Shown here: one piece after another, positions 1 through 64,000 of the stretch
Numbering within the stretch: position 1 is the stretch's first letter
Layout: the number at the start of each line of letters is the position of its first letter
From: Planctomycetota bacterium
GTDB lineage: Bacteria; Planctomycetota; Planctomycetia; JALXBF01
NCBI GenBank assembly: GCA_026991575.1
Contig: JALXBF010000014.1
Location: 11,467 to 75,466, forward strand
Direction: 5' to 3'
DNA length: 64,000 nucleotides
The notes under the pieces: generated by a model
What the model was told of the DNA's origin: nothing
What the model saw: the letters and a program-made list of their open reading frames with translations, nothing else
The model's database searches: none
Translations under genes and position numbers: made by a program

Positions 1-565
1 GGCGAAGGAGTTTGGTATGCCGATGGGGCCGATTTTGCTGCACGATGTCGTGGGGCTGGACGTGGCGTTGTATGCCAGCCGGGTGCTAGTGGCAGCGTAC
101 GGTGACCGGCTGCATGTGCCGAAGGTTCTGGAGGCGATGGTCCAGGCGGGGCGACTGGGCCAGAAAAACAACCTGGGCTTCTATCGTTACCGGCCAGGCA
201 GGACGAAGGGCCAGCATGATCCGGAGGTGGATCGGCTGCTGGCGGAGCTGCGTGGGGGGGATGCCGCGGCGTCACTGTCAGACCACGTCATCGAGGATCG
301 ACTGTTCCTGGCGATGTTGGCCGAGGCGGTGCGTTGTCTGGAAGAGCAGATCGTCGACGACGCCGAGCACCTGGACATGGCCCTGCTGCTCGGCATCGGA
401 TTCCCGGCATTCCGAGGCGGGCTCCTGCGGTGGGCTGACCAGCTAGGAGCGGCAACGGTCGTTGCTAAGCTGCGTGAATACGAACCGCTTGGCCCGCGGT
501 TCCGGCCTCCAAAGCTGCTGGAGGAGCTGGCAGCCGGCAACGGCCGGTTCTATCCGGAAGGGTAG
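1..565 (+). CDS. 3-hydroxyacyl-CoA dehydrogenase, C-terminal (3HCDH_C) portion; gene is truncated at its 5' end by the window edge
   Basis: The frame is open from position 2 (..AKEFGMPMGPILLHDVVGLDVALY..). The GMPMGP..VGLDV and C-terminal GIGFPAFRGG motifs are typical of FadB/FadJ-type 3-hydroxyacyl-CoA dehydrogenase C-terminal domains. Confidence 0.7.
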   Translation, partial: AKEFGMPMGPILLHDVVGLDVALYASRVLVAAYGDRLHVPKVLEAMVQAGRLGQKNNLGFYRYRPGRTKGQHDPEVDRLLAELRGGDAAASLSDHVIEDRLFLAMLAEAVRCLEEQIVDDAEHLDMALLLGIGFPAFRGGLLRWADQLGAATVVAKLREYEPLGPRFRPPKLLEELAAGNGRFYPEG

Positions 566-616
566 GGGGGCTTTGGGGGCAGCGTGTCCGACGGTCATCG
601 CTTTCGGCCGCGGGCA

Positions 617-1498
617 CTATTCGATCACCTTGTTCAGCGGGAACTCAACGATTCCCTGCGCGCCGGCAGCCTTTAGCTTCGGGATGATGTCGCGCACGAT
701 GTGCTCGTCGACCACTGTCATGACGTCAACCCAACCCGGCTCGGCCAACGACGAGACAGTCGGTCGCTGGAGCGCGGGCAGCACGGCGAGCACATCATCG
801 AGCCGATCGCGCGGCACGTTCATCATGAGCCCGACCTTGCTTTCCGCAGCGATGGCTGCACGCAGCAGCAGGGCAATGTCCTCGATCTTGCGCCGCTTCC
901 ACTCATCCTGCCATGCTTCCCGATTGGCGATCAACCGCGGCGTGCTGACCAGAACCGTGTCTACGATGCGCAGTTTGTTGGCGCGGAGCGAGCTACCCGT
1001 TTCAGTGACCTCGACGATCGCGTCAGCCAGCTCCGGAGGTTTCACTTCGGTCGCCCCCCAGGAAAACTCCACGTGGGCCTCGACGCCGTGTCTGGCCAGG
1101 TACTGGCGGGTCAGGTTGACCGCCTCGGTCGCGATCCGCTTGCCCTGAAGGTCATGTACGGACTGCACGGGGGAGTCCTCCGGTACGGCAAGCACCCACC
1201 GCACCGGCCGGCGGCTGACCTTGGAATAGACCAGCTCGCACACTTCGATCACGTCCGCGCCGTTCTCGACGATCCAGTCGTAGCCGGTCAGCCCGGCGTC
1301 GATCGCCCCCTGCTCGACGTAGCGGGCCATTTCCTGGGCGCGGATCAGGACGCAGGACAGTTCCGGATCGTCGATGTGCGGATAGTATGAGCGGCTCTGG
1401 AACGTAATGTTGAACCCCGCGCGGCGAAACAGTTGCGCGGTCGACTCCTGCAGGCTGCCTGCGGGTAGGCCAAGTTTCAGTCGCCGGCTCTGGCTCAT
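617..1498 (-). CDS. hisG: ATP phosphoribosyltransferase, long form with C-terminal regulatory domain
   Basis: 293 aa. Family-typical HisG sequence ([14 protein letters not shown]..., [29 protein letters not shown]) and length of the long-form enzyme. It overlaps the upstream hisI by 4 bp. Confidence 0.85.
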
Positions 1499-1875
1499 TT
1501 CTTCCCGTACACTCGCTGCGGATCGAACACGCGTTCGCCCACGGTCACCAACCGGCCCTGGTCATACTTCCGGAAAAAGCAGCTGCGATAACCTTCGTGG
1601 CACGCGGCCCCCCCAACCTGGTGCACGCGAAGCAGGACCGTGTCGCCATCGCAATCAACGTAGATTGCACGGACCTCCTGCACATGGCCACTTTCTTCGC
1701 CTTTGCGCCACAGCTTTCCGCGGCTGCGCGAGTAGTAGCACGCCCGGCCCGTGCGCACCGTCTCCTCAAACGCTTCCTCGTTCATGTACGCTACCATCAG
1801 CACCTCGCCTGTCTCGTCCTCCTGGACGACCACCGGCACTAGCCCCCCTTGCTTGGCAAAATCTGGCTTCCACAT
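1495..1875 (-). CDS. hisI: phosphoribosyl-AMP cyclohydrolase
   Basis: Conserved HisI core ([67 protein letters not shown]). The ORF track starts at a TTG at 1971; the ATG at 1875 (MWKPDF..) fits HisI N-termini better. It is co-oriented with hisG and overlaps it by 4 bp. Confidence 0.75.
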
Positions 1876-1954
1876 GGCGTTCTCCGCAGCATCACCCAGC
1901 CGACCGGCCGCAGCACCGACCGCCGCGGCCGTCCGGACACATCGATCGGGAATC

Positions 1955-3010
1955 TTATCCGGGGCGGCCAACGCAAGCGAAATGCTCCGTTAGCAACTCC
2001 TGGTACGCAAACATGGCCACCTGGCCACCCGTGTGCCAGAACAGGATCTGCTCCCCGGAGCCGTACTCGGTTACTTCGCCGATCAACGCAGCGAACGCCT
2101 TCGCCGTGTAGACCGGATCCAGCAACAACGCATCGTGCCGCGCCGCCAGCCGGATCGCCTCCAAAGCTGCTTCTGATGGCACCCCATACCCCGGTTCCAC
2201 GTACCGCGTGTCCACATCGAAATCGTTGGCCGTCCACTCCGCAGGCAGGCCTAGCCGCTGGAAGGCAAGGTTGGCAAGCTGGGCGCTGTGATGGTCCATG
2301 GCCCAGGGCCAGATAATCGGGGCGATGATCCGCACGCGGCCCTGGAAGCCGAGGTATCGCAGGCCAGCAACAAGACCGGCCCCGGTTGGTCCTGAGGACG
2401 CAACGTAGATGGCTGAGAACTCCAGGCCATAAGTGCGGATCTGCTCGAGCAGCTCCGCGGCAGCCGCCACGTAACTGACCGTTGCCAGCTCGTTGACCAC
2501 AGGCTGATGCAGAGCGAACACTCGCTCCCCCCGCGCCTCGAACTCCGCCGCCACCTCCGCCAGGACCTTCATGAACCGCGGCCCGAGCGGCACGTCCACG
2601 AACTCCACGGTTGCTCCCAACAGATAGTCAACCAGCAGGTTGCCGGTGGCCGGCCGGATGCGGCACTCCGAGCCGGCCGGGTCGTGCGCGGTGGTGAGCA
2701 CCAGGTGGACGGGCAGGCCCAGTCGGGCGCAGGTCGCCGCGGTCTGGCGGCAGTTGTTGGACTGCACCGTCGCCCCCCAGACCACGTAGGTCGTCCCTCG
2801 CCGCTGGGCCTCGGCAAAGATGAACTCGTTGTGCCGGGTCTTGTTTCCTCCGAAAGCCAACCCCGTGCAGTCATCCCGTTTCACCCAGATGGTCGGCCCA
2901 CCCAGAGCACGGCTCAGCCGCGGCAGCGGCTCCAGCGGCGTCGGGAAGTGCCCCAGCTGTAAACGGGGCAAGTTCGCAACTGCTGCTTTCAACCGAGACA
3001 CTCGATCCAT
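1955..3010 (-). CDS. PLP-dependent enzyme, ACC deaminase/D-cysteine desulfhydrase family
   Basis: 351 aa. The N-terminal region ([27 protein letters not shown]) carries the PLP-lysine motif of the fold-type-II ACC deaminase/D-cysteine desulfhydrase family. Confidence 0.7.
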
Positions 3011-3073
3011 CGTCGCTCCGCTGCTACCGCGTTGACCAGGCGGGGGTGGAACAATTAGCTGAGGGCACGAGGT

Positions 3074-4090
3074 ATGGATCTACATCAGACGCTTAGCAAG
3101 CTGAAGCCCGCACCGGTGTTCCTGGCCGGCCCCACCGGCTCGGGCAAAACGGCCGTTGGCATCGAACTGGCCGAACGACTCGGGGCGGAAATCATCTCCA
3201 TGGACTCCATGGCCGTGTACCGGCACATGGTCATCGGCACGGCCAAACCGACCATTGAGCAACGCGCCCGGGTGCGGCACCATCTGATCGACGTCGTCGA
3301 CCCGTGGCAGGAGTTCTCGGTGCACCACTATCTGACCTTGGCAGCAGAGGCCGTAGCGGACATCACGGCCCGCAGCCGGCGGGTGCTGTTTGTCGGGGGA
3401 ACTCCATTGTATCTGAAGGCTCTGCTGCACGGTCTGGAGTCGGGTCCCCCGCCGGACCGACGGCTCCGGCGCGAGATGGCGGAGCTAGCAGAACGGGCCG
3501 GTCCCAAAGCAGTGCACCGGATCCTCGCCGAGGTGGATCCGGCCGCTGCTGCGCGGCTCCACCCGAATGACCTCAAACGCGTCGTGCGGGCACTGGAGTT
3601 CTACCGTGCGACGGGCCGCAGCATCCTGGCGCATCAGCAGCACTTCCACGCCCCGGCCGCTCGCTGGGCACTGGCCTTCTATCTGGACTGGCCCCGGCCG
3701 CTGCTGTACGAGCGGATTAACCGACGCACCCGTGAGATGTTCGCGGCGGGATGGATCGATGAGGTACGCAAGCTTCAGGCACTGCCAAAGCCACTGAGCC
3801 GAACCGCTCTTCAGGCGCACGGCTACCGGCCCATCCTTGCGTACCTTAGCGGACAGATGACCCTGGAGGAGGCCATCGAACGAACGGCCCGCCAGACCCG
3901 CCAGTACGCCAAACGCCAGTTGACGTGGTTGAGGCACATGCCCGAGTGTGAGCCGGTACCGATGGCGCCCGAACGGACGGCCGCTGAGGTGGCCGATGAG
4001 ATCGTGCGTCGGATCGAGGCCCGCGAGCAGCTCAACGCGGCGACTACCGACTCCGGCCAGGAACCTGGCCGGAGCGAGCAGACAGTCTAA
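3074..4090 (+). CDS. miaA: tRNA dimethylallyltransferase
   Basis: P-loop GPTGSGKT near the N-terminus, followed by the conserved MiaA regions (ISMDSMAVYRHMVIGTAKP, HHLIDV, GGTPLY). Confidence 0.85.
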   Translation: MDLHQTLSKLKPAPVFLAGPTGSGKTAVGIELAERLGAEIISMDSMAVYRHMVIGTAKPTIEQRARVRHHLIDVVDPWQEFSVHHYLTLAAEAVADITARSRRVLFVGGTPLYLKALLHGLESGPPPDRRLRREMAELAERAGPKAVHRILAEVDPAAAARLHPNDLKRVVRALEFYRATGRSILAHQQHFHAPAARWALAFYLDWPRPLLYERINRRTREMFAAGWIDEVRKLQALPKPLSRTALQAHGYRPILAYLSGQMTLEEAIERTARQTRQYAKRQLTWLRHMPECEPVPMAPERTAAEVADEIVRRIEAREQLNAATTDSGQEPGRSEQTV

Positions 4091-6111
4091 CCGGCCTTTT
4101 GCTCGATCGGTCCGACATGCGCTGCGATGGGTGGCAGGGGGAGGCGGAGGACGGCTGCGATGGCGCGGACGGCTTCTGCTTCAGGTATCGTGATCCGCCC
4201 GTCGTACGCCACGCACTCCAGTGCGGCTTTCAACGCCAGCTCACGCGCCTTGGTTGTGCCGTAGCGAAGCCGCTTCAGCGCGCGGTCCAGCCCGCGCAGC
4301 GTGCACCGCTCCTTGGGCGGCAGTTCGCGATGCTCGGCCAGCCAGGCGGCCGGAAAGGTCGTGCTCATTGCCTTCTGGTATGCCCGGGCCGCATCGCTCG
4401 GTGAGCGGTGTCCCAGCCGGGCTAGCGTTCCGACGACGATGGCTACGTCCGGTACGGCATAGCGCGGTAGCAATCGCGTCTTGCGGAACCGCTCCTCGCC
4501 GAAGCGGAGATCCAGCGGTGCGAGGACCGCTTGAGAAAGGCAGTATTCGAACAGGCTCAGCTTTGCATCGGCCAGCACGAGCCTGGAAACGTTCCGTTTG
4601 AATCGTTCATACTCCTGCTTACTCAGCGACCCGAGGGCTGCGACCGCAAGCTGGGCCAGCGGCAGCCAGCTCTCGCGGCCCACCAGGCGCAGCAGGGCGT
4701 GAATGCGTTCGGTCTCCTCGGCCAGCCCTGCGGCAGCGTGCTGGCGGAGCAGCTCCAGTTGCCGTTGCCGAACGTTCTCGTCCGCGTCCAGAAGTAGCGC
4801 GAAGATGAGTGCCCGTGCCGAGTATGGATCGCGCGTCGCTTCGATCAAGGCCTGTGGCCAGGAAGCTTTCAAGCCGCGGGCGTACTGCAGGTCTTTCTCC
4901 GTCGGGTTCCCGACGCTCTCGTAAAGCTCCTGCGTATGGACCGAGTATTCCGAATCCAGTCCGGCAACGGCTTCGTGCTGCCAGCGCTGCCGGATCCGGT
5001 CGCGGACGCGTTCCACTGGGGCGGGTTCCAGTTCGACAACGGCCACCGGCTCGACCACAGGGAACTTGCCGTCGAAGGTGGGGTCGAGCCGACGGATGCG
5101 TTCTGTCAGCGGCGGATGGGTGGAGAAGAGGTCCAGCCAGCTGAGGCGGATGTCGGCGAAGAACATATGAGCCAGCTCGCTAGCCCGCGGGTTTCGCACT
5201 CTGCCGTGCTCGACCAGGCCGCCGATTTTCTTCAGCGCCCCCGCGATCCCCTCTGGGTTCCTGGTGTACTGCACGGCGCTGGCGTCAGCCAGGTACTCGC
5301 GCTGCCGGCTGATGGCCGCTTGAATGATCCAGCCTGCAATGACACCGAACCAACCGAGGATCCACAGGATCAGGCCCAGCACGAACAGCGCAACGCGCCA
5401 GCCTTCGTCGCTGCTGCGCCGCGACCGTGCGGCCAACCAGTGGCGATGATAGCGCCGGCCGCCGTGGAAGGCGAGCGCCATCAGGATGCGACCGATCATG
5501 GCGAAGACGAACAGGCCGGCGATCAGCGCTGCCAGGCGGCAGTTGATCCTCATGTCGCCGTGGGCGATGTGGCTGAACTCGTGGGCAATGACTCCCTGGA
5601 GTTCATCGCGCGTCAGGTAGTTCAACGCCCCCTTGGTCACGGCGATGGCCGCATTATCCGGCGTCCAACCGGCCGCGAACGCATTGATCCCTTCTTCGTC
5701 CAGCACGAACAGATCCGGATGCGGGCAACCCGAAGCAATCGACATCTCCTCGACGACGTTCTTCAACTGGACCAGGCGCACGTCCCGGAAGCCGAGCCGC
5801 TCGACAGGCGTGGCTCCGAGGCTGAATGCGACCGTAGCTCCCCCTTGTCTCATCTGAGCAAGCTTCACCAGGGATGCGATACCGAGGATGCCCGCGACGA
5901 TGCCAAGAGTTGGGAAGAACAGTTCGGGCACGAAGAACCAATAGGGCTCCGCCATGAACTGGGCCTTCTCGGGAGCGGGCAGCTCCTCGAGCCAGACAAT
6001 CAGGATGAGGGCGTAGAGTGCAAGCGTGATGAGCAGGACGACCGCGGCGAAGAGCGACACGAGCAAGACGGTGCGCTTGCGCGCCTGCTCCTGAGCCTCG
6101 AAAAAATTCAT
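4087..6111 (-). CDS. M48-family zinc metallopeptidase (HtpX-like) with a long C-terminal extension
   Basis: 674 aa. N-terminal TM helices and an HEFSH zinc-binding motif (VIAHEFSHIAHGD). The C-terminal third shows no clear match to any family I recognise. It lies directly downstream of a LemA gene, a classic pairing. Confidence 0.7.
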   Translation of the reverse strand: MNFFEAQEQARKRTVLLVSLFAAVVLLITLALYALILIVWLEELPAPEKAQFMAEPYWFFVPELFFPTLGIVAGILGIASLVKLAQMRQGGATVAFSLGATPVERLGFRDVRLVQLKNVVEEMSIASGCPHPDLFVLDEEGINAFAAGWTPDNAAIAVTKGALNYLTRDELQGVIAHEFSHIAHGDMRINCRLAALIAGLFVFAMIGRILMALAFHGGRRYHRHWLAARSRRSSDEGWRVALFVLGLILWILGWFGVIAGWIIQAAISRQREYLADASAVQYTRNPEGIAGALKKIGGLVEHGRVRNPRASELAHMFFADIRLSWLDLFSTHPPLTERIRRLDPTFDGKFPVVEPVAVVELEPAPVERVRDRIRQRWQHEAVAGLDSEYSVHTQELYESVGNPTEKDLQYARGLKASWPQALIEATRDPYSARALIFALLLDADENVRQRQLELLRQHAAAGLAEETERIHALLRLVGRESWLPLAQLAVAALGSLSKQEYERFKRNVSRLVLADAKLSLFEYCLSQAVLAPLDLRFGEERFRKTRLLPRYAVPDVAIVVGTLARLGHRSPSDAARAYQKAMSTTFPAAWLAEHRELPPKERCTLRGLDRALKRLRYGTTKARELALKAALECVAYDGRITIPEAEAVRAIAAVLRLPLPPIAAHVGPIEQKAG

Positions 6112-6146
6112 CGCCGCCTAGCTATCCCCTGACGATGGTCACCCGA

Positions 6147-6737
6147 CTAGAAGGATACCTTCGGTGCCTCGCGCTGTGCCTCGTCCTGAATCTCGTACAG
6201 CGGTGCCGCCTGGAAGCCGAAGCTGTTGGCCACGAGCACAGCCGGGAATTTCTGGCGGTAGATGTTGTACTGGGTCGCCGCGTCGTTGTATGCCTGGCGT
6301 GCGAAGGCGATGCGATTCTCGGTGGAGGTGAGTTCCTCCTGGAGTGCGGCGACGCGCTGGTCCGCCTTCAGCTCCGGGTAGGCTTCCATCACGACCAGCA
6401 GCCGGCCCAGCGCACCGCTCAGGGCAGCATCGGCTGCGAACATCTCCTGCACAGCCGCCGGGTCACGCAGGTTTGCTGCCGCCCGCTGCTCAGCCTGCAC
6501 CGCTCGCCCCCGTGCCGCGATGACCGCCTCCAGCGTGTCGCGCTCGTGCTTCAGATAACCCTTCACCGTCTCGACCAGATTGGGGATCAGGTCGTAGCGA
6601 CGCTTGAGCTGCACGTCGATTTGGCTGAGCGCGTTCAACATCCGCTCACGCAGCGTGACCAATCGGTTGTACACGCCCATCGCCCACAGCAGTATCAGAA
6701 CAGCGATCACGATCGCCACAATGACCGGCACAGACAT
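6147..6737 (-). CDS. lemA: LemA family protein
   Basis: 196 aa with an N-terminal TM helix and the LemA signature (YNRLVTLRERM..QIDVQLKRRYDLIPNLVETVKGY..E..TL..V..AR). Confidence 0.8.
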   Translation of the reverse strand: MSVPVIVAIVIAVLILLWAMGVYNRLVTLRERMLNALSQIDVQLKRRYDLIPNLVETVKGYLKHERDTLEAVIAARGRAVQAEQRAAANLRDPAAVQEMFAADAALSGALGRLLVVMEAYPELKADQRVAALQEELTSTENRIAFARQAYNDAATQYNIYRQKFPAVLVANSFGFQAAPLYEIQDEAQREAPKVSF

Positions 6738-6782
6738 TGCTTCTTCTCCCGTTGGCCTCTGGCACGATTCGTCTCACCGCGC

Positions 6783-7751
6783 CTATTCGCTCTGATCGCC
6801 GGGTTTCTTGCCCAGTAAGTGCTCGTCAAACCAGTCGGCGAAGACGTTCAGATCATCGGTGAGCCTAGGCCAACCGTGACCGGCTCCGTGTTTGACGATC
6901 AGCTTACATGGCACGCCCGTCTGCTTCAGCCGCTCGATGAGCAGTTCGGCCTGCTGCAGCGGCACCAACCGGTCCGCGTCGCCGTGGATGATCAGCACCG
7001 GCGCATCGTCCGGCGACACATGGTAGATGGGTGAGACCTGCCGCTGTAGCCTGAGCTGCTCCTCGGTGGAGACCCGCTCAAACCGCCCGGTCCGTTCGTC
7101 GAACCGCCGGAAGTCGAACGCGGCGAAGACGAACTTCAGGTGAGCCAGTTCCAGCGCGTTCTGGCCTGGCTTGCCCCAGTTCAGGAAATCGGTCGGTGGG
7201 AAAAAGCAGGCCACGGCGCCAACCTTCGCCGGCTGCCGCTGGACCGGATCGTCCGCTGTGGCATCTCCTGGCTCGGGGGCCAGGCCAAGCATCAGCGCAA
7301 GATGCCCGCCGGCCGAGCCGCCGGTGACACCAAGCTTTTCCGGGTCCACACCGAATTCGCTTGCGTGCGCGCGAATGTACCGCACGGCCCGCTGCACGTG
7401 ATCGAGGATCTCCGGGATTGTGTACTTCGGCTGGCTGCCATGCACGACCTCAAAGACCACGTAGCCGCGCTCGGTGAACGGCTGAGCGAACGCTGGATTG
7501 ATCGATTCGGGCGACGAGAACCAGCCACCGCTGACCATGACCACCACCCCGGCGCCGTTGCGCGGTCCCGACGGGTAGAAGACATCCATCGTCAGCGCGG
7601 TGCCATACGACCGGCCATAGATCACGTCCCGGTCGCGGCGTGGGTTGTCCCGGTCGGATCGACTGGCCGCTCCACCGAACCGCTCGCCGGCCACCACGGC
7701 CAGCAGCCCGACGCCGGCAACGATCGCGACGATTGCACGCCGAATGGTCAT
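6783..7751 (-). CDS. secreted alpha/beta hydrolase (esterase/lipase-type)
   Basis: Signal peptide, nucleophile-elbow GGSAGG motif, and a C-terminal HGDAD..L.... HGW region typical of esterase/prolyl-oligopeptidase-like hydrolases. Confidence 0.7.
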   Translation of the reverse strand: MTIRRAIVAIVAGVGLLAVVAGERFGGAASRSDRDNPRRDRDVIYGRSYGTALTMDVFYPSGPRNGAGVVVMVSGGWFSSPESINPAFAQPFTERGYVVFEVVHGSQPKYTIPEILDHVQRAVRYIRAHASEFGVDPEKLGVTGGSAGGHLALMLGLAPEPGDATADDPVQRQPAKVGAVACFFPPTDFLNWGKPGQNALELAHLKFVFAAFDFRRFDERTGRFERVSTEEQLRLQRQVSPIYHVSPDDAPVLIIHGDADRLVPLQQAELLIERLKQTGVPCKLIVKHGAGHGWPRLTDDLNVFADWFDEHLLGKKPGDQSE

Positions 7752-7887
7752 GGCTAGCTTCTCCGCAATAGGCGCCTGTCCGCCAGCCCCTTGGCCGGCG
7801 CGCGGTTAATTATCCTAAGAGCTGACCCATACGCAGGTCCGCTCAGATGAGCGGCCGCTGGTGTCTGACGACCCGAAGGGTGGTGCC

Positions 7888-8241
7888 ATGGTCTTGATGG
7901 ATTTCAGCATCTTCCCCGTGGGCAAGGGCGAGAGTCTCAGTCCGTACGTGGCTCGGGTGGTGCGGATCGTGGACGAGTCGGGCTTACCTTACCGACTGCA
8001 CGCGATGGGGACGACGGTGGAAGGTGAGCTTGATCAGCTGTTGGATCTGCTTCGTCGCTGCTTTGCCGAGCTGCGCCGGGACTGCAACCGGATCGTGTGC
8101 CGAGTGTACTTCGATGACCGCAAGGGGCGGTCAGGAGCCCTGGATGAGAAGGTACTGAGTGTGGAGCGTCAACTGGGCAGGCACCTGGCAGGGGCCATCC
8201 ATGCGCCGAGCGCTCACACGAGCGAGTCGCCCGAGCAATAG
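7888..8241 (+). CDS. MTH1187/YkoF family (DUF77) thiamine-binding-like protein
   Basis: Starting at the ATG at 7888 (MVLMDFSIFPVGKGESLSPYVARVV..ESGL.Y.L..MGT..EG) gives the typical ~100-aa MTH1187 fold pattern. A GGTGG Shine-Dalgarno lies upstream. The ORF track's GTG at 7861 is probably too early. Confidence 0.6.
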   Translation: MVLMDFSIFPVGKGESLSPYVARVVRIVDESGLPYRLHAMGTTVEGELDQLLDLLRRCFAELRRDCNRIVCRVYFDDRKGRSGALDEKVLSVERQLGRHLAGAIHAPSAHTSESPEQ

Positions 8242-9533
8242 AGGCTTAGCGCCCGGTTGACCTGCTGGGGCAGGGCAGCGAAGTTGATGTGTACGATCGA
8301 TGCCAGGCAGTTCTTGCGGCGGAGTACGAGCGGCTGGCCGTTGCCGCGTGCTCGGGCCAGGACGTCAACGTCCTCCAGTTCGTCAAACCGCCACTGTCGT
8401 GAGCGGTAACCGCGATAGGGTGTGCCGGCCTCAAAGATCCAGCAATCGCCGGTGGGCTCAAACTCCACGCGTGTCAGTCCCGGCTCCGGTTCGTGCTGCA
8501 CCAGCGTGGCGGGCAGGATGCCGGTCATGGGCCAGGAGGAGCCATCGCTCAGGCGAACGTGTTGGCAGAGCAGTGCCGCGCCGGCGCCTTCGGCATACAG
8601 CGGCTTTCCCTGACGCACGTGCGCGCGCAGCGCTGACTGGATGCAGACGTTGTCGGCAAAGCGGCGGAGGTATTCGGGCGTCAGTTCGCCGGCACCGATC
8701 AGGATGACGTCGGCATCGGGGGGCAAAGTCTCGCACGACGCCGGGGCGAAATCCGTCACACAGGCACCTGCAGCTTCGAGCTCATCGAGTGCATCGGGCA
8801 GGTAACGGCAGAAGGCGTCGTCCCACGCGACCGCCACCGTCGGCCTTCGGCAGCTGAATCTCGGTTCGGGCGCAGGTGGCGGCATAGCGAACGGTCGGCT
8901 CTCGGCCAGGCGCACGAGCTGATCGATGCTGCTGAACGCAAGGAAGCTTTCTGACAGAAGCATGGCCAGGTTGTGGAGGCGGCGGCCGGAGTCGGGGTGG
9001 GTTCCATCGGGCTTGAGGGAGTTTGAGTCGATGCCGCCGAGCAGTGGACAGCAGCACCGTTCCAGCGCTGCCCGCTCCAGCTCAGCCAGCTTTTCCTGCT
9101 CGATGCCATCGATGAGGAGCCCGTCCACAGTCTGGCCTGGCGGCAGCGCAAGCGGCACGCGTGGGTCGACCACATCGTCGGCGGTTACGACGCCGAGCAC
9201 GGGGCAGTCAAGCGTGCGGGCAAGCTGCCAGACGCACTGCGGATCGGGCGCGTCCGGACAGGCCTCCACCAGGGCGATGTCTACCAGCGTCGCGGTGCGG
9301 GCGAAAACTTCGCGGCAGCGCTGGGGTCCGAGGATCCACAGATCGAGATGGCGGGTGGCCAGGCCGAAGAGCGGTCGCATGCAGTCGGAAGCTTCGGCAA
9401 AGGAGATGGTGCGGTAGAGCTGGGGCTGATAGCCGCTGCGCCCGAGTGCGGCCGCCAGGGCCAGGGTCATGGATCGGACATCAGCGTAGTCCGTCAAGGC
9501 GGCCAGCATCAGTCGGGGAATCGTATCCGTCAT
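8214..9533 (-). CDS. CobB/CbiA-like (cobyrinic acid a,c-diamide synthase homolog) with degenerate active sites
   Basis: 439 aa. Collinear similarity to CbiA/CobB in the middle (ARTLDCPVLGVV) and in the GATase region (DVILIGAGELTPEY..LRAHVRQGKPLYAEGAGAALL). However the P-loop GxGxGKT, the catalytic Cys of the ECGG motif (here EGAG) and the HEFH His are all substituted. Confidence 0.55.
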   Translation of the reverse strand: MTDTIPRLMLAALTDYADVRSMTLALAAALGRSGYQPQLYRTISFAEASDCMRPLFGLATRHLDLWILGPQRCREVFARTATLVDIALVEACPDAPDPQCVWQLARTLDCPVLGVVTADDVVDPRVPLALPPGQTVDGLLIDGIEQEKLAELERAALERCCCPLLGGIDSNSLKPDGTHPDSGRRLHNLAMLLSESFLAFSSIDQLVRLAESRPFAMPPPAPEPRFSCRRPTVAVAWDDAFCRYLPDALDELEAAGACVTDFAPASCETLPPDADVILIGAGELTPEYLRRFADNVCIQSALRAHVRQGKPLYAEGAGAALLCQHVRLSDGSSWPMTGILPATLVQHEPEPGLTRVEFEPTGDCWIFEAGTPYRGYRSRQWRFDELEDVDVLARARGNGQPLVLRRKNCLASIVHINFAALPQQVNRALSLYCSGDSLV

Positions 9534-10031
9534 CGCGGAGCCGACCTCCGCACGCGGCCCACGAGCGGGTTGTTTGGATCAGGGCAAGTGCCGCACGTCG
9601 CCGGACCCGCCCGCTGGTTGCCCGCCGCCAGCATGGACCCGCTCGCTCTGGCAGTAGCCGATCGCCTGGCCTGGTGTCTGGGGCGGGACGCCGTGCGGCG
9701 GACCGGTCCCTGGCCTGTGCAGCACGGCCTGCCGTTCTCACAAGCATCATATGCCACGCCACCCTACCGTCAAGCGAACGGGGAATCTCTTGACGCGGCG
9801 CGCAGCGTCACGTTAGGCTAGAACCGCTGTGATTGTCGACGGGCCGGTCGCTGTGCTGCTAAGATTCTCTGTGCCAGGCTATTCTCTCCGGGGTGCGCAC
9901 GGGTCCAACGGAGTCGTCTGCTATAGTTACTCTAGTGACAGCGCCGCCGCGCCCGTCGGTCGGCATGGCCTTCTGGTACCAGCATGAAAGGCGGAAACGC
10001 ACTTCGGTGTGCGAATCCTCGAGAGGTGGGA

Positions 10032-11687
10032 ATGGCGCTAGATCAGGATCGCAACGGGCACTGGCGACTTCTCTGGCTGGCCGCTGCGCTGGCCGTGCTG
10101 GTCGCGGCCCCGGCGCGGGCATCCGAACCAGGACTGCACGTACGGGAGCTGGCCGCGCTCCTGCTCCAGCAAGCCCAGCAAGGCACGGCCACAGACGACC
10201 AGAAAGCGGCGGATCAGCCCAAGCAGCCTGCCGATTCCTCGACCGACCAACAGCAGCAGGCCGACCAACAGTCGGGCGAGCGGGCCGAGGCCGAAGACGA
10301 TGAGGACGATGAAGAAGAACTGGATCCCATTGCCAAGCAAGGCATCCCAAAAGAGCCTTTACCTTCTTTTCGTCTTTTGGAGGCCGCGCCGCCGCTGGTG
10401 ACCGAACGGCCGAAGTTGGACGAGATGCGGCAGGTGCAGCTCATCCTGCGCCGCGGCCCGAACAACGACACTGAACGGCAGCTGCTGCGCAAGGTCGTCA
10501 GCTACCAGGTACTGCGGCTTAGTGAACCGCGGGAGTTCTCGCGGCAGCGCCGCAACCTGGAAGACATCGGCCGCATGCTCCAGCTCGCACGGCGCAACCC
10601 GAACACCTATGCCATCGTGCGCGACACGATCATTGAGTGTACTGCCAAGATGTTCCAGCACCATATCGTCTCCAGGGTCGCTGCTGGCATCGTACTTGGC
10701 ATGCTCGCCGACGAAGCTGCCCTGCCGTTGTTGGTCGAACAGCTCAACGATCCGAAGCAACACGAGTCGGTAAAGATCTGGTGCATCAAAGCGGTACGGA
10801 CCATCGCACTGGCCCAACCGGAGCTGAGGATCCGCAATAAGCAGTACGAAGAAGCGGTGCTCCGCGCGTTGCTGGCCATTCTGCGTCAGGAGCCTGCTCC
10901 GCACCTCTGGACTCAGCGTGAAATCATTCTGGCTCTAGGCGCCATCGGACGCCCGACCGAGGATCTGCTTGCTGGCGATGCGAACGTCGCCCGCGAGCTG
11001 GTGCTTATGCTCCGCGGCACGGGGCTGCGATCACGCGAAGGAACCGTGCCGGAAGGGCCGGGCCGTGCCGTTCGAGTGGCCGCAACCCGGTCGCTATCCA
11101 TGCTCATCATCCCCCCGACGCTGGACTACAACTTCCAGATTGTCGGCGCGGAAATCGCTCGTTTTGCGGTCGAGGCCACCTATGCCGCACTTCGCGACCC
11201 GCTCATCGATCGCCTCAAGAGCGACCTGTATGTCCGCCGCTGCTACTACGCGCTGGTGGTGTTGGCCGGTGATCCGCAGGCGACGACCACGGCGGCGCGC
11301 GAGGGGCTGGTTGCCCGTCATCCGCTGGCCACTCAGCGGTCCGACCCGCAGTACCTGCGGCAGTTGCGCGACATGGTCGGCGAGCTGAACCAGGCAATGC
11401 TCAGGGTCTATCGGCCATCCCCCGCCGAGGTGAACCCGAAGGACATACCTAAGGAACTGGTAAAGCGGGCAGCCTGGGTGCGAAACCGGCTGAAGGAGCT
11501 CCAGGTCGAAGCGATTGCCACGAGACTGGCACGCTTCCTGGAGCAAAACCCGCCGCGTGATGATGGCAAGCTGACGCCGGCCACCGCCCCCCTGCCCCCT
11601 CCCCCGCAGCTGAAACCGCCCACGGCCGAAGCGGTAGCAAGCGAGACCGACGACAAAGGGACTACGGACGGAGTGTCGAACCCGTAG
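10032..11687 (+). CDS. hypothetical secreted protein with an acidic/Gln-rich low-complexity linker and a HEAT/ARM-like helical repeat region
   Basis: ATG at 10032 with a GAGGTGGG Shine-Dalgarno upstream. Signal peptide (LLWLAAALAVLVAAPARA). D/E/Q-rich stretch, then repetitive helical segments. No recognisable catalytic motif. Confidence 0.5.
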   Translation: MALDQDRNGHWRLLWLAAALAVLVAAPARASEPGLHVRELAALLLQQAQQGTATDDQKAADQPKQPADSSTDQQQQADQQSGERAEAEDDEDDEEELDPIAKQGIPKEPLPSFRLLEAAPPLVTERPKLDEMRQVQLILRRGPNNDTERQLLRKVVSYQVLRLSEPREFSRQRRNLEDIGRMLQLARRNPNTYAIVRDTIIECTAKMFQHHIVSRVAAGIVLGMLADEAALPLLVEQLNDPKQHESVKIWCIKAVRTIALAQPELRIRNKQYEEAVLRALLAILRQEPAPHLWTQREIILALGAIGRPTEDLLAGDANVARELVLMLRGTGLRSREGTVPEGPGRAVRVAATRSLSMLIIPPTLDYNFQIVGAEIARFAVEATYAALRDPLIDRLKSDLYVRRCYYALVVLAGDPQATTTAAREGLVARHPLATQRSDPQYLRQLRDMVGELNQAMLRVYRPSPAEVNPKDIPKELVKRAAWVRNRLKELQVEAIATRLARFLEQNPPRDDGKLTPATAPLPPPPQLKPPTAEAVASETDDKGTTDGVSNP

Positions 11688-11693
11688 GACACC

Positions 11694-12347
11694 ATGAGCA
11701 AACCGCGGCCGGATCGCTCGGCGCTGGACGACGAGCTGTTGATGGCATCCGTCGAGGACGACGCGGTGCGTTTGCTCTTGGGCCGCTATGACGTACCCGC
11801 GTACGTGCGTCGCGGTCTTCGAGTCGAAGCGGCCATACGGGATTTCTTCGCGGATGCCACCCGGCTCTATCGCGAACTGCTCGAGCCTGTCCTCGCCTGT
11901 GCCCGAGCCCTCGCCCGCCAGCTGCCTGGGCCCGATGCCCTGGCATGTCACTTTCCCGAGCCAGGAGAACAGCATTTGATCCAGTCGCTTTACAGGACCC
12001 TCCTGCCCACCGCTCCGTGGCGCGGGTCCTCGGCCACGCACGCCCACCGCAGCGCGCACGCGGCGGCCGAACGGCTGAGAGCTGCTCTGGTACGTTTCAA
12101 CCGTCGGTGGCAGGCCCAAGTCGCTGAACTGGACTACGCGGCGGTGAACCGGGAAATCGACGGGTACAACCGGTACTACCTGATCGAGAAGGAGTGTGCG
12201 CTGCGGTCACGTAAGCTGGCGGCGCGCGGTTTTCGCCCACTGGAGCGGATCACGCCGGCAACCGTGCTTGAGCGGCTACCGATCCTGGAACCGGGTACGG
12301 CGGTCCCCGAAGACCTGGCTGAAAGCGACCGTTCTACGGGCCAGTGA
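11694..12347 (+). CDS. hypothetical protein, likely co-transcribed with the upstream gene
   Basis: 217 aa, beginning 7 bp after the upstream stop on the same strand. No family recognised. A larger antisense ORF (11094..12119) overlaps it and is judged spurious. Confidence 0.4.
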   Translation: MSKPRPDRSALDDELLMASVEDDAVRLLLGRYDVPAYVRRGLRVEAAIRDFFADATRLYRELLEPVLACARALARQLPGPDALACHFPEPGEQHLIQSLYRTLLPTAPWRGSSATHAHRSAHAAAERLRAALVRFNRRWQAQVAELDYAAVNREIDGYNRYYLIEKECALRSRKLAARGFRPLERITPATVLERLPILEPGTAVPEDLAESDRSTGQ

Positions 12348-12517
12348 ACAACGCCACCGGTGTGGGGCAAGCTCATGATCGGGCTAGCGCCCTGCCCTGT
12401 CCGGCAGCGAGTCACGGGTCGTGAAGATTTGGTCAGCCTGAGCGGGTGTCGCGGTCGTAGAAAGAAATAGAGGTGCCTGCCCAGGCCGAAGCAGCTAGCC
12501 GCTGAGGGGAGCGTCTG

Positions 12518-13573
12518 ATGACCGCTGAACGTGACTTGCTGCAGAGGGTTCTCCGGGAATACTCGCCGATCTATGAGTTGCGGGACGCGGTACTGCTGGG
12601 CAACGCCGGCGGCTTCAGCGGGGCGTGCCTGTGGCGGGTGACGACCGCAGCGGGAGTGTTTGCGTTGCGTCGCTGGCCGCGGGGAACGATCACTGCCGAC
12701 CAGCTACGGCAGTTACACGGCGTGCTGGAGAAGGTCGTGCTGGAGGGCATCAACTACGTGCCCCTGCCGGCGCGTACCGCAGACGGTCGTACGTTCGTTG
12801 AGGCCGAAGGGCATCTCTGGCAGCTGGAACCATGGCTGCCCGGCCAGGCCGACTTCTGGCAGCATCCCACGGCGGGCAAGCTCCAGGCTGCCATGCAGGC
12901 GCTGGCGCGCTTCCATCTGACGGCGTCGCTTGTCGGTGAAATGGCCGGCTTTGGCGTTAGTCCGGCGTTCGAGGCGCGCCAGCGTGAGTTGCGAGCGATG
13001 TTGGGGCCGGAGCTTGAGCGGCTCGAGCGGGCGGTCCCGGCAGGCCACTGGCCTGAGATGGACGAACTGGCCGATCAGCTCCTGGCACGCGTGCGACGCG
13101 TGCGAATCTGGGCTCAACAGCTGCTGGACTGCCGGCTGCCGCAGGTGCCGCTGCAACCGGTCATTCGCGATGTCTGGCACGACCATGTCCTGTTCGAAGG
13201 CGAGCGTGTGACAGGCCTGGTCGATTTCGGCTGCCTCGGTATTGACAGCGTGGCGGTTGACATCGGGCGGTTGGCAGGGAGTCTGATCGGTGAGAACCAG
13301 GCGCGCTGGCGTGAAGCGCTGGCGTATTATGAAAAGGTCCGACCGCTTTCGCCCGCAGAGCGCTGGCTGGCCGCGTGGGGCCGTGTCACCGGCACGATCG
13401 GTGGCGGGCTGGTCTGGCTAAAGCGTCATTACCTCAAAGGAGCCACCTGGGATCGACGCCCCGGTATCCTCCAGCGGCTCCGTCACTTCATCGAACGGCT
13501 AGACCAGCTCCGTGCCAGCGGCTTGACGTCACGGCCGGGCGGAGCGTTGGACGCCCGGCCCAACGTGGCCTGA
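12518..13573 (+). CDS. phosphotransferase (APH/choline-kinase-like kinase) family protein
   Basis: 351 aa. Brenner-type motif region (VWHDHVLFEG..GLVDFG) and the overall pattern of the aminoglycoside/homoserine-kinase-II-type phosphotransferase family. Confidence 0.6.
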   Translation: MTAERDLLQRVLREYSPIYELRDAVLLGNAGGFSGACLWRVTTAAGVFALRRWPRGTITADQLRQLHGVLEKVVLEGINYVPLPARTADGRTFVEAEGHLWQLEPWLPGQADFWQHPTAGKLQAAMQALARFHLTASLVGEMAGFGVSPAFEARQRELRAMLGPELERLERAVPAGHWPEMDELADQLLARVRRVRIWAQQLLDCRLPQVPLQPVIRDVWHDHVLFEGERVTGLVDFGCLGIDSVAVDIGRLAGSLIGENQARWREALAYYEKVRPLSPAERWLAAWGRVTGTIGGGLVWLKRHYLKGATWDRRPGILQRLRHFIERLDQLRASGLTSRPGGALDARPNVA

Positions 13574-13630
13574 TGCCGCAGCGGCCGGAGTGTGCCCGCA
13601 GAGGTGTTCCGGTAGCAGAGGTGCTCCCCC

Positions 13631-14596
13631 GTGCAATCCCCCTACGGTGAGCTGAAGGTCTTTGCAGGCAGCGCCAACCGCCAGTTCGCGCGCAAGGTTG
13701 TGGAGTGCCTGGGTACGAAGCTGGGTGAGGGCGAGGCGGTCATCTACCCGGAAGGCAACACCTTCGTACGCATTCTTGAGAACGTACGCGGCCGGGACGT
13801 GTACATCATCCAGGGCGTCTCCTACCCGGTCAACGATAACCTGGTTGAACTACTCTTTTGGCTGGACGCCTTCAAACTTGCGTCCGCCGCTCAGGTCACG
13901 GCAGTGATCCCGTTTTTCAGCTACGCCAAGGGTGACAAGAAAGACGAACCGCGTGTCTCGATCCGGGCACGCGTCTGTGCCGACTGCATCGAAGCAGCCG
14001 GTGCCGATCGCGTGCTGACCATGGACCTGCACAGTCCTCAGATTCAGGGATTCTTCCGTCGCCCTGTCGATCATCTCTACGCCATGCCGATCATTTGCGA
14101 CTACATCCGCTCCAAGCAGATCCCTGACCTCGTGGTCGCCTCCCCGGACGTCGGCTTTGGGAAACAGGCGGTCAAGTACGCGGAGCTCCTCGGGGCCCCG
14201 GTGGCCATCGGCAGCAAGGAGCGAACCTCGGAGGCGAACGTACGGATCTGGACCGTCATTGGTGACGTTAAGGACAAGAACGTGCTCATCGTCGATGACA
14301 TCGCGTTCACGGGTAAGAGCCTCATCGAAATGGCTCGTGCCGTGCTGGAGAAGGGCGCGCGCGAGGTGTACGCGGCCGTCACGCACGGTGTGCTTACCCC
14401 CGGCGCCGCCGAGGCGCTTGCCAACAGCCCGATCCGTGAACTGGTAATCACCGACACGGTCGAGTACCGCTTCGAGCCGCTGCCGCCGAACGTGACGGTC
14501 GTCTCGGTCGCCCCCCTGTTTGCCGAAGCGATCCGATCAATCCACGAGCGTACCAGTATCAGTCGATTGTTCCCCGCGCGGATCACTCGTGCGTAA
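13631..14596 (+). CDS. prs: ribose-phosphate pyrophosphokinase (PRPP synthetase)
   Basis: Conserved Prs blocks (KVFAGSAN..LA.KV, DVYIIQ, PRPP-binding loop VLIVDDIAFTGKSL). GTG start. Confidence 0.85.
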   Translation: MQSPYGELKVFAGSANRQFARKVVECLGTKLGEGEAVIYPEGNTFVRILENVRGRDVYIIQGVSYPVNDNLVELLFWLDAFKLASAAQVTAVIPFFSYAKGDKKDEPRVSIRARVCADCIEAAGADRVLTMDLHSPQIQGFFRRPVDHLYAMPIICDYIRSKQIPDLVVASPDVGFGKQAVKYAELLGAPVAIGSKERTSEANVRIWTVIGDVKDKNVLIVDDIAFTGKSLIEMARAVLEKGAREVYAAVTHGVLTPGAAEALANSPIRELVITDTVEYRFEPLPPNVTVVSVAPLFAEAIRSIHERTSISRLFPARITRA

Positions 14597-14611
14597 CGTT
14601 GAGCATGCCGC

Positions 14612-15997
14612 ATGGTCGTCCTGATCCTGCTGGTCGGCCTAGCCTGCGTCCTGGGCGGGATCCTCTGGCTCCGCTTGCATCCATTCCTCGCCCTGGTACT
14701 GGCCGCGGTCGCAGTTGAACTGCTCAACGACGCACTGCTTGGCAGAGCTCACGAGCTTCCTGCGGCAGCTCGTGTAACCGAGGCTTTTGGCGCCACTGCC
14801 GGCCGGCTCGCGCTTCTGATCGCGATGGCCTCGCTCATCGGACGCTGTCTCCTGAAGAGCGGGGGGGCGGACCGAATCGTACGCCGCGTCGTGCGGCTCG
14901 TCGGTCCAAGGCGTGTGCCGCTGGCACTGATGAGCAGCAGCTTTCTGCTGGGCATCCCCGTCTTCTTCGACACCGTCTTCTACCTCATGATCCCGCTGGC
15001 CAAGGCGCTCCGCATCCGGACTGGCCGCCATTACCTGCTGTACGTCCTCGCGCTCACCGCCGGCGCAACCATGGCCCACTCGCTGGTCCCGCCCACCCCT
15101 GGCCCGCTGTTCGCCGCTGAGGAGCTGGGCATCGAGCTGGGCAAGATGATGCTCGTCGGCGCGGTCATCGGCCTGGCGACGCTGCCGCCCGGCTACCTCT
15201 ACGCCCGCTGGGCAAACGCGCGCTGGGACCTACCGCTGCGCGACACACCGGAGCTGAGCCTGGCTGAGCTCGATGAGCTGGCCAACCGCAAGGAGGAAAC
15301 GCTTCCGCGGCTGATCCCGTCGCTGCTGCCCGTGCTGTTGCCCGTGGTGCTTATCGGGGGGGCCACGCTGTGGCCGCTGGTCAGCGGTACCGACCAGGCA
15401 CCCGGCCCGATCGCTGGGGTGATTGCCGCATTGGGTGAAAAGAACACGGCGCTGCTGATCGCTGCCGGCTGCGCCGTGCTGCTCTACGTTCGATCGGTTC
15501 GCCCCGGTGCAGCGCAGCTGGGCCGAGACCTGAACCCCGCCCTGACCGGAGCCGCGGCCATCATCATGATCACTGCCGCAGGCGGCGCTTTCGGCACGGC
15601 GCTGAGGGCAACGGGGATCGGTGAGTTGATTGGCGATCTGGTGGCAGGGTACCAGACCGCCCTGTTACCTCTGGCCTTTCTCGTCACGGCCGCCGTGCGT
15701 ACTGCTCAGGGCAGCGCCACCGTGGCCATGATCACCGCCGTAGGCCTGCTGAAACCGATCGTTGCTGCTGCCGAGCTGTCCTACGACCCGGTCTACCTGG
15801 CGGTCGCCGTCGGCTGCGGCAGCAAGCCGCTGGCCTGGATGAACGACAGCGGTTTCTGGGTGATCTGTCGCATGAGCGGACTGACGGAGGCAGAGACCCT
15901 GCGCGCCGTGACCCCCATGACCGCGCTGATGGGGATCACGGGCCTGGCCTGTACGATGGCGGCTGCCGTGCTGGTGCCCTGGCCCCTGGGCCGCTAG
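14612..15997 (+). CDS. GntP-family permease (gluconate/organic-acid:H+ symporter family)
   Basis: 461 aa, polytopic, with a GntP-like LVPPTPGP segment and the characteristic two-domain hydrophobic layout. It begins 15 bp after prs. Confidence 0.65.
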   Translation: MVVLILLVGLACVLGGILWLRLHPFLALVLAAVAVELLNDALLGRAHELPAAARVTEAFGATAGRLALLIAMASLIGRCLLKSGGADRIVRRVVRLVGPRRVPLALMSSSFLLGIPVFFDTVFYLMIPLAKALRIRTGRHYLLYVLALTAGATMAHSLVPPTPGPLFAAEELGIELGKMMLVGAVIGLATLPPGYLYARWANARWDLPLRDTPELSLAELDELANRKEETLPRLIPSLLPVLLPVVLIGGATLWPLVSGTDQAPGPIAGVIAALGEKNTALLIAAGCAVLLYVRSVRPGAAQLGRDLNPALTGAAAIIMITAAGGAFGTALRATGIGELIGDLVAGYQTALLPLAFLVTAAVRTAQGSATVAMITAVGLLKPIVAAAELSYDPVYLAVAVGCGSKPLAWMNDSGFWVICRMSGLTEAETLRAVTPMTALMGITGLACTMAAAVLVPWPLGR

Positions 15998-18900
15998 GTC
16001 AGCAGCAGTTCGAGATCCTCGGCGGTCAGGTTCTTCAGGAAGCTGTTTTCGCTCGTGATGATCGACGCAGCCAGGTCCTTCTTCCAACTCTGAAGCTGCA
16101 GGATTTTCTCCTCGACCGTGTTCTTCGAGATCAGCTTGTAAGCGAACACCTTGCGGGTCTGTCCAATGCGGTGAGCCCGGTCGATTGCCTGTGCCTCAAC
16201 CGCCGGGTTCCACCACGGGTCGACCAGAAAGACGTACTCGGCAGCGGTCAGGTTTAGCCCGACGCCACCGGCTTTGAGGCTGATCAAGAAGATCTTGCAG
16301 TCTTCGTCGGTCTGGAACCGCTCGACCCGAGCCTGCCGGTCGCGTGTCTGGCCATCCAGGTACTCGTACACCAGGCCGCGTTGGTCAAGCCGCTCGCGGA
16401 TCAGGCCCAACAGCGACGTGAACTGCGAGAAGACCAGCGCCTTGTGTCCTTCCTGACAGACGGCGTCGAGCTGCTCGAGGAGTAGCTCGAGTTTGCCGCC
16501 GTCGCAGTCGCGGTACTTTTCGCTGATCAAACCCGGATGGCAGGCAGCCTGCCGCAAGCGCAACAGGGCCTCCAGCACGTGCATGGTCGAGCGGGCAATG
16601 CCCTGTTCGCGGATGCGGCCCAGCAGGGTAGCGCGGTAGTGTTCGCGGAGCTCGTCGTAGAGGCGCTGCTGCTCGGCGGACATCTCGCAGACGACCGTCT
16701 GCTCGACCCGTTCCGGGAGGTCTTTGGCCACCTGCTGTTTGGTGCGTCGCAGAATGAACGGTCTCAATGCCCGAGCAAGCACCTTGCGCGAATCCTCGTC
16801 GATGACTTTGCCCGGACCGACCCGATCGCGGAAGACTCGCGCGCTGCCGAGCATGCCCGGGTTCAGGAACTCGAAGAGGCTCCACAGTTCGCCGAGGTGG
16901 TTTTCGATCGGCGTGCCGCTGAGGGCCAGGCGGTACGTGCCCTGCAGGAGCCGCACCGCCTTGGAAGTCTCGCTGTGCGCGTTCTTGATGGCCTGGGCCT
17001 CGTCAAGGACGATGTAATCGAACTTGTAGTCTTTCAGCATCACGATGTCGCGACGCAATGTACCGTACGTTGTGAGGATGACGTCGTACTGGTTGAAGCA
17101 GTCCGTGCTCCGCGCGCGGTCGACGCCAGTCTGGTCCAGCACGCGCATCTGAGGTGCGAACCGGGCAATTTCCGCCTTCCAGTTGAACACCAGCGAACGG
17201 GGCACGACGACCAACGACGGAGGCACCGCGGCAGGCTGCTCCTCCGACCGCTGACGCTTCCTCTTCGTGCTCTTGCGGCCGCCTTTCTTCGAAGACTGAT
17301 TGGTCGCCGAAGCGTGTCGCATCAGCCGGCGTTCTTCTAGCAAAGCGATCACCTGAACGGTCTTGCCCAGGCCCATGTCATCAGCCAGGCAACCGCCGAA
17401 GCCAAACTGCTGCAGGAAGTGGAACCAGCCAAGGCCGTCTCGCTGGTACTGACGCAACGAGCCGCGGAACGATGGCGGCGGATCAGCCGGCTTGACCCCA
17501 TCAAAGTGCTTCAGCCTGTCGCGCAGCCGGGTGAACTCCTCGTCGACCTTCACGTCCGGCCGGGCGGCGAGCAGCGCATCGAGTAGCCCCACCTGAGAGC
17601 GGTGGTAGCAGACGGTCTTGTCCTTGGTGGTCGCAACGGCTGCAAGCAACGCGAACTGCTCGCGCCACTCCTGCGGAATGTACGCCCGGCTGCCGTCCTT
17701 GAGGGCGATGGTCTCCTGGCTCCGTCTGAGCGCGGCAAGCAGCTCCGGGATGCTGACCGTCTGGTCGCCAAACCGCACCTCGCCCCGCAACTCGAACCAG
17801 TCGATGTTTGAGTGGATCTCGAAGCGGATCGAGCCGTTGGTGCGTACGCGGCGACCGGCCAGCTCCACGTACCAGCCCTCCTTGAGCATGCGTCGAATGG
17901 CACGCTGTACCAGCTTGGGACTGATCTGGTACCGTTCCGTTTCGGCGGGGCCACGGATTGAGCTGAGCGCATAGCCCTGGCGAAAGCCCATCGCATTGAG
18001 CTGAGTCTTGATCTGCTGCTCGAATTGCCAGTCGCGTGGCATGTACGCGCGGGCGTCCAGGTCGGCAACGTACGGCCGCTTGTCCAGCGCACCGACCGGA
18101 ACACCGCCATAGTCAAATGCCAGGAGGGCATGGGCGCGAGCGCGGCCCTCGGCATTCTTGCCAGTACGAGTTTGGATCCGAACGATCGGCGTCGGCTTGA
18201 CGCGTTTCTCCTTCAGTTTGAGCTCACGGGGCCACTTCAGGCGCGGCAGAGCTGGCATCCGGTAGATGGCCTCAACCAGCTCCTCCACCTGATCGTCCGG
18301 AACCACCAGTTCGCCGTTGCGGCGCAGCACGGCCAGCCAGGGGAAGTCGTAGCCATCGGCCAGGCGAGCCACACAGTTGCCGTAGAAGACCATGCCACCG
18401 CTCAACAACAGTAGCGGTTCGTCCAGCCGCATGCGGCGCGACCGTCGTTTCAGGTAACCGCGCAGAACCCAGGCATCCCCGCGCTCGGCCCGCACAAGCT
18501 GGAACTCTGGCTCCCAGTCCGGACCTTCGTCCCAGCAAAGCGGCTCCAGCTCCCCGTCCGCTGTCTTGCGCACGAAGCAGCGGTCGGTGCGTGCCACCAG
18601 CGGCACGAGCACGTCGCGGAGCCCGGGCTCGAGCAGGAACTGGGAGCGGGCATCGTTGAAGTTGTCCGGAACGAACACCAGCTCCGACTGAGGCCCTGCT
18701 AGGCACTGCAGGATCCAGGAGTCCGGGGGACAGTGCATACCGTCGGCCAGGAGCCGTGCTGGACTCCGCGGCACAGCCGCCCCCCAGCTGCCATCGGGTC
18801 GTCGCCGCCGCTCCAGCACCTGCAGCACCAGGTGCTCGTTGCGGAACGTGGCCGGTATGTCGAAGACGTACCAGATTTCGTACACCGGCCGCTGCGACGG

Positions 18901-19446
18901 TGGCAGTTGCCCGGCGAGCTGATCAGCCATGGCCCCGATCTGCTCGACTAGATCGCGCCAGGCACCGGTCTGGTTCTCCCGCCTCAGCCGCCGCCGCTTC
19001 AGACCAGGATCCTCCATCGGATCGCGGCCGTTGCCGGGAGCGTTCACCCGCTGGGCGTCCCAAGCCACCGACCGCCACTGCGTATCCCAGACCAGCGCGC
19101 AGTTGCCCGGCAGCGCAGGCCCGTTCAGGTAGCCTTCTGCCTCAGCGGCCAGCAACACGGCCCAGACGTGCTTGCACGCCGTTCCCTCCGCTTCGAAGTG
19201 GTCGCAGGTACAGCCGACGACGAGCCGCCCCTCGGCCAACCTGAGCCGCACCCGCTGTTCCGGATCGTCGTAAATCGTGGCCACGACCTCTTCGGGACTG
19301 GCCGAGGTGATCACGACCCGACCCGCGCGAAACGTCAGCTGTCCCCAGTGGCGGTTACGAGCCGAGAAGTATCCGCTGATGCTTTCCGAAACAGCAGACA
19401 CGTCTGCCTCCCTGCTGTTCCACCAAACCTGGCTCAGTCTCGTCAC
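15994..19446 (-). CDS. SNF2-family helicase with an N-terminal SWIM zinc finger
   Basis: 1150 aa. SWIM CxCx10CxH (GCTCDHFEAEGTACKHVW). SNF2 motifs (LADDMGLGKTVQ, DEAQAIKN, SGTPIENHLGELWSLFEFLNP). Helicase-C motifs (QTRDRQ, DPWWNPA). Confidence 0.85.
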   Translation of the reverse strand: MTRLSQVWWNSREADVSAVSESISGYFSARNRHWGQLTFRAGRVVITSASPEEVVATIYDDPEQRVRLRLAEGRLVVGCTCDHFEAEGTACKHVWAVLLAAEAEGYLNGPALPGNCALVWDTQWRSVAWDAQRVNAPGNGRDPMEDPGLKRRRLRRENQTGAWRDLVEQIGAMADQLAGQLPPSQRPVYEIWYVFDIPATFRNEHLVLQVLERRRRPDGSWGAAVPRSPARLLADGMHCPPDSWILQCLAGPQSELVFVPDNFNDARSQFLLEPGLRDVLVPLVARTDRCFVRKTADGELEPLCWDEGPDWEPEFQLVRAERGDAWVLRGYLKRRSRRMRLDEPLLLLSGGMVFYGNCVARLADGYDFPWLAVLRRNGELVVPDDQVEELVEAIYRMPALPRLKWPRELKLKEKRVKPTPIVRIQTRTGKNAEGRARAHALLAFDYGGVPVGALDKRPYVADLDARAYMPRDWQFEQQIKTQLNAMGFRQGYALSSIRGPAETERYQISPKLVQRAIRRMLKEGWYVELAGRRVRTNGSIRFEIHSNIDWFELRGEVRFGDQTVSIPELLAALRRSQETIALKDGSRAYIPQEWREQFALLAAVATTKDKTVCYHRSQVGLLDALLAARPDVKVDEEFTRLRDRLKHFDGVKPADPPPSFRGSLRQYQRDGLGWFHFLQQFGFGGCLADDMGLGKTVQVIALLEERRLMRHASATNQSSKKGGRKSTKRKRQRSEEQPAAVPPSLVVVPRSLVFNWKAEIARFAPQMRVLDQTGVDRARSTDCFNQYDVILTTYGTLRRDIVMLKDYKFDYIVLDEAQAIKNAHSETSKAVRLLQGTYRLALSGTPIENHLGELWSLFEFLNPGMLGSARVFRDRVGPGKVIDEDSRKVLARALRPFILRRTKQQVAKDLPERVEQTVVCEMSAEQQRLYDELREHYRATLLGRIREQGIARSTMHVLEALLRLRQAACHPGLISEKYRDCDGGKLELLLEQLDAVCQEGHKALVFSQFTSLLGLIRERLDQRGLVYEYLDGQTRDRQARVERFQTDEDCKIFLISLKAGGVGLNLTAAEYVFLVDPWWNPAVEAQAIDRAHRIGQTRKVFAYKLISKNTVEEKILQLQSWKKDLAASIITSENSFLKNLTAEDLELLLT

Positions 19447-19755
19447 GCTCTGCTTCTGGCTCCGTTCGGCCAGAGCCGATCATTCTAGGCTCCATAAGAA
19501 GAACATTTTTCGCGCACGAAGGCAAGCCCTATGCCGGCTGCCGTTGTGGTCGCTGGCGATCCGGGCTGGACATCACGGCGGCAGCCCATCGGCTATGGTT
19601 GCCGCCTGTCCCGTGGCTCAGTCACCCGATGCCTCTTGCCAGATGGTCCGCTGTGTCCCCCCGAGGGCGTCGGCAGCATGGCCCTGTCACTGGCACAGGG
19701 CGGCGGTTAACATGGGGGTAAGCGTATGGTGGGAAGTGCAGCAAGAGGTAGCCTC

Positions 19756-20973
19756 ATGGAGCGCACGCGTAGAGACTTCCTGGCAGCGGCCGCGGCAACG
19801 GGCATCTATGCAAGCAGTGCCGCGTGGCGTCGAGCGTTTTTTGCCGCGAATAGCATCCCCGGCAAGAAGTTGCGGATCGCCGTCGTCGGCGGCCGTTTCG
19901 GAGCCGCTTTCTACTGGCACGAGCACCCCAACTGCGAGGTAACCGCGGTGACGGACCTGAGGCCCGAGCGGCGTGAGCGGCTGCGGCGGGTGTATCGTTG
20001 CGACAACGTGTTCGATTCGATGGAGATCATGCTCAAGGAGGCGCCGGAGCTCTTCGATGCTGTGGCAATCTTTACTGAGGCCCCGAACCACGTGCCGCAC
20101 ACGATCGCGTGCTTGAAGGCGGGCAAGCACGTGGTCTGCGCCGTACCGGCTGCCATGACGCTGGAAGAATGCGCCGCGTTGCGCGACATGGTACGGCGAA
20201 CCGGGCTAACCTACATGATGGCCGAGACCAGCTACTGGCAGCAGCACACGATCTCGGCCCGGAAGTTTTACCAAGAAGGTGCGTTTGGGCGGATCTACGC
20301 CGCCTACTCGATGTACCGCCACGCCGGGTTGGAGGCGCTGTTCTTTGAGAACGGCAAGCCCACCTGGCGGCATGGCTTCCCGCCCATGCATTACCCGACC
20401 CACTGCACCGCCCATCTGATTGGCGTCACCGGCGAACGGCTCGTCGAGGTCTACTGCGTTGGCTATGCCGAGGATGTTCCTTTCTTCCGCAACAACCCGT
20501 ACAAGAACCCGTTCCTGAATGAGACGGCACTGTTCCGGACGGACCGTGGCACGAGCTTTCAGGTGGAGGTCTGGTGGTACGGGGCGCACCGCGGCTGTGA
20601 GCGGGCGGAGTGGTACGGGACGAAGATGAGCTTCATTACGGCGACGCCCTACGGCCAGCCGCCTCTGGTCGTGCGCAGCTCCCCGTCCCAGGAGCTGGAC
20701 AGTGGCGGCTTTGTCCGCGCTGCGCCGCAGGTGACGCGATATAAGCAGCCGCACTGGTGGGCCACGGACATGCTGCCAGAACCGCTGCGGCACGACAGCG
20801 GGCACCATGGGTCGCACACGTTCATCACGCACGAATTCGTGGACGCGGTGCTTCGAGGCCGTAAGCCCGCGGTCGATGTGCACGAGGCACTCGCGTACAC
20901 GGCTCCGGGCATCGTGGCACACCAGTCGGCCCTTCGAGACGGCGAGCTGCTGAAGATCCCGAGCTTCGATTGA
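19756..20973 (+). CDS. Gfo/Idh/MocA-family oxidoreductase with a Tat signal
   Basis: Twin-arginine motif RRDFLAAAAATG right after the ATG at 19756. Rossmann segment (LRIAVVGG), then the Gfo/Idh/MocA pattern (EKP..T..EC). Confidence 0.8.
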   Translation: MERTRRDFLAAAAATGIYASSAAWRRAFFAANSIPGKKLRIAVVGGRFGAAFYWHEHPNCEVTAVTDLRPERRERLRRVYRCDNVFDSMEIMLKEAPELFDAVAIFTEAPNHVPHTIACLKAGKHVVCAVPAAMTLEECAALRDMVRRTGLTYMMAETSYWQQHTISARKFYQEGAFGRIYAAYSMYRHAGLEALFFENGKPTWRHGFPPMHYPTHCTAHLIGVTGERLVEVYCVGYAEDVPFFRNNPYKNPFLNETALFRTDRGTSFQVEVWWYGAHRGCERAEWYGTKMSFITATPYGQPPLVVRSSPSQELDSGGFVRAAPQVTRYKQPHWWATDMLPEPLRHDSGHHGSHTFITHEFVDAVLRGRKPAVDVHEALAYTAPGIVAHQSALRDGELLKIPSFD

Positions 20974-21213
20974 CGCACACCGCCTGTGAACAGCGGCCGT
21001 AAGCGACCGCCGAGCCGTTCCGGGCCGGCAGGCTGAGCGGATAGGCAAGCTTTGCCGGTCGCGCGGTTTCGGGCCGTCCGTCACGCAATGACGCCGGAAC
21101 GGGACTGCTCCGGTGAGCGTGTACCTTTGGACGGCAGCTTAGCCATGCGCATCGCGCAGTGACTCGGCAAACCGTCACCGTTCACCTCCTGCTCGTATGG
21201 CAAAGGGGCAAGC

Positions 21214-23055
21214 ATGAATTCGCTGGCATGCAAACGGACAGGCATGGGGTCTTGCCTTCGGGCACTGGCACGCGCAGCGGCGTCAGTCCTGGTCGTCGCC
21301 GCTCTCGGTTGCCTGACCGCCGGACCGGTGTGTGCCGCGGTGCTGGTGCTGTCCAACCGCACGGACACCACCGTGCGGCTCACGGTGGGCACACGCGCGG
21401 CGTGGCTGGCCAGCTACGAGCTGCGGCCGACTGAGACGATCGCCGTGTACGTGCCGCTGAATGAGCTGCGCGTGTTGCTGCACGATGCGGAGCCATCGCG
21501 CGAAACCGTCTTTGCCTGCGACCCGAACACCGCCTGCTTCGTGTACCGCGATCCGCAGCGGGATGTGCTTGAGCTGGCGACGATCGGACTGGTGAACCGG
21601 CGTCGCCCGTTGCGTGAGCTGCAAGCGCTTCTGCGGCCCATGGTAGCCCTGCCCCAGCCGACGCTGCCAGAGGCCAGGCCCCTGACGCTGAAACTGAAGC
21701 TAGCCGTGGACGATGAGGAACGGACCACGACAGCCGTCTGGCAGCGACGGCTTCGCGAACGGGTCCGGCGCGCCTCGGCTGCGCTGGAGCGGCAGCTCGG
21801 GGTGAAGTTAGAGATCGTCGAGATGACCACCTGGGAATCGGACGATCGCACGGAGGACTTTGAATTCGCGCTGGCGGAGTTCTCATGGGAAGTGCCTGCC
21901 GAACCGGCGCACCTCGCCATCGGCTTCACCAGCCAGTTCGCGGGCATTCCCCCCGAGTCCGGCCATCACCTGGGCATCTCGCACGGGCCACTGCAACAGC
22001 ACATCCTCATCCGTGAAGGCACCCCGGGGCTGACCGAGATGGACTATGTTGAGGTCCTGGTACACGAGATCGGGCACTACCTCGGTGCGGCACACAGTCC
22101 GGAGCCGGATTCCGCCATGCGCCCTCTTCTTGGCGACAACAAGGCGGTGGTCCGCAGCTTCATCATCCAGTACGACCCGCTTAACTGCCTGGCCGCTGCG
22201 ACCGTGGTCGAGCAACTCCGGCAGGCGACCGGCCCGGTCAAGGGCCTTGGCGGACTCAGCCCCGAACGCCGCTATCTGCTCAGCCGCATCTATGCCACCC
22301 TCCTGAAAGCCATCCCGGACGACGAAAGTGCGCGCCGGTACCTGACGATTGTCGCCCCGGAGTTTGGCGTCGAACCTACCGGGTTTGCCGGCCGCGTGCG
22401 CCAGGTGGTCGAGGCGATCGTCGCGGAAGCACGCCGCACCGCGGCAGAGGACGCTTCCGGCGATGTGCTGACCGAACGGTACGTCCGCGCCGCGGCCCGG
22501 GCAGCGCTGGCGCTGCCGGAGAACGACCGGGGCAAAGCGTTCTTACTCGGGCTGGCAATCGGACTAGACCGCGAGGGCGTCTTCGCGCGCACACCGCTTT
22601 TGAGCACGATTTACAAGGCTGTAGAGCCCGAGCATGCGCGTAACGAGCGGCTCCGGCTGCTCGGCCGACCCACGGTACATGGCCGCACCGACCTGCTGGC
22701 CCACTTCACCGTGTCCGCTGCGCTGTGCGCGTTGGTCGGCAAGATGCTCGCCTGGGAGGCTGGGCTCATGAAGGAGTTCAACGATGCGGGCAGCGGCAGC
22801 GGTTTCAGCTTCGCTGACCTAGCCGCCGATCTCGCCGGCCTCAAATTCGCTTCGCGTGCACTGGGCAGCGACGAATTCCTTGAAGAGGTGGCCGAGTCAT
22901 TTCGCGTCGAGGATTACATCCCCAGTCCCGAAGGACTGCCCGAGGGGCTCAGCATCCAGGCGTTTCGCCAGCGGTACGGCGGCCGGCAGGACGAGCGGTT
23001 CAAGTCGGCGGTCGAGGCCCTGCAGGCGCTGGTCGAACAGCTGCCTGGCTACTAG
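21214..23055 (+). CDS. secreted putative zinc metalloprotease (metzincin-like HExxHxxGxxH + Met-turn) with a large C-terminal non-catalytic region
   Basis: Signal peptide. Motif VLVHEIGHYLGAAHSPEPDSAMRP = HEXXHXXGXXH followed by SAM (Met-turn). The rest has no recognised family. Confidence 0.5.
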   Translation: MNSLACKRTGMGSCLRALARAAASVLVVAALGCLTAGPVCAAVLVLSNRTDTTVRLTVGTRAAWLASYELRPTETIAVYVPLNELRVLLHDAEPSRETVFACDPNTACFVYRDPQRDVLELATIGLVNRRRPLRELQALLRPMVALPQPTLPEARPLTLKLKLAVDDEERTTTAVWQRRLRERVRRASAALERQLGVKLEIVEMTTWESDDRTEDFEFALAEFSWEVPAEPAHLAIGFTSQFAGIPPESGHHLGISHGPLQQHILIREGTPGLTEMDYVEVLVHEIGHYLGAAHSPEPDSAMRPLLGDNKAVVRSFIIQYDPLNCLAAATVVEQLRQATGPVKGLGGLSPERRYLLSRIYATLLKAIPDDESARRYLTIVAPEFGVEPTGFAGRVRQVVEAIVAEARRTAAEDASGDVLTERYVRAAARAALALPENDRGKAFLLGLAIGLDREGVFARTPLLSTIYKAVEPEHARNERLRLLGRPTVHGRTDLLAHFTVSAALCALVGKMLAWEAGLMKEFNDAGSGSGFSFADLAADLAGLKFASRALGSDEFLEEVAESFRVEDYIPSPEGLPEGLSIQAFRQRYGGRQDERFKSAVEALQALVEQLPGY

Positions 23056-23220
23056 TGGCCACCGCGGCACAGCTCCTCAGGCGTCGCGTGCAGATCATCC
23101 CGGCGTGATCCGCCCCCGGGCCCCCTTGCTTCGATCCCCGTCGCAGTACAATCACATGCCACCCCTGTCGGCTGTACGTATTCCGGTCTGAGCCGATCCG
23201 TCTCGGAGTCCAACCAGGCA

Positions 23221-26200
23221 ATGGTATTGCTAGGTAGGTGCAGGCTGGCGGGTCGCTTGCTCATCGCGCTGATGGTTACCCTCCATTGGGGAGCCAGCTC
23301 GGTGTTCTCAGGAGGCAACCGGTGGAAGCCCGTCATTCACGACGCCCCGCCCGAAGTTGCTGCCACCGCTCGCCGCATCAGTCACCCGCCTGGCACAACC
23401 GTGACGCTGGTCGCCGCCGAACCGGCCCTGGCCAATCCGGTGGCGTTCTGCTTCGATGAGCGTGGCCGGATCTACGTGGCAGAGACCTTTCGACTGGGCG
23501 AAGGAGCCACGGACAACCGCGCGCACATGTACTGGCTCAAGGATGAGCTGGCAGCCGTCACCGTGGCAGATCGGGTCCGTCTGTTCGAGCGGTATCTCGC
23601 CCCGGAGGTGCTGCACCGGTTCCGCACCGCTGAGGACCGGGTGCGACTGCTGGTCGACCGAGACGGCGACGGCTGGTTTGAGACGAGTCGGGTGTTCGCC
23701 GGCGGCTTCCATCGATTGGCCGAAGGCATCGGTGCAGGGGTTCTTGCTCGGCAGGGCCAGGTATGGTACGCATGCGTTCCACGTCTCTGGCTGCTGCGCG
23801 ACGCGGACGGAGATGGCACGGCGGACAGTCGCCGGGCACTGTTCTCGGGATTCGGCGTACACGTCGCGTTCATCGGGCACGACCTCCACGGCCTCTGCCT
23901 CGGTCCCGACGGCCGGCTGTACTTTTCCATAGGCGATCGCGGGTTCAACGTCACCACACCGGACGGTCGGCATCTGTTCTATCCGCACACCGGCGCGGTA
24001 CTTCGGTGTGAGCTGGACGGTAGCAATCTCGAGGTGGTGCACATCGGCCTGCGCAACCCACAGGAACTGGCGTTCAATCACCTCGGCGACCTGTTCACCG
24101 GAGACAACAACTCCGATGGCGGCGACCAGGCTCGCATCGTCCGTATCGTGTGGGGCGGCGACAGCGGCTGGACCATCGGCTTCCAATACGCACCGGAGCC
24201 TGTGCCGCGGGGAATGTGGAACTTCGAGAAACTGTGGTATCCAGCGGAAGAGAACACCGGGCGTCATCTCATCCCCCCGATCGCAAACCTGGGCAACGGT
24301 CCGTCCGGGCTGGCCTACAACCCCGGCCTCACTGCCTTGCCGGCCGGGTTCGAGGACTACTTCTTCCTGTGCGATTTCCGAGGGCAGATCCCCATCAGCG
24401 GCATCTACTCGTTCCGCCTCGAGCCGGACGGCGCTGGCTACCGGCTGGCCGACGTCACCCGCTTCGCTTGGAATGTCTGCGCCACCGACTGCACCTTCGG
24501 TTGGGACGGTGCCTTCTACGTGCTGGACTGGGTTGAAGGCTGGACCATGCCAGGTCGCGGGCGGATCTACCGCATCGCAGTCCCCCGCTTGCTAAAAGAC
24601 CCGGTCGTACAGCGCACGGCCCGACTGGCTGCCGAAGGGTTCGACCGGCGTTCGACGGCCGATCTGGTGCAACTGCTCGGGTATCCGGATCAACGGATCC
24701 GAATCGAGATTTCGATTGAGCTGGCCAACCGCGGCGAGCAAGGTCGCCGTGCACTGGCACGGGTGGCCGAGGATCCGACCGCGTCACGGCTTGCCCGGCT
24801 CCATGCGATCTGGGGATTGGGCATGCTTGCCCGCAGAGGCGATGCCCGCGCCGCGCGGCATCTGGCCACGCTGATCGGCTCGGACGATGCCGAAGTGCGT
24901 GCTCAGGCTGCGAAGACGCTTGGCGACTCGAACCGCCCGGAGCTAGCTGCGGCACTCGCCCCGGCAGTGCTCGACGCGGCCCCCCGCGTCCGCTTCTTCG
25001 CGACCGTAGCCGCGGCCCGGTTGGGTTACGCCGACGTGCGCGATCGGGTGCTGGAGCTGGTGACCGCCGACGCCGAACGTGACCCCTACCTGCGCCACGC
25101 CGCTGTCGTCTACCTGGCTTCGATCTGCAGCTCCGACGAACTCGCCAAATGGGCCGACCATCCTCAGCGCTCTGTGCGACTGGCATCCGTGCTGGCCCTC
25201 CGCAGGCAGCGCTCGCCGGCAATCGCCGCGTTCCTGCACGACGCGGAGCGTGAGATCGTCACCGAGGCGGTTCGCGGCATCTATGATGAGCCTATCGAGG
25301 GGGCGCTGAAGGAGCTGTTGGCGCTGGACCCTGCCAGCCTGTCCGAGTATGCGCAATTGCGAGTGCTCCTGGCGCATCGTCGCGCCGCATCCAGCCGGGG
25401 GGCGGAAACGCTCGCGGCCGTCGCCGCTGACGCTGGCTTTAGTAGCACGGTGCGACGGTTCGCGCTGAGGCTGCTGGCGGGCTGGGCTGACGACGAGTGG
25501 CAGGATCCGATCCTAGGACTGTACCGACCAATCCCGGCGGGCAAAGAGCACGACGCCCGTCGGGCACTCCTGAGTCGCATGAACCAACTGCTTGCCGACT
25601 CCGATGAGCAGATTGCCATCGACGCCATCCGGGCCATCGTAGCCTGCCACGGCCGACAGGCCGGCAGCGTCTTGCGCGCGCTGATCCGCCAGGAAGACCG
25701 CCCCCCTGTCGTGCGGGCCGAAGCGCTCCGAGCCCTGGGCAAGCTCGGCGCGACCGAGGGTCAGCCTGAAGCGATCGCCGCGCTGTATGCGGATTCGCCG
25801 ATCGTGCGCGCCGCCGCAATTGAAGCGCTTGCGTCGCTGGCGCCGGACATGGCCGTTGAGGCGATCGACCGCTTGATCCACAGCGAGCGCGCATCCTTCG
25901 AGGAGAAGCAGGCCGCGCTCACCGCGCTGGCTACGATCGACTCCCCGGAAGCCGACCGCATCGTCCGACGCTGTATGAATCGGATCCTTCGAGGGGAAGT
26001 ACCCATCGAATTGCAGCTGGAACTGCTGGAGGTGGCAGAGCAGCGTGCGAAACGCGACGCAGAAATCCAGAAGCTGCTGAAAAGGTATCAAGACCTGGCA
26101 GCAAAGCTGGAACCGATCGAACGGTACGCCTTCGCATTACGCGGCGGCAACGCCGAGCGTGGCCGTGAGGTGTTCTTCGGAAACACAGCGGTCTCGTGCC

Positions 26201-26565
26201 TGCGCTGCCACAAGGTCCATGGCGTCGGCGGCGACGTCGGCCCCGATCTTACCGGCATCGGCGCCAGACGCGATCGCCTGTCCCTCTTGCGCTCCATCGT
26301 GGATCCGAACGCCGAAATCTCGGAAGGCTACGAAAGCGTCGTGCTCCTCCTGGACGACGGCCGGGTCGTGACCGGAGTACTCCGCCGTGAAGACGCTCGA
26401 CAGCTTGAGCTGGTCACAGCCGAGGGTAGCAAGCTGGTGATCGAGAAGAGCCGCATTGAGGCCAGGCGGCGCGGGCCGTCGGCAATGCCGTCCGATCTGG
26501 TCGAAAAGCTCTCGCCTAGAGAGCTACGTGATCTCATCGAGTTTCTCAGCAGCCTGACCGACTGA
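23221..26565 (+). CDS. PVC-type membrane-bound dehydrogenase-domain / HEAT-repeat / c-type cytochrome (CxxCH) protein
   Basis: 1114 aa. N-terminal domain (LVAAEPALANPVAFCFDERGRIYVAETF) typical of Planctomycete/Verrucomicrobial putative membrane-bound dehydrogenases. Central HEAT-like repeats. C-terminal heme-binding site CLRCHKVHG. Confidence 0.75.
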   Translation: MVLLGRCRLAGRLLIALMVTLHWGASSVFSGGNRWKPVIHDAPPEVAATARRISHPPGTTVTLVAAEPALANPVAFCFDERGRIYVAETFRLGEGATDNRAHMYWLKDELAAVTVADRVRLFERYLAPEVLHRFRTAEDRVRLLVDRDGDGWFETSRVFAGGFHRLAEGIGAGVLARQGQVWYACVPRLWLLRDADGDGTADSRRALFSGFGVHVAFIGHDLHGLCLGPDGRLYFSIGDRGFNVTTPDGRHLFYPHTGAVLRCELDGSNLEVVHIGLRNPQELAFNHLGDLFTGDNNSDGGDQARIVRIVWGGDSGWTIGFQYAPEPVPRGMWNFEKLWYPAEENTGRHLIPPIANLGNGPSGLAYNPGLTALPAGFEDYFFLCDFRGQIPISGIYSFRLEPDGAGYRLADVTRFAWNVCATDCTFGWDGAFYVLDWVEGWTMPGRGRIYRIAVPRLLKDPVVQRTARLAAEGFDRRSTADLVQLLGYPDQRIRIEISIELANRGEQGRRALARVAEDPTASRLARLHAIWGLGMLARRGDARAARHLATLIGSDDAEVRAQAAKTLGDSNRPELAAALAPAVLDAAPRVRFFATVAAARLGYADVRDRVLELVTADAERDPYLRHAAVVYLASICSSDELAKWADHPQRSVRLASVLALRRQRSPAIAAFLHDAEREIVTEAVRGIYDEPIEGALKELLALDPASLSEYAQLRVLLAHRRAASSRGAETLAAVAADAGFSSTVRRFALRLLAGWADDEWQDPILGLYRPIPAGKEHDARRALLSRMNQLLADSDEQIAIDAIRAIVACHGRQAGSVLRALIRQEDRPPVVRAEALRALGKLGATEGQPEAIAALYADSPIVRAAAIEALASLAPDMAVEAIDRLIHSERASFEEKQAALTALATIDSPEADRIVRRCMNRILRGEVPIELQLELLEVAEQRAKRDAEIQKLLKRYQDLAAKLEPIERYAFALRGGNAERGREVFFGNTAVSCLRCHKVHGVGGDVGPDLTGIGARRDRLSLLRSIVDPNAEISEGYESVVLLLDDGRVVTGVLRREDARQLELVTAEGSKLVIEKSRIEARRRGPSAMPSDLVEKLSPRELRDLIEFLSSLTD

Positions 26566-27252
26566 CGCAACCACGGCCGCCGGCCCGGAAGTCGGCGCCA
26601 GCGTCCGCTTGGCACTGGGCTCTTGACCATTCTCATCCCCTGTGCCGCTCGGGCCGACGCGTTCCGAGCGTGTGACCGACAGGAAAAAGCTTCCCAACAG
26701 GACTGCCAGACTGGCCAGAGTCGAACTCCTGTAGAGCAACGTCCACGCATGCTCGCCGAGGCCCTTCTCCAAGTCCGGAAACGTGATCCGGAGTAACGCA
26801 CAGGCCACCAGCAGCAGAATGACGAAAGCGGTGCTGAAGACGTTCCCCGCAACGATCCACCGCAGTCGCACCGATGCCGGCCCCCACAGGCTGCTCGCAC
26901 ACCAGTACTCGATCAAGCACGACACGTACAACATCAAAGGGAGCCAGACGAGCAACGTGGCCGGAGCCGTCAGGAACGTACCGATCAGCGGGCAAGCCAG
27001 CACCGTGCCCACCAGGGCGCTGATGAAGTTAGCTCGCAGGGACGTGACCAGGGCTCGCCGTTTGATACCGGCCTTCGAGAAGAATGGACGCTCCAGAAGC
27101 GCTACCAGGACGGTTGCCTGTAGCGTCAGAACCCCCCCGCCGGCACCCGGCAGCACGCTGAGGTACAAGAGGGGCACAATGGAATTGGCCCGGGCCTCGC
27201 CGGCAATCAGTAGGACGATCCCCAGGGACACTGCTACGACGCGCCGCCGCAC
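26524..27252 (-). CDS. hypothetical polytopic membrane protein
   Basis: 242 aa with 5-6 clear hydrophobic helices. Its 3' end overlaps the convergent upstream gene by 42 bp. No family recognised. Confidence 0.45.
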   Translation of the reverse strand: MRRRVVAVSLGIVLLIAGEARANSIVPLLYLSVLPGAGGGVLTLQATVLVALLERPFFSKAGIKRRALVTSLRANFISALVGTVLACPLIGTFLTAPATLLVWLPLMLYVSCLIEYWCASSLWGPASVRLRWIVAGNVFSTAFVILLLVACALLRITFPDLEKGLGEHAWTLLYRSSTLASLAVLLGSFFLSVTRSERVGPSGTGDENGQEPSAKRTLAPTSGPAAVVASVGQAAEKLDEIT

Positions 27253-27764
27253 ACGATAACTCCGAATTACCGAAAGCTAACCGGCTGCCCCGTGCGCATG
27301 CACCAGGCCTGTCGTCCGTGGACCAGTGTAGGACACAACCGTTTGCCGTGCAAGCACCTGTGCTGAAAACTGCGGGTCGCACAGCGCGCTCGGGAAGCAA
27401 CGCGGATATGGCGGGCGGTTCGCTTAGCTGTCCGGAAGGCCGCCTTGCAGACGCGCCACTGCGGCGACGCGCTGCCGGGGTTTGAGCCGGAGACGCTCTG
27501 CGGCCGTCGATGGTGGCCGAATGGGGCGAAGCTGTTGGCTACCGAACCAGGCTGACCCCGGTGACGCAAGGGCGCCGATGGGTTAGGATAGCGCGCAGTC
27601 GCGGGCCCCGCGGCGTGCGTTTGTGTCGTACGCGTTACCGCAGCCGCTCGGTGCGCCCCGGTGGTGAGGAACACGCGGGCCGGGTCCAAGCCATCGTGGT
27701 CGGCACGACGCCGCCGGGGGCCCGAGTACTCATCTGTTCGCCCCCCCACCCCAGGAGCGCCGCT

Positions 27765-29564
27765 ATGTTGAGCCCGTGCCTGACCCCGGCGCCGCGCGCC
27801 GTTACGCTCGGGAAACTATCAATCGCCTGTATCACGTTGCTGGCCGCTGCCCAACTGCTCGCTGGCGAACCGCGCACCGCGGAGCGACTGGACCGAGGCA
27901 TCGTCGCCGTGCGAACGCCCGAAGGATTCTTCATCGGGTGGCGGCTTCTGGCGACAGATCCACCGGACATCGCGTTCCACGTGTACCGTCAGCACGGCAA
28001 CCAGGAACCGGTAAGGTTGACCTCCGCCCCCCTACGTCAAGCCACCTGCTTCCTGGACCGCGATCGAGACGCGTGCAGCGAGTGCCGCTGGTCCGTCGCT
28101 GCCGTCGCCGATGGCCGCGAGCGGTCGTGCGGCAAGCCAGTGACCGCTTGGCCTAAGCCATATCGCGCTATTCGGCTTCGCGGCCGATACACGTTCCAGA
28201 AGGTGGGCCTGGCCGATCTGGACGGCAACGGGCGTCTGGACTTCGTCATCAAGCAGCCGGACACCAACGTTGATCCGTACGTGCGCTACTGGAAGCCTAG
28301 CCCTGGCACCTACCGTCTCGAAGCGTATGCCGACGACGGCCGGTTCCTCTGGCAGGTGGACCTGGGTTGGGCCATCGAGCAGGGTATCTGGTACTCGCCC
28401 TACGTGGTCTACGATCTGGATGGCGACGGGCGGGCCGAGGTGGCGGTCAAGACCGGCGAAGGTGACCCGCGGGACAGGGACGGCCGCGTGCAGCGTGGAC
28501 CGGAGTATCTGACTATCCTGGACGGCATGAGCGGCACCCCCGTTGAACGAATCGCCTGGCCAGATCGCCGTCCGTTCTACGAGATCCACGGCAGGGAGCG
28601 GGGCTACAACTACGCCTCACGCAATCAACTCGGCATCGCCTACCTGGACGGCACGCACCCGCACCTGATCGTCGAACGCGGGACGTACGGGTACATCGTT
28701 GTGATCGCGTACCGGTTCGACGGAAAAAGACTGCGCACAGTCTGGCGGTGGGACAACCGATCTCTGCCACGCAACTGCTGGGGTCAGGGGGCGCACTGGA
28801 TGCACGGCGCAGACGTCGACGAGGACGGGCGCGACGAGGTCATCATCGGGTCCCTCGTCATCGACGACAACGGCACGACGCTGTGGACCACAGGCCGTGG
28901 ACATCCGGATCATGTGTACGTTGGCGACATCGATCCGCTCCGTGCCGGCCTGGAGATCTACTACGGTCTGGAGACCAGACAGCGGCGCGGCGGTATGTGT
29001 CTGGTTGACGCCGCCACTGGCAGGATGCTCTGGGGCTACGACGGTCCGACGCGCCATGTGCACGGCCGCGGTATGTGTTCGGATATCGACCCAGCGTACC
29101 CCGGCTCGGAATGCTACAGCGCCGACACGGACGCACGGAAACGGTACGCATGGTCGCGGCTCTGGTCAGCCCAGGGAAAGGTCATCGGCACCGAGAACCT
29201 TGGCGGATTCGGCCCGCTTACCGCGTACTGGGACGGAGACCCGCAGCGTGAGCTGCTGCTGGGCAGAACGATCCGCAAGTACCGCGGCGGCATCATCGGT
29301 GCGATCGAAGGCAAAGTCGTCGCTGTTGCCGACATCGTCGGGGACTGGCGCGAAGAGCTCATCGTGACCGCGCCGGGCGAACTGCGCATCTACACGACAA
29401 CGCTACCCACCCCGTTTCGCCACACGACGCTCCTGCAGGATCCGATATACCGCATCGATGTCGCACACGCATCCATGGGCTATCACCAGGTGCCGATGCT
29501 CAGCTTCGATCTGGCAAGCCGCATCGGCGCGGCCACGGCTGTGGACCGGGACCGAACCCGCTAG
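27765..29564 (+). CDS. rhamnogalacturonan lyase, polysaccharide lyase family 11 (YesW/YesX-like)
   Basis: ATG at 27765 with an AGGAG Shine-Dalgarno 8 nt upstream. Signal peptide. N-terminal LDRGIVAV..GFFIGWRLLATDP..AFHVYR matches PL11 lyases. Repeated DLDGDG propeller blades. Confidence 0.7.
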   Translation: MLSPCLTPAPRAVTLGKLSIACITLLAAAQLLAGEPRTAERLDRGIVAVRTPEGFFIGWRLLATDPPDIAFHVYRQHGNQEPVRLTSAPLRQATCFLDRDRDACSECRWSVAAVADGRERSCGKPVTAWPKPYRAIRLRGRYTFQKVGLADLDGNGRLDFVIKQPDTNVDPYVRYWKPSPGTYRLEAYADDGRFLWQVDLGWAIEQGIWYSPYVVYDLDGDGRAEVAVKTGEGDPRDRDGRVQRGPEYLTILDGMSGTPVERIAWPDRRPFYEIHGRERGYNYASRNQLGIAYLDGTHPHLIVERGTYGYIVVIAYRFDGKRLRTVWRWDNRSLPRNCWGQGAHWMHGADVDEDGRDEVIIGSLVIDDNGTTLWTTGRGHPDHVYVGDIDPLRAGLEIYYGLETRQRRGGMCLVDAATGRMLWGYDGPTRHVHGRGMCSDIDPAYPGSECYSADTDARKRYAWSRLWSAQGKVIGTENLGGFGPLTAYWDGDPQRELLLGRTIRKYRGGIIGAIEGKVVAVADIVGDWREELIVTAPGELRIYTTTLPTPFRHTTLLQDPIYRIDVAHASMGYHQVPMLSFDLASRIGAATAVDRDRTR

Positions 29565-29687
29565 CCGCACCACCGCACGGCGTCGGCCGATCCCCCCGGG
29601 ATCAACCGATCGCGTGATCGAGGGGCATCGAGAGCGGTCACGTGTGCTGGCACAGAGCGGCGGACAGTCTTACCCAGCGAATGGGCC

Positions 29688-30944
29688 ATGAACCAGACGA
29701 TCGAGCTCCCGTGGGGCAAATGGACTCACGAAAGCTCCCTGAAGCTGGCGGTGCCGGTCGACTGGCACGTTGAGCTCATCGACCCGGACAGCTCGCCGGC
29801 CGGTCCGTGCATCGAGCGCGCGCTGGCCGAACCAGTCGGCTCACCACCGCTGCGCGAGCTTGCGCGCGGAGCGGAGCGCGTCTGTGTGGTCGTCGAAGAT
29901 CCGGCTCGACCGACCCGCCTCGGGCCGATCCTTACTGCCGTGATGCACGAACTGTCCCGGGCAGGAGTGCCCACCGGCTCTGTGACCGTGCTCGTTGCCA
30001 CAGGTGCACATCGATGGGAAACCGACCGGATCATCTTCGAGAAACTTGGGCTGCCGGCCAACCGAACCAACAGCCCCGCGGTTGTCATCCATTCCCCGCA
30101 GGACTGCGAAAACACCGATATCGTTCTGGACAAGACCGCCGTCCGTCTGAACGGCCACTTTCTCCACGCCGACCTGCGCATCCTGATCGGATCGGTGATC
30201 CCCCATCCGTTTGCCGCCTACAGCGGCGGAGCCAAGATCGTGCTGCCCGGCATCGCAGACCTGGACAGCACTACCCACATCCACAAGATGGCGCAGCTGG
30301 GCGTCGGAATCACCAGCGACCCGGACACGAATCGGTTCCGCGGCAAGATCGAGGCAGCTGTGCTACGGCTCGGCGGTCTTTTCTGCATCTGCTGCGTGCC
30401 AACGATGTCGGGAGAAGTAGTTGGCTGCTGGGCCGGCGACCTGGTTGCTGCTCATCGTGCCGCGGTGGCCGTTGCAGCGCGCCGTTCCATGAGGCCGTTG
30501 GCGGAACCGGCCGATGTGCTGATCTTGAACGCGTATCCGAAGGATGTGGATCTGGTGCAGAGTCGCGCCGCGCTGGCTTGTCTGCCGAGAGCGGTCCACT
30601 CCGTGATCCGGCCAGACGGGATCGTTGTGCTCGTGACGGCTGCACCGTTCCAGGCACGCGGCCATGAGCTGTTCTCGCCCGGTGGTCGCCTGCACGGTGA
30701 GCCGCGGCTGGAGCAGAGACTCGCCGGCCACGAGCTCTGGTTGCTCACGCCGGCAGCTGAGGAAGAAGTGCGTGCCGTCTTCGGGCCGGGCTGTCGGGTG
30801 TTCAAAACTCCAGGGTCGCTCATCGAAGGGCTAGCCGGCCGGCTGCGGAATCGTGCACGGGTTGCGGTCCTGCGCTCCGCCCCTCTGCTCCGCCTTACCA
30901 GCCAACGTGCAGCAGCGACAGGGAACGAGCGTCGAGCCGGGTAA
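29688..30944 (+). CDS. LarA-like (lactate racemase N-terminal domain, DUF2088) family protein
   Basis: 418 aa. N-terminal domain pattern (VVVEDPARPT..LVATGAHR) and overall length match the LarA/DUF2088 family. The specific substrate is unknown. Confidence 0.45.
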   Translation: MNQTIELPWGKWTHESSLKLAVPVDWHVELIDPDSSPAGPCIERALAEPVGSPPLRELARGAERVCVVVEDPARPTRLGPILTAVMHELSRAGVPTGSVTVLVATGAHRWETDRIIFEKLGLPANRTNSPAVVIHSPQDCENTDIVLDKTAVRLNGHFLHADLRILIGSVIPHPFAAYSGGAKIVLPGIADLDSTTHIHKMAQLGVGITSDPDTNRFRGKIEAAVLRLGGLFCICCVPTMSGEVVGCWAGDLVAAHRAAVAVAARRSMRPLAEPADVLILNAYPKDVDLVQSRAALACLPRAVHSVIRPDGIVVLVTAAPFQARGHELFSPGGRLHGEPRLEQRLAGHELWLLTPAAEEEVRAVFGPGCRVFKTPGSLIEGLAGRLRNRARVAVLRSAPLLRLTSQRAAATGNERRAG

Positions 30945-31863
30945 GGCCGGCATCGAGCGCCGCTTCGATCGCCTGTTCGAACTCCTTGCGTGTGATCGTC
31001 CGATTCAGCAGCTCGTAGCGGGGTGCGCGGCCTTCTGGCCGGTACTGGGCCATGATGTTGACGTAGGTGTTCGGCGAGATCTCCTCTGCCAGGAATTTCA
31101 TGATCTCGCGCGTGCCGGCCAGGTTGTTGGGCATGACCAGGTGGCGGACCAGCAGACCACGGCGCGCGATGCCATCCGGGCCGATCTGCAGATCCCCCAC
31201 CTGCCGGTGCATCTCCTTGATGGCACGTCGTGCCACTTCCGGATAGTCGGCCGCTTTCACGGCCCACTTGGCCACGTCGGGATCCCAGAACTTGAAATCC
31301 GGCATGTAGATGTCGACGACGCCGTCCATCAGCCGCAAGCTTTCCAGACAGTCGTAGGCGCTGGTGTTGTACACGATCGGGAGCTGCAGACCACGTTGTA
31401 CGGCGTAGTACACGCCTTCCAGCACCTGGGGCACGACGTGTTCCGGGGTGACGAAGTTGATGTTGTGGCAGCCGCGGTCTTGCAGCTCCAGCATCATGTC
31501 CGCCAGTCGATCTGGTGGCGTTTCCCGCCCGATGCCTTCCCAACTTATGTCGAAGTTCTGGCAGAAGACGCAGCGCAGGTTGCACCAGGAGAAAAAGATC
31601 GTGCCGGATCCATTCCAGCCGCGCAGGCAATCTTCCTCGCCGAAGTGCGGGAAGTAGCTGGCCACGCGTGCGTACCGCCCAGTGCGGCACACGGCCCGTC
31701 GGATGTCGTTGTGCAGTCGATCCGCGTGGCAGTTGCGCGGGCAGCAGGTGCAATCCTCCAGTCGCGCGACCGCCACCGCGACGCGCCGCTGCAGCTCACC
31801 GCTGCGATACAGCTCCAGGTAGGCCGGATACGTGCCGGGCTGCTTGCGCCGGGGTTCGCTCAT
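30895..31863 (-). CDS. radical SAM protein, PflX-like (COG1313, pyruvate-formate-lyase-activase homolog)
   Basis: CNLRCVFCQN CX3CX2C cluster motif plus the family-typical HNINFVTPEH and Cys-rich N-terminus (CTCCPRNCHADR). Confidence 0.7.
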   Translation of the reverse strand: MSEPRRKQPGTYPAYLELYRSGELQRRVAVAVARLEDCTCCPRNCHADRLHNDIRRAVCRTGRYARVASYFPHFGEEDCLRGWNGSGTIFFSWCNLRCVFCQNFDISWEGIGRETPPDRLADMMLELQDRGCHNINFVTPEHVVPQVLEGVYYAVQRGLQLPIVYNTSAYDCLESLRLMDGVVDIYMPDFKFWDPDVAKWAVKAADYPEVARRAIKEMHRQVGDLQIGPDGIARRGLLVRHLVMPNNLAGTREIMKFLAEEISPNTYVNIMAQYRPEGRAPRYELLNRTITRKEFEQAIEAALDAGLTRLDARSLSLLHVGW

Positions 31864-31889
31864 CGCCTGTGCCCCCCTGCGTCGTCAGC

Positions 31890-33161
31890 TCAGAACCGGG
31901 CCAATGCCGCGTGAAATACGCCGTGAGCATAGCGGTCCGGCCGAAGTGGCGAGAGGTCCAGTTCCGGAACCCCCCGCACAATCCACTCGGCCAACAGCAT
32001 TCCAGTCGCCGGCCCCTGGGTAAGCCCCAGCATGCCATGGCCGGCAGCAATCCAGAGGTTCTCTACCCATGGCACCGGCCCCACATACGGCAGGCCATCG
32101 GCGCTCATCGGTCGCATGTGGCACCAGACGTCGACCACTTCTGTACCGCTCAGGTCGAACGCGCGGCCCGCCGCCTGCTCGATCAACGCCACGCGACGCG
32201 TGTCGATTTTGCGGTTGAACCCGCTGAATTCCATCGTGCCCGCAAACCGACAACGTGTGCCCAGCGGTGTGACGAAGACCCGGTCCTTGACCAGCACGAC
32301 CGGTCGGTCGGGCAACCCGGGCGCCTCGCGGTAATCGACATGGTAGCCCTTGCCGGGCAAGATCGGGAGATCCAGGCCCACCGGCTGTACCAACTCCGGC
32401 GTCCATGCTCCGGTGGCCAACACGTAGTGGTCCGCCTGGAAGTCGCCCTGATCGGTCACCACCGCGCGCACCCGCTCGTGTGCCACCTCCACATGCCGGA
32501 CCGGCGTGCCGGTGCGGATGGTCACTCCCTGTTGTTCGGCGAGCTCTGCGACCGCCTGCACGAAGGCTGCCGGGTCGCAGTAGCCCGAGTCCGGGTAGTA
32601 GACCGCACCGCAGGCCGGCACCTGCAACTGAGGTAGCCACCGGCGCAGGGCTGAGCCGTCAAGCGTCTCGTAGCGAAAGCCGTAGCGGCTCAGAATCATC
32701 GCCTCATGCTTGGCTCCCGCCAGCGTTTCCTCATCGACGCAAACCTCCAGCCGGCCGTCAACCCGGAAGCCGAAGTCCTTCTGCCGCGCCAGCTCGTGGA
32801 ACAGTCGAAAGCTCAACCGTCCCAGCCGGCACAGTACCCCGGTCGCCTGTGCCATGTGTCGATGGGTGCAGGCGCGGGAAAACTGCATGAACCAGCTCAT
32901 GTGCTCGGCCAAGAACGACGGCTTGATGTACAGCGGGCTGTCGGGACGAAGCAGCCAGCGGAGGTTGCGCCACATGGTGCCCGGCTGGGGCAGCGGCAAA
33001 TGACCTGGCGTGATCTGGCCCGCATTGCCCTGAGAACAGCCCGCGCCGATTTCGCCTTGCTCCAGCAGCGTCACTTCGGCCCCCTCGCGGGCCAGGTAGT
33101 ACGCCGCGCTCACACCGATAGCGCCGCCGCCGATAACGATTACTCGTGGCTCTCGTGCCAT
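31890..33161 (-). CDS. FAD-dependent oxidoreductase (D-amino-acid dehydrogenase/DAO-like)
   Basis: GxGxxG FAD fold (VIVIGGGAIGVSAAYYLA..G..V.LLE) and the DadA-like C-terminal region. Confidence 0.75.
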   Translation of the reverse strand: MAREPRVIVIGGGAIGVSAAYYLAREGAEVTLLEQGEIGAGCSQGNAGQITPGHLPLPQPGTMWRNLRWLLRPDSPLYIKPSFLAEHMSWFMQFSRACTHRHMAQATGVLCRLGRLSFRLFHELARQKDFGFRVDGRLEVCVDEETLAGAKHEAMILSRYGFRYETLDGSALRRWLPQLQVPACGAVYYPDSGYCDPAAFVQAVAELAEQQGVTIRTGTPVRHVEVAHERVRAVVTDQGDFQADHYVLATGAWTPELVQPVGLDLPILPGKGYHVDYREAPGLPDRPVVLVKDRVFVTPLGTRCRFAGTMEFSGFNRKIDTRRVALIEQAAGRAFDLSGTEVVDVWCHMRPMSADGLPYVGPVPWVENLWIAAGHGMLGLTQGPATGMLLAEWIVRGVPELDLSPLRPDRYAHGVFHAALARF

Positions 33162-33230
33162 TCAACCGACGCTCCGCTAAGGACAGCGTTCCGAGGCCGA
33201 CTCCGATGTAATTGTTCGGCACCGGGCGAG

Positions 33231-33857
33231 TCACAGTCCTTCGGGCGTCGGCTGACTGGGCGGCGGCACGTTTGGATCACCCTGGCGGCGGCGCTGCTCG
33301 TAACGCGGATCCTCCAGGCCGTAAGCCGACGCCACCCGGTTGAAGAACGCAAACAACGCCGTGACGTAGACAGCCTCCGCGATCTGTTCGTCGCTCCAGC
33401 CCGTATCGCGCAGCCCGGCAATGTCGTCTTGGGAAATGTCCCCTGGCCGTAGCGTCAGTTTTCGGACAAAGCTCATCAGCGCCGCCTCCGGACCCGCCGC
33501 GGCCTGGTCCGCACGGCCCTCCCGGCATGCTGCCACCTCCGCCGCATCGGCTCCCTGCAACTGCAGGAAGTACGCGTGGGCACCGGTTCAGTACTCGCAG
33601 CGATTCAACGCGGAAACATACGTGGCAATCGCCTCCTTGAGCCGCCGCGACAGATGGCCGTCCTGGAAATGGACCGGATAGGTAAGCGCGATCATGTGGC
33701 GTAGAAGCTCAGGCCGCATGCTCAACGCCTTCAGAATCTCAGGCATGCGCTCCCGGCCGGGATTGGCCCGCTTCCACGCGGCATAGATCTCCGCCACCTC
33801 GCCGTCAGCCTCGTCATCATCAACCCACTTGATCCACGGCATCGGCTCGCTCTCCAT
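33231..33857 (-). CDS. AhpD-like / peroxidase-related enzyme (carboxymuconolactone decarboxylase family), putative selenoprotein with an in-frame TGA (Sec) at 33588..33590
   Basis: Two adjacent same-frame ORFs (33588..33857 and 33231..33560) are separated only by a TGA. Read through, the motif is NRCEY-U-TGAH = CxxUxxxH, replacing the second Cys of the family's CxxCxxxH. Both halves match the family: N-terminal WIKWV..EA.GE..EIY, C-terminal ISQDDIAGLRDTGWSDEQIAEAV..ALFAFFNRVA. Confidence 0.6.
33551..33572 (-). promoter_or_regulatory. candidate SECIS-like stem-loop 19-36 nt downstream of the in-frame UGA
   Basis: The mRNA 5'-ACUUCCUGC-AGUU-GCAGGGAG-3' can form an ~8-bp stem (one G.U pair) with an AGUU apical loop, at the position where bacterial SECIS elements sit. 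Confidence 0.3.
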
Positions 33858-33957
33858 TCACGCTGTCGACACCGCCGCAACAACAGCCCTCAAGGACCGT
33901 CCGGTTCGTTGCCGGTCGGTCTGCGGCAACCGCTGCCGAAAACTATACTTGGGTGCC

Positions 33958-34995
33958 ATGACCAAGAGGATATACGAAATCGAACACCGGGAATGCTCGG
34001 CAGACCTGCTGCCGGAGCTGCGCGACGTCTACGCCCGGGCACGGCAGGTGACGCTTCCGATCGAACGATTTCGGTGGTTCTACCTGGAGAACCCGTCGGG
34101 CCGAGCCCATCTTCTGCTGGCACGCGATCGGTCGGGCCAACCGGTGGGTATGTCGGTCGCTATTCCCCACCGTTGTCAAAAGAACGGCCGATACACGATG
34201 GCGTGGAACACGGTCGATTTCTGCGTTGTGCCCGAGCACCGGACGCTGGGCCTGGCCGTCCAGCTGCGCCGCGCGGTGCTTGAAGCGGCAGCCGAACGAG
34301 CCGTCGAGGTGGTGTTCTCCCACCCCGCCCCGGAAACCCTGCCCGTCCACCAGCGCTCGGGCATGACCTGCACCGTGGCCAATCGCCGCTTCGTGCTGCC
34401 GGTGAGCATCCGCGCGCTGGCCGAAGCTCGCTACAACAGCAGCTCACCAGCACGAATCGTCGCTGCTGCCGTCGGCGCGCTGGCCGACGGCTTCGCGCGC
34501 GGCCCCGGCATTGGCCGCGCGCGAGCCCGTCGGGTCGGTTGGTCAGAAGCTGCCGCACTGCTGAGCCGGCTGCCGCGGCCCTACCGCCAACGAGCGCTGA
34601 GCTTCGTCGTCGACCGCGACTTTCTGATCTGGCGCTTCGCGCGCTGTCCGCGGTATGAGTGCCAAGCCTATGCGTGCTGGCTGGATGACCAGCCGCTGGC
34701 TGTAGCAGTCGTCGGCCTCCTGCAACAGACCGCCTGGCTTAAGCTGCTGGAGCCGATGAACGCACCGTGCCTGGCCATCCGCGCCCTGACGGCAACCATG
34801 GTGCAAAGTCTGCGTCGTCACGGCATCAGGACGATCTCTGCAGTCCTGCCCGCCGGGCACGCGTTGGAAGCGGTGCTGACACGCAGCGGCTTCTGGCCAC
34901 AGTCGGATCCATCGCTGACGCTGTGGCACAGCCCCGCAAACAGCCAGGGGTCTCCAGCCACCTGGAACCGCCTGGTCTGCGACCGCGATCTGTGA
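33958..34995 (+). CDS. GNAT-family N-acetyltransferase (FemAB/BioF2-like architecture)
   Basis: ATG at 33958. Acetyltransferase core pattern (FCVVPEHRTLGLAVQLRRAVLEAAAERAVEVVFSHP). It is divergent from the AhpD-like gene. Confidence 0.5.
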   Translation: MTKRIYEIEHRECSADLLPELRDVYARARQVTLPIERFRWFYLENPSGRAHLLLARDRSGQPVGMSVAIPHRCQKNGRYTMAWNTVDFCVVPEHRTLGLAVQLRRAVLEAAAERAVEVVFSHPAPETLPVHQRSGMTCTVANRRFVLPVSIRALAEARYNSSSPARIVAAAVGALADGFARGPGIGRARARRVGWSEAAALLSRLPRPYRQRALSFVVDRDFLIWRFARCPRYECQAYACWLDDQPLAVAVVGLLQQTAWLKLLEPMNAPCLAIRALTATMVQSLRRHGIRTISAVLPAGHALEAVLTRSGFWPQSDPSLTLWHSPANSQGSPATWNRLVCDRDL

Positions 34996-35120
34996 GCAGT
35001 CCTCTGGCTAGCTGCCGAGCCAGTCCATCTGATCGGCTCCTGGCCCCCCGGCCGGGCTTCGTACGTGCACCAGGGGGGGCCGGAGCCGAACGGGCACGGC
35101 GGCCACTCCCCGATTGCCTT

Positions 35121-35468
35121 CTACGGAATCAGGCAGCCACCGTAGACGCCAAAGCCGATGCCGCCATACGGAGGCAGCACGTAGCGCGGTGGATAGCCAT
35201 AGTAGCCATAGGCCCGATAGCGGTAGCGGTAGTAGTAGAACCGCCCGTAGGGGTAGTGGGGCAGATGGTGCCCGTGGTGGAAGTAATCGTGATGGTGGTG
35301 ATGCCGATAGTGGTGATGCCCGTGGTGACCGTGCCCGATACCCAGGCCAAAGCCGGGCGTTCCGATGAACAACCGGAAGTCATCCGCCCTGGCTTCCGAC
35401 GCGCTTGCCCCAAAGACGAGCGGAACGACCAGCGCGGCGACAGAACCGTAGATGATTCGCCTCAACAT
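35121..35468 (-). CDS. secreted His/Tyr/Gly-rich small protein
   Basis: 115 aa. Signal peptide, then GHGHHGHHHYRHHHHHDYFHHGHH and YYYRYRYRAYGYYGY tracts. Strong GGAGGT Shine-Dalgarno upstream of the ATG. Confidence 0.5.
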   Translation of the reverse strand: MLRRIIYGSVAALVVPLVFGASASEARADDFRLFIGTPGFGLGIGHGHHGHHHYRHHHHHDYFHHGHHLPHYPYGRFYYYRYRYRAYGYYGYPPRYVLPPYGGIGFGVYGGCLIP

Positions 35469-35632
35469 GGCTCTACCTCCACCCTATGAAACACCTGCCG
35501 CTCACATTGCACTCGCGTCATCTACCGTCTTGCGGCCATCCTGGCCGTGCCGCCCATCCTGGTGCCCAGCTCACCTGCCCTACGTGCCCTGGTGCCCTCC
35601 GGCCCGAGAGCCGACGCGGCGCCGCGTGCCGT

Positions 35633-36037
35633 CTAGTGTCCCCAGTAGCCCCAGACCGAGAAGCCGACACCGTGGTGGCCGTAACGGTGATGCGGGACGA
35701 CGAACCCGTGGTGTGGGCTACGATGAAGCCGGTGATGGTAACGGGGCACGTGGAAAATTCGCCTGCCGTGGTGCCCTAGCTCATGCTGACCGTGATGGCC
35801 GAGGCGATACGCGCCGCCCGGGTACAACGGCTGTCGGTGCCAGCCCCTGCCGTGGCGCCACCAAGAATGCCCACCATGGACGGCGCCATGATGCGCGCGG
35901 ATACGGTGGCCCCAGTAGATCGGGCCGAATTCGTCACCACGGGCCGTGGCGGCTGAGCCGCCGGCGGTGAGCCCCCCCAAGGTGGCCGCCGAAGCCAGAA
36001 CGACCGCCAGCTTGCGTCTGAGCCACTGGACTCGCAT
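35633..36037 (-). CDS. secreted His/Gly/Trp-rich small protein (compositionally related to the neighbour)
   Basis: ATG at 36037 (MRVQWLRRKLAVVLASAATLGG = signal peptide), followed by HHG/HGG/HR-rich repeats. Confidence 0.5.
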   Translation of the reverse strand: MRVQWLRRKLAVVLASAATLGGLTAGGSAATARGDEFGPIYWGHRIRAHHGAVHGGHSWWRHGRGWHRQPLYPGGAYRLGHHGQHELGHHGRRIFHVPRYHHRLHRSPHHGFVVPHHRYGHHGVGFSVWGYWGH

Positions 36038-36419
36038 GGTCAGCCTCCCCGCGCAGTCGCGCGTGCGGATTCGCCACACCGGGCGGTGGTTCCCAGCGAC
36101 CACCGGGTTTCCCGGACGCTTGCCCCCAACGTGGGTGCGAACTGCGTTCCAGACGGTCTCTGGCGCAGCAGGGCGCGCCGTTACCTACTATGCAGAAAGG
36201 CGTTAGAAACAACCGACCGTCGCACGACGGGCCGCTACCGCGTTGTCATCGTTGCACCATGCGCAGTCAAATCGACACCCAATCGGCGCTGCGGATCGCA
36301 AGCTGAACGACTGCTACCGGATCGCCGAGCCACTACGGGCCCATGATCGGCAATGGGCGACGTGCCGACCGAATTGCAAGAGCTGCCATGGGATCCGGCG
36401 ACAACGCCTGGCACACGGG

Positions 36420-37844
36420 CTACCAGTACGTCTCGAGCAGAATCTCCATGGTCAGCGTCTGGGCCACGCTCAGCCAGACCATCGTGCGCCAGAGGTACTG
36501 GGAGTGTTCGCCTGGCAGACGTGCCAGCAGCTCCGCCACGCAGGCGACGACCGGGACGAGCAGGAACAGCCAGATGCGTTCAACCTCCAGCGTGTAGACT
36601 GGCGCCGCGGCCGCGATCAGGATCGTCCCCGCGGTTGCCAACCACAGAGGCCGTTGGTGGCCGGTGCGCTCGGCCAGTCCCCACAGCCAGCAACCGGCAA
36701 CGGCCAGGCCGCAGCCGATGGCAAAGGCCGAGAGGTTGCCGAGCGCGAGTCCTGCCCACCGTAGCGGCTCGTCGTGAGCCGTGCCCGCCATGATGCGATG
36801 GTGCGCGGAGAGGCAGGCCAGGAACGTGTCCACCGGTCGATAGCCGACGGTCGCCAGCAGCATCGTGGGGGTGAGGAATGCGACGGCGAAGCTCAGTAGC
36901 AGCCTGACGGCAGGCCAATCGAACCGTTTCCGCTCCAGCAGCACGTAGAGTGCGAACCAGAGCCCGACCCAAACAGCACTGTAGGTCATCAGCAGTCCCA
37001 GCCCGGCGCTGAAGCCGGCGGCCGCTGCAGCACGGGCGCCTTGCGATCGGCAAAGAATCGCCGGCGCGAATGCTCCGCCCAGGAAAACAGCGAAGACGCC
37101 ATCCATGGAGGTCGCGCTGAAGAGCACGGCGGATGGCAACACGGTGAACAGCACGGCGGCTAGCCGCGCGGTCAGCTCCTGGCCGCAAGCTGCGGCGCGC
37201 GCTGCCGCGTAGGCAAGCGGAGCGGTGCCGGCGGCGACGGCCACCGTGAACCACGCCAGCCGTTCGGGCCCGCCGCCAGTTAGCCGAGCCACGGCCCAGA
37301 GCAGCAGCACCGCGACGGGCGGATGGTTCTGAGCGTGCATGGGCAACGTGTGGGCGATCTCGGGAAAGCGGGCAACGAACCGGACGGGATCGCCGACCAA
37401 GGGCACGGCTCCGGCGTATTCGAGATCCAAGCGGGTGTACGGAGCCGCCACCCGCTCGGGCCCGCCGTCGAGGATCGCAACGGTGGCGGCCGTCATCAGC
37501 GAGCAGCCGTACAGAGCGGGCACGAAACGTCTGACGGGCCATCGGCTCAAGAAACCGCTTCGGCGAAGCAGGACTGCGTACAGAGCAAGCCATGCAAGCG
37601 GTACGAAGAGCCAGCCTTTCAGGTGGGGCCGGACATAAGCATACAGCGGCGCGACGGTCTCGCTGACAGCGCCGAACTTGAGCCCTGCGTGGGCGATAGC
37701 GTAGCGCAAGGCCGCGTGGCAGAGGCCGACGACCACGATGACGGCTGTCGTGTACGCGAGCCAGCGGCGCAGCGGTAACGGCCTGGCGCGCGAGGCTGGT
37801 GTGTTCTGGGCTGAGAGGATGTCCTGATGCAGAGCGACGTCCAT
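36420..37844 (-). CDS. hypothetical polytopic integral membrane protein (at least 10 TM helices)
   Basis: Long hydrophobic protein. ATG at 37844 (MDVALHQD); an alternative earlier start lies at 37928. No catalytic motif recognised. Confidence 0.5.
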   Translation of the reverse strand: MDVALHQDILSAQNTPASRARPLPLRRWLAYTTAVIVVVGLCHAALRYAIAHAGLKFGAVSETVAPLYAYVRPHLKGWLFVPLAWLALYAVLLRRSGFLSRWPVRRFVPALYGCSLMTAATVAILDGGPERVAAPYTRLDLEYAGAVPLVGDPVRFVARFPEIAHTLPMHAQNHPPVAVLLLWAVARLTGGGPERLAWFTVAVAAGTAPLAYAAARAAACGQELTARLAAVLFTVLPSAVLFSATSMDGVFAVFLGGAFAPAILCRSQGARAAAAAGFSAGLGLLMTYSAVWVGLWFALYVLLERKRFDWPAVRLLLSFAVAFLTPTMLLATVGYRPVDTFLACLSAHHRIMAGTAHDEPLRWAGLALGNLSAFAIGCGLAVAGCWLWGLAERTGHQRPLWLATAGTILIAAAAPVYTLEVERIWLFLLVPVVACVAELLARLPGEHSQYLWRTMVWLSVAQTLTMEILLETYW

Positions 37845-38235
37845 GTCCGAAGCCTCCGAGGGCGACGCCCCCAGTATCGCGACCAGCCCACCCGGCAACA
37901 ACCGCAATCGGCCCTCGCCTCCTTGCAAACCCAGTCCTGCTCGCTGCTGCCCCGAGTCACGCCGCCGCTTCCCGCCGTGCCGGTCATCCAGGAGATCCGT
38001 TGCCCGGATCGTCTCGATTGCGGGAGACTCGCTACCGCCGATCGTCCCTGATCAGGCGAATCGGCCGACCAGGACGATCGGGCGCACGAGCGTGCGGGGG
38101 GGTATGGCCGATCCTGGAGGCCAGGGGGGCACGGCAACGGAGCGGTCTTCTGCCCGCTTGCGGCACCATGCCATGGCCCCGGGCGAGCGAGGCGTGCGTG
38201 CCAGGGTAGACCGACCAACCGGTCATCGCCGTCCT

Positions 38236-38859
38236 CTACGGTAGCTCCAGTGCCTGGCACAACGACAGCGGGCGGAAGTTGAACAGGTTCAGTGCCGCGA
38301 CATCCCCGTAGAGCTGCACCACCGTCAGGGATCCTGTGCTGACGACCAGTTTCCAGTAGTTTCTCGGGTTCAGGTCCAACAAGCGGCACAGGATGATCTG
38401 AATTGGGGTCTGATGGGTCACAAGCAGGATCTTGTCGCCGTCGAACGAGTGCACGGCGTCCAGCACCCGATCGATTCGATCGGCCAACTGCAACAGTGTT
38501 TCGCCGCCAGGGGGCGCGTGCTCGAACGGGTTGCGCATCCACAGCGACCAGTTGGCCCGGTCGGCGGTGCGCACCTCGGCCAACGTGCGCCCCTCCCACT
38601 GCCCGAAGTGCAACTCGCGCAGCTCCGGCAGCGTCTGCACCTCGGCGCCGGGTACCAGCAGGCGAGCGGTCTCACGCGCCCGGGACAGATCGCTGGCAAC
38701 GACCGCATCGAAGCTCTGTCGTTCCAGCCATCTGGCCAGTTCCTCGGCCTCCTGCTTGCCTGCCTGGCTCAAGCCGATGTCCGTTTGTCCCTGAATGCGC
38801 CCGTCTTCGTTCCATGTTGTCTGGCCATGCCGCACCAGATAGAGTGTTCGTGGCATCAA
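38236..38859 (-). CDS. histidine phosphatase (phosphoglycerate-mutase-like) family protein
   Basis: N-terminal LVRHGQTTWN (RHG motif). Later conserved ELHFGQWEG and the C-terminal His region. Confidence 0.8.
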   Translation of the reverse strand: MMPRTLYLVRHGQTTWNEDGRIQGQTDIGLSQAGKQEAEELARWLERQSFDAVVASDLSRARETARLLVPGAEVQTLPELRELHFGQWEGRTLAEVRTADRANWSLWMRNPFEHAPPGGETLLQLADRIDRVLDAVHSFDGDKILLVTHQTPIQIILCRLLDLNPRNYWKLVVSTGSLTVVQLYGDVAALNLFNFRPLSLCQALELP

Positions 38860-38877
38860 CTCCTGGCCGTCCCTTTC

Positions 38878-41871
38878 TCACTTGCAACTCACCCAGATCG
38901 GGCTGGACCAGGCCAGCGCCCGGTTCGCCTGCTGGATGCGTACATAGTACATGTAATGCCTGCCCGCTTTGGCGTCCGTGTCGCGCCAGCGCAGATCGAC
39001 CGTAGGCTGATCGGGTTCGAAGCTGTACGCGTAGTGCGGCTGGCCGTCGTCGACCCGCCGGACGATATCGATCCGCACGATCGGACAGGTGCCGTGAGCA
39101 ATGATCCGCAGCTCCGGTTTACCTCGCACCTGCGTGACGTCACCCATGATCGCATTGCCGCAGCGGACGTCGAGCACGATGTTGTCTTGTGCTGCGTAGC
39201 AGTGGCGGCGTCGGAAGGCGTCGAGCACACCCTGGCGGCTCCGCTCCTCAGCCAGCACCACCGCATAGCTGATGTGCGTGCTCACGTGGTCACTGGAAGA
39301 CTGGAACCCGAGCCGGTAGCCTTTGGCGAGCGCGTTCCAGACGAAACCGTCCGGATGATACCCCTGGATCGCATCGTCCGGTCCTCGTGGTGCCATCGGT
39401 GCGTTGGGCTCCTCGTAGTTCTGGCGGTGCCCTTGGAAGATCTCCACGACCGGCTCGACCTCCGGGTCGTTATCGCGCCAGTCGGTGCCCATGTTGGTCG
39501 CACTGGTGTGCACGGCACAGATGCCGCCGAAGTGTTTCAGATAGCGGTATAGGTTCTGGACGTCCGGTGAGCCGGTTTCGGGTGTGCCGAACAGGTTGGC
39601 ACGCCCCAGCAGCCGCGGCAGGGTACGGATACCACGTTCGGCAAACATCACGTTGCGATGGCCGCTGGGGTAGACCACGCTCCGCTCGTACGTGAACATT
39701 GGCACAAAGCTCGGCGGGTTGTGGTACATGTCAATCTGTTTCTGGGTAAACCACCAGTTGTATTCCCGCTGCATCGCGTACGGGTAGTCATGGTCGCCGG
39801 GTCCAATCCAGTCCATGGCAGCCGCATCGTAGGCGTACCGCCACAGCTCCTCGAAGGGACCATCCCAGTCGCGGTGCGCGGACAGCTCTGTGTGGCGGTG
39901 AAACTCGCCCCGAAGCAACCGGTACTCCTTGCCCCCCACGCGCACCCGGTACTGGCGCATCCGCGCAACGTCGGCGGCTTCGTTCGGATGCACCGGTTCC
40001 ACTGCCGGGCCAGCGTGCGGGTCCACCGCGCGGAGCCCACCGGCAGCAGGAAGTTCCGGGACGTCGAGGAAACTGATGGCAAGATCGTTGTCCGCTGTTC
40101 CCGGTGCCGGACCACGATGATCGCTGGCGTAGACCAGCAGCATGCGATCGGCCACCGGCGCGACCGCTGGCCGGCGATCCAGCGTGTTGGCGCTGGCCGG
40201 CACGGTTCGCTCCTCAGACCAACGATCCCCGCCGTAGATCGACACGTAGCTGAACCATACCTCGCGTGACCCGCTGCGCAGCGGGTGCCGGCGGTAAAAA
40301 AGCCAAAGGCGGCCACCCGCATCCACGTGAAGCTCCGGGATGCTGATGCGGTGATCCAGTCGGGGTTTGATGCGGGGATCGTCAAAGAACGTAAACACCG
40401 GCTCGGAGCGGACGTCTTCGGCCGTTTGGTAGACCTTGCCGTCCACCACGCAGCGTACCAGGATGTTCCGCGTCCAGTAGAAAGGAACGCCCTTCGTGCC
40501 AGGCCATCGATCGCCGTAGTCCTTGGCCCAGTTCGGATCGCTGTCTTCAAACGCCACCCAGACGCGGCCCTGACGATCGACGGCTACGGAGGGCCGAGCT
40601 TCGTAACGGGCCGAAGCAGCAACCGGGACGATCTCCCCTAGCTTGCTGCCTGCCAGCGCACGGACGAACACGTCATAGTTGCCCGCGGCGTAGCTGTCCC
40701 ACGCAATCCAGAGCTTGCCGTCCGGCGCGGCGGCCAGGTCGGGGTACCAGTCGTTGGCAGGGGAGTCCGAGACGACGTACACGTTGCCCCCCTTGGGATC
40801 CGACACCGATGCCAGGAAAACGTCGAACTGCCCGTTGACGAAGCCCTGCCAGGCAGCCCACACGGAACCGTCCGTGCCACGGGTCGCAACCGCGACGTTA
40901 ATGTCCGAGCCGGGGTTGCTTGAGATCCGTTTCCGCGCACCCCAACGGCCTGTGCTCGGGTCGTAGGCTCGTGCGTAGATGTCCCAGTTGCCGTCGACGT
41001 TCTCGGACCAGACAACCCACACGCGGCCTTGGCCATCGACGGCCACCTGTGGCTTCCAGACATCCAGTCCGCCCTTCGTCACAGGCGGTACCTCACGCCA
41101 GAGGTCGTCGCGATAGAAGGCCAGCCGGATCTGATCGCCGTTGCCGCGGGTCACGAGCGATTCGAACTGGCCGCGCCGCACAGCGTCAAAATCGATCGGA
41201 TTACCGTGTTGGTACGCTACGTAGCAGACCCAGACGGTCCCGTCCTGGCCGACGGCGGCCGATGGGTAGTCCTCTTCGTCGCTTTGGTCGGCCACCCAGG
41301 CGTACAGGGGCAGGCGTCGTACGAGGGCGCTTCCGGCCAGGAACTGTCGTTCGGCTCCGACGCGCCCCACATCGCTCGGAGCAAACTCAAAGTCGCCCTG
41401 GGCCGTGCGGACGCGGACGCGAGCTGCTGCGGGGCGGTCGATGAGCAGCTCAAGCACGACGGGACGCGTCTGGCGCCGCCCCTTTTTCTTCCGCACCGTG
41501 GCCCGTCCAGTCCAGGCGTTTCCGTCCAGCTTGACGTTCGCCGACACGGGACGGATGCGCACGAGCTCACCGCTGGAGACCGTCACCGAGCCGGACCAAT
41601 CCTGAGCGGCATCCGGCACACGGCGGCCAAGGACCAGCCGCAGGCGAGCCATCTCGGGGTGGATCCTGAGCTCCCCGCCGGGCGGCTCACTCTGGTAAAG
41701 AGCATCAGCGGCTCGCTCGCTCCAGCGTGCCGCCAGGGTCACGACCAACAGTATGCCGACCGAGCCAACCACCAAACCAAGGTAGCGTTTCACGTTTTCC
41801 ACTCCGACAGCTCTCGCGGAGGTGCACACAAAGCCAGGGGAAAGAAAGAACGCCCCCCGGGCCAGTCGCAC
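38878..41871 (-). CDS. large membrane-anchored protein: N-terminal BNR/beta-propeller-like repeats plus a C-terminal PHP/DUF3604-like metal-dependent hydrolase-like region
   Basis: 997 aa. N-terminal TM anchor. Repeated W..W/DG blades (VWVVWSENVDGNWDIYARAY, WIAWDSYAAGNYDVFVRAL). C-terminal His-rich motifs (GEFHRHTELSAHRD, ICAVHTS, SSSDHVSTH) reminiscent of PHP-type metallohydrolases. Confidence 0.4.
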   Translation of the reverse strand: MRLARGAFFLSPGFVCTSARAVGVENVKRYLGLVVGSVGILLVVTLAARWSERAADALYQSEPPGGELRIHPEMARLRLVLGRRVPDAAQDWSGSVTVSSGELVRIRPVSANVKLDGNAWTGRATVRKKKGRRQTRPVVLELLIDRPAAARVRVRTAQGDFEFAPSDVGRVGAERQFLAGSALVRRLPLYAWVADQSDEEDYPSAAVGQDGTVWVCYVAYQHGNPIDFDAVRRGQFESLVTRGNGDQIRLAFYRDDLWREVPPVTKGGLDVWKPQVAVDGQGRVWVVWSENVDGNWDIYARAYDPSTGRWGARKRISSNPGSDINVAVATRGTDGSVWAAWQGFVNGQFDVFLASVSDPKGGNVYVVSDSPANDWYPDLAAAPDGKLWIAWDSYAAGNYDVFVRALAGSKLGEIVPVAASARYEARPSVAVDRQGRVWVAFEDSDPNWAKDYGDRWPGTKGVPFYWTRNILVRCVVDGKVYQTAEDVRSEPVFTFFDDPRIKPRLDHRISIPELHVDAGGRLWLFYRRHPLRSGSREVWFSYVSIYGGDRWSEERTVPASANTLDRRPAVAPVADRMLLVYASDHRGPAPGTADNDLAISFLDVPELPAAGGLRAVDPHAGPAVEPVHPNEAADVARMRQYRVRVGGKEYRLLRGEFHRHTELSAHRDWDGPFEELWRYAYDAAAMDWIGPGDHDYPYAMQREYNWWFTQKQIDMYHNPPSFVPMFTYERSVVYPSGHRNVMFAERGIRTLPRLLGRANLFGTPETGSPDVQNLYRYLKHFGGICAVHTSATNMGTDWRDNDPEVEPVVEIFQGHRQNYEEPNAPMAPRGPDDAIQGYHPDGFVWNALAKGYRLGFQSSSDHVSTHISYAVVLAEERSRQGVLDAFRRRHCYAAQDNIVLDVRCGNAIMGDVTQVRGKPELRIIAHGTCPIVRIDIVRRVDDGQPHYAYSFEPDQPTVDLRWRDTDAKAGRHYMYYVRIQQANRALAWSSPIWVSCK

Positions 41872-41900
41872 GCAGGACAGCCGCGTGGGGGGAACCGTAG

Positions 41901-42953
41901 CTACACGTCGAAGCCGTGCTGGCGTCGGTGGTAGGGGCCGTCGAACGCCTTGGTGGACTTAAACAGCTCGTGGCGGCCGTCGGTTGCCTCGTTGCGAACG
42001 CGGGCACGGAGAGCCTGCTTCTCGTCGAGGCTCATCGGCTTGAAGTTGCGGGCGATCTTGATGTCCTGCTCCAGGTCACGCATCGAGACGATGCCACAGA
42101 CGAGCGAGGAGATTGGCAAGCTCAGGGCGTAGCGGATGCATTCCTCGGCCGTTGCCACACCCCGCTCCACAAGACGGCCTTTCGGGTAGCCGCCTCCGAG
42201 CGACTTCATGCCGATGACACCAATGCCGCGCTGCAGGCAAATGGGCACGATCTCGTTCTGGAAACTGCGGTAATGGTAGTCCATGATGTTGATCGGCATC
42301 TGAGAGGTGTGCCAGTCGAAGTCCTTGGCCTGTTTGACGAGCTCCAGCATGCGGAGGTGGATACGGGGGTCCTTGTGGCCGGTGAATCCCACGTAGCGGA
42401 CCTTGCCCTCCTTGAGCGCCTCCATCGCAGCCCGGAAGCCACCTTTCTCAAAAATCCAATCCGGGTCGTTGTCGTAAACCAGCTCGTGGAACTGCCAGAG
42501 GTCAATGTAGTCGGTGCGGAAACGTCGCAGGCTATCTTCCAGACACTTCTTGGACCCGCGGTAGTCGCGGTTGCAATTCTTGGTCATGAGGAAAACTTTG
42601 TCGCGCCGTCCCTGAAGCGCCTTGCCCATCACCTCCTCGGAATAGCCCATCTGGTAATCCCAGCAGTTATCCCAGAAGGTGATACCCTCGTCCAGGGCGC
42701 GGTGCATGATCCGGATCGCCTCACGCTCCCCATGCACCTGGGCGCAGCGTCCGATGTGCCAGCCGCCCAGGCAAATGATGGAGACGCGCTCGCCCGTGCG
42801 GCCAAGCGGCCGGGTGGGGATGCCCGTTGCGGCACCGTCGTCCTGAGCCAGCAGGATGGCATCGGCAGCGGAAAGGGACGCCGCGGCCGCAGCCGCAGCC
42901 GTTCCGGTGGCCAGTCGCAAGAAGTCTCGCCGGTTGGCTTTTTGCCTGAGCAT
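41901..42953 (-). CDS. aldo/keto reductase with a Tat signal
   Basis: ATG at 42953 followed by NRRDFLRLATGTAAAAAA (twin-arginine). AKR core (GTWHIG..., ITFWDNC, KVRYVGFTGHKDP). Confidence 0.8.
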   Translation of the reverse strand: MLRQKANRRDFLRLATGTAAAAAAASLSAADAILLAQDDGAATGIPTRPLGRTGERVSIICLGGWHIGRCAQVHGEREAIRIMHRALDEGITFWDNCWDYQMGYSEEVMGKALQGRRDKVFLMTKNCNRDYRGSKKCLEDSLRRFRTDYIDLWQFHELVYDNDPDWIFEKGGFRAAMEALKEGKVRYVGFTGHKDPRIHLRMLELVKQAKDFDWHTSQMPINIMDYHYRSFQNEIVPICLQRGIGVIGMKSLGGGYPKGRLVERGVATAEECIRYALSLPISSLVCGIVSMRDLEQDIKIARNFKPMSLDEKQALRARVRNEATDGRHELFKSTKAFDGPYHRRQHGFDV

Positions 42954-43273
42954 GGTTGTGTGCCTCCGCAGGGCGTACTCCAGGCTCCGGTTGTCGATTC
43001 TCGCGCCTGCTACCGGCCATGTCAAGTACGTGCCGCACGCCGCGTCGGGGGCAGCCGTTGCGTCGGGCGCGTGGGACCAGTTCGCAAGCGGCGACGATAA
43101 CCCCTCGCTTGCAGGCGACCGGGGTCAAAGCCCACCCGCGCGATCCGGATGCTCACCCGCAGCCCCGACCGTACGGCAAAACACAGTACTCGCGGTCGTC
43201 CGCGATCACGCGGCTCGGCCGAGGGAGACAATCCGGCGTGCAACGTAGCGGGACGAGCGGGAGCAGCAGCATG

Positions 43274-43306
43274 CAACACGGCCGATCGGGACGATCGGCC
43301 GTGTTG
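43274..43306. terminator. perfect 14-bp inverted repeat with a 5-nt loop (caacacggccgatc-gggac-gatcggccgtgttg)
   Basis: Seen directly in the sequence. It sits ~75 nt downstream of the korB stop (minus strand) and ~320 nt upstream of the AKR gene start. No U-tract follows. Confidence 0.3.
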
Positions 43307-43378
43307 AGTGGCGGCAAGGGCTGTGTACGGGCCCAGGTGCCCGCGGCCAGTCTCGGATTGGGGGGGACACGTGACGGC

Positions 43379-44269
43379 TTACAGGAACGAGTCGATCAGA
43401 CGCTGTAGACGCTCGTTGTCATCCAGCCCATCGGCCCGCATCTTGTCGATCCGCTCCTGAAGCAGTTCCTCATACGTGGGCCGCTCGTTACGGTAGAAGA
43501 CGCCGAGCCAGATGGTGGACGTGTCCAGCGCGCGGGCAAAGGCGGCCTGACGATCGGTCGGGTCGTGGTCATCGGGTAGCTGGCGCACTTGCTTCGACCA
43601 GATCTTGTACGTGTTGTAGAACGTCGTGCACGGCGACATGGCCTGGACGACGGCAAAGCCGGGATGACTGAGGGCCTGCTTGATGATCTGAGTGGTCGTC
43701 TTGGGACTGCCGGCGTAGACGCGGGCGATGAAGCTGACGTTGTAGGCGACGAGCATGGCGATCGGATTGAGCGGTTCTTCGACGGCCGGCCACTGAGGCG
43801 TACTCTTGCCGGCGAGCCCCTGGGGCGAGGTCGGCGAGACCTGGCCCTTGGTCAGGCCGTAGATCTCGTTGTCGAAGATGATGTAGGTCATGTTCGGGTT
43901 GCGGCGAGCAGCGTGTGGGATGTGGCCGCCGCCGATGCTGAAGCCGTCACCGTCACCCCCCATCACGATGACGTTCAGCTCGGGGTTTGCCTCCTTGACG
44001 CCCAGGGCCGTTGGCAGCGCACGGCCGTGCACGCCATGAAAGCCGTACACTCCCAGGTAGGCTGCCACGCGCCCCGAGCAGCCGATGCCCGAGACGATCA
44101 CGGTGTTGTGCCGCTGGATATGGGGAGATTCTTTCAGGGCGATGCGGATTGCGTTCAGCAACGCATAGTCGCCACAACCCGGGCACCATACTGGTTCGAT
44201 CGCGCCACGAAAATCGAACCGCTCTTCGGGCTGCTCGAGTTTTTCGGGCCGAGTCACCGTCGCGGCCAT
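43379..44269 (-). CDS. korB: 2-oxoacid:ferredoxin oxidoreductase, beta (TPP-binding) subunit
   Basis: CPGCGD Cys motif, TPP-binding GDG region (MGGDGDGFSIGGGH) and the family-typical C-terminus. Confidence 0.85.
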   Translation of the reverse strand: MAATVTRPEKLEQPEERFDFRGAIEPVWCPGCGDYALLNAIRIALKESPHIQRHNTVIVSGIGCSGRVAAYLGVYGFHGVHGRALPTALGVKEANPELNVIVMGGDGDGFSIGGGHIPHAARRNPNMTYIIFDNEIYGLTKGQVSPTSPQGLAGKSTPQWPAVEEPLNPIAMLVAYNVSFIARVYAGSPKTTTQIIKQALSHPGFAVVQAMSPCTTFYNTYKIWSKQVRQLPDDHDPTDRQAAFARALDTSTIWLGVFYRNERPTYEELLQERIDKMRADGLDDNERLQRLIDSFL

Positions 44270-44322
44270 TGCTGATCACCTCACCATTGGTTGCCATCGA
44301 TTGCCGCTGTGGACCTACTAGG

Positions 44323-46098
44323 TTATCGCACCGCGTCCTTGATACCGTCGAGGATTTCTTGCGGTGTGAACGGCGTACCGCTCACTTTGGTCAGTCGCAC
44401 CGGCTCAACGCCTAGCCGTGCCTGCAGCAACTGGGCAAACTGGCCCGTGAAGTTGATCTCCGGCACGAGCACCCGCCTGACGCCGCTGATGAACTGGGCG
44501 AGCTCCTTTTCGGGCAGTGGGCTGAGCACGCGGGTGTGCGCGAAGGCGACCTTCAGTCCGGCAGCCTGAGCCTGGGCGACCGCTTCACGGATCACCCCCT
44601 CGGTCGACCCCCAGCTGATGACGCCCACGTCTGCGCCGTCCGGGTCGCCGTAGATCGACACCCAGTCGTCGCCCTTGAACTTGGCGTAGGCGCTCTCCAG
44701 CTTTCGGAACCGCTTGTGAGACATCGCCGTGTGCACTTCGGGCGTGTAGTTCGGGGCACCGTATTCGTCGTGCTCCAGGCCGGTGGCCACAAAGTAGGTG
44801 CCCTTCATGCCAGGAATGGCCGTCGGAGAGATCCCGCTCATGGTGATCTGGTAACGGGGGAAGAGCTTGCGGCCGTTGCCGTTCTCGGGTGCTTCCTCAG
44901 CGACTAAGCGGTTCACAACCGGCAGTGCTGTAGGATCCGGTCGCGCCACGGTTGCCTTGCGGTTCGAAAGGTTCGCGTCACTGAGGATGATGCATGGCCC
45001 CTGCGTATATTCGGCCAGGTTGAAGGCACGGATGGTGGTGTAGAACGCATCACGCACGCTGGACGGTGCGACCACAACCCGCGGCGCATCACCGTGACCA
45101 CCGTAGAGCGCCAGATTCAGATCGCTCTGTTCGGTCTTTGTCGGCATGCCGGTCGAGGGGCCGGCCCGCTGGATGTCCGCAATGACCACGGGCACTTCGG
45201 TCATGACCGCCAGTCCGATCAGCTCGATCATCAGCGACAGGCCAGGCCCGCTGCTGGCAGTCATCGCCTTGACACCGGCCACCGAGGCTCCGATGCAGGA
45301 AGCCAGCGCAGCAATCTCATCTTCCATCTGCAGGACGCGGCCACCGAACTTCGGTAGCTCACGCATCATGAACTCCAGAATCGTCGACGCCGGCGTGATC
45401 GGGTAGCCAGCGAAGAAGCGGCAGCCGGCGGCGATCGCGCCCAGACTGATCGCTTCGTTGCCGTTGAGCACCATGCGTTCCGGCTTGCCGATGGTCTTCA
45501 GCCGGGCGACGGGCTGCATCTTCAGCTCATCGAGCACGTACTGGGCCCCAAACTGAACGCAGGCGAAGTTCTTCTGGACGATCTCCTCGCTCTTGGCCGC
45601 GTACTTTTGCTGGATCATGGCCCGGATAACGTCCAGGTCCATCTCCAGCAGGGCGGCCACGGCCCCAAGCCCGACCATGTTCTTGGCCAGCGGGAAGCGG
45701 ACCCGTTCGCGTGCGATGCTGGTCATGGGCACGGGCACCAGCGTCAGCTGGCGAGACGGCTGGGGTTCGTAGCTGTCTGCGTCAAAGACGACGACGCCGT
45801 GATCAACCAGCAGCTTCTCGTTCTTGTCGAAGCCTTCCGCGTCGAACGCCAGCAGGATGCTGACGTTGTTGCCCTGGCTGAGCAGTTCGCCGTCGGCGAC
45901 GCGGAGCTGATACCAGGCCTGGCCCCCCTTGATCTCGGCCGGGTTGGTCTGGAACGTGTAGATGTCGTAGCCGATGCGTGAGGCGGCCAGCGTGAGCATT
46001 TCGCCCGTGGTCATGATGCCGGGCGTGGTGCCCGTGTCGCCTGCCACGCCCACAACGACATCCACCGTGTAGCTGAGTACTTCGGTTGCGACGGCCAT
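44323..46098 (-). CDS. korA: 2-oxoacid:ferredoxin oxidoreductase, alpha subunit
   Basis: 591 aa with the KorA/PorA-like pattern (GYPITPAS, MEDEIAALA..IGAS.AG..AMTASSGPG). It is immediately upstream of korB on the same strand. Confidence 0.85.
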   Translation of the reverse strand: MAVATEVLSYTVDVVVGVAGDTGTTPGIMTTGEMLTLAASRIGYDIYTFQTNPAEIKGGQAWYQLRVADGELLSQGNNVSILLAFDAEGFDKNEKLLVDHGVVVFDADSYEPQPSRQLTLVPVPMTSIARERVRFPLAKNMVGLGAVAALLEMDLDVIRAMIQQKYAAKSEEIVQKNFACVQFGAQYVLDELKMQPVARLKTIGKPERMVLNGNEAISLGAIAAGCRFFAGYPITPASTILEFMMRELPKFGGRVLQMEDEIAALASCIGASVAGVKAMTASSGPGLSLMIELIGLAVMTEVPVVIADIQRAGPSTGMPTKTEQSDLNLALYGGHGDAPRVVVAPSSVRDAFYTTIRAFNLAEYTQGPCIILSDANLSNRKATVARPDPTALPVVNRLVAEEAPENGNGRKLFPRYQITMSGISPTAIPGMKGTYFVATGLEHDEYGAPNYTPEVHTAMSHKRFRKLESAYAKFKGDDWVSIYGDPDGADVGVISWGSTEGVIREAVAQAQAAGLKVAFAHTRVLSPLPEKELAQFISGVRRVLVPEINFTGQFAQLLQARLGVEPVRLTKVSGTPFTPQEILDGIKDAVR

Positions 46099-46539
46099 GG
46101 TCTCTCTCCAACGCTTGCTGCCTCGTTGCGGTCCGGACGCCGCGGTGAGGCAACACGGTCAGGCGGGAACCAGCAGCAGTTGGGACACGGACCTGACGCG
46201 GTGGTAGGCAAACCTCTTCCTGTCCGGGTTTCTGTTCCTCTATGCAAATGTTATGCCTAATTCGGCAGCGTGCGCGGAGGCGTGCGGGTTGGTGGTGGCG
46301 CTGAGCTGGGCCAGGTGCGCTATCCGCTGTTTTTGGAACACGTTGCGCCAGAGCCGGCGGCCCTTCGGCCCAGCGTTCGCCGCCACACGCCACGACCGCG
46401 CCGCAATGTTCGGGCCAGCATCCGGCCTGGCAGAGTGCGGCGCATGCGCTGCAGAGCGGCGCTTGTGTTGCATGGACGACCGTGCCAGCGTCCGCCGCAG
46501 ACATGTTACAGCCGCGCGGCAGCGGTGCCCCCGGCCCGC

Positions 46540-48450
46540 TCACAGCACGCGCGCCAGCCACCACGTCAGCCACACCAGGAACCCAACCAGCAGCCACGCA
46601 AACGCAAAACCACCGACGTCCAGCACCGTGAACCGCGGGATCTGCAGCCCGTAACGACTCACCAACAGCGGCTGCGGCGGCTCCGGATCTTCAGGCAACG
46701 CACACGGGCCCGGCACCCGCTCACCGGCACGCACCGGCGTCCGCAGCAGCAGGAAGAACCGCTCCAGCTTCTCAGTCGCCACCGGCCGCGTCAGCAGGCT
46801 CGTCACCAGCCCCGACACCAACCCGGCCGTCATGTACAGGAACATCTGCCACTTGTCGGCGATCTTCGTCGGACTCGTGAACATGAACTCCGGCAGGAAC
46901 CACCAGCGCTCCGGGAAGTAAACCAATCCAGCCCACACAGCGATCGTCGTGAAGGTCGAAACCCAGACGGCCGCCGGCGTCCAGCGTTTCCAGACCACGC
47001 CGACCCACCAGCTGATGCCGATGGCTGCCGGCCACTTCAGCACGACCTTCAGCGCATCGATCACGTCGCTGAAGGTCGCTTGCAGCGCCAGCGCCAGCAG
47101 CACGATGACCAGCCCTGCGATGCGTCCGACCCACAAGTAGTGCCTCTGCGAACGGCCTGGTACCAGGAATCGCCGGTAGATGTTCTCGGTGAACAGCCCG
47201 CTGGCGGTGATCATCTGAGCGTCGCAGGTGCTCATGACCGCCGCCAGTAACGAAGCCAGCAGCAGCCCGACCAGGCCCGGACCGATCGTCGGCAACAGCT
47301 CGTAGGCGGCTCGGCCAAAGAGCTCATCGGCAAACGCCCGATCGAACCGCTCATCGAACGGGACCTTTCCCGGCTCGGCACCGGGGACGTCCGGCGTCAG
47401 TCGCTGGCGGACGTCGTCCGGCAGGGGGGACAGTTCCGGATGCAGGTACCAGACAATGCATGCCAGCGCGGTAAAGGTCCACGCGATCGTGCAGAAGCGC
47501 TTCAGGAAGTTGCCGTAGCAGAAGCCGACACGACCGTCCAGCTCGGTCCGGCCCGACCCGCACACCCCCATGATGTGCGGCTGGACGACGATCCCGGCCA
47601 GGGCGGTAACCGAGAGCATGAACACGTAGAAGGCGTCGAGCGGTTCGCGGCCCAGCCGACGTGCGATTTCCCCGGAGGCGAACAGGTTGAACATGTCCTC
47701 CTTGCCGGGGATCTCGTACGTGTGCAGCGCGCCGAAGCCGCCGATCTGCTGGAACACGAATGGCAACAGGAGGAATGAGAAAACGATCGTCAGGATGCCC
47801 TGGATCAGATCGGTCAGAATGGCCGCCCCCAGGCCCCCGGCCATGCCGTAGAGCACAAACAGCACGGTCATGGCCAGGATCGCGAACTCATAGCCCTGCA
47901 TCGTGCGCCACCCGGTCACCACCCGCTGCTCGTGCGGGTCCCAGTGGAACTCGGGTACCTGGATGTTCAGCTCTTCGGCAAGACGCTGCAGCTGGCCTCC
48001 GGTGAGCGCGTTGACCATCTTGCCACTGCCGTACAGGCCGCTGGCGATGATGGTGATCGAGATCGTGATCCCGAAGATGGAGTAGAGCGTGGCGGTGGAC
48101 GTGTCGAAGCGGGCCTCGAAGAAGTCGCTGGTCGTGATCGCTCGCATTCTCCGGATGATCGGCGCGACCATCCAGTAGAAGGGGGTGGACCAGAGCCAGA
48201 GGAACTGCCACCAGATACCCGGCAGCCCGGCGCGCCACGTGCCGGCCACGACACTGATGGCCTGGTCGCTGCTGGTGCCGGCCCCGAAGGCGAAGAAGAT
48301 CAGGAACGCCTTGCCGAAGCGGCGCCCGCCCATGAAGTAATCGACCATGTTCTTCACCCGCCGGTGGCTCCAGACACCCAGCGCGGTGACGCCGATCAGG
48401 TAGGCCAGTAGCAGCAACCAATCAGCCCAGTGCAGACCAAGCCAGCTCAT
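46540..48450 (-). CDS. sodium:solute symporter family (SSF) transporter
   Basis: 636 aa, at least 13 TM helices. SSF-like N-terminal region (YFMGGRRFGK..FAFGAGTSS). Confidence 0.8.
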   Translation of the reverse strand: MSWLGLHWADWLLLLAYLIGVTALGVWSHRRVKNMVDYFMGGRRFGKAFLIFFAFGAGTSSDQAISVVAGTWRAGLPGIWWQFLWLWSTPFYWMVAPIIRRMRAITTSDFFEARFDTSTATLYSIFGITISITIIASGLYGSGKMVNALTGGQLQRLAEELNIQVPEFHWDPHEQRVVTGWRTMQGYEFAILAMTVLFVLYGMAGGLGAAILTDLIQGILTIVFSFLLLPFVFQQIGGFGALHTYEIPGKEDMFNLFASGEIARRLGREPLDAFYVFMLSVTALAGIVVQPHIMGVCGSGRTELDGRVGFCYGNFLKRFCTIAWTFTALACIVWYLHPELSPLPDDVRQRLTPDVPGAEPGKVPFDERFDRAFADELFGRAAYELLPTIGPGLVGLLLASLLAAVMSTCDAQMITASGLFTENIYRRFLVPGRSQRHYLWVGRIAGLVIVLLALALQATFSDVIDALKVVLKWPAAIGISWWVGVVWKRWTPAAVWVSTFTTIAVWAGLVYFPERWWFLPEFMFTSPTKIADKWQMFLYMTAGLVSGLVTSLLTRPVATEKLERFFLLLRTPVRAGERVPGPCALPEDPEPPQPLLVSRYGLQIPRFTVLDVGGFAFAWLLVGFLVWLTWWLARVL

Positions 48451-48481
48451 CGCGAAGCCTTTGCTCCCGGGGTGAAACTCC

Positions 48482-49441
48482 TCAACGTCGTTGTGCGTGC
48501 CACTCGCGCACGAAGCGGGCGTTCATTCCCACCTGGTCTTCAAACTCCTGGAACATGCCCACGATCATCGCGTCGGTCGGTTTGATCGCATCAAGCGTCT
48601 GGTGGAGTGTACGGCGGACGCTGTCGGGCGTGAGGCTGACGCGGCCAGCCGCCAGCACTTTGTAGACCAGGCAAGGCTTGCCGACGGCGCGCACGGTCTG
48701 GAGTGCTCGCTGCCGATCGCTTGGCAGGTAGACCTCACCAAGCGGCACCTCGCCGAGCCGCCTGCGCAGTTCGTCACGCGGCCGGGTCAGGTAGTAGAGC
48801 GCGACCATGTAGTAGTCCACATCCCAGTCTTCCTCTTCGGCCTGGGCAACAAGGGTCGGGTCATGGGCGCTGAGACCGACCAGCACGCCCGTATCGCGGA
48901 TCCGCTTTAGCAGGTCACGCAGTCGGGTCAGTTGCCCGCGGCGACGTAGCCGTTCGGCCAGCGCCCCGTGGGGCGCGATGCCGATCGGGCCCTCGGCCGC
49001 CGCCCGCTCGATGAGTTCCGGCCGCCGGTCCCAGTCCGGCTTGCCCAGCAAAAGCCAGTGGAACCGCAGCCCGGCTTCCCGGCAGCGACGGACGTCCTGC
49101 ACGGTGCGTTCCGCGTAGCTGTTTTGCCAGCAGTTGATGCCGCAGTGGACGGCATGCCGCACCAGTGCCAGCACGCGGTCCGGCGTATGGTACTCGCGCA
49201 GGTGTTGGCTGTAGAGCCGATTGAAGTGCGAGTAGCCGTAGATCGGGTTGCCGCCGAGGATCAGTCGGCTGATACGATGGGGTCCCAGAGCGATGGTCGG
49301 CAAGGAGTCGGGGGTTTGTCTGGAGTCGGCCAGAGTAGGCTGATGGACCGTTGCGCCGGCCAGGACGACAGCCGCGGATGATGCGGACGAGACGCCGGCT
49401 GCCAGGAACTTGCGTCGTGTCGGTCGTTGCCGGTTGCTCAT
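48482..49441 (-). CDS. hypothetical Tat-signal protein (possible TIM-barrel enzyme)
   Basis: N-terminal RRKFLAAGVSSASSAAV twin-arginine signal. No confident family assignment. Confidence 0.45.
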   Translation of the reverse strand: MSNRQRPTRRKFLAAGVSSASSAAVVLAGATVHQPTLADSRQTPDSLPTIALGPHRISRLILGGNPIYGYSHFNRLYSQHLREYHTPDRVLALVRHAVHCGINCWQNSYAERTVQDVRRCREAGLRFHWLLLGKPDWDRRPELIERAAAEGPIGIAPHGALAERLRRRGQLTRLRDLLKRIRDTGVLVGLSAHDPTLVAQAEEEDWDVDYYMVALYYLTRPRDELRRRLGEVPLGEVYLPSDRQRALQTVRAVGKPCLVYKVLAAGRVSLTPDSVRRTLHQTLDAIKPTDAMIVGMFQEFEDQVGMNARFVREWHAQRR

Positions 49442-49616
49442 GGGTTTGCCTCGGCGGTTCGAGGATTGTCCGTCGTACGGCCGATGGCTCCTGAGTCGTG
49501 GAGCGGCATGCGGCTGCCAACCGGCGTGCGCGACGCGGTCGGCAGCAGCAGCAGCACGCGTTTGTGCGCGAGTCGTTCGGGCGGGACGTTAACAGCATAG
49601 CGGAGGAGCTGGTGAA

Positions 49617-50723
49617 ATGGCAGGGCATGAGTTCCTGGCTCGAATCAGTCGGGGCAAGGTGGAGCTACGTGAGCTTACGGGGCAGGAGTCGGTGGTTGAG
49701 CTGATCGAACATGCGTTTCAGGCATACAACGCGGCTCGGCTCCGTGAACTGTGCCGCGTGTTCGTGGAGAAGATCTTGGAGCCGGATGTGTTGGTGGGGG
49801 TGGCCGTGAGCGGTGCGTTGACGCCGGGCGGTTACGGCACGAGCTGCTTGGTGCCGCTGATTCGGGCCGGCTTCATTGACTGGATCGTCAGTACGGGGGC
49901 GAACCTGTATCACGATGCTCATTTCGTGTTGGGACACGAGCTCCACCAGGTTGGTCCGTGCTGGGATGATGAGCGGTTGCGGCGGGAGCGGTTGATCCGG
50001 ATTTATGACATCGTGTTTCCGTATGAGACGTTGCTGGAGACGGATCGGTTGTTTCGCGAGTTGGCTCAGGCCAGTTGGTCGGGGGGCCGGGTATCGACGG
50101 CGGAGTTGCATTATGTGTTGGGCAAGGCATTGGCAGAACGGGAGCGGGCGGCGGGTCGGGAGCCCCGTTCGTTGTTGGCGGTAGCGGCGGAGTGTGAGGT
50201 GCCGGTGTACACGTCGAGTCCCGGGGACAGTTCGATCGGGATGAATCTGGCGGCGTTGCGGTTGGAGGGGGTGGAGGTGGTTTTGGATCCGTTGTTGGAT
50301 GTGAATGAGACGGCGGCGCTGGTCTATGGTGCGAAGAGTTCTGGGGGGAGGAGTGGGGTATTGATCCTTGGGGGTGGATCGCCGAAGAACTTCGTGTTGC
50401 AGACGGAGCCGCATATCCAGGAAGTGTTGGGGCTTGACGAGCGGGGCCATGATTACTTCTTGCAGATCACGGATGCTCGTCCGGACACGGGGGGTTTATC
50501 GGGTGCAACGCCGTCGGAGGCGATGACATGGGGGAAGGTGGATCCGGACCGGCTACCGGACGCGGTCACGTGCTACTGTGACACGACGATCGCCCTTCCG
50601 CTGTTAACCGCGTATGCACTGGCGAAACGGCCGCCCCGTCCCCACCGCCGCCTGTACAGCCAACGCCGCACGCTACTGCAGCGCCTCACCACCGCGTACG
50701 CGACGGCCAGGGTGCGTCGGTGA
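49617..50723 (+). CDS. deoxyhypusine synthase-like (DHS/homospermidine-synthase-like) family protein
   Basis: Conserved DHS-family blocks ([37 protein letters not shown]). Codon usage is unusual for this window (see findings). Confidence 0.7.
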
Positions 50724-50818
50724 CTGGCCCACCGCTCGACCGCGCAAAGAACTACCGCGCCGGGCGGAAGGAACCCGGCGCGGTAGCCAGATGCTGCACG
50801 GGTTGGTTGTTGGTCGTG

Positions 50819-52147
50819 CTACTGGCTCAGGGCATCCTCGTCCAGCGGCGTCTGGAACACGGGCCAGCACTCGTTCATGGCCTTGCTGCCGCCGGCGGGG
50901 GTCATCAGCTTGGCGAAGACCTCACCGTCGATGGAGGTGCTGATCTTCCGGGCCGAGCCATCGCACATGACGATGTTGATGACGCCCGGATGGTTTGAGA
51001 TCAGGTACGGCCAGCCTTCGTCAGCGAAGACCGCGCCGTTGATATTCTCGGGCCAGCCTGCTGGATTCTGGCGGGCGTCTTCGCGGTTGACGCGTCCGAA
51101 GTCTGCGCGCCTGCCCGAGCAGGTCAAGCCTGGTCGGTTGATGTTGAACGGCTTACCGGTCTGGCAATTGCCGCCCTCGGCGCAGAAGTCGTCGCTCATC
51201 CAGAAGCCGACGCGGAACGGGTCAGGCGCAGCCCACGTTCCTTCGTACAGGCCGCTGCCCGGGGCGCCTGGGTGGCTGCTATTCCACCACGCACCTGCCT
51301 GATCCACGTACCCGGCCTTGATGCGTTCGCTCAAGAGGATCGTCGTGGAGGCACCGTCGCGGATACTGGACGGGGTTCTCCGGAGGTCGAAGGGGGTGTT
51401 GCCACGGAGGGTGCCGATGCTGGTCAGGGTCATGTTCTTGGCGGCGATGAGATCCTGGACTGGGGTTGCCCCGGAGAGGTTGAGGGGGTTACCGCTGTTG
51501 TTCACGGGGCTGAACCACAGGGTGGTGAATCCGCCGTTGATCACGTACGTTAGGTTCCCCCGTCCTTGGGTGACGGTGTCATCGTTGGGGCAGACGAGGA
51601 CGTTGAGGTGGCGTTGGCCGAGGGAGTAGTGGCTTTCTTCGGGTCCTTGGGTCGTGAAGTTGCCGGAGCTATCGGGTTCGTCGAACAGAGCGTACCGCCA
51701 GCCTCGGCCCGAGCCTGAGTTGACTTTACTGGTTGCCTGCCATTGTTCGTAGAGGGCCTGTTGTTCGATGAAGGGCAGGATGTCGACGACCCAGCTATGC
51801 AGGGGGAACTGCCAGACGATTTCGTTGACTTTGGTGAGGTCTGGCCAGGTGGCGTTGAAGCCTGGGTGGGCTGCCAGCGGGAGGCCCTGGGTGCCGGTTT
51901 GGTTGAGGCCGTTGCCGGCGGGGTCGTCGTTTTCGGAGGCGAAGGTTCCGAGGTTCGGGTAGCGTCCTTTTTGGGTGACGAAGTTCTGGATGGCCAGGCC
52001 GAGCTGGCGCATGTTGCTCATGCATTGGGTTTGTCGTGCGGCCTCGCGGGCCATCTGGACCGCGGGCAGGATGAGCGATGCGAGGATTGCGATGATGGCG
52101 ATGACGACGAGGAGCTCGATGAGCGTGAATGCTCTACGTTTGGTCAT
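50819..52147 (-). CDS. DUF1559-family protein with a prepilin-type N-terminal cleavage/methylation domain (H-X9-DG family)
   Basis: N-terminal [29 protein letters not shown]-terminal [18 protein letters not shown] = H-X9-DG. This family is hugely expanded in Planctomycetes. Confidence 0.8.
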
Positions 52148-52599
52148 GTTCCACCTCCACCCGGCAGGGCAGCTTGGTTGCTATGGTGTGTCTATTGTAC
52201 GGTTAAGTGCAAAGCCGTTCTGACGATCTGACGGGCCCGCGGGCCCGGGAGGAACCGTCCACCCTGCCGCGGCGGCCACCTCCCGCAACCGTAGCCAGGC
52301 GTCCGGGCACTGAGAGCTTGTCTAGACGGCATTCCGCGCCACATAGTGTCGTCGCGGAGCCCCTTTGTGACACTTCCCGTTCTGTCGTGTCCGTCTTGTG
52401 GAGACGGGTGCCGGCGGGCCGTATCCGTAACGACCCTCGAGCAGCGCATGCCGACGTCGTTCGTCGAGCCCGTCAGCTCACCACCGCGAACCGATGCGCC
52501 AATGCATACACGGCCTCTGCGGCCTCTATCGCAGTATGAACTGCAACGCCGGCTTTGCTTGGTCACAACACCTAGCCCCCGCACCGCACAAACTGCGCA

Positions 52600-55500
52600 C
52601 TACTCGATTATCTCCGAGTAAATCACCACCTTGCGCAGAATCTGTAGGAGCTCTTCTCGGGTCTGTGGTGGTCCGGCCCACCCGTCAGCTCTGCTTCGAT
52701 CAACGACAAAGAACGCCCTGTGACGCACAGGCACTCCCGCATCGGTGCCAATTTCATCGCCCACCATTGGCAAGGCCTCGTCCGCCTCGTCGATCTGGCC
52801 GTCCAAGTCGTTATCGCGTCCATCGAATAATCTCGCGCCTCGAGAGAACAGCGGCACGTATACCACGTCGGTACCCCTGTCGACGGTGTCGTCACGGTTG
52901 TTGTCTAAACCGTCGCCGTCCAAAGAGAGTTCGTCTTCCTCGTCAACCTCTCCGTCACCGTCGTTGTCCACTCCATCCAAGCGCGCAGCTGGGAACCTTG
53001 GCTCTGCGACTTCGAAGAATCCAACCGTGATCCAAACGGCGAACACGCTACTTCTGGTCGTGATAACGTTCCCCAGCCGACGCAAAGGATCGAACAGGTG
53101 ATACGGGTAGCTGTACCGGTTGGGAATGGTGTTCGTGGCTCCGGGCACCAGCCCCTGCCGGTCACCGTTGCTCAGCCCGGGCGGAGCCACAGGTCTCCGG
53201 TCCAAGAGCAGTTGGCCAGCGGGACCGGCTAGTGCGAGAATGGTGTTCGCGATCGGGGCAGAAAAGCTTCGGATCGGCCCCTGCTGACGGAGCTGGTTTA
53301 GGGACATCCATAGTGCGGACTGCTCCGGCGAAGTTATCCCGGCGATTTGCCCGTTACCTGTCTGGACCAGCGCTGCCGGATGATTATTGAGCAACGCTAA
53401 AAGAACCTCCGGATCCGTTACCGTGTTGATGTTGACTTTTCCGGGCACACGCCAGCGACGGCGATCGCCCCCCCCGCCGTCGGAATCTCGGGAACCGTTC
53501 ATCGGGCTTGGGACTTCAACGAGCTCGAGTAAACGATGATAGGTAGGGGCGCGATGCGTTGGGGAGGGCTGTTGCAGGAAGTTCCACATATAGCCGTACA
53601 TGACGTGAGCCACGGGGCCATTTCCATCGAACCCCCAGAACGGCGCCGCGACCCCTGCACCCTGGTTCCCACCCGCGCCAGAGTCGAGCTGCTCCCACTT
53701 CCCGATTTCCACTAGCACATTTGCTGGGGTCGGTAAGGGCACAAAGAAGTCGATCTGTTGGGCACCCTGGTCCGCTTCACTAAGAGCTCGGAACACCGTT
53801 GTCAGCAGCGGCGGAGAAATCGCCGGTACAAGGAAGAGGTCAATTGGGCTGTAGACGGGATGATCGAAAAACACCAGTGGGGTTTCAACCTGGCGACGGT
53901 TCGCATTGGGTGCCCCGAGGGTATGCGGGCGCGCATTCTGCCCGGCGCCTCCCGGGTGCGGTTCGTGGCGGGCGGAGTACGTTTCCACTCGCTCCATGCT
54001 CACGATCCTGTTCTGGTTGTTCTGGCCAGCGTCAGCGAGCCATACCTTGGCACGAAGCACATCCACGGTGATGTATGGATTGGACTGCGCGTCGTGCGGG
54101 TGGCCCGGATGGGCTAGTCTCTGCAGGTAGACGTACATTTCGCGCGTGTTCGGATCCAGCTGCAGCTGCACGCTCTGCGGCAACAGGTCGAGCTCGTAGT
54201 CGACGCGGTCAATGGGAACAGCAGCGCCCTGGGGCGGCGGCCCGAGCACCAGGTACTGGCCAGGACGCAGTACCGGCGGGGGAGTAGGAGCGTTGTCGAA
54301 GGTCACGGTGTACGCCGCCTGTGCGACTTCCCCGGTGATCTCATCCGTGCTAGGTTCCGTGGCCAGGACCAACCGATATACGCCAACGCGCGGTTCGCCG
54401 GCGCGATTGGGCAGGTACTTGTCGAGGGCAATCTCCTGGTCCGAAGCGTTGAACAGCTCGATCCACAGACGGTATTGCGTGGTCTGATTCTGGTTGTTAC
54501 CTCCTTGGTTGCCAATGGATTCCTCGTAAGCCAGCGTCTCGGATATAACAACCTTGGGCTTCTCCACGCCCCACACCACCATCCGATGGACCCCCTCGTT
54601 AGTGGAAAGATTCCCATCCACGTCCCAGCCGTCCAAGGGCCACAGATCAAACTCAAAACCGGTCATAACATCGTCGGGGTCGACGAAGTCTACGAAGTTG
54701 ACCGCATACTGAGCCATTCTTCGCACAAAGTCTTTCGCCGGACCGTCGCTGGTGACGTTGCCCTTCGTCCAGGTCTGCAGCACGTCATCAGGTACGATTG
54801 AAAGCCAAAGCGCAAGATACAGGTCCCGCGCCATGGCCCGAGGGTCGTAGGACGGATCGGGACGGTTTGGGGCAGGTGAGATCGCTGTGCTGGCCCAATA
54901 GGGGAGCTGGTCCCTTGCAGCCGGAGGCATGATCAGCGGGCGATGGAGGTTGAGTCGGCGCCCGCTAGCCAGTTCCATCGGGATCTGGACGTCATCGCTG
55001 CCGGCGCTGCCCAGCTCGGCGGCTTCGTCTACTTGGCCGTTGGTATTGTCATCGTGGAGCGCACGTCCGGGAAGCAGGTCGGCACCTGGATGCCAGACTA
55101 AGCCGTAATCGCCCGGGTCCATTCCGCCGTTTGCCGCCTGCCATTGCTCGCCGATCGGGAGAATCCCGGTCAAGTGTGTTCGCGTGTGCGCCGGCGGTCG
55201 GTTCGCTCCCGCTCGGAATCGCAGTTGCGAAAGTCCAGCAGCACCATCGGAGTTAATTCCGATGGGTGGCAAGCTTGGAACAATGACGTCCCAGCTTTCG
55301 GTCGTCAGCATCCAACGTCGCCGAAGGGCAACCTCAGGAAGATATGGGTCGAAGAGGGAAGGAGCGAGTCGGCTCAGGCGAGCCCGATCCAACAGCCCCC
55401 GCGTCCCGATATCCCCGTAACGGTACAGCAATGCCAGCTCCGAAACTGTGAAGGGCCGGTCTGGACCGGCCAGGTCGGTCCGGTAGACGTTAACTTCGTT

Positions 55501-57153
55501 GGCCTCGTCAAGGTTCTCGTAGGTTTCCTCGCCCAAGCTCGCATCCCAGCCTAGCGCAACGCCGCCCGAGCCAAATCTGGGTAGTGTACTCGGCAGGGTA
55601 ACCCAAGGCCCGTACAACAGGCGGCCTCGCTGGTCAACCCACACGGCCCCGTCCCCGTCCAGGTCCATTGGGGTTCCCGCTGTGAACCAATGTGGCGTAA
55701 CTGTGGTCGCATCCTCCCATGTCAGTCCCGTTTGATTTGAGCCCGGCGAGTATACGAGGGCCCTATAGGGCCGCCACCGCATACCAAGCAGCAGATCGCC
55801 TGACTGGAAACGCAGCATAGCCGGATCGGCGACGTCTGCTGCTTGGGGATACGGGCTAGCACCGTAGCCGACGTCGTCATCCATCGACCCGACTCCTGGA
55901 GGATCAAAGTAGCCGCCCCACCGGCCCGGAACGACTTGCCCGGTCGTAGGATCGAAGAATCCCCGTATAATCCGTGCGTATTCGTAGAGCGAATACCCGC
56001 CTGTGGCGTAGACCTGACGGAAAAACAGCGGATCTGGCGAAAAGACGTTCTGAAGATTCACCTCCGTCGGTGAGGCTCCCTGTCCCGCCGACACTAGACC
56101 CGGAGCAGACACTCGCTGGAGTGCCTCAGCCAGCGTTGTCTGCCGTGCGGGGCTCGCGTCAGGCGGAACCAACAGATGGTCTAGGTGACTGTCGACTAGA
56201 TCTCGATGTTGCTGTCCCTGCCTCTCAGCAGGGTCATCGGCCCGTCCGGGAACGCTGTCCTCGTTGAGCTGCCCATGCACATTCAGGTTCAGTTTGCTGT
56301 CAAGGTCCACAATGAGCACTGCCACCAACGGTTTGTAGAGCTTGCCATCTTGGGTACGAAGGAACGGCAGCCCAGCGTCGATCCAGAAACTGTCTCGGAC
56401 CCCGTCAAGGTCATTGTCGACTTCCAAGACCGGCCCATTTGGGTAGGCACTGACTGGGAATAGGCCAGGGGGGTAAAGTACCCGAGCCAAGACATCTGCT
56501 CCTGATCCACTCAGAGCCGGCCGATGGTAGCTAGGTATCACCGTCGTGTTTAGCGTATTGGTCGTCCGGTCGACGCTACGTGTGATCAAGGCAAGGAACA
56601 TGTTGCTGAGGTCGGGAGCATCGTAGTCTTCGTCGTGTTGTGTGTCCTGGCTCGGGTGATCCGGAGGCAGCGTCGTGAACCGTACACCCGGGGTTCTTCC
56701 ATTTAGTACGTAGTTCACCCTCGCATCGCGGGCACCTAGCCCATTGAACGCTCTCTGATACCGCTCGAACCACTGAATCTTCCCGTCCGGAATGGGGCGG
56801 CCCCGCTCGTCGAACAGGTCGTTATCCGAGCCGTACATGTCGCGCAGGAGTGAGTGGCCGCGTAGCGCAGAAGTTGCGTTATCGGTATCGGCCACGATTT
56901 GACCGAGCACTGCTTCGAAGAGTTCAGCTGGCTCAAGATCGGCAATCGTCCGGCGCACTAGATTCCCGTATTGCTCTGAGGCCGATTGCTCGGCACCCGA
57001 GAGAGCAACGAAAGTGACTGCTAAGACGGAGACGATGGCCAGCAGTGCCAGAACGACGATCAGGGCAATACCCCGTCGTCGGTGCGCTGCCATGCTGCGA
57101 CCCCCGTGTCGACTCCGCAAGAGAAGACTATCTGCGGCGTCAGCACGGCTCAT
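52600..57153 (-). CDS. giant (1517 aa) GspK-like pseudopilin-cluster terminal protein with C-terminal Asp-rich Ca-binding-like repeats
   Basis: The N-terminal RRGIALIVVLALLAIVSVLAVTFVALSGAEQ resembles GspK/PulK N-termini. The C-terminus carries repeated DxDxDG-type loops (DGVDNDGDGEVDEED, DGDGLDNNRDD, DGRDNDLDGQIDEADE). Its start overlaps the upstream gene's stop by 4 bp. Confidence 0.5.
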   Translation of the reverse strand: MSRADAADSLLLRSRHGGRSMAAHRRRGIALIVVLALLAIVSVLAVTFVALSGAEQSASEQYGNLVRRTIADLEPAELFEAVLGQIVADTDNATSALRGHSLLRDMYGSDNDLFDERGRPIPDGKIQWFERYQRAFNGLGARDARVNYVLNGRTPGVRFTTLPPDHPSQDTQHDEDYDAPDLSNMFLALITRSVDRTTNTLNTTVIPSYHRPALSGSGADVLARVLYPPGLFPVSAYPNGPVLEVDNDLDGVRDSFWIDAGLPFLRTQDGKLYKPLVAVLIVDLDSKLNLNVHGQLNEDSVPGRADDPAERQGQQHRDLVDSHLDHLLVPPDASPARQTTLAEALQRVSAPGLVSAGQGASPTEVNLQNVFSPDPLFFRQVYATGGYSLYEYARIIRGFFDPTTGQVVPGRWGGYFDPPGVGSMDDDVGYGASPYPQAADVADPAMLRFQSGDLLLGMRWRPYRALVYSPGSNQTGLTWEDATTVTPHWFTAGTPMDLDGDGAVWVDQRGRLLYGPWVTLPSTLPRFGSGGVALGWDASLGEETYENLDEANEVNVYRTDLAGPDRPFTVSELALLYRYGDIGTRGLLDRARLSRLAPSLFDPYLPEVALRRRWMLTTESWDVIVPSLPPIGINSDGAAGLSQLRFRAGANRPPAHTRTHLTGILPIGEQWQAANGGMDPGDYGLVWHPGADLLPGRALHDDNTNGQVDEAAELGSAGSDDVQIPMELASGRRLNLHRPLIMPPAARDQLPYWASTAISPAPNRPDPSYDPRAMARDLYLALWLSIVPDDVLQTWTKGNVTSDGPAKDFVRRMAQYAVNFVDFVDPDDVMTGFEFDLWPLDGWDVDGNLSTNEGVHRMVVWGVEKPKVVISETLAYEESIGNQGGNNQNQTTQYRLWIELFNASDQEIALDKYLPNRAGEPRVGVYRLVLATEPSTDEITGEVAQAAYTVTFDNAPTPPPVLRPGQYLVLGPPPQGAAVPIDRVDYELDLLPQSVQLQLDPNTREMYVYLQRLAHPGHPHDAQSNPYITVDVLRAKVWLADAGQNNQNRIVSMERVETYSARHEPHPGGAGQNARPHTLGAPNANRRQVETPLVFFDHPVYSPIDLFLVPAISPPLLTTVFRALSEADQGAQQIDFFVPLPTPANVLVEIGKWEQLDSGAGGNQGAGVAAPFWGFDGNGPVAHVMYGYMWNFLQQPSPTHRAPTYHRLLELVEVPSPMNGSRDSDGGGGDRRRWRVPGKVNINTVTDPEVLLALLNNHPAALVQTGNGQIAGITSPEQSALWMSLNQLRQQGPIRSFSAPIANTILALAGPAGQLLLDRRPVAPPGLSNGDRQGLVPGATNTIPNRYSYPYHLFDPLRRLGNVITTRSSVFAVWITVGFFEVAEPRFPAARLDGVDNDGDGEVDEEDELSLDGDGLDNNRDDTVDRGTDVVYVPLFSRGARLFDGRDNDLDGQIDEADEALPMVGDEIGTDAGVPVRHRAFFVVDRSRADGWAGPPQTREELLQILRKVVIYSEIIE

Positions 57154-59228
57154 TGCAACTCCTCCACGATAGTGATCTGCCTTGTTTCTCCGGTCGCCTC
57201 GTCGATGAACCGGATCGTTATTTGGATTGCCTTGAGGGGCAGCGGGTAGGGCATGGCGTAGGCTGTGCCACCTGCCCCGGGCTCAGTGGCCGGCAGACTA
57301 TAGACTGAGCACCACGTGTCATACGTTTGCCACAAGGACTGCGGCGGGGGTAAAAGCGTTGGGACGAATGCATCGGTGTAGGGGCTCTGCGCGTTCCTCC
57401 TGACGTATAGGCCCTGGAAGCCAAGCCACGGATACCCGAACCCTGGCCCACCGATCTCAACGGGCGATCCATTGGTCGATCCATTGCGAAGGCGGACCAC
57501 ATGACGAGGCAGGGGAGGCCACAGCCGATTCCGGTACGCCACGTGCGGTTCTTGCGGTGGAGGCGCGATTGTGTCCGCCGACAAGAGGGCGTCTGGCTGG
57601 ATGACCAACGGGTCCAGGGGCCATGGGGATAGAGCGATCATGGCCGTGTTCCATTCGAGGACGCGGTCGTTGAGGTTGCTTTCGCCAACCCAGCCGGCGC
57701 CGGGCAGTGGCCCAGGTGGGGGCCCGTTCGCCCCATAGGGATCCAGTGCTTGATATCCCAGGTCAACGAACGCGCCAGGGCCATAAGCACCTTGTTGCTG
57801 CGCCCCCAGGCTGGGGGCGCCGCCTGTCGGATCCCACACTTTGACATCGAAAGACACAACGTTTTGCAAGAGAACATCCTCTGCGGCCCGCAGGGGATCG
57901 GTTGCGGCCCCGGCGTTGCCAGGAGCCCATGGATCGAAGCGTCTTAGCCCACCGGGGAGGCGCAGCGCCGTTGTGATGCTCGGCGTCCATCGGCCTCCGG
58001 CGAACTGGTTCGGATAGTCCCAACCAGGCGCCGATGACTCGCGCAACGTCGGACGCCCCCACCAAATCTCCTCCGTGGCAGCAACGGGACTGCCTCCCCC
58101 TGGATACGGAACCCCAGCGCCACTGGTCGCATTTTCCCACGATCGGTCCCGAGTCGCTGCAGAATGGTCTAGGGTGTCATGGCAGCCATTCGGCAGCACT
58201 CTATCGTCGAATGACAATCCGACATCGCCTGTGGGCGTCGGACCGAACGGAAAGTTCGGGTCAGCGGGGCTGTCAGCAGCAAGGCCCGAAAGTAGGTAGC
58301 CAGCGGGTGCGGTCATGCCGTACCTTGTACTGCGGTATGTCAGGTCGCCTAGCGTGTTGACAACGGGAACGGTGCCGCCGACAGATGGGGGACGGGCTGA
58401 AATATCGTACTGCGCATACCAAGAAATCGCGGGGTTGTAGAAGGCGGCAGAGGGTTGAGGAGTGTCTACCAGTAGGACCCGCCGGTACAGCGTGCCCTGG
58501 CGGACAAAATAGATCACTTCGGCATAAGGCGAGCTGGTCAGTCCATCGTCTGGCGGAGGCAACGCTCGGTCAGGCTCACTGCCGGGCACACAGCGGCCTA
58601 TGTAGCCGGCCCACGGTTCTGGAGAGCGGCTCCCCGTGGCGGAGAGGCTCACTGTGAAGGCAAGTACGTCGTCGCCATCCTCGCCTTGCTCGTCGGCTGG
58701 GGAATTCTCCTCGATCATGAAGTACCCCGCGTTCTCCCGGGGATCTACCCCCACCGGCACATAGTACTCGATGTACACGTCGTCACTGCCTGGCGCGCCA
58801 AGCTCGTCTCGGTCGATGATAAACACTGTGCTCTGCCCGGGGCCCGCCTCGGGTATGAAATCTCGGTATCCGTCACCGTCGTCGTCGACTCCTGCTCTAC
58901 CGGGTCGCGAGTCCGGACCCGGAAGCCACCGGCCTACCTTGACCGCTCGTGGAGAGACCGACCGGATGGTACGGTGGCGGAGGTCGAAACGAAGGGTGGA
59001 CTCGACAAAACGGATGCGTTCCAGCAGCACGTGACTAGCGCGCAGCTGGCGTGCTGCATCTGACGCCATGCCGACGACCTGGCCGACGATGGCCATCATC
59101 AGCATTAGGAGCGCCACAGCGACGAGCATCTCGACGAGCGTCAGCGCTCGTCGGCTCCGCAGCGCCCCTCCGCTCGGCCACCACCTCCCAGAACCGACAA
59201 CATGTGTAATGGTCGGCGGATTCTTCAT
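57150..59228 (-). CDS. enlarged pseudopilin-like protein (~693 aa) with a class-III signal peptide
   Basis: ATG at 59228 in an ATGA overlap with the upstream stop. RSRRALTLVEMLVAVALLMLMMAIV prepilin-type motif. Internal GRAGVDDDGDGYRDF Ca-loop-like motif. Confidence 0.6.
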   Translation of the reverse strand: MKNPPTITHVVGSGRWWPSGGALRSRRALTLVEMLVAVALLMLMMAIVGQVVGMASDAARQLRASHVLLERIRFVESTLRFDLRHRTIRSVSPRAVKVGRWLPGPDSRPGRAGVDDDGDGYRDFIPEAGPGQSTVFIIDRDELGAPGSDDVYIEYYVPVGVDPRENAGYFMIEENSPADEQGEDGDDVLAFTVSLSATGSRSPEPWAGYIGRCVPGSEPDRALPPPDDGLTSSPYAEVIYFVRQGTLYRRVLLVDTPQPSAAFYNPAISWYAQYDISARPPSVGGTVPVVNTLGDLTYRSTRYGMTAPAGYLLSGLAADSPADPNFPFGPTPTGDVGLSFDDRVLPNGCHDTLDHSAATRDRSWENATSGAGVPYPGGGSPVAATEEIWWGRPTLRESSAPGWDYPNQFAGGRWTPSITTALRLPGGLRRFDPWAPGNAGAATDPLRAAEDVLLQNVVSFDVKVWDPTGGAPSLGAQQQGAYGPGAFVDLGYQALDPYGANGPPPGPLPGAGWVGESNLNDRVLEWNTAMIALSPWPLDPLVIQPDALLSADTIAPPPQEPHVAYRNRLWPPLPRHVVRLRNGSTNGSPVEIGGPGFGYPWLGFQGLYVRRNAQSPYTDAFVPTLLPPPQSLWQTYDTWCSVYSLPATEPGAGGTAYAMPYPLPLKAIQITIRFIDEATGETRQITIVEELQ

Positions 59229-60751
59229 CGGCCACCCACAATGGTTTGATACGCCATGACCGCACGGGGTAACAACACCAGTGCCCCAAGACCACCGCGC
59301 CCTTGAGTGGCTGCCCAGGGGCCTGCCCAGAGAGCCTCCGCGTCGCCCTCGATCACCACCCATAGGACTGGCCCCAAGTTTGGATCGGAAACTCTCACCG
59401 TTTCAGCCACGCGGTACACATACGCGTGCCTCGGAGCGGCCGCCCTCGAGTAGTCCCTGGGCGGCTCCTGACGGCCACCAAGATTCACGTACGTAGCATC
59501 CAGAACATACGAACCCTTCGGTATACGGAGCCCCTCGTTGGTGGCACGCGGTTGGAACGCACCATGGTTCCCAATAGGAATGCGCAGGACGTTAGCCGGC
59601 GCGTCGTCACTGCCGGGCCAACCCAGCTCCGCCCAATCAATAAGTCCCCGATCAATACGCCCGCTCCTGACGCGCGGCTTAAACACAAAGTCTGTGATGC
59701 CGTTGCCGTCGTCATCGACGCCGGCTCTGCCTGGGGCGCCGTCCGGGCCGACTGGAAAGACAAACGGCACGGTGACGGGCGGCTCTTGGAAATCCCGCTC
59801 TCGAAAGGCCACGATGGTTACTCGGAATGGGCCCACCGGAATGTCCGTTTCAAGCCCAGGTAGAAGTCCGGTGAGCTGATCGGGAGGTTCCTGCTGCGGG
59901 GCGGGCCCGTACTCACCGTCACTACCGGGCAAGTGCCATTCCTCGCCTGCGTCGCTGTCGGAATCGTTGCTCACGCGGTCATAATAAGCCGGCGCGAACG
60001 TCTGGCTGGTTTTTTGAATGATCGCGAACCATGTGTATCGGAGCTTCCTCGGCAATGTTCCCGGGGCATACAGAGGCCCCGACGTCGGCCTGAGGAATGC
60101 CCTGCTGCCGTAGGCAACCAGTTCGGCAGGTTGCGAAAGTCTGGCCTGGAATGGCAGATAGGGATAGTTCGGGTGCCAGTACAACCGATCGGGAGCCGAG
60201 AACATGCTCCGTGCCAGCACTCGGGCGGCGGCTAAACCGCTTTGGGCCTGCGCCCTCTGAATGGCGTATCCGCGATACCTTGGAAGACCGTGGTAGAGTA
60301 CTTGTCCTTGCGAGTCCTGCAATCTGCCTAGCCTTGTTTCATCCGGACATGGATATTCCGGAAGGGTGGCTAACGTGCTGTTCTCGAGAATTCCCAGCGG
60401 ATCAATCACCACCGGAATTCCCGGCCGTGCTCCCTCCACTAAGACCCACTCCACCTGCTGAACCGGGTCTCGCACCGTTCCGTCCGGCTGCACGGGGTCC
60501 GCGATGTAAGCATTCGCAATCGCCCCCCAAGGCGGGGCATACAGCGGCCCGGCGATCGAGATCGCTCGGGCAGTTCTGGCAAGAACCGCGCCTCTCGTGT
60601 CGTCTGTGGCCCGGCCCAGGCGTGCGAGCCCTACCGGGAACAGGGCCGCTAGCGAGATCAGTCCAACCGCCAGCAAGAACATGGCGATCAGTATCTCTAT
60701 GAGGGACAAGCCCCCTCGCTTTGTCCGGCAACTAAACGTTCGACCTTCCAC
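59225..60751 (-). CDS. enlarged pseudopilin-like protein (508 aa) with a class-III signal peptide
   Basis: GTG start. KRGGLSLIEILIAMFLLAVGLISLAAL prepilin motif (canonical Gly at -1). Internal GRAGVDDDGNGITDF motif shared with the downstream paralog. Confidence 0.6.
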   Translation of the reverse strand: MEGRTFSCRTKRGGLSLIEILIAMFLLAVGLISLAALFPVGLARLGRATDDTRGAVLARTARAISIAGPLYAPPWGAIANAYIADPVQPDGTVRDPVQQVEWVLVEGARPGIPVVIDPLGILENSTLATLPEYPCPDETRLGRLQDSQGQVLYHGLPRYRGYAIQRAQAQSGLAAARVLARSMFSAPDRLYWHPNYPYLPFQARLSQPAELVAYGSRAFLRPTSGPLYAPGTLPRKLRYTWFAIIQKTSQTFAPAYYDRVSNDSDSDAGEEWHLPGSDGEYGPAPQQEPPDQLTGLLPGLETDIPVGPFRVTIVAFRERDFQEPPVTVPFVFPVGPDGAPGRAGVDDDGNGITDFVFKPRVRSGRIDRGLIDWAELGWPGSDDAPANVLRIPIGNHGAFQPRATNEGLRIPKGSYVLDATYVNLGGRQEPPRDYSRAAAPRHAYVYRVAETVRVSDPNLGPVLWVVIEGDAEALWAGPWAATQGRGGLGALVLLPRAVMAYQTIVGGR

Positions 60752-60765
60752 AGATTCCCGCCTCG

Positions 60766-61767
60766 CTACGGTACAAGTAGACCTGGGACAATGGAGCTTG
60801 TTAGTGCTCTATCCACCGCCCTGTGGGCCGCGTCCGGATCAGCCAATCCTGGCTGAAACACCGACACTGTGCCAGTTCGTGCGCTAAGAGCTACAACACG
60901 ATAATCTGCGTTCTCATCGCTGTTCCTTCGCTCGGTCGTGATCCAGAACTTGATATACGACCGCAGGGCAGCCTCTCCCACGATCTGACCAGTGGGGGCG
61001 AAGAGGATATCCATAGGGCGCCCGCTACTCGGGTCCTGGTTCGGTATTCCGCGGCTCAACTGGGGGTTAAGCCCGACGTCGATGTATGTACCAACGGGCA
61101 GAGACAATGCGGGAACAGTGTCCAGCCGCGGTGGGTTGAAGATCTGGTAGGACCGTGCCTGAGTTGTTTCGTGGGGCAACGGCGTGCCCGGGAAGGTCCG
61201 TATGCGCATGTACAACCCTTGGGTGTCCCGACCCACCTCCTCTACCAAGTACAACGGTCCTGCGTAATCAAACCGTATCCAAGCCTGACCGACCACGACC
61301 CGCGGAACGTCGTCGTCGGCGCTGTTCGGGTCAGGGCCCGGGTCGACGTAATCCCAGAGCGGATCGCCCCCCACTGGCCGAACCTCTGCCTGCGTCGTCG
61401 TCACCCTACGCACGAAAACATGCCCCTCGCTGAAAGGATCTGGGGTAGCCACAAATTGGAGGATGCGTACACTGTTGGGCCGTCCTTCCTCTCGTACGAG
61501 GCGCACGCCATAGATCCTGCCCGTGGCCATGGCCCTCTCACGTGCCATTCGCAGGCCTTGTACCACCAGCCGTGTCGCAGCAGGAACACCGGTAGCGTCC
61601 GACCACACAACGAACAACACGCTGATCGCAACAACCGAGAAGGCCAACAGGAGGACGACGACAACAAGGAACTCGACGAGCGTCAGCGCTCGCCGAAGGT
61701 TCCCCGAGCGCGGCGCTGCTTCAAGCCGATCCATCCGTTTGGTTGGCCGAGCTACTGCGCTTCCCAT
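60766..61767 (-). CDS. enlarged pseudopilin-like protein (322-333 aa) with a class-III signal peptide
   Basis: LRRALTLVEFLVVVVLLLAFSVVAISVL prepilin motif. Two possible ATG starts, at 61767 and 61734. Confidence 0.6.
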   Translation of the reverse strand: MGSAVARPTKRMDRLEAAPRSGNLRRALTLVEFLVVVVLLLAFSVVAISVLFVVWSDATGVPAATRLVVQGLRMARERAMATGRIYGVRLVREEGRPNSVRILQFVATPDPFSEGHVFVRRVTTTQAEVRPVGGDPLWDYVDPGPDPNSADDDVPRVVVGQAWIRFDYAGPLYLVEEVGRDTQGLYMRIRTFPGTPLPHETTQARSYQIFNPPRLDTVPALSLPVGTYIDVGLNPQLSRGIPNQDPSSGRPMDILFAPTGQIVGEAALRSYIKFWITTERRNSDENADYRVVALSARTGTVSVFQPGLADPDAAHRAVDRALTSSIVPGLLVP

Positions 61768-62879
61768 AGCGTGCTCGCTGTGTGGTTGTCCAGGTTGTCC
61801 GCGTCAGCCCCGACTTCGCTGGAAGTACCAGGCGAAGGCAAATCGCGAAGGCGGGTGGCTGAGCGGTCGAAGTAAGACGGATCGTTAGGATCGCGCATCA
61901 GCCCGAAAAGTCCATCCGGACCCGCTGACACGATGAGCGGATACAACCGATAGGCAAAAGGGCGTTGCCTATTGGGCCAAAGTGTGATCGGAAAGAGCGC
62001 CTCATCGACAACCTGCCAGCCTCCCGGCCCCCGAGTAATGTACACGGGGTCGGTGACAAGCCCGGCAGGGTCCAGCAAGCTACCACTGACCGTGGGAACC
62101 GGAGGCTTTCCCTTCGCCGGCTGAAGAGACGACCTGTAGCCGTATGGGCAAAGGAAGAACAGTATCGGGTTGTCCCAGGCATCCACGATTTCCAGCAGCC
62201 CGTCGCCGTCGGAATCTCGGAGATTGCTATCCGGAATCCCAGGGACCGTTCCTGTTTCAGGGTCGTCCGCTACGATCACGTACAGACATTCCGCACGGGC
62301 AGTTTCCGGCTGATGATTGGCTAATGTTCCGTTAGTCGCTGCCCGCTCCAGGATCGCGATAAATCGTTGTGCCCCAGGGGGCAGCTCTGCCCGACTCTGA
62401 GCCCGCCGACACATGGGATCGCTGAGTGCGCTGCCCGGATCAAGGGGCGCGAAGTCCCCATTGACCCAGACGCTACCCAACTGGAGCGGGCTGTGGTACC
62501 GGTACTGCTGATTGCCAATCAGGAATAGCTCCGGTAGCTCCTGTCGCACCGTCCTCAATCGTGCTACAACCGTGGCCCGACGCCGAGCGGACTCGCTGTA
62601 GCTGCAATCGCTTCGATCTAGTGAAAGGGACATGTCGACCGGCAGGACACGGGCACGACTCCCCCTGCTCGCCTGCTGAAACTTCTGGTAGACTAGCTGG
62701 TCCAACACACTGATGATTCGCTGTGTCGCGCGTATCTTCGCACGCTCGGCCAATTGTGTTACCCCCCCAAAGCGCAGCACAAACGCCGCGACGATTGCAA
62801 TAAGCGCCATCACCACGAGTATCTCTACCAGCGTCACAGCTTGGCGCGCCTTTGGCGAGGGCTGGCGCAAGAGTGCCAT
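61752..62879 (-). CDS. enlarged GspG-like pseudopilin (375 aa)
   Basis: N-terminal RQAVTLVEILVVMALIAIVAAFV. C-terminal SAGPDG...GADADNLDN resembles the GspG Ca-binding GxDGxxG...DADI tail. Its start overlaps the upstream stop by 1 nt (TAATG). Confidence 0.6.
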   Translation of the reverse strand: MALLRQPSPKARQAVTLVEILVVMALIAIVAAFVLRFGGVTQLAERAKIRATQRIISVLDQLVYQKFQQASRGSRARVLPVDMSLSLDRSDCSYSESARRRATVVARLRTVRQELPELFLIGNQQYRYHSPLQLGSVWVNGDFAPLDPGSALSDPMCRRAQSRAELPPGAQRFIAILERAATNGTLANHQPETARAECLYVIVADDPETGTVPGIPDSNLRDSDGDGLLEIVDAWDNPILFFLCPYGYRSSLQPAKGKPPVPTVSGSLLDPAGLVTDPVYITRGPGGWQVVDEALFPITLWPNRQRPFAYRLYPLIVSAGPDGLFGLMRDPNDPSYFDRSATRLRDLPSPGTSSEVGADADNLDNHTASTLWEAQ

Positions 62880-64000
62880 TAGAGATCTCCAAGCGAACGG
62901 TCTGCGAAGTTAGTCAGGTTATCTTCTTCAACAGCCCGACTCTCGCCCAGCGTACAGGCCGATGGCAGGCCGTTCGTCCGCGACCAGGCACCGCCGCACC
63001 CAAATAATCCGTCTACGCCTGGCGAAATGATCTGGAACGACTTTCCGCGCCAGTAGAGGGGATGCCGTAGTAGGGCCTGATTGCCAGTGTGATAGGGCCT
63101 TCCCTGCGTGTATGGGTTGGGTCCCGGGCTGACATTCAGGACCACCTGCCCTTCCAGGCGCTGAAAGGCACTGGGATAGTCTGTCATGTCCCACTTCACC
63201 CGGAAAGCTTCCCGTGTCTCGTCCGCCAGGTTCCAGTCATCGGGCCGATATCCGGCTCCTTCGTACGCGGAGAAGTAGGCATAGCCCCGATTACCGTCCC
63301 TCCGTACTGGCAGGTACTCCCAGAACCCGTTAGGCGCGGTCCCCGCACCGCCGTCAATGAGGCGGGAAGTATCGAACTCGAAGAATGGACCGACTCGCTC
63401 GTATGGAGTCCCGTCCGCCGGGTTCACGAGTCGCGTTGGGTCGCCGGGAAACACGCTGAATCCCTGCACCCCGGGCGGCACAGCCTCCTTGCCCGGGTTG
63501 GTCGGAGACGGAGGTTCGCGCAGGCCTAACCCCCCCGGGTAGTCACCGATCGGGATACCACCCAGGAAGAAAACCAAACATTCATCCCCGCTAAGGGCGA
63601 ACGCTGTAGGGGCACCAGGCGGGTTCCCGTCGCCGTTCCAGTCGTAAAAGTCCAGCGGTGAGTTCCTAGGGTTGCCATCACCGTCCAGATCCAACGGCGG
63701 CGGTCCCGTCTCGCTGATCATAAGCTCCGGCCAAATGCGTCTCAAATAGTAGACACTCAGCGACCGGCTGAACACGGCATCCCTCGTAATCAAGTACTCA
63801 CCGTCCGCGCCAATAGCATCGGGAATAACGTTATCCTCAAAGAGCCGCCGCCAGTTGTCTGGTGAATAGTCACCGTTCTCAATAAGAACGATCTGGCTCG
63901 GAGGATAGACACCAAATTCCGCCTGAAACTGGTGGAGCGATATTTCCAGCAGCCTGACTTCTGAACGCTCCTGGGCTTCCCGTACGTTCCTGTAGGCGCC
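62879..64000 (-). CDS. hypothetical protein, first gene of the pseudopilin operon as seen; N-terminus lies beyond the window
   Basis: The reading frame stays open upstream of the listed TTG at 63793, to the window end. Contains DLDGDGN/WNGDGN Ca-loop-like motifs. It is translationally coupled to the next gene. Confidence 0.45.
   Translation of the reverse strand, partial: GAYRNVREAQERSEVRLLEISLHQFQAEFGVYPPSQIVLIENGDYSPDNWRRLFEDNVIPDAIGADGEYLITRDAVFSRSLSVYYLRRIWPELMISETGPPPLDLDGDGNPRNSPLDFYDWNGDGNPPGAPTAFALSGDECLVFFLGGIPIGDYPGGLGLREPPSPTNPGKEAVPPGVQGFSVFPGDPTRLVNPADGTPYERVGPFFEFDTSRLIDGGAGTAPNGFWEYLPVRRDGNRGYAYFSAYEGAGYRPDDWNLADETREAFRVKWDMTDYPSAFQRLEGQVVLNVSPGPNPYTQGRPYHTGNQALLRHPLYWRGKSFQIISPGVDGLFGCGGAWSRTNGLPSACTLGESRAVEEDNLTNFADRSLGDL

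Follow-up and report, generated by a model that had tools for sequence, protein, structure and literature searches.

A gene on the reverse strand of this 64,000-nucleotide stretch of DNA, referred to here as the window, encodes a protein related to CobB/CbiA (the a,c-diamide synthase acting on cobyrinic acid) that lacks the signature motifs of that enzyme. The question is whether such a protein, here called pCobB, is a surviving amidotransferase, a decaying relic or a conserved protein with another task. The first-pass annotation had described it as a CobB/CbiA homolog with all catalytic residues lost, and as a conserved pseudoenzyme or scaffold, not a gene in decay. The features on which the analysis rests are as follows.

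7861..8241, forward strand: MTH1187/YkoF-type thiamine-binding-protein gene, probable start 7888, 117 aa (Pfam Thiamine_BP, E 3.5e-26).
8214..9533, reverse strand: pCobB, an intact 439-aa open reading frame derived from CobB/CbiA, without P-loop and without nucleophile Cys (profile, alignment).
8277..8840, reverse strand: GATase_3 domain (CobB/CobQ-type class I glutamine amidotransferase), aa 232-419 (Pfam, Foldseek).
8289..8291, reverse strand: H415, equivalent of the glutaminase dyad/triad His, retained (alignment to PdxT SFHPE).
8400..8414, reverse strand: RGYRS, aa 374-378, in place of canonical RGHEFH (alignments).
8580..8597, reverse strand: nucleophile elbow YAEGAG, aa 313-318, with G316 in the catalytic Cys column (alignments).
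8685..8699, reverse strand: IGAGE, aa 279-283, putative oxyanion-strand equivalent (canonical GGGFPE; family alignment).
8859..9533, reverse strand: remnant of the dethiobiotin-synthetase-like (synthetase) domain, aa 1-225 (collinear with the canonical CobB N-terminal domain).
9336..9353, reverse strand: RHLDLW motif, aa 61-66 (canonical RNLD; family alignment).
9468..9497, reverse strand: degenerate Walker-A site LTDYADVRSM, aa 13-22 (canonical SSGSGKTTVA; alignments).
9984..11687, forward strand: HEAT-like 567-aa protein, transcribed divergently from pCobB (comparison of related loci).

An intact reading frame collinear with CobB

The pCobB reading frame begins with an ATG, cannot be extended upstream and encodes 439 amino acids, as had been annotated; its orthologs share the same start and the N-terminus MTD(T/S)IPRL. 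Its GC3 of 0.78 is typical of genes within the window. The proposed collinearity with the a,c-diamide synthase of cobyrinic acid holds over the whole length of the protein. Profile-profile alignment with canonical CobB (hhalign) gives a probability of 100 and an E of 5e-62 over 428 collinear columns, and the peptides quoted in the original comparison lie at residues 105-116, 275-288 and 310-322 of pCobB. The NCBIfam CobB model NF002204 matches almost the full length with an E of 1.3e-31. This match scores 109.9 bits, below the curated cut-off of 254, and TIGR00379 likewise gives 60.9 against a cut-off of 261.4. Family members of the mainstream clade, which is the sister of the window's own clade in an NJ tree, reach 170-176 bits on NF002204, and all tested members lie at 110-176 bits, under the curated cut-off for CobB.

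Compared with the CobB/CbiA proteins described by NF002204 and TIGR00379, pCobB has equal length and the same two-domain order. The two share the motifs RxLD, VEG, A-x-D-x-AF, LP and GxG..PE, residue N295, AE-x-GG, RG and a C-terminal S-x-x-H. Unlike CobB/CbiA, pCobB has no P-loop, FK-GPDYID segment or nucleophile Cys, and RGY takes the place of HEFH; its family also has invariants of its own (W66, Y376, C297, Q38 and Y313) and no cob or B12-riboswitch context. The second-best full-length model is NF033195 for CfbB, the Ni-sirohydrochlorin a,c-diamide synthase, which matches residues 9-423 with an E of 2.4e-20 and 72.8 bits against a cut-off of 560. CfbB is part of F430 synthesis in methanogens. 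It has the same CobB-type architecture as pCobB, in which the same catalytic motifs are again absent, and unlike the CfbB of methanogens the pCobB family was found, among the best 80 genome matches, in Planctomycetota only.

Two former catalytic centres

The N-terminal domain of pCobB gives no match to Pfam CbiA (PF01656) or AAA_26 (PF13500) at E<=1. In precomputed Pfam assignments, family members carry PF07685 only; canonical CobBs carry PF01656 and PF13500. The Walker-A sequence GxGxGKT had been reported as replaced by LTDYADVRSM, and the alignments agree: TDYADVRS stands opposite canonical SSGSGKTT, and the rest of the protein has no Walker A either. The pattern GxGK[ST] is found at this site in none of the 210 full-length family members. 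A second element of the synthetase active site, the canonical FK-GPDYID segment, aligns to YRTISFAEASDCMRP in pCobB, where the motif is absent. The family consensus has neither the K nor the GPD at this segment, which together with the P-loop is missing in 210 of 210 members. The most conserved motif of the domain in the family is instead RHLDLW, in which L63 and D64 are invariant and R61 and W66 reach 97% and 99%.

The C-terminal domain is recognised by Pfam GATase_3 (PF07685) with 45.3 bits against a threshold of 27 (E 1e-11). By homology to class I glutamine amidotransferases, IGAGE probably forms the oxyanion strand; G280 and G282 are conserved, and the position between them is Cys in 84% of the family and Ala in pCobB. 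At the nucleophile elbow, AEGAG lies opposite canonical AEC(A/G)G, and the GTCAG of PdxT falls at the same place. The catalytic column thus holds Gly, and the loss of the nucleophile Cys (ECGG) noted at first pass stands, since profile alignment places no Cys elsewhere. Across the 210 members this column contains Gly in 170 (81%), Cys in 18 (9%), Ser in 11 (5%) and Ala in 8 (4%), a distribution that points to tolerance of small residues. The HEFH region is likewise replaced, as had been stated, by RGYRS, and the resulting His-to-Tyr change at Y376 is found in 207 of 210 members.

HEFH is a conserved CobB motif and not the dyad His. The equivalent of the latter is H415, which lies in SIVHINF (canonical SYLHxH) and aligns to the catalytic His of PdxT SFHPE. 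Its position also fits GatD, in which the catalytic C94 and H189 are ~95 residues apart. A His occupies position 415 in 157 of 210 members (75%), so it is not universal. The earlier claim that all catalytic residues were lost is slightly overstated: it holds for the P-loop, the nucleophile Cys and HEFH, but not for the dyad His. The presence of this His in 75% of members and of Cys at the nucleophile position in 9% counts against inactivity, and residual or lineage-specific glutaminase activity may exist in the family.

The AF2 model of pCobB is confident (pLDDT 82.5, pTM 0.82) and has two alpha/beta domains, with pLDDT <50 at residues 46-56, within the segment equivalent to FK-GPDYID. pCobB keeps the ancestral fold, in which the dethiobiotin-synthetase-like domain comes first and the glutamine-amidotransferase domain, of CobB/CobQ type, second. 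Foldseek searches with the model return GatD, PdxT, HisH and CTP synthase with E values of 1e-12 to 1e-9. The alignments to CTP synthase are full-length and cover two domains, with poor global superposition (TM ~0.37, rmsd ~16 Å). GatD, the glutaminase of the MurT-GatD lipid II amidotransferase, and CobQ/CbiP belong to Pfam GATase_3 like the C-terminal domain of pCobB, which matches GatD with an E of 4e-12 to 1e-10 and a TM of ~0.65 on the target. The GatD-type layout is a Cys/His dyad without the triad Glu (PMC5871853). GatD retains both residues of the dyad, C94 and H189, and is partnered by MurT, a separate ligase that depends on ATP; unlike GatD, pCobB has Gly in place of the Cys and a fused N-terminal domain without a nucleotide loop. 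The class I (triad) glutaminases PdxT/Pdx2 are the sole PDB sequences detectable by sequence search (E ~0.006-0.02), and it is the PdxT alignment that fixes the Cys and His columns of pCobB. Unlike pCobB, these are single-domain, active enzymes with an intact Cys-His-Glu triad. A known parallel for the loss itself is the ammonia-dependent carbamoyl-phosphate synthetase I, whose inactive glutaminase-like domain keeps the class I amidotransferase fold without the nucleophile Cys. That dead domain is under selection and has a non-glutaminase role inside an otherwise active synthetase, whereas in pCobB the synthetase domain has no ATP site either, so that the whole protein would be dead for the ancestral reaction.

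pCobB has lost the machinery of that reaction: the P-loop in its entirety, the FK-GPDYID segment in the ATP/substrate site and the thiol nucleophile of the glutaminase. Because these are missing, we infer that pCobB is inactive in the ancestral reaction and would not carry out ATP- and glutamine-dependent amidation of a tetrapyrrole. It is very improbable that pCobB has remained an active cobyrinate a,c-diamide synthase, or an enzyme of the CfbB type, by drawing on free ammonia and binding ATP in an unconventional manner. Such an enzyme would fit the full-length collinear homology, the retained dyad His and the Cys of the 9%, but not the absence of the P-loop and FK-GPDYID in every member, scores 80-145 bits under the curated equivalog cut-off, the NCBI label of a member as 'hypothetical protein' or the missing cob context.

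Family breadth, selection and genomic setting

A profile search and a genome scan together recovered 210 full-length relatives of pCobB. The profile search returned 522 representative clusters at E<1e-30, of which ~145 of the top 150 have no P-loop; the first canonical CobB in this list scores 197 bits. The genome scan gave a confirmed match in at least 164 species genomes, with a 9-sequence subset as query (the 40-sequence alignment A3 was too diverse) that biases the recovered taxa toward mainstream Pirellulales. The best 80 genome matches are all from Planctomycetota, with labels mostly of Pirellulales, Pirellulaceae or Thermoguttaceae. The family is much too large to be a curiosity of one lineage, and orthologs with the same substitutions, on which the pseudoenzyme proposal depended, are numerous. 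Two kinds of apparent relative were set aside: small 'pCobB-like' open reading frames at four loci (L019, L075, L081 and L090), which are shadow-frame artefacts, and an apparent 1021-aa fusion of an adhesin-like repeat protein with a pCobB C-terminal domain (P0152), which is probably a chimera of assembly or of gene calling.

In the NJ tree the family is monophyletic relative to canonical CobB. pCobB would thus belong to a planctomycete-wide, monophyletic offshoot of CobB/CbiA. Members with Cys in the nucleophile column are not the remains of an active ancestral subgroup: they fall at scattered, nested positions of the tree, with at least 10 state changes, and the basal branches have no Cys.

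Comparison of pCobB with a 76%-identical ortholog gives a dN/dS of 0.16 overall, similar to the 0.07-0.18 of neighbouring genes and far from the value near 1 expected of decay. Omega is 0.166 in the N-terminal domain and 0.153 in the C-terminal domain, so the two are equally constrained. The reading frame is intact in the window-clade orthologs examined and in all 80 genome loci. A decaying pseudogene or annotation artefact would account for the missing catalytic motifs and for pCobB being the most diverged syntenic gene against relative P0004 (45% identity, neighbours 50-71%). This reading is already refuted by the intact frames and the dN/dS of 0.16, and more than 40 positions conserved at 90% or above and the ordinary GC3 also speak against it. 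Since dN/dS is low and the frames are intact across orthologs, pCobB is maintained rather than decaying. It is a homolog of an enzyme family that lacks key catalytic residues and is under purifying selection, which is the operational definition of a pseudoenzyme.

The genomic setting differs between the two clades. In the window, pCobB is convergent with the MTH1187/YkoF-like gene, and their 3' ends overlap by 28 bp as first described; this gene is syntenic with pCobB in the window's own clade only. Synteny limited to that clade extends to the HEAT-like 567-aa protein, an uncharacterised 217-aa protein, a BD-FAE esterase, LemA and an M48 peptidase. The HEAT-like neighbour is kept in the window clade at 55-72% identity, leaves a weak trace in one related locus (L006) and is absent near mainstream members. 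None of the window-clade neighbours was found near 80 distant family members. Mainstream loci place pCobB in a housekeeping block, with RNase III and HtrA/DegP on one side and PdxJ-DapA or MgtE on the other, and with a gap of ~300 nt between HtrA and pCobB in both of the mainstream loci inspected. With one set of neighbours limited to a clade and the other a housekeeping block, the neighbourhood indicates no partner or pathway. A role in defence was also considered, and PADLOC gave no match for pCobB or its two divergent neighbours.

A Pfam scan covering most large open reading frames found no cob or cbi genes in the 64-kb window, which also holds no canonical cobB. No cobalamin riboswitch or other Rfam family was detected in the window, in the upstream region 9400-10100 (E<=1) or in seven related loci. 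The absence of cob genes from the window and of the riboswitch from the window and the seven related loci argues against a link to B12. Pseudoenzymes often regulate their active paralogs, and pCobB could in principle pair or compete with an active CobB/CbiA or another amidotransferase from elsewhere in the genome and modulate cobamide or tetrapyrrole synthesis. The retained fold and CobB-wide motifs (RxLD, VEG with E90 in 67%, D238, N295 and P271) are compatible with a dead regulatory paralog of this kind, which we consider unlikely given that the window and the related loci examined, the latter with flanks of up to 10 kb, show neither a cob/cbi gene nor a B12 riboswitch close to pCobB. Such a paralog would be a special case of the binding role favoured below, with a defined partner.

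A conserved pocket with new invariant residues

The more than 40 well-conserved positions are found among family members that are ~30% identical. The loops of the former glutaminase pocket and the RHLD-W motif of the N-terminal domain are the most conserved parts of the protein. The best-conserved residues of the pocket loops are D238, G280/G282, N295, Y313-A-E315, G318, R374-G375-Y376, S412 and H415. Near-invariant residues specific to the family are Y376 and W66 (both 99%), W365 (97%), Y313, Y244 and W381 (95% each) and C297 (94%), and Q38 is also among the new invariants. Eight Cys columns are family-specific, each 60-94% conserved, and most members carry six to eight of these cysteines. 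The window clade has three of the eight (C73, C297 and C323), and its residues at positions 281 and 243 are Ala and Arg. The idea that the nucleophile simply moved from position 316 to C281 was considered and rejected, as the two Cys occur together in 17 members and are both missing from the window clade.

pCobB is probably a selected, order-wide pseudoenzyme derived from CobB, whose conserved former glutaminase pocket would now be used for binding a ligand, for regulation or for new chemistry. As a working model, it is most likely that the pocket has been retained to bind a small ligand or another protein, and pCobB would act as a sensor, regulator or scaffold and not as an amidotransferase. 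The first-pass proposal of a conserved pseudoenzyme rather than a decayed gene is upheld by the profile alignments, the selection and the orthologs; its non-catalytic character is deduced from sequence. Because conservation is highest in the former glutaminase pocket and the family has gained invariant residues of its own, passive scaffolding and a novel function in ligand binding or catalysis are equally plausible.

The conserved pocket and the eight Cys columns of mainstream members are equally compatible with a binding site and with a new site for catalysis or metal. A less likely alternative is a neofunctionalised enzyme that performs a new, ATP-independent reaction in the former glutaminase pocket or uses the family cysteines to form a metal or redox centre. 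Its candidate catalytic set would be Y376, Y313, H415 and E315, with C243, C281 and C297 added in mainstream members. Near-invariant new residues at or beside the active-site loops would be expected of such an enzyme, as would the exchange, in 84% of members, of the central Gly in the oxyanion strand's GGG for C281, the abundance of family cysteines and equal constraint on both domains. Against it, a Cys-based site is not universal in the family because the window clade keeps only three of the eight cysteines; the members with both C281 and Cys316 also speak against simple migration of the nucleophile, and no operon partner or pathway context hints at a substrate. More speculatively, the family might represent a new functional class on the CobB scaffold. 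Its pocket would be rebuilt around Y313, Y376, W365 and W381, with C243, C281, C297 and C323 added in mainstream Pirellulales. It could then house a metal or redox centre or a glutamine- or tetrapyrrole-type sensor, and act as a core, planctomycete-specific housekeeping regulator.

For the pseudoenzyme that we favour, a literature search on this family, on a dead CobB or on B12 auxotrophy in Pirellulales returned nothing relevant, and neither a family-specific model in Pfam or NCBIfam nor a solved structure was found. pCobB is thus a previously unnamed, conserved planctomycete protein, whose single-copy gene is under selection at the level of the order and derives from an amidoligase of two domains, with the catalytic centres of both apparently disabled. 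If its family were counted as CobB, many planctomycetes would be mistaken for B12 producers. Because both centres appear disabled while the fold and pocket are kept and new invariant residues have been gained, the family offers a clean natural case in which to study the repurposing of a 'doubly dead' enzyme.

The pCobB gene and its homology to CobB

The pCobB gene lies at 8214..9533 on the minus strand and encodes a CobB/CbiA-derived protein. As the first-pass annotation had claimed, it is an intact open reading frame of 439 amino acids. It begins at an ATG. Since the ORF listing takes the earliest start codon that follows the previous stop, no upstream extension is possible. The GC3 of 0.78 is typical for genes of the window. 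The sole Pfam match is GATase_3 (PF07685), the CobB/CobQ-type glutamine amidotransferase domain, at residues 232-419 (E 1e-11; 45.3 bits, cut-off 27), and Pfam found no nucleotide-binding domain at the N-terminus. Among NCBIfam models, the CobB equivalog NF002204 matches residues 57-418 (E 1.3e-31) with a score of 109.9 against a curated cut-off of 254, and the CfbB model matches residues 9-423 (E 2.4e-20) with 72.8 against 560.

A profile of the pCobB family aligns with a profile of canonical CobB (cobyrinate a,c-diamide synthase) over 428 collinear columns (hhalign probability 100, E 5e-62). On this profile-profile evidence the homology of pCobB to CobB/CbiA can be regarded as certain and the alignment as unshifted. 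The collinearity had been claimed earlier from peptides that we located at residues 105-116, 275-288 and 310-322.

The AlphaFold2 model, built from a shallow alignment, has two alpha/beta domains and is confident overall (pLDDT 82.5, pTM 0.82); its weak segments are residues 46-56, the former GPDYID region, and 175-184. Sequence searches of the PDB with the single protein and with the family profile matched no CobB, CbiA, CfbB or CobQ chain; the matches were the glutaminases PdxT and GatD only (E ~0.006-0.02). The CobB-type synthetase domain may therefore be without a solved structure, and perhaps none is available as a modelling template.

Catalytic motifs and extent of the family

The catalytic motifs were compared in the hhalign profile-profile alignment and in a MAFFT alignment.

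Motifs of canonical CobB and the pCobB residues opposite them (hhalign and MAFFT)
Walker A: canonical (A)PSSGSGKTT; pCobB (A)LTDYADVRS
Synthetase segment: canonical FK-GPDYIDP; pCobB YRTISFAEASDCMRP
Nucleophile: canonical AEC(A/G)G; pCobB AEGAG
HEFH motif: canonical RGHEFH; pCobB RGYRSR

The first-pass annotation had read the P-loop as replaced by LTDYADVRSM, the nucleophile Cys as gone (EGAG) and the HEFH region as replaced, and both alignments agree. For the nucleophile so does a third, independent alignment, in which the GTCAG of PdxT faces AEGAG. The wider claim that all catalytic residues are lost holds for the P-loop and the nucleophile Cys and fails for the dyad His, which activates the glutaminase Cys. 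This residue lies outside the HEFH motif: the family sequence 'GSrvHlnF' aligns with 'GCSFHPE' of PdxT, placing the His ~100 residues past the nucleophile. The C94/H189 spacing of GatD, a GATase_3 enzyme, matches this arrangement (PMC5871853). H415, the equivalent of the class I glutaminase catalytic His, is retained in the window protein.

Close relatives in a word-indexed search numbered only four, at 76, 66, 45 and 37% identity. Each has PF07685 alone and carries substitutions identical to those of the window protein. Comparing a profile exhaustively with 1.84 billion cluster representatives gave 4130 matches, with E<1e-30 for 522. Of the top 150 (200-465 bits), some 145 have no P-loop and start with 'PRLA(V/I)GTVQPxADxxP..WALL'; canonical CobB (GVGKT) makes its first appearance only at 197 bits. 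We also scanned one genome per GTDB species for two family-specific peptides, CYFPDTLD and RHLD[SPA]W[LI]M.., and confirmed 164 pCobB loci, so the family is present in at least 164 species genomes. The best 80 of these loci are all from Planctomycetota, labelled mostly as Pirellulales, Pirellulaceae, Thermoguttaceae, Blastopirellula or Rhodopirellula MAGs. A 1021-aa metagenome protein, P0152, is a DUF4347 adhesin-like repeat protein whose C-terminal end is a typical pCobB C-domain (YAEGGGAAYLCQ...); a chimeric contig or gene call is more probable here than a genuine fusion.

None of the 210 full-length members in a joint alignment has GxGK[ST]. The FK-GPDYID segment is missing from the family consensus as well as from the window protein and its close relatives (the window clade). 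The nucleophile column (window residue 316) holds G in 170 members, C in 18, S in 11 and A in 8, the thiol thus being lost in 91% of the family, window protein included. The first His of HEFH is Tyr in 207 of the 210, and the dyad His is kept in 157. We infer that ATP-dependent, glutamine-dependent amidation would be impossible for pCobB; a still-functional CobB is very unlikely.

A rough NJ tree separates the 210 members, as a monophyletic group, from five canonical CobBs; in it the window protein with seven relatives is sister to a 202-tip clade, the mainstream. The 18 members with Cys at 316, 14 of which retain the dyad His too, sit at nested, scattered positions that imply at least 10 state changes, and an ancestral active subgroup was rejected on these grounds. 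The scatter may reflect a nucleophile elbow that tolerates small residues, or recurrent regain of the thiol.

Selection, conserved residues and gene neighbourhood

Between pCobB and its 76%-identical ortholog, dN/dS is 0.16 (dN 0.17, dS 1.07; Nei-Gojobori), alike in the two halves of the protein (N-terminal 0.166, C-terminal 0.153) and within the range of syntenic neighbours (LemA 0.07, HEAT-like 0.15, the 217-aa protein 0.17, M48 peptidase 0.18); dS is near saturation, so these ratios are approximate. Decay is nevertheless excluded, and a decaying pseudogene, for which a ratio near 1 would be expected, is refuted. The earlier description of a conserved pseudoenzyme fits purifying selection in both domains of a protein whose catalytic motifs are missing. 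Among members of ~30% identity, conservation reaches 90% or more at over 40 positions.

Conserved positions in the family (window numbering)
Common to canonical CobB: R61, L63, D64
Common to canonical CobB: G91 of the VEG motif, whose Glu (window E90) is present in only 67% of members
Common to canonical CobB: A234/A236, P271, G280/G282, N295, A314-E315, G318, R374-G375, S412
Family-specific: Q38, H62, W66, C73, Y244, E253, C297, Y313, W365, Y376, W381

Because conservation is highest in the loops that once formed the glutaminase pocket and in the RHLD-W motif, the pocket is probably still in use. We favour, with some confidence, binding of a small ligand or partner, by which pCobB would serve as a sensor, regulator or scaffold. 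The main rival is new chemistry or a putative metal/redox centre, for which the newly invariant aromatics and the cysteines of mainstream members speak. Eight family-specific Cys columns (73, 105, 125, 190, 243, 281, 297 and 323) are 60-94% conserved in these Pirellulales members, most of which hold 6-8 of them, and in one column Cys takes the place of the central Gly of the GGG strand, which builds the oxyanion hole of class I glutaminases. The window clade, however, retains only C73, C297 and C323; this loss weakens the rival, which we consider the less likely reading.

Genes flanking pCobB in the window
7861/7888..8241, plus strand: Thiamine_BP/MTH1187 gene (E 3.5e-26), convergent, overlapping the pCobB 3' end by 28 bp
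9984-12347, plus strand: 567-aa HEAT-like protein, then a 217-aa protein without family match, divergent from pCobB

The convergent overlap, noted at first pass for a YkoF/MTH1187-like gene, recurs in the loci of the 76% ortholog (L010-L012) and is absent from L001 and from L007, the locus of the 66% ortholog, in which 2 bp separate the two genes. The HEAT-like protein has a hydrophobic N-terminal segment resembling a signal peptide (judged by eye) and an acidic low-complexity stretch; with the 217-aa protein it forms a conserved divergent neighbour throughout the window clade. The order there is HEAT-like (547-567 aa, plus the protein of 204-217 aa), pCobB, MTH1187, BD-FAE esterase, LemA and M48 peptidase, kept down to 45% pCobB identity, and the HEAT-like gene is faintly traceable beside the 37% relative. 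Within 6-10 kb of the 80 mainstream Pirellulales members (L013-L092), none of these genes is present. The block around those members comprises divergent RNase III, a same-strand HtrA/DegP-type protease (signal peptide and two PDZ domains), pCobB, then PdxJ-DapA or MgtE. An HtrA-like ORF is found within 6 kb of pCobB at 53 of these 80 loci, usually immediately upstream in the same orientation (gap ~260-320 nt in two inspected loci). Such housekeeping neighbours suggest a vertically inherited core gene rather than a pathway.

No cob/cbi genes were found among the scanned window ORFs. Rfam gave zero matches, hence no cobalamin riboswitch, in the window, the pCobB upstream region and seven related loci, and PADLOC defence models had no match. 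That pCobB is a dead paralog regulating a canonical CobB is improbable.

Elsewhere in the window, GC falls from ~0.65 to 0.60-0.61 and GC3 from ~0.8 to 0.66-0.69 at 52192-63793, which may be a horizontally acquired island. Its large minus-strand ORFs encode 1517 aa (52600..57153), 737 aa (57150..59363) and 508 aa (59225..60751), the last two without a Pfam match. At 29688-31863, a LarA-like gene (Lar_N; 29688..30944, plus) convergently overlaps a radical-SAM gene (30895..31863, minus) by ~50 bp. The window, which derives from an uncultured planctomycete, also encodes a DUF1559/N-methyl protein and a PRPP synthase whose best named relatives are Planctomycetes, Pirellulales and Isosphaeraceae MAGs (69-74% identity).

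Place of pCobB among CobB-like proteins

The closest known system is CobB/CbiA, followed by CfbB, CobQ and GatD. pCobB departs from CobB in the features that define membership, namely P-loop, nucleophile, curated score and context; it has the GATase_3 domain and falls within the operational definition of a pseudoenzyme. Mainstream members score ~170-176 bits against the 254-bit CobB cut-off, no curated family model covers the family, and full-text literature searches found no description of it. pCobB works like nothing yet characterised. It represents an unnamed, order-wide subfamily that, with respect to the reaction of its ancestor, would be 'doubly dead'. The finding itself is solid, its breadth somewhat surprising. 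cbiA/cobB serves as a marker of cobamide producers, and JGI labels the pCobB family as such (PMC6461909); this label is what is at stake for annotation. For biology, pCobB is a clean case in which to study how an enzyme with two centres is repurposed.

Follow-up and report, generated by a model that had tools for sequence, protein, structure and literature searches.

An AhpD-like gene with an in-frame UGA and a downstream hairpin: a probable selenoprotein gene on a planctomycete-like scaffold

One reading frame interrupted by a single TGA

The gene described here lies on the minus strand between positions 33231 and 33857 of the window, by which we mean the whole 64 kb stretch of DNA that was analysed. 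One frame runs through this interval with a single internal stop, around which the translation reads ...SALNRCEY*TGAHAYFLQLQG... (Table 1), and translation through that stop yields 208 sense codons, not counting the UGA. A sequence-only reading of this DNA had taken the two open reading frames listed here for one frame broken solely by the TGA at 33590–33588, with an AhpD-like read-through product of ~208 aa. Single-frame translation bears out the first point, and translation together with a score above the cutoff of the TIGR01926 profile bears out the second. The downstream ORF, listed as 33231..33560, shares the frame, its listing having begun at the first start codon past the TGA, TTG 33560. 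The same reading had predicted that gene finders would split the gene in two, as the public (ENA) gene calls on the source scaffold indeed do, giving an 84-aa and an 81-aa gene; public calls for the orthologues L001–L003 are split likewise.

Table 1. Coordinates of the AhpD-like gene and its features in the window (residues in long-ORF numbering)
Feature	Position	Strand	Basis
AhpD-like (TIGR01926) selenoprotein CDS, from the probable start	33231..33842	-	single-frame translation, TIGR01926 and Pfam CMD matches, GC3
Codon of Glu75, 12 residues ahead of the first Cys	33633..33635	-	K74-E75 invariant in alignment A1
Active-site motif C-E-Y-U-T-G-A-H (Cys87, Tyr89, Sec90, His94)	33576..33599	-	alignment A1
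In-frame UGA, predicted selenocysteine	33588..33590	-	aligns with invariant Cys of CxxCxxxH; TGA kept in orthologues
Putative bacterial SECIS hairpin	33551..33570	-	MFE, consensus constraints, conservation, synonymous freezing, absence in Cys forms
Hairpin 5' arm, CUUCCUGC	33570-33563	-	
Hairpin apical loop, AGUU	33562-33559	-	
Hairpin 3' arm, GCAGGGAG	33558-33551	-	
Invariably paired 6-bp core of the stem	33553-33568	-	
Ordinary stop ending the gene, TGA	33233-33231	-	

Read from ATG 33857, the ORF reaches its greatest length of 208 residues, the UGA being residue 90 in this long-ORF numbering, which we use throughout. The real start is probably ATG 33842 (M6) rather than ATG 33857, because homologues begin MP.I.W and because the upstream ENA gene call is 84 aa long; from there the product would have 203 residues including one Sec, at position 85. 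Third-position GC content (GC3) of the minus-strand gene is 0.79 upstream of the TGA and 0.76 downstream. The sequence-only reading had also suggested looking for other genes with an in-frame TGA, and when the entire window was screened by GC3 on both strands for in-frame TGAs with coding-like flanks, this site and one antisense artefact at 51300 were all that emerged.

The sequence 3' of the UGA evolves like a coding region: over 118 codons downstream of it, the window and the locus L006 differ by 39 synonymous and 49 amino-acid changes. Public databases hold 18 proteins of 115–135 aa that begin at or just past the codon following the U position, and the contigs of such short proteins show an in-frame TGA at the split. 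In some other entries the UGA codon is rendered as W (P0011, P0013 and P0023) or as G (P0027).

Family membership and active site

The read-through product scores 107.8 bits against TIGR01926 ('peroxidase-related enzyme'; curated cutoff 81.8), its residues 7–181 matching profile positions 1–173 of 178. It also exceeds the cutoff of the AhpD core model TIGR00778 (39.7 versus 27.8) and matches Pfam CMD (E = 4.6e-13), so that these three models uphold the earlier assignment to the AhpD-like, peroxidase-related enzymes. The name of the TIGR01926 family is itself an annotation by homology, and in the selenoprotein literature the family goes by COG2128. By profile search the nearest solved structures are Cys-containing AhpD-core proteins (2prr, E = 4.9e-27; 2oyo; 6k40), whose CxxC aligns to the CxxU of the window protein. 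The closest structures as a set comprise 2PRR, 2OYO, 2PFX and 3C1L, all 'uncharacterized peroxidase-related proteins', together with 6K40 (Alkyl hydroperoxide reductase AhpD), with E values of 4.9e-27 to 1.3e-23. Like the window protein these are ~190–200 aa long, but all are Cys forms and none comes from Planctomycetota.

Alignment with full-length Cys-containing homologues (alignment A1) places the UGA where CxxCxxxH has its invariant second Cys, in agreement with the proposal that SALNRCEY-U-TGAH is this motif with Sec replacing the second Cys and with the expectation that the TGA would line up with a Cys in orthologues. Within A1, position 90 and His94 never vary and Cys87 hardly does.

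The conserved residues of the window protein, E75, C87, U90 and H94, match the proton-relay residues described for AhpD of Mycobacterium tuberculosis and for PA0269 of Pseudomonas aeruginosa (residues and spacing from PMC3141380), so that the AhpD core, the CxxC(U)xxxH motif and the Glu 12 residues upstream are all present. By alignment and spacing, Glu75 is the counterpart of proton-relay Glu118 in the former and Glu36 in the latter. The five relay positions have identical spacing in the three proteins: Glu118/Cys130/His132/Cys133/His137 in M. tuberculosis AhpD, Glu36/Cys48/Tyr50/Cys51/His55 in PA0269 and Glu75/Cys87/Tyr89/Sec90/His94 here. All three belong to the all-helical CMD/AhpD superfamily; the two characterized proteins use Cys where the window protein is predicted to use Sec.

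The locus does not resemble a canonical AhpC–AhpD system of the M. tuberculosis type: no ahpC or other peroxiredoxin gene was found among the neighbours of the AhpD-like gene, which encode a DAO-type flavoprotein, a radical SAM protein and a GNAT protein, and no canonical AhpD model figures in the list of NCBIfam matches with E ≤ 0.01. A search for a conserved operon, in which the window's DAO, radical SAM, GNAT, LarA-N-like and PMT-like genes were compared with all loci, gave one weak DAO match (in L055), and the orthologues therefore share no conserved gene context.

Conservation of the TGA and of the downstream hairpin

For comparison we used the 80 best-matching genome loci, taken at species level and nearly all from Planctomycetota. 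The nearest representative in the genome collection shares no more than 65% identity with the window protein, and the source species is therefore absent from the genome representatives. The codon at the Sec position is TGA in 78 of the 80 loci and TGC (Cys) in the other two, with TAA or TAG in none; the cultured isolate Tundrisphaera lichenicola P12 (L071) is among the TGA loci, and TGA occupies the same codon also in L001 and L003. A domain boundary or an ordinary stop at this point in the orthologues, which the sequence-only reading had named as evidence against a selenoprotein, was not seen.

That reading had further described a stem-loop, CCUGC-AGUU-GCAGG, extendable to 8 bp and lying ~19 nt downstream. 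The hairpin is present, with an 8-bp stem that includes two G–U pairs, and the distance was about right, since the stem starts 17 nt and the CCUGC core 20 nt after the UGA. It lies within the codons for F-L-Q-L-Q-G, has a minimum free energy (MFE) of −11.7 kcal/mol and carries a 4-nt loop whose second and third nucleotides are G and U; the UGA-to-loop spacing is 25 nt. Published bacterial SECIS elements follow a consensus of an apical loop of 3–9 nt with G in its first two positions, an upper stem of 4–16 bp, 16–37 nt between UGA and loop, and an MFE of ≤ −7.5 kcal/mol (PMC13188914). The hairpin falls within every one of these limits on loop, stem, G position, spacing and MFE, which answers the earlier call for a bacterial SECIS prediction at this site. 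No SECIS family in Rfam matched it, whether gathering thresholds were applied or E values of up to 10 were admitted.

Taken alone the hairpin is statistically ordinary. SECIS-like hairpins with at least 6 bp accompany 9.1% of the TGA trinucleotides in the window, and those with at least 8 bp accompany 2.8%, while the z-score of the 66-nt fold is only −1.1. As chance alone could produce such a hairpin, the significance of this one comes from the comparative data. The hairpin is found in the same register in 78/78 TGA loci and is missing from both TGC loci (L058 and L075), and its 6-bp core stem is paired in every TGA locus and in 70/70 distinct sequences, and unpaired in both TGC loci. Synonymous sites are frozen solely across the hairpin codons: third-codon-position entropy is 0–0.3 bits over UUC CUG CAG UUG CAG (codons 8–12), compared with 0.9–1.8 bits in the flanking codons (1.4–1.8 in all but one). 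The Cys forms contrast with this pattern: among 66 such proteins, with C at the Sec position, the stretch that reads FLQLQ in the Sec forms occurs as 40 different pentapeptides.

Because the hairpin hardly varies, true covariation is scarce. In L001 and L059 a C–G pair has changed to U–A through two synonymous substitutions, yet compensatory change on both sides is seen in only 2 of the 8 stem pairs, and the two outer pairs are unpaired in 27–44% of sequences. We therefore set covariation aside as proof of the hairpin, the element being too invariant and the compensatory pairs only two, and the argument for it rests on synonymous-site freezing together with the contrast between Sec and Cys forms.

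Decoding of the UGA

We consider it highly likely that the locus holds one gene for a ~22 kDa AhpD-like thiol/selenol oxidoreductase of the TIGR01926 family in which the second Cys of CxxCxxxH is selenocysteine. The observation made in the sequence-only reading is confirmed and its interpretation supported, each part that could be checked having held. By analogy with the established bacterial pathway, the hairpin, which follows the UGA inside the CDS with its loop beginning 25 nt after it, would recruit SelB·GTP·Sec-tRNA(Sec) to the ribosome; Sec would be inserted in the source organism, and translation would go on to the TGA that ends the gene. Homology to characterized AhpD proteins suggests that Sec90 would work with Cys87, Tyr89, His94 and Glu75, spaced like their proton-relay residues. 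The predicted selenolate nucleophile would then likely attack an oxidized partner, which may be a hydroperoxide or else a peroxiredoxin in its sulfenate or disulfide form, and the resulting intermediate would be resolved by Cys87 as a selenenylsulfide. The enzymatic activity and the partner named here are predictions of the same kind.

To look for the genes of the Sec pathway, Escherichia coli SelA, SelB and SelD (NC_000913.3) served as tblastn queries on the window together with 1.3 Mb of related loci. The sequence was also extended by ~10 kb on the left through HisG, whereas the protein at 62879–63793 had no recorded entry. Neither selA, selB, selC nor selD was found in the 64 kb window or in ~10 kb past its left end, and selA, selB, selD and tRNA-Sec were likewise not found in the 1.3 Mb of related loci; ARAGORN detected no tRNA-Sec in the window or in 60 loci. 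The tblastn searches returned solely weak matches to the SelB GTPase domain, in L071, L063 and L058. A gene of L071 that lies ~0.9 kb from the AhpD-like gene was considered as SelB and rejected, as it encodes TypA/BipA (870 bits). The genes selA, selB, selC and selD have been reported in four planctomycete genomes (PMC4807772).

A different account of the locus would have translation stop at the UGA to yield an N-terminal protein of 84–89 aa, with a second protein initiating just downstream and the two perhaps assembling non-covalently. The codon after the TGA is GTG, ATG or TTG in many orthologues, which is why gene finders call a second ORF there; in the window and in many other orthologues, however, the TGA is followed by one of the non-start codons ACC, ATT, CTG and CGG. 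The window's first start, TTG 33560, lies ten codons downstream, and its use would lose the invariant His94, while a split at the TGA would sever the CxxC-xxxH active site at the very residue responsible for catalysis. Nor does stop-codon usage favour two genes. Among the confident genes of the window, 25 of 39 end in TAA or TAG and only 14 of 39 in TGA, so that the exclusive presence of TGA at the split site (78/78) is not a matter of stop-codon bias. As the frozen hairpin is moreover confined to the TGA forms, we judge two genes or a split protein to be very unlikely.

Equally improbable, in our estimation, is that the UGA is read as a standard amino acid without selenium, whether as Trp or Gly under a variant code or as Cys or Trp by near-cognate suppression. 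The database entries that carry W or G at this position might be cited in its favour, some pipelines having evidently used code 4 or 25. Since 14 of the 39 confident genes, including the AhpD-like gene itself, end at TGA, this codon is a stop in the source organism and has not been reassigned, and the site discussed here is the single coding-like in-frame TGA in the 64 kb. SelB-dependent decoding, but not code reassignment, predicts a hairpin of SECIS consensus that is kept solely where the codon is TGA; the aligned residue in homologues, moreover, is Cys, which makes the standard Sec/Cys pair. Least credible of all is a dead or misread gene, in which a TGC or TGT Cys codon was struck by a nonsense change or by an assembly or sequencing error: it would accommodate the two fragments given by gene callers and a window lacking the Sec machinery, but is effectively refuted by the presence of the TGA in 78 of 80 species-level loci and, identically, in two independent assemblies of the source (L004 and L005), and by a downstream half that is under protein-level purifying selection, keeps the invariant motifs of the family and is free of frameshifts and stops in the orthologues.

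The archetypal bacterial SECIS element is that of E. coli fdhF, a hairpin within the coding sequence just 3' of the UGA that exposes a G–U in its apical loop, at nucleotides 23–24 in a loop of 6 nt. The window hairpin shares this placement and an apical G–U, and is presumably read by SelB. It differs in that its loop has 4 nt (AGUU), the G–U falls at nucleotides 30–31 counted from the U of the UGA, and no bulged U is evident.

AhpD-like proteins had been cited in the sequence-only reading as a known class of Sec-for-Cys replacements, and the literature agrees: 'AhpD-like protein, TIGR01926, CxxU' has been catalogued since the Sargasso Sea study of Zhang, Fomenko and Gladyshev (2005), 'AhpD-like 1' appears in the GOS survey of 2008, and the family is listed in a 2026 review of prokaryotic selenoproteomes. 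Members of this family (COG2128/TIGR01926) are found by the same HMM, have CxxU, in which Sec replaces the second Cys, contain one Sec per protein and carry a SECIS element just past the UGA. Nothing essential sets the window copy apart from them; it lies on a planctomycete-like metagenome scaffold and is split in gene calls. The window gene is therefore an unannotated new member of a catalogued selenoprotein family, an ordinary case and not a new kind. A second model, NF041238 (AhpD_rel_CFYUT, alkylhydroperoxidase-related (seleno)protein, the 'hypothetical protein 1' of the Sargasso Sea), also has an AhpD-type domain, with C-F-Y-U-T where the window protein has C-E-Y-U-T. This is a two-domain model of 357 positions, of which the window protein covers 151–333 only, in the C-terminal half, at 77 bits against a cutoff of 175; given the partial match and the score below the cutoff, the window protein is a single-domain relative and not a member.

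The main value of the finding is one of annotation, as split 'hypothetical' fragments on the source scaffold are restored to an intact redox enzyme. General knowledge of selenoproteins is unchanged by it. Recognition of a selenoprotein here implies that the source organism decodes Sec, and the 78 TGA loci in fixed register provide a clean SECIS consensus for Planctomycetota that could help to find further selenoprotein genes. A bolder idea, which we regard as possible though rather doubtful, is that the AhpD-like protein is an 'anchor' selenoprotein of Planctomycetota, almost always present in its Sec form and with a SECIS core, CCUGCAGUUGCAGG (14 nt), whose sequence, and not its structure alone, is frozen. 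Were this true, the protein could be a main reason why the Sec trait persists in Planctomycetota, and the core would be a defined sequence-specific motif for planctomycete SelB, unlike the E. coli paradigm. Three of the related loci carry a second selenoprotein gene nearby, which is deiodinase-like (FGSFT-U-GPFR).

Reading frame and active site of the AhpD-like gene

The AhpD-like gene of the window is very probably decoded with selenocysteine (Sec) at its in-frame TGA, which supports the interpretation reached by the sequence-only reading. The underlying observation, that ORFs 33588-33857 and 33231-33560 share a frame, is confirmed by translation, the second ORF being counted from the first start codon past the TGA: the gene is a single frame with one internal stop (MESEPMPWIKW...SALNRCEY*TGAHAYFLQLQG...PEGL*), and the minus-strand sequence around it reads TCC GCG TTG AAT CGC TGC GAG TAC TGA ACC GGT GCC CAC GCG TAC TTC CTG CAG TTG CAG GGA G. 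The true start is probably ATG 33842, since homologues begin MP.I.W and the public call of the upstream piece is 84 aa; residue numbers below count from ATG 33857. An in-frame TGA screen of the window, covering both strands from end to end, asked for flanks of 70 stop-free codons whose GC3 resembles that of genuine genes at the 65% GC of this DNA. The sole further hit, at 51300-51302 (+), was rejected as a selenoprotein candidate: it is an artefact on the strand opposite the DUF1559 gene, whose complementary frame imitates a high GC3.

Profile searches of the read-through product, run with Cys in place of the internal stop, bore out the proposed AhpD-like, peroxidase-related identity: TIGR01926 ('peroxidase-related enzyme') was matched over nearly its full length at 107.8 bits (curated cutoff 81.8), the AhpD core domain TIGR00778 at 39.7 bits (cutoff 27.8), and Pfam CMD was matched as well. 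The protein resembles NF041238 (AhpD_rel_CFYUT) but lies outside that family, because it scored 77 bits against 175 and covered the C-terminal half of the 357-position model only. Among solved structures the best profile match was 2prr (4.9e-27), followed by 2oyo, 6k40, 2pfx and 3c1l, which are Cys-containing 'uncharacterized peroxidase-related' AhpD-core proteins whose C-x-Y-C aligns with C-E-Y-U. In an alignment of the window protein with eleven full-length Cys homologues and two orthologues of the Sec type, the TGA fell on a Cys that is invariant in the homologues. The first Cys is almost fully conserved, and there is no variation at the His at +4 or at the Glu 12 residues ahead of the first Cys. 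Glu75, Cys87, Tyr89, Sec90 and His94 are spaced as the five proton-relay residues of M. tuberculosis AhpD (Glu118, Cys130, His132, Cys133, His137) and of PA0269 (Glu36, Cys48, Tyr50, Cys51, His55; PMC3141380).

Beyond the observed frame, family, Cys/Sec pairing and conservation of UGA and hairpin, the established bacterial pathway would have the hairpin bind SelB·GTP·Sec-tRNA(Sec) when the ribosome arrives at the UGA, so that Sec would be inserted and translation would run on to TGA 33233-33231. By analogy with AhpD biochemistry, the Sec90 selenolate, activated by the Glu75/His94 relay, may attack an oxidized partner; a selenenylsulfide with Cys87 would form next and then be reduced again. In M. 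tuberculosis AhpD the second Cys is reportedly the attacking nucleophile.

That CxxU AhpD-like proteins are a known Sec class is borne out by the literature. 'AhpD-like protein' (COG2128, CXXU motif) was a new selenoprotein family of 27 sequences from the Sargasso Sea in 2005 (PMC1088965), and 'AhpD-like 1' (COG2128, CxxU) has 299 Sec and 902 Cys homologues in GOS, its selenoprotein count being the fourth-largest among the GOS table rows listed (PMC2398784). The window gene is therefore an unannotated member of an already known selenoprotein family; it adds a member, not a family.

The codon at the Sec position in relatives

A protein search returned ∼69 full-length Cys forms (roughly 200 aa, 40-54% identity) and 18 proteins of 115-135 aa that start [M/V]GSH..FLQLQG one codon past the U position. 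On the contigs of these short proteins an 84-aa CMD gene ends in TGA and the second piece follows directly, in frame, as in the related loci L001 and L003 (NQCPY-TGA-GTG GGT TCA CAC). In four database proteins of the family (P0011, P0013, P0023 and P0027) the Sec position is occupied by Trp (CPYW..., CLYW...) or Gly (CRYG...); they are evidently mistranslated selenoproteins, some metagenome pipelines having applied genetic code 4 or 25 to the UGA.

A genome scan with one genome per species, whose representatives do not include the source species, found 304 relatives; the best 80 loci were taken further. These are almost all Planctomycetota MAGs (Pirellulaceae, Planctomycetaceae, Isosphaeraceae), with one isolate, Tundrisphaera lichenicola P12. 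The codon at the Sec position in the best 80 of 304 is TGA in 78 and TGC in two, and TAA or TAG in none, which is not the ordinary stop or domain boundary that the sequence-only reading had named as counting against Sec. Stop-codon bias would be another source of an exclusive TGA at the split site. The window's 39 confident genes end in TAG (17), TGA (14) or TAA (8), and the AhpD-like gene itself ends in TGA; TGA is therefore a normal stop in the source organism, and such usage rules out bias as the cause. A pseudogene or assembly error is excluded by three findings: the codon changes against L006, the closest genome relative among the best 80 (65% identity), with 30 identical codons, 39 synonymous and 49 amino-acid differences in the 118 codons after the UGA (27, 33 and 24 in the 84 before it); the intact C-terminal motif ALFAFFNRVA, invariant in the family; and the TGA, which two independent source assemblies share unchanged. 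They also indicate that the half beyond the UGA is translated.

The hairpin downstream of the UGA

The stem-loop proposed downstream of the UGA is present: counting the U of UGA as nt 1, nt 21-28 (CUUCCUGC) form a stem with nt 33-40 (GCAGGGAG), capped by an AGUU loop, with a free energy of -11.7 kcal/mol. In the published bacterial SECIS model (PMC13188914) the upper stem measures 4-16 bp, the loop 3-9 nt and the distance from UGA to loop 16-37 nt; the MFE is at most -7.5 kcal/mol, and a G stands within the first two loop positions, with G or U as the usual next base. The hairpin agrees with all four published criteria (4-nt loop, G at position 2 then U, 8 bp, 25 nt). Taken alone, it is weak evidence, since SECIS-like hairpins occur at 9.1% of window TGA sites for at least 6 bp and 2.8% for at least 8 bp, and the local fold z is -1.1.

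The comparative evidence argues strongly for a SECIS element. In a gap-free alignment of 70 distinct 51-nt segments the 6-bp core is paired in every one, as it is in the remaining 10 TGA loci; the two TGC loci among the best 80 of 304 lack the hairpin. Third-codon-position entropy is 0-0.3 bits in codons 8-12 (UUC CUG CAG UUG CAG) and 0.9-1.8 bits in the codons on either side (1.4-1.8 with one exception), and the second Leu codon of the hairpin is always UUG, which supplies the loop U. The loop is GGUC in L012, L018, L063, L071 and L082 and AGGU in L069, with the stem and G at loop position 2 kept, and in L001 and L059 two synonymous substitutions have turned a C-G pair into U-A, a compensatory change. 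Sec forms encode FLQLQ here in 62 of 68 cases (FLRSQ in five, FLQVQ in one), whereas 66 Cys-form proteins have 40 different pentapeptides at this position. Formal covariation is sparse, with both partners changed in two pairs and pairing often missing in the two outermost, so the case rests on synonymous-site conservation and the Sec/Cys contrast. How widely Planctomycetota have fixed the Sec form, together with a SECIS frozen in sequence, at 78 of the best 80 of 304 loci, may be mildly new; the value lies in an annotation correction and a clean SECIS consensus for the phylum. One database protein, P0015, is the only Cys form retaining the FLQLQG peptide of Sec forms (CPYCRDSHAYFLQLQG) and may be a recent Sec-to-Cys conversion with a SECIS remnant.

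Sec machinery and genomic surroundings

Within the window, Pfam scans of all roughly 39 genes found no SelA, SelB or SelD domains, tblastn with the E. coli proteins found none of the three, and ARAGORN found no tRNA, nor any tRNA-Sec in 60 loci; ∼10 kb past the left end showed no selA, selB, selC or selD. In the related loci tblastn with these proteins gave only weak GTPase-domain hits to SelB. The one in T. lichenicola (L071:11462-13291, 25% identity) proved to be TypA/BipA, not SelB, whose gene sits downstream of the AhpD-like one there, ∼0.9 kb away; L063 and L058 gave similar weak hits. Indirect support for Sec machinery comes from a published report of selA, selB, selC and selD in four planctomycetes, Isosphaera pallida and Gemmata obscuriglobus among them (PMC4807772, Table S8), and from a second in-frame-TGA gene that three related loci carry some 0.8-1.4 kb away from the AhpD-like one. 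Its product is deiodinase-like and thioredoxin-fold (VVL[VI]FGSFT-U-GPFRSQ), with a hairpin beginning 12 nt after the UGA (UCCCA-G(G/U)(C/U)-UGGGA, G-first loop). The window has no copy; this family is likewise a known selenoprotein family.

Coordinates of the AhpD-like gene, its neighbours and other features
Feature	Position	Strand	Remark
AhpD-like gene	33231-33857	-	in-frame TGA 33590-33588
DAO-type FAD oxidoreductase	31890-33161	-	downstream, same strand as AhpD-like gene
Radical SAM protein	30895-31863	-	downstream, same strand as AhpD-like gene
LarA-N-terminal-domain protein	29688-30944	+	cluster beside AhpD-like gene
GNAT acetyltransferase			upstream of AhpD-like gene, divergent
Deoxyhypusine-synthase-like gene	49617-50723	+
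DUF1559/N-methyl gene	50819-52147	-
Second-gene TGA (related loci)	L016:3208; L023:11522; L038:1684	+	deiodinase-like, PF00837 98 bits

The AhpD-like gene stands alone, its neighbours not being linked to orthologues elsewhere, and no peroxiredoxin gene lies near it. The adjoining three-gene cluster at 29688-33161 (LarA-N, radical SAM, DAO-type) is not linked to it in other genomes. Overall, the window has a planctomycete look: it encodes DUF1559/N-methyl and DUF7133-HEAT-cytochrome c proteins. The composition profile has a local spike in the 4-kb bin 48001-52000 only (GC skew +0.14, AT skew -0.11), which holds the deoxyhypusine-synthase-like and DUF1559/N-methyl genes. At 52600-63793 (-) six large same-strand ORFs (1517, 737, 508, 333, 375 and 304 aa) have no Pfam matches save for one ORF with a pseudopilin-type N-terminal methylation motif, and their GC is lower, at 0.60-0.62 against 0.65 elsewhere. 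They may represent a surface or secretion cluster that is lineage-specific or was gained horizontally.

Follow-up and report, generated by a model that had tools for sequence, protein, structure and literature searches.

Two adjacent genes for putatively exported histidine-rich proteins without described relatives in a Planctomycetota bacterium

Two adjacent minus-strand genes of a Planctomycetota bacterium, here called A and B, encode small exported-type proteins of extreme histidine content which, as far as sequence comparison can tell, are orphans that fall outside every described family. Our preferred reading, to which we give a probability of roughly 0.38, is that A and B are exported, disordered, cationic proteins acting as a metal- and pH-responsive "sponge" of the cell envelope. 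What the sequences show are the genes, their export signals, the composition and charge behaviour of the products, and the absence of homologs and of a confidently predicted fold. The function is inferred from the composition of the two proteins alone, and actual export, metal binding in vivo and the physiological role are inferences too. As a matter of chemistry, chelation of Ni, Zn, Cu or Co by the predicted His tracts is near certain, because the export signals go together with an extreme His content. All positions given below are those of the window, meaning the whole stretch of 64,000 nucleotides (64 kb) that was analysed, which is part of an 85 kb contig.

ORF A (35121..35468, minus strand) starts with ATG and codes for a predicted exported-type His/Tyr/Gly-rich protein of 115 aa. 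Its Shine-Dalgarno site, GGAGGT, is located at 35475..35480 on the minus strand and is separated from the ATG by a spacer of 6 nt. Residues 1-28, MLRRIIYGSVAALVVPLVFGASASEARA (35385..35468, minus strand), resemble a signal peptide according to hydropathy, AXA sites and an AF2 helix modelled over residues 2-23, and the AXA sites place candidate cleavage positions after ASA23 or ARA28. The mature protein would count about 87 aa (about 10 kDa) with a pI of 9.2, and is made of 19% Gly, 18% His, 18% Tyr, 9% Pro and 8% Arg, with one Cys and no Met. A His tract covering residues 45-71, GHGHHGHHHYRHHHHHDYFHHGHHLPH (35256..35336, minus strand), contains a 15 nt micro-repeat in two copies. It is followed by a Tyr/Arg/Gly tract over residues 72-96, YPYGRFYYYRYRYRAYGYYGYPPRY (35181..35255, minus strand), inside which micro-repeats of 6 nt and 9 nt were found. 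The C-terminal Gly-aromatic motif GGIGFGVYGG (35136..35165, minus strand) has GVGFSVWG as its counterpart in B. Besides this motif, which is also one of its Gly-hydrophobic modules, A carries YYYRYRYRAYGYYGY and the module GFGLGIGHG.

ORF B (35633..36037, minus strand) also starts with ATG, preceded by the Shine-Dalgarno site GGGGAGG (36044..36050, minus strand) with a spacer of 6 nt, and codes for a predicted exported-type His/Gly/Arg/Trp-rich protein of 134 aa. An alternative GTG start 22 codons before the ATG (extending the frame to 36103) is unlikely, since the signal sequence would then be buried and a Shine-Dalgarno site is missing there. Residues 1-32, MRVQWLRRKLAVVLASAATLGGLTAGGSAATA (35942..36037, minus strand), form the signal-peptide-like segment, recognized on the same three grounds of hydropathy, AXA sites and an AF2 helix, the latter spanning residues 2-24 with a pLDDT of 83-87. 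The mature protein would be about 102 aa long (about 12 kDa), with a pI of 11.5, and contains 22.5% His, 20% Gly, 12.7% Arg and 6% Trp, five xHHGx motifs, and neither Met nor Cys.

Judging from their sequence features, A and B are very probably real genes. The first-pass annotation had described two adjacent His-rich ORFs on the minus strand, an ideal GGAGGT site in front of A and signal peptides on both products. We found the ORFs, all the peptide strings quoted for them and the GGAGGT site, 6 nt before the ATG, and the predicted signal peptides hold up, with basic n-regions, hydrophobic cores and AXA sites in both proteins. Products of 115 aa and 134 aa are called alike in the NCBI, ENA and Logan records of the contig. 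The GC1/GC2/GC3 values, 0.65/0.43/0.76 for A and 0.73/0.53/0.76 for B, resemble those of window genes with Pfam support, such as DAO (0.70/0.48/0.79). Under a codon model for which 22 long genes of the window served as the training set, the frame of A scored best of six, while the total score of the frame of B was about equal to that of the in-phase antisense frame, owing to the highly unusual amino-acid composition of the protein. The synonymous-codon component was +0.07 for A as well as for B and negative for the antisense ORFs. The earlier view that no plus-strand gene explains A and B was also borne out: in the overlapping plus-strand ORFs, 34767-35489 and 35452-35970, GC3 is the lowest of the three positions, and an antisense-gene reading was rejected on this non-coding pattern together with the negative synonymous-codon scores. 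An RNA element was likewise rejected as an explanation, since no Rfam family matched at E<=1 in the region 33000-39000. A strong, GC-rich hairpin (35033..35089, no strand assigned) separates the stop codon of A from that of a convergent GNAT gene; it has 17 nt arms that are 88% complementary, an energy of -45.9 kcal/mol (z = -3.2) and no U-tract, and likely marks the end of the transcription unit. No sigma-70 promoter site came out of a scan that is uninformative for Planctomycetota.

Both N-termini show a basic n-region that includes the triplet LRR, a hydrophobic core whose maximum (KD9) reaches 2.9 in A and 2.5 in B, and several AXA-type cleavage sites each. From the sequence, these signals are more likely of the Sec type than of the Tat type: LRRIIY in A and LRRKLA in B fit the Tat motif S/T-R-R-x-F-L-K only loosely, and no Tat-signal model of NCBIfam matched A or B at E<=10. 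Asp and Glu are nearly absent from the mature proteins, whose computed net charge climbs as the pH falls from 7 to 5.5: A goes from +5 to +16, and B from +12 to +27. AF2 was given A and B as single sequences, for which no alignment exists. Outside the signal helix the mean pLDDT was 49 for A and 51 for B, and a weak beta-hairpin at residues 57-70 of B was the only other element modelled, so that neither protein received a confident fold beyond the signal helix in these single-sequence runs. The low pLDDT fits disorder of A and B, for which it is weak evidence because the predictions were run on single sequences.

The His content of the mature proteins, 18% in A and 22.5% in B, compares with 2.0% in the other genes of the window, that is a density 9-11 times higher; the same genes contain 2.8% Tyr and 2.1% Trp. 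Stretches of 40 codons in these genes hold 16 and 13 His, for which the binomial P in random sequence of the same base composition is about 7e-15 and about 5e-11, respectively. DNA repeats in the A/B locus are limited to units of 6, 9 and 15 nt in two copies each, and the His codons CAC and CAT are intermixed. An artefact of repeat expansion was rejected on the small size of these micro-repeats (6-15 nt), and the mixed codons together with the short repeats indicate that the bias is held at the protein level and does not come from a recent microsatellite expansion. This points to a composition under selection, as read from the sequence. A six-frame ORF set of 0.94 Mb, made of the window and 83 further loci (79 of them from Planctomycetota/Poribacteria), contained only two ORFs in which a start resembling a signal peptide goes with a G/H/Y/W share of 38% or more. 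These were A and B, and their adjacency is no coincidence.

A and B may go back to a tandem duplication followed by divergence, which is likely from the sequence comparison but not proven. They have three colinear features in common, namely the LRR triplet, a junction motif A-R-[AG]-D-[DE]-F located where cleavage is predicted, and a C-terminal motif G-[IV]-G-F-[GS]-V-[YW]-G. Shuffled sequences reached the score of the junction motif in 15 of 2000 cases and that of the C-terminal motif in 29 of 2000. The full-length local alignment of A with B gave z=4.2, a score reached by one shuffle in 2000; for the mature parts z was 2.2 and 50 of 2000 shuffles did as well. By BLASTP, A against B was not significant after composition correction (E about 0.1).

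Relatives of A and B were searched for at several levels. When 5.8 billion protein clusters were searched through a word index, each of the two queries found itself alone, and an exhaustive HMMER comparison of an A+B alignment profile with 1.84 billion representatives matched only A and B; no homology to Hpn or SilE/PcoE was found in these protein-cluster and HMMER searches. At a threshold as loose as E<=10 neither protein obtained a Pfam-A family, the single NCBIfam match, to StpX (E=6.1), is meaningless, and the curated Pfam and NCBIfam families of the ZraP/Spy/CpxP type, RcnB and CusF did not match. Sequence matches to A in the PDB were His-tags only. Translated scans of GTDB species genomes, JGI metagenomes and IMG/VR, and of the plasmids of PLSDB by tblastn, revealed no relatives of A or B. 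Since low-complexity proteins can evade alignment, a synteny route was also taken through homologs of the neighbouring GT-C glycosyltransferase. The best of these homologs is 49% identical, its gene lies elsewhere in the comparable neighbourhood of its genome, and no His-rich ORF was found near it. Nor were His-rich or G/H/Y/W-rich ORFs with a signal peptide found at two further contigs and 79 Planctomycetota/Poribacteria GT-C loci from GTDB. At one locus a candidate was rejected because it read an Asp/His-rich gene in the wrong frame. Altogether, among the relatives' loci examined, neither synteny of A and B nor their link to the GT-C gene was conserved. Two other assemblies, from ENA and Logan, contain the locus and are 100% identical to the window, so that no dN/dS or selection signal can be read from them. 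A literature search on His-rich planctomycete proteins found nothing relevant; ZepA (PMC10957091) was set aside as an unrelated folded PEP-CTERM protein.

The GT-C gene (36420..37907, minus strand) lies upstream of B on the same strand, across a gap of 382 bp. This is the protein that the first-pass annotation had seen as a membrane protein with at least 10 TM segments, of unknown function and downstream of the pair; both its position and its nature have to be corrected. It is a PMT_2/ArnT-like glycosyltransferase of 495 aa with about 11 TM (11 hydrophobic segments). Against Pfam PF13231 it scored 24.9 bits, slightly below the cutoff of 26.1; PF13231 is present in its homologs, which bear names such as 4-amino-4-deoxy-L-arabinose transferase-like. 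On the minus strand, the order of genes is PFOR alpha and beta, an aldo-keto reductase, a 971 aa protein, a histidine phosphatase (His_Phos_1), the GT-C gene, B and A. Beyond the hairpin that follows A come the convergent GNAT acetyltransferase gene, then CMD, DAO, a radical SAM gene, a LarA-like gene and others. The nearest relatives of these neighbouring genes are from Planctomycetota metagenome-assembled genomes. Farther along the window, at 50819-52147, a protein with DUF1559 and N-methyl domains was observed. Both observations mark the window itself as part of such a genome. No metal transporter, metal sensor or regulator, urease, hydrogenase or NikR gene was found in the 64 kb window, and RND or P-type ATPase, sensor kinase and response regulator genes were not found in it either; this check covered the 29 larger ORFs of the window, compared with Pfam, together with genes called up to 10 kb away from A and B. 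The sole Ni-related gene of the window is the LarA-like one (29688-30944), which is cytoplasmic and about 4 kb away.

These results bear directly on the first-pass suggestion that A and B are either metal-buffering proteins such as Hpn or structural proteins of the envelope. The suggestion is backed by the export signals and the high His content, and lacks the backing of homology, metal genes or synteny: the homolog search proposed along with it yielded self-matches only, and the Ni/Co/Zn transporter, urease and hydrogenase genes in whose company such proteins were to be looked for are missing from the window. Hpn in particular is a poor comparison, because it is cytoplasmic, while A and B are of the exported type, strongly basic and rich in Tyr/Arg or Trp/Arg.

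In our preferred reading, A and B would be lineage-restricted genes, each with a Shine-Dalgarno site of its own for translation. The products would cross the cytoplasmic membrane by means of a Sec-type signal peptide that is then cleaved off, and the mature proteins, without a stable fold, would reside at the cell surface or in the periplasm. Runs similar to His6 bind Ni, Co, Zn and Cu in a generic way. Clustered imidazoles, in His runs such as HGHHGHHHYRHHHHHDYFHHGHH and in the xHHGx motifs, would thus chelate divalent Ni, Zn, Cu and Co, making of A and B a high-capacity, low-specificity metal buffer of the envelope. Metal loading would switch sharply with pH through the pH-dependent charge. 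We favour this sponge reading because both proteins carry export signals, because the low AF2 confidence would fit a disordered sponge like SilE, because Hpn and Hpn-2 offer a precedent for a small, lineage-restricted pair of His-rich paralogs that handle metal, and because the His density is beyond chance. Several findings speak against it. The metal-gene context is absent from the 64 kb window. A and B carry a strong positive charge and much Arg, but few Asp/Glu and no Met, unlike the characterised bacterial metal sponges, and their cationic character electrostatically disfavours the binding of cations. Half of A consists of the Tyr/Arg/Gly tract, which a pure metal buffer does not need. Finally, with no homologs, there is no conservation evidence of function.

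The same facts that weaken the sponge reading lend some weight to a second one, possible although doubtful, in which A and B would assemble by themselves into an adhesive or a material of the envelope. By analogy, the disordered chains would condense after export through Tyr/Trp-Arg cation-pi interactions, through His-Tyr contacts upon deprotonation of His, or through His-metal cross-links. What results would coat the cell surface, a holdfast or a matrix, or form a gel or coacervate there. The missing metal-gene context, the cationic and Arg-rich character of both proteins and the Tyr/Arg/Gly tract of A all agree with this, as do the Gly/His/Tyr/Arg composition of A with its Gly-hydrophobic modules, the export signals on both proteins and the lack of a confidently predicted fold. 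The neighbouring GT-C gene belongs to a type that builds envelope glycoconjugates, but its link to A and B is not kept among relatives. His-rich proteins of mussels and worm jaws are further analogues. Modules of the squid HBPs phase-separate through His deprotonation, His-Tyr hydrogen bonds and Tyr clustering (PMC6884462). However, exact GHGxY repeats and a long modular array are both absent from A and B, the mature chains are short (87 and 102 aa), and no bacterial precedent was found in the literature. A more specific version, that A and B represent in bacteria what the His/Tyr/Gly-rich load-bearing or adhesive proteins are in animals, phase-separating or gelling at the surface or holdfast when triggered by a rise in pH or by Zn/Cu, is an analogy that we hold to be unlikely. 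Material formation and metal binding by A and B are compatible with each other.

It is improbable that A and B are non-functional, that is chance or very young ORFs which arose by local repeat expansion in a GC-rich genome and are unexpressed or without a selected role. Such an origin would agree with the absence of homologs even from the nearest relatives sampled, whose version of the neighbour protein is 49% identical, with the slippage-type micro-repeats in A and with the total codon score of B, which is not above that of its in-phase antisense frame. Yet both ORFs possess a Shine-Dalgarno site at 6 nt, a predicted signal peptide, gene-like GC1/2/3 values and a positive synonymous-codon bias, and the opposite-strand ORFs look non-coding. 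The junction and C-terminal motifs are colinear between A and B, the His density is beyond chance, and the mixed CAC/CAT codons differ from what a recent pure repeat expansion would leave.

Unlikely as well, lastly, is a role as secreted cationic antimicrobial or competition peptides that would bind the anionic envelopes of competitors, perhaps boosted by metal or low pH: the small size, export signals, pI (9.2 and 11.5), charge at pH 5.5 (+16 and +27) and richness in His, Arg, Trp/Tyr and Gly would suit it, as would orphan status and rapid divergence, typical of competition factors, but the signals are of the ordinary Sec type without a double-glycine leader, genes for bacteriocin export, processing and immunity were not found, about 100 aa is long for such peptides, and neither an amphipathic helix nor a confident structure was predicted. 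ArnT-type modification of lipid A is a known defence against cationic peptides, and the upstream ArnT-like glycosyltransferase could in this way protect the producer by modifying its own envelope, but here again the GT-C link is not kept among relatives.

For now the significance of A and B is modest, and so is their practical significance, since the evidence comes from sequence only, from a single uncultured genome and from a context that is uninformative. If expressed, they would be exported cationic, aromatic-rich His proteins without relatives in about 15 billion public protein sequences. They would then exemplify how one lineage of Planctomycetota, a phylum in which the biology of envelope and holdfast is still poorly known, invented low-complexity envelope proteins of its own. 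If the more specific version of the material reading is true, they would represent an undescribed class of prokaryotic extracellular condensate-forming proteins that arose de novo in one lineage. A and B could also give a simple metal- or pH-responsive polypeptide, for use as a biomaterial or a metal-capture module. They show in addition a blind spot, in that alignment-based annotation cannot classify proteins of this type, so that composition-based surveys are needed.

Among known systems, the working principle that the sponge reading assumes for A and B would be closest, by analogy, to that of SilE. The genes of PcoE, ZraP and RcnB adjoin those of their efflux or sensor systems. SilE, of Enterobacteria, is periplasmic, disordered without metal and folded upon binding it, bears His as well as Met motifs, has room for several ions through its many His ligands and is encoded in the sil efflux operon (PMC5008109). 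Like SilE and PcoE, A and B are small, signal-peptide-bearing and multi-His, and they may likewise be disordered. Contrarily to them, mature A and B have no Met, are strongly basic and rich in Tyr/Trp/Arg, show no sequence similarity to them and lack a neighbouring efflux system or two-component regulator.

In its evolutionary pattern, a lineage-restricted pair, A/B appears closest to Hpn and Hpn-2. These two proteins have no signal peptide, contain about 47% His and bear Cys pairs or Gln tracts, and Hpn is near neutral or acidic. Hpn and Hpn-2 of gastric Helicobacter are cytoplasmic paralogs that serve the Ni supply of urease and hydrogenase (PMC4671568). A and B resemble them as a small, His-rich, low-complexity and possibly paralogous pair in a narrow lineage, and in both cases the odd composition defeats ordinary homology searches. 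A and B differ from them in being of the exported type, cationic and aromatic-rich, with 18-22% His, and in that no urease or hydrogenase gene occurs in the window.

Histatins, shepherins and indolicidin-type peptides come from eukaryotes and in most cases stay below 40 aa. A and B share with them a cationic character, the combination of His, Gly, aromatic residues and Arg, and a charge that depends on pH and metal, whereas they are bacterial, about 90-100 aa long and without a bacteriocin-type leader or immunity genes.

Squid-beak HBP-1/2 contain GHGxY and GAGFA modules that lead to pH-triggered phase separation (PMC6884462), and for this type of protein at least 2-4 GHGxY modules with GAGFA/GHGLH spacers are expected (PMC6884462). 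A and B are, like the HBPs, Gly/His/Tyr-rich, with Gly-hydrophobic modules, export signals and possible disorder. GHGxY occurs in neither of them, although GFGLGIGHGHHGHHHY and GGIGFGVYGG are present in A. Since the HBPs are animal proteins, and A and B are shorter, lack long arrays and contain much Arg, the likeness is one of analogy and not homology; on that footing, an HBP-like behaviour of A and B, with His as pH switch and Tyr as sticker, is plausible. Sequence-based membership tests failed, and the sequences themselves appear to be without a described family; it is the partial likeness to SilE/PcoE, Hpn and the HBPs that places A and B among the His-rich low-complexity proteins, which are known in kind.

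We compared the region at 36420-46098, upstream of the genes for the two small predicted exported His-rich proteins, ORF A and ORF B, with the corresponding locus of the closest relative sampled, a Logan contig (SRR7968108) with 49% identity for the GT-C glycosyltransferase. In that contig, the glycosyltransferase gene is flanked by those for PFOR-beta and aldo-keto reductase, while in the window it is placed after the histidine phosphatase gene. This difference in placement is a local rearrangement beside the ORF A/ORF B site. In both loci, the histidine phosphatase gene adjoins the gene of a conserved large protein, of 997 aa in the window (38878-41871, minus strand; the ENA and Logan calls on the same contig give 971 aa) and of 975 aa in the relative. 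In the 997 aa protein, propeller repeats of the Reg_prop/BNR type are faintly recognisable, and the C-terminus resembles DUF3604.

The GT-C glycosyltransferase gene is the upstream neighbour of ORF B, which is closed C-terminally by WGYW (35636-35650), a WxxW motif. WxxW is the consensus for C-mannosylation in eukaryotes. As the pairing of ORF B with the glycosyltransferase was not kept in relatives, we regard it as a mere curiosity. Outside the signal segment, the only element modelled in ORF B by AlphaFold2, run on the single sequence, was a Trp-zipper-like beta-hairpin at aa 57-69 (HSWWRHGRGWHRQ, window 35831-35869), with a pLDDT of about 66.

Between ORF B and ORF A (35533-35627), a perfect 14-nt palindrome, ACGCGGC/GCCGCGT, is located shortly past the ORF B stop (35614-35627). 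In addition, the direct repeats CGGCCATCCTGG and CGCCCATCCTGG, with a spacing of 18 nt, and two copies of GGGCACCAGG on the minus strand were detected 65-130 nt upstream of the ORF A start. The palindrome and the repeats could be regulatory sites, and no regulator matching them was found nearby. At the other end of ORF A, the last four residues, C-L-I-P (aa 112-115, window 35124-35135), include its only Cys. This terminus is formally CaaX-like; we know of no meaning for such an end where the protein is exported and the bacterium free-living.

The LarA family comprises nickel-pincer cofactor enzymes. The sole nickel-related gene in the window is LarA-like (Lar_N); it is separated from ORF A by about 4 kb and has a cytoplasmic product. 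An oppositely oriented radical SAM gene adjoins it (29688-31863 for the pair); as listed, the two ORFs overlap by about 50 bp.

Finally, an apparent poly-His ORF in the Candidatus Poribacteria locus (OZ250160.1) was rejected, being mimicry by an alternate frame of a 179 aa ORF (973-1512 of the locus, minus strand). The latter combines a CAYAGCH motif, similar to that of cytochrome c, with a long, acidic tail of Asp/His type (DDDDDHDHDDHDDHDD...), and is a His-rich low-complexity protein of a different kind from ORF A and ORF B.

What the first reader, a model, noticed from the sequence alone, without database searches (positions are those of the whole stretch)
52600..64000. Translationally coupled operon of five or more giant pseudopilin-like proteins in GspG-H-I-J-K order
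Five consecutive minus-strand genes (375, ~330, 508, ~693 and 1517 aa), plus an upstream partial gene, abut or overlap by 1-16 nt; the junctions are TAATG, ATGA and a 4-nt overlap. Four carry unmistakable class-III (prepilin-type) signal peptides: RQAVTLVEILVV, RRALTLVEFLVV, RGGLSLIEILIA and RRALTLVEMLVA. The first is GspG-like, with a G-x-DG...DADxxD tail. The last has a GspK-like N-terminal hydrophobic segment. The count and order mimic the T2SS pseudopilus set G-H-I-J-K, but every member is 2-10 times the canonical size (~130-330 aa). No secretin, ATPase or platform gene is nearby. This is not the standard T2SS or T4P minor-pilin module. It could be an uncharacterised fibre or tip complex, and the clade-specific expansions of DUF1559-type pseudopilin-like genes in Planctomycetes make a lineage-specific system plausible.
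Basis: partly seen in the sequence, partly recalled or inferred. Interest (0 to 1): 0.8.

Follow-up and report, generated by a model that had tools for sequence, protein, structure and literature searches.

The report
Planctomycete pilus operon with giant pilins
This is the pilin half of a type IV pilus-like operon found across Planctomycetes, built from oversized pilin-like proteins that end in a 1517-residue GspK-like cap, and its apparent counterpart in Planctopirus limnophila was scored essential but left uncharacterised.

Summary
Six consecutive minus-strand genes (a partial 427-aa gene, then 375, 333, 508, 692 and 1517 aa) are tightly coupled. Five carry class-III prepilin signals with Glu+5. 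The sixth has a GspK/PilX-type N-terminus without Glu+5.

On the source contig, pilB-like, pilT, a second pilB-like and pilC/gspF genes lie directly upstream on the same strand.

The order pilB-pilT-pilB-pilC, four or five pilin-like genes, then the giant recurs in about 50 loci. At least 525 species genomes encode the giant, nearly all labelled Planctomycetota.

A locus with the same layout in Planctopirus limnophila (Plim_0410-0401) was scored essential by Tn-seq, and its six distal proteins were called unknown. Orthology is inferred from layout and gene sizes, not from sequence.

Best reading: this is the filament and tip set of a retractile type IV pilus-like machine. It is a new variant of a known kind.

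The parts
62879..64000 (-). C-terminal 373 codons of the 427-aa first pilin-like gene (p427). It is GspG/PilA-like and the candidate major subunit. Its start lies beyond the window end (L001:8718-10001).
   Evidence: The frame is open to the window end, and the full gene is on the source contig. From F30 the N-terminus aligns with residue 1 of mature PilE1, geopilin and GspG. NCBIfam GspG E=2e-10. hhalign gives GspG 98%. In the family, N_methyl hits 14 of 15 members and T2SSG 3 of 15. The C-terminus reads 'IISPGVDG...EEDNLTNF'.
61752..62879 (-). p375, a second GspG-like pilin (mature 361 aa).
   Evidence: Pfam N_methyl 26.1 bits and TIGR02532 20.7 bits, both above cutoff. The family consensus contains 'DGWGxPIxF...SxGPDG...DNIxNH'. 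The best hhalign match is GspG at 96%. It overlaps p427 by TAATG.
60766..61767 (-). p333, a GspH/FimU-like minor pilin (mature 306 aa).
   Evidence: Signal A|LTLVE. In the family, 14 of 15 members hit GspH (best 3.7e-11) and 15 of 15 hit Verru_Chthon cassette protein D. The best hhalign match is GspH at 95.7%.
59225..60751 (-). p508, a PilV/GspI-like minor pilin (mature 494 aa).
   Evidence: Pfam N_methyl 21.9 bits, above cutoff. type_IV_pilV hits 15 of 15 family members (best 1.3e-7, below the family cutoff), and Verru_Chthon B hits 5 of 15. It carries a DDDGNGITD loop.
57150..59228 (-). p692, a GspJ/PilW-like minor pilin (mature 664 aa).
   Evidence: Signal A|LTLVE, with N_methyl at 21.0 bits against a 21.2 cutoff. 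hhalign against E. coli GspJ gives 96.1% over 128 columns, reaching beyond the N-terminal helix. GspJ (PRK08808) and Verru_Chthon C each hit 4 of 13 family members. ATGA overlaps on both sides.
52600..57153 (-). p1517, a giant GspK/PilX-like protein without Glu+5; the proposed filament cap and tip protein.
50819..52147 (-). A DUF1559 / H-X9-DG prepilin-like gene (442 aa), 452 nt downstream. It is probably a separate transcription unit and may be a further substrate of the same machine.
   Evidence: Pfam SBP_bac_10 1.5e-38 and N_methyl 7.8e-8; NCBIfam pre_pil_HX9DG. A DUF1559 gene follows the giant gene in Paludisphaera borealis as well and in loci L005 and L057.

Best explanation
Window 52600-64000 is the distal, pilin-encoding half of a conserved planctomycetal type IV filament operon. 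The full order is pilB-like, pilT, pilB-like, pilC/gspF, p427 (GspG/PilA-like, probable major subunit), p375 (second GspG-like), p333 (GspH/FimU-like), p508 (GspI/PilV-like), p692 (GspJ/PilW-like) and p1517 (GspK/PilX-like).

Shown here:
- The genes, their coupling and their class-III signals.
- The upstream motor and platform genes.
- The invariant gene order across Planctomycetota.
- The best-match pattern running G to K.
- The GspK-like structural neighbours of the giant.

Inferred from how T2SS and T4aP systems work:
- A prepilin peptidase encoded elsewhere cleaves the five Glu+5 prepilins.
- The H/I/J/K-like proteins assemble on the PilC platform into a priming complex.
- The giant, lacking Glu+5, sits at the top and ends up at the filament tip.
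- p427, perhaps with p375 and DUF1559 paralogues, polymerises underneath, driven by the PilB-type ATPases.
- PilT retracts the filament.

The extra mass is an Ig-like lamin-tail domain, DxDxDG calcium-type loops and roughly 900 residues with no recognisable relatives. It is most likely displayed at the tip as a binding module.
For: - ORFs and junctions.
- Class-III motifs are exclusive to these genes within the window, and N_methyl/TIGR02532 hit them.
- 140 operon ORFs in related loci carry the motif, with Gly at -1 in 115 and Ala in 25.
- The ATPases and platform lie directly upstream on the same strand. pilT_fam scores 459 bits against a 319 cutoff. PilB2 scores 664 bits on PilB and 634 on GspE. 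PilC and GspF models both match at about 390 bits.
- The same architecture is found in cultured Paludisphaera borealis and Bythopirellula goksoeyrii.
- At least 525 GTDB species genomes encode the giant, and at least 1286 protein clusters match it.
- The order p427-p375-p333-p508-(p692)-giant recurs in about 50 loci.
- hhalign gives a diagonal of best matches, and NCBIfam family-level hits agree.
Against: - None of the minor-pilin HMMs (GspH/I/J/K, PilV, Verru_Chthon A-D) reaches its curated cutoff. Most matches cover only the N-terminal helix.
- No secretin, PilMNO(P) or prepilin peptidase was seen in the 64-kb window or the 10 kb upstream.
- No PilY1 homologue was found.
- Which protein is the major subunit is unproven.
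- A p692-like gene is undetected in most Pirellulales loci.
- No expression or filament data exist for this organism.
Confidence: 0.7

Rival explanations
1. It is a T2SS-like pseudopilus. The filament stays periplasmic and acts as a piston that expels folded proteins through a secretin, rather than forming a surface pilus. The giant GspK-like tip would contact cargo or the secretin.
For: - p427 and p375 are GspG-like at both ends.
- PilB2 passes the GspE cutoff (633.7 against 630.25) but not the PilB cutoff.
- The P. limnophila genes are annotated as type II secretion, and the authors suggested a secretion role.
- Essentiality is easier to explain if the system exports envelope or nutrient-acquiring proteins.
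- Planctomycetes secrete many CAZymes.
Against: - A bona fide PilT-family retraction ATPase sits inside the operon. To my knowledge T2SSs lack one.
- No GspC, L, M or D genes are in the locus.
- Pilins of 300-660 residues and a 1500-2600-residue cap are hard to fit inside a secretin vestibule.
Confidence: 0.18
2. One reading: a free-standing, lineage-specific fibre or tip complex that does not depend on a type IV assembly machine.
For: Inside the window itself there is no ATPase, platform or secretin gene.
Against: The motor and platform genes are immediately upstream on the same strand. They are syntenic in about 50 loci across the phylum.
Confidence: 0.02
3. The proteins are ordinary membrane-anchored or Sec-exported envelope proteins whose N-termini merely resemble prepilin signals.
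For: - Most HMM hits are limited to the N-terminal 25-70 residues and lie near or below cutoffs.
- Four of the five have Ala instead of the canonical Gly at -1.
Against: - The motif is found nowhere else in the window.
- Relatives mostly carry the canonical Gly at -1 with Glu at +5.
- The GspJ match of the p692 family extends over 128 columns.
- Linkage to pilB, pilT and pilC is fixed.
Confidence: 0.03
4. It is a competence (DNA-uptake) pilus, in which a large tip pilin binds DNA, as ComZ does in Thermus.
For: - PilT is present.
- ComG-type HMMs give weak N-terminal hits.
Against: - No comEA, comEC or dprA genes are in the locus.
- The helix-hairpin-helix element is also part of GspK.
- A DNA-uptake role does not explain essentiality in culture.
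Confidence: 0.05

Closest known systems
T2SS pseudopilus set GspG-H-I-J-K (E. coli/ETEC; GspI-J-K tip complex, PDB 3CI0; XcpVWX, 5VTM)
   Same: - Same gene order, directly after the gspF/pilC-type platform gene.
- Class-III signals with Glu+5 in the G-, H-, I- and J-like proteins, and no Glu+5 in the last, largest member.
- Best profile matches follow the diagonal.
- GspK is the top structural neighbour of the giant.
   Different: - Every member is 2-10 times larger, and there are two G-like genes.
- A PilT ATPase and two PilB/GspE paralogues are in the operon.
- GspC, L, M and D are absent from the locus.
- No curated Gsp HMM cutoff is reached.
T4aP core minor pilins FimU-PilV-PilW-PilX with PilY1 (Pseudomonas, Myxococcus)
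   Same: - They are homologous to GspH-K, in the same order.
- They prime assembly and stay at the tip.
- The system has a PilT retraction motor.
- The PilV HMM hits all 15 members of the p508 family.
- DxDxDG calcium-type loops recall PilY1 (from my own knowledge).
   Different: - There is no PilY1 gene; the giant PilX/GspK-like protein may combine both roles.
- pilMNOPQ is not linked.
- The pilins are far larger.
- The candidate major subunit is about 400 residues and GspG-like.
Verru_Chthon cassette proteins A-D (NCBIfam TIGR02600, TIGR02598, TIGR02599, TIGR02596; uncharacterised cassettes of Verrucomicrobia)
   Same: - It is a PVC-superphylum cassette that pairs a model of about 1300 positions (A) with three prepilin-type proteins.
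- The mapping is consistent: giant to A, p508 to B, p692 to C and p333 to D.
- UniRef already names the Paludisphaera borealis giant 'Verru_Chthon cassette protein A'.
   Different: All hits cover only the N-terminus and fall far below cutoff (for example 20.8 bits against 332 for A). The Verrucomicrobia cassettes themselves were not examined here.
Planctopirus limnophila locus Plim_0410-Plim_0401 (Rivas-Marin et al. 2023, PMC10632474)
   Same: - The annotation order matches: T2SS E, twitching-motility protein, T2SS E, T2SS protein, then six Planctomycetes-restricted hypothetical proteins.
- Gene lengths back-calculated from the published insertion indices are 565, 370, 570, 419, 352, 370, 360, 468, unknown and 1599 aa, which fits this operon's pattern.
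   Different: - Orthology is inferred from layout and sizes. The P. limnophila sequences could not be retrieved here.
- The paper did not identify the six proteins as pilins.
Modular or large minor pilins (S. sanguinis PilB/PilC, ETEC CofB, Thermus ComZ; PMC8179133)
   Same: The principle is the same: a pilin module carries bulky functional domains that are presented at the filament tip.
   Different: - Those proteins are about 500-860 residues with a single grafted module.
- Here all members are enlarged, and the cap reaches 1500-2600 residues with no annotated domain.

Membership tests
Type IV pilin / pseudopilin superfamily | Class-III signal: short basic leader, Gly or Ala at -1, a hydrophobic N-terminal helix and Glu at +5 | tested here: met
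   Five proteins have [A/G]|[F/V/L][T/S]L[V/I]E. N_methyl or TIGR02532 is above cutoff for p375 and p508, 0.2 bit short for p692 and weak for p333. p427 aligns with mature residue 1 of solved pilins. The motif occurs nowhere else in the window.
Type IV pilin / pseudopilin superfamily | Cleavage and N-methylation by a prepilin peptidase (PilD/GspO) | not testable with these tools
   No A24 peptidase gene was found in the window or the 10 kb upstream. The rest of the genome is not available.
T2SS pseudopilus GspG-H-I-J-K | Five pseudopilin genes in G-H-I-J-K order after gspF, with the last lacking Glu+5 | tested here: met
   The order was confirmed by hhalign best matches and by family-level NCBIfam hits. 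The giant has Val at +5, and 57 of 57 relatives are hydrophobic there.
T2SS pseudopilus GspG-H-I-J-K | Proteins reach the curated equivalog HMM cutoffs (TIGR01710, TIGR01708, TIGR01707, TIGR01711, NF037980) | tested here: not met
   All scores are 11-41 bits against cutoffs of 44-130 bits.
T2SS (whole system) | GspC, GspL, GspM and the secretin GspD in the cluster, and no PilT | tested here: not met
   None of these genes is in the locus, and a PilT-family ATPase is present (459 bits against a 319 cutoff).
Type IVa pilus system | PilB extension ATPase, PilT retraction ATPase and PilC platform | tested here: met
   PilT is above cutoff. PilB1 and PilB2 score 630 and 664 bits on the PilB model, just under its 675.65 cutoff. 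The PilC models score about 390 bits, below their 700 cutoff but across the full length.
Type IVa pilus system | PilMNOP alignment complex and PilQ secretin | not testable with these tools
   They are absent from the window and the upstream 10 kb. P. limnophila is reported to have three pilQ-like genes elsewhere in its genome.
Type IVa minor pilin set with PilY1 | A PilY1 beta-propeller adhesin encoded with the minor pilins | tested here: not met
GspK / PilX-type cap protein | A GspK fold: a pilin fold with an inserted helical domain | tested here: inconclusive
Verru_Chthon cassette (TIGR02600/02598/02599/02596) | Full-length match above the curated cutoffs | tested here: not met
   Hits cover the N-terminus only: A scores 20.8 bits against 332, C 14 against 256, D 18 against 70 and B 14 against 51. 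The mapping is consistent at family level but stays sub-threshold.
DUF1559 (PF07596) / H-X9-DG pseudopilin-like family | An SBP_bac_10 domain and the H-X9-DG C-terminal motif | tested here: not met
   These features are met only by the separate downstream gene at 50819-52147. None of the six operon proteins, and none of 15 p427-family members, hit PF07596.

The most novel reading that the evidence does not exclude
This operon encodes the long-sought 'fishing-rod' pilus of Planctomycetes. A thick filament of about 40-kDa subunits emerges from the crateriform structures, and its giant GspK-like tip protein captures polysaccharides or other macromolecules. PilT retraction then hauls them into the enlarged periplasm. 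Unusually for a type IV pilus, the system is essential for growth.
Probability: 0.22. Interest if true: 0.85.

Novelty: new variant of a known kind. Interest (0 to 1): 0.6.

Why it matters
Reviews from 2025 still describe the players behind the planctomycetal pili-like fibres and macromolecule uptake as unknown. A Tn-seq study scored an operon with this same layout as essential in P. limnophila, yet listed its six distal products as Planctomycetes-specific proteins of unknown function.

Recognising those six as a complete G-H-I-J-K-type pilin set, attached to PilB, PilT and PilC, turns the unknowns into a testable machine. It gives named candidates for the major subunit, the priming complex and the tip protein.

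It also extends the known size range of pilins. The GspK-like cap reaches 1500-2600 residues and is conserved across a phylum. That raises the question of how such a protein passes a secretin, and why a pilus-like system would be essential.

Tried and rejected
I used two contiguous 1200-residue fragments instead.
- Foldseek against the PDB found nothing significant for the giant. The afdb50 library was unavailable.
- Sequence searches of the PDB with the giant, alone or as a profile, found nothing. Profiles of the p692 and p508 families hit only the N-terminal helices of full-length pilins.
- hhalign of the giant's C-terminal module against E. coli GspK was insignificant. It aligned only the 'NxN...L' helix-hairpin-helix-like motif. 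My motif-based mapping onto GspK therefore remains a lead, not a test.
- The P. limnophila giant could not be retrieved by name in two profile searches. The Roseimaritima ulvae protein was not on record. Cluster look-ups gave no names.
- Promoter and terminator scans were no better than shuffled sequence. I saw no convincing sigma-54 site in the pilC-p427 spacer, so I make no claim about transcription units.
- I considered that p427 might be a DUF1559 member and rejected it.
- A first MAFFT run timed out and a 50-sequence alignment failed.
Full report
**1. Observation**

The minus strand of 52600-64000 carries six consecutive ORFs: 1517, 692, 508, 333 and 375 aa, plus one that stays open to the window end. 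On the source metagenome contig the last is a complete 427-aa gene. An independent gene caller gives the same boundaries for all six.

The junctions are TAATG, a 16-nt overlap, a 14-nt gap, ATGA and ATGA.

Five proteins have a class-III signal with Glu at +5: A|FTLVE, A|VTLVE, A|LTLVE, G|LSLIE and A|LTLVE. The 1517-aa protein has RRRG|IALIV, with Val at +5.

A strict version of the motif occurs only five times in the six-frame translation of the entire window. All five sit at the N-termini of these genes or of the DUF1559 gene downstream. Pfam N_methyl or TIGR02532 pass their cutoffs for two proteins and lie just below for a third.

**2. Surroundings**

The decisive result is the look-up of the 375-aa protein on public contigs. 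Directly upstream on the same strand, and just beyond window position 64000, lie four genes:
- a 572-aa MshEN+T2SSE ATPase;
- a 373-aa T2SSE ATPase;
- a 573-aa MshEN+T2SSE ATPase;
- a 413-aa T2SSF protein.

NCBIfam identifies the 373-aa protein as PilT/PilU family (459 bits against a 319 cutoff). The two long ATPases fall between PilB and GspE: 630 and 664 bits on PilB, and 616 and 634 on GspE. The platform matches PilC and GspF models about equally. PilB2 carries a c-di-GMP-binding MshEN motif above cutoff.

The rest of the window holds unrelated genes, including an SNF2 helicase, a rhamnogalacturonan lyase, PFOR and transporters. It has no secretin, PilMNO or prepilin peptidase. A DUF1559/H-X9-DG prepilin-like gene follows the giant gene after 452 nt.

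**3. Distribution**

The giant has 65 homologues in a first search. All are 1242-2605 aa, carry no Pfam domain and come from Planctomycetota. One is the Paludisphaera borealis protein that UniRef calls 'Verru_Chthon cassette protein A'. A profile search finds at least 1286 protein clusters.

The 80 loci kept come from Pirellulales, Planctomycetales, Gemmatales, Isosphaerales and Thermoguttaceae, plus one Phycisphaerales and a few MAGs with unspecific or inconsistent labels.

The giant is conserved over its whole length, not only at its ends.

Using phmmer and family HMMs on the ORFs of these loci, the order PilB1-PilT-PilB2-PilC-p427-p375-p333-p508-(p692)-giant recurs in about 50 loci that have enough upstream DNA. 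It also holds in the cultured species P. borealis and Bythopirellula goksoeyrii.

The p692-like gene precedes the giant in 12 loci and follows it in 5. It is undetected in most Pirellulales loci.

Among 140 pilin-like ORFs in these operons, 115 have Gly and 25 have Ala at -1. All 57 giants examined have a hydrophobic residue at +5.

**4. What each protein resembles**

Profiles built from the loci were compared with E. coli K-12 GspG-K by hhalign. Best matches by family:

| Family | Best match | Probability |
|---|---|---|
| p427 | GspG | 98% |
| p375 | GspG | 96% |
| p333 | GspH | 96% |
| p508 | GspI | 23% (weak) |
| p692 | GspJ | 96% (128 columns) |
| giant | GspK | 39%, tied with GspJ at 38% |

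NCBIfam scans of the family members agree:
- GspH and Verru_Chthon D hit nearly all p333 members.
- PilV hits all 15 p508 members, and Verru_Chthon B hits 5.
- GspJ and Verru_Chthon C hit part of the p692 family.
- T2SSG hits 3 of 15 p427 members.

None reaches a curated cutoff, and most matches cover only the N-terminal helix. These are distant relatives, not members of those equivalog families.

**5. The giant**

The sequence has no match in the PDB. Two AlphaFold2 models were made with 28-sequence alignments:
- residues 318-1517: pLDDT 57, pTM 0.68;
- residues 21-1220: pLDDT 52, pTM 0.52.

The second model shows a 45-residue N-terminal helix of the pilin type.

Foldseek against the PDB gave only a marginal lamin-tail Ig hit. 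That hit agrees with the weak Pfam LTD match at residues 882-970.

The protein carries four DxDxDG-type loops against 0.07 expected by shuffling. One of them (residues 244-254) is nearly invariant across the family. p375, p508 and p692 carry one such loop each.

**6. Mechanism**

Shown: a tightly coupled pilin gene set in G-G-H-I-J-K order, attached to PilB, PilT, PilB and PilC, and conserved across a phylum.

Inferred from the established T2SS and T4aP model, in which GspH-I-J-K or FimU-PilV-PilW-PilX prime assembly and stay at the tip:
- the four minor pilins form a priming complex capped by the giant;
- p427 polymerises beneath it;
- the PilB paralogues extend the filament and PilT retracts it.

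PilT, together with the absence of GspC, L, M and D from the locus, favours a T4aP-like retractile fibre over a classical T2SS. The GspG-like character of p427 and p375 keeps a secretion-type pseudopilus alive as the main rival.

Speculative: a major subunit of about 400 residues would give a thick filament. That would fit the 12-nm pili-like fibres seen on large crateriform structures, which bind dextran.

**7. Literature**

The searchable literature holds no description of these proteins as pilins.

Rivas-Marin et al. [quoted passage not shown] It has four 'type II secretion' genes, one of them a twitching-motility protein, followed by six Planctomycetes-restricted hypothetical proteins. In their supplement, Plim_0401-0408 and Plim_0410 are 'essential' and the PilT gene is 'unclear'.

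From their insertion indices I back-calculated gene lengths of 565, 370, 570, 419, 352, 370, 360, 468, unknown and 1599 aa. These fit the pattern here. Orthology is an inference, because I could not retrieve the sequences.

Reviews from 2025 still call the players of the proposed pilus 'fishing rod' unknown. Three pilQ-like genes of P. limnophila are individually dispensable. Modular pilins are known, but they are much smaller.

**8. Verdict**

This is not an orphan fibre system. It is the pilin half of a phylum-wide type IV filament operon whose subunits are all enlarged and whose cap is a giant GspK-like protein.

I class it as a new variant of a known kind and score interest at 0.6. The points in its favour are the size and conservation of the cap, the probable essentiality, and the fact that it offers concrete candidates for an open question in planctomycete cell biology. 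The points against are that the overall type of machine is familiar and that key links rest on inference: GspK fold, P. limnophila orthology and surface exposure.

Noticed in passing
window 50819-52147 (-): A DUF1559/H-X9-DG prepilin-like gene lies 452 nt downstream of the giant gene. The same linkage occurs in Paludisphaera borealis (L004) and in loci L005 and L057, but not in Pirellulales loci. DUF1559 is the largest paralogue family in P. limnophila (68 copies, two of them essential), so these proteins may be further substrates of this machine.
   Followed up: partly
window 62840, 61689, 59147 and 52132; L001:8718-10001: In this genome, four of the five Glu+5 prepilins, and the DUF1559 protein, have Ala rather than the canonical Gly at -1. 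In related operons Gly outnumbers Ala 115 to 25.
   Followed up: partly
L001:5413-7134 and L001:2294-4012 (upstream of the window): There are two PilB/GspE-like ATPase paralogues in one operon. Only the second carries an MshEN-type c-di-GMP-binding motif above the NCBIfam cutoff (55.8 bits against 38; the first scores 26 bits).
   Followed up: no
L001:1402-1698: A 98-aa double zinc-ribbon ORF lies just upstream of pilB1 on the same strand. Its function is unknown.
   Followed up: no
L076, L050 and L066 (Gemmataceae and a Planctomycetota MAG): Some giant-family paralogues stand alone, with no ATPase or pilin genes within 10 kb. One Gemmataceae MAG (CAVVPN01) has both a canonical operon (L060) and a stand-alone copy (L076).
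   Followed up: partly
L026, L038, L039, L061 and L079: In these loci the GspJ-like (p692-family) gene lies after the giant gene instead of before it. In most Pirellulales loci none is detected.
   Followed up: partly
window about 52774-52971 (giant residues about 1395-1460): An acidic insertion rich in DxDxDG motifs (DGVDNDGDGEVDEEDE...DGRDNDLDGQIDEADE) is almost unique to this protein. Its alignment occupancy among homologues is 0.05-0.29.
   Followed up: no
window 52000-64000: The operon has a slightly lower G+C content (0.60-0.63) than the rest of the window (0.63-0.67).
   Followed up: no
L087:16349-18214 (Bythopirellula goksoeyrii): A 621-aa gene with a weak dockerin hit directly follows the giant gene. 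The p692 family HMM did not detect it.
   Followed up: partly
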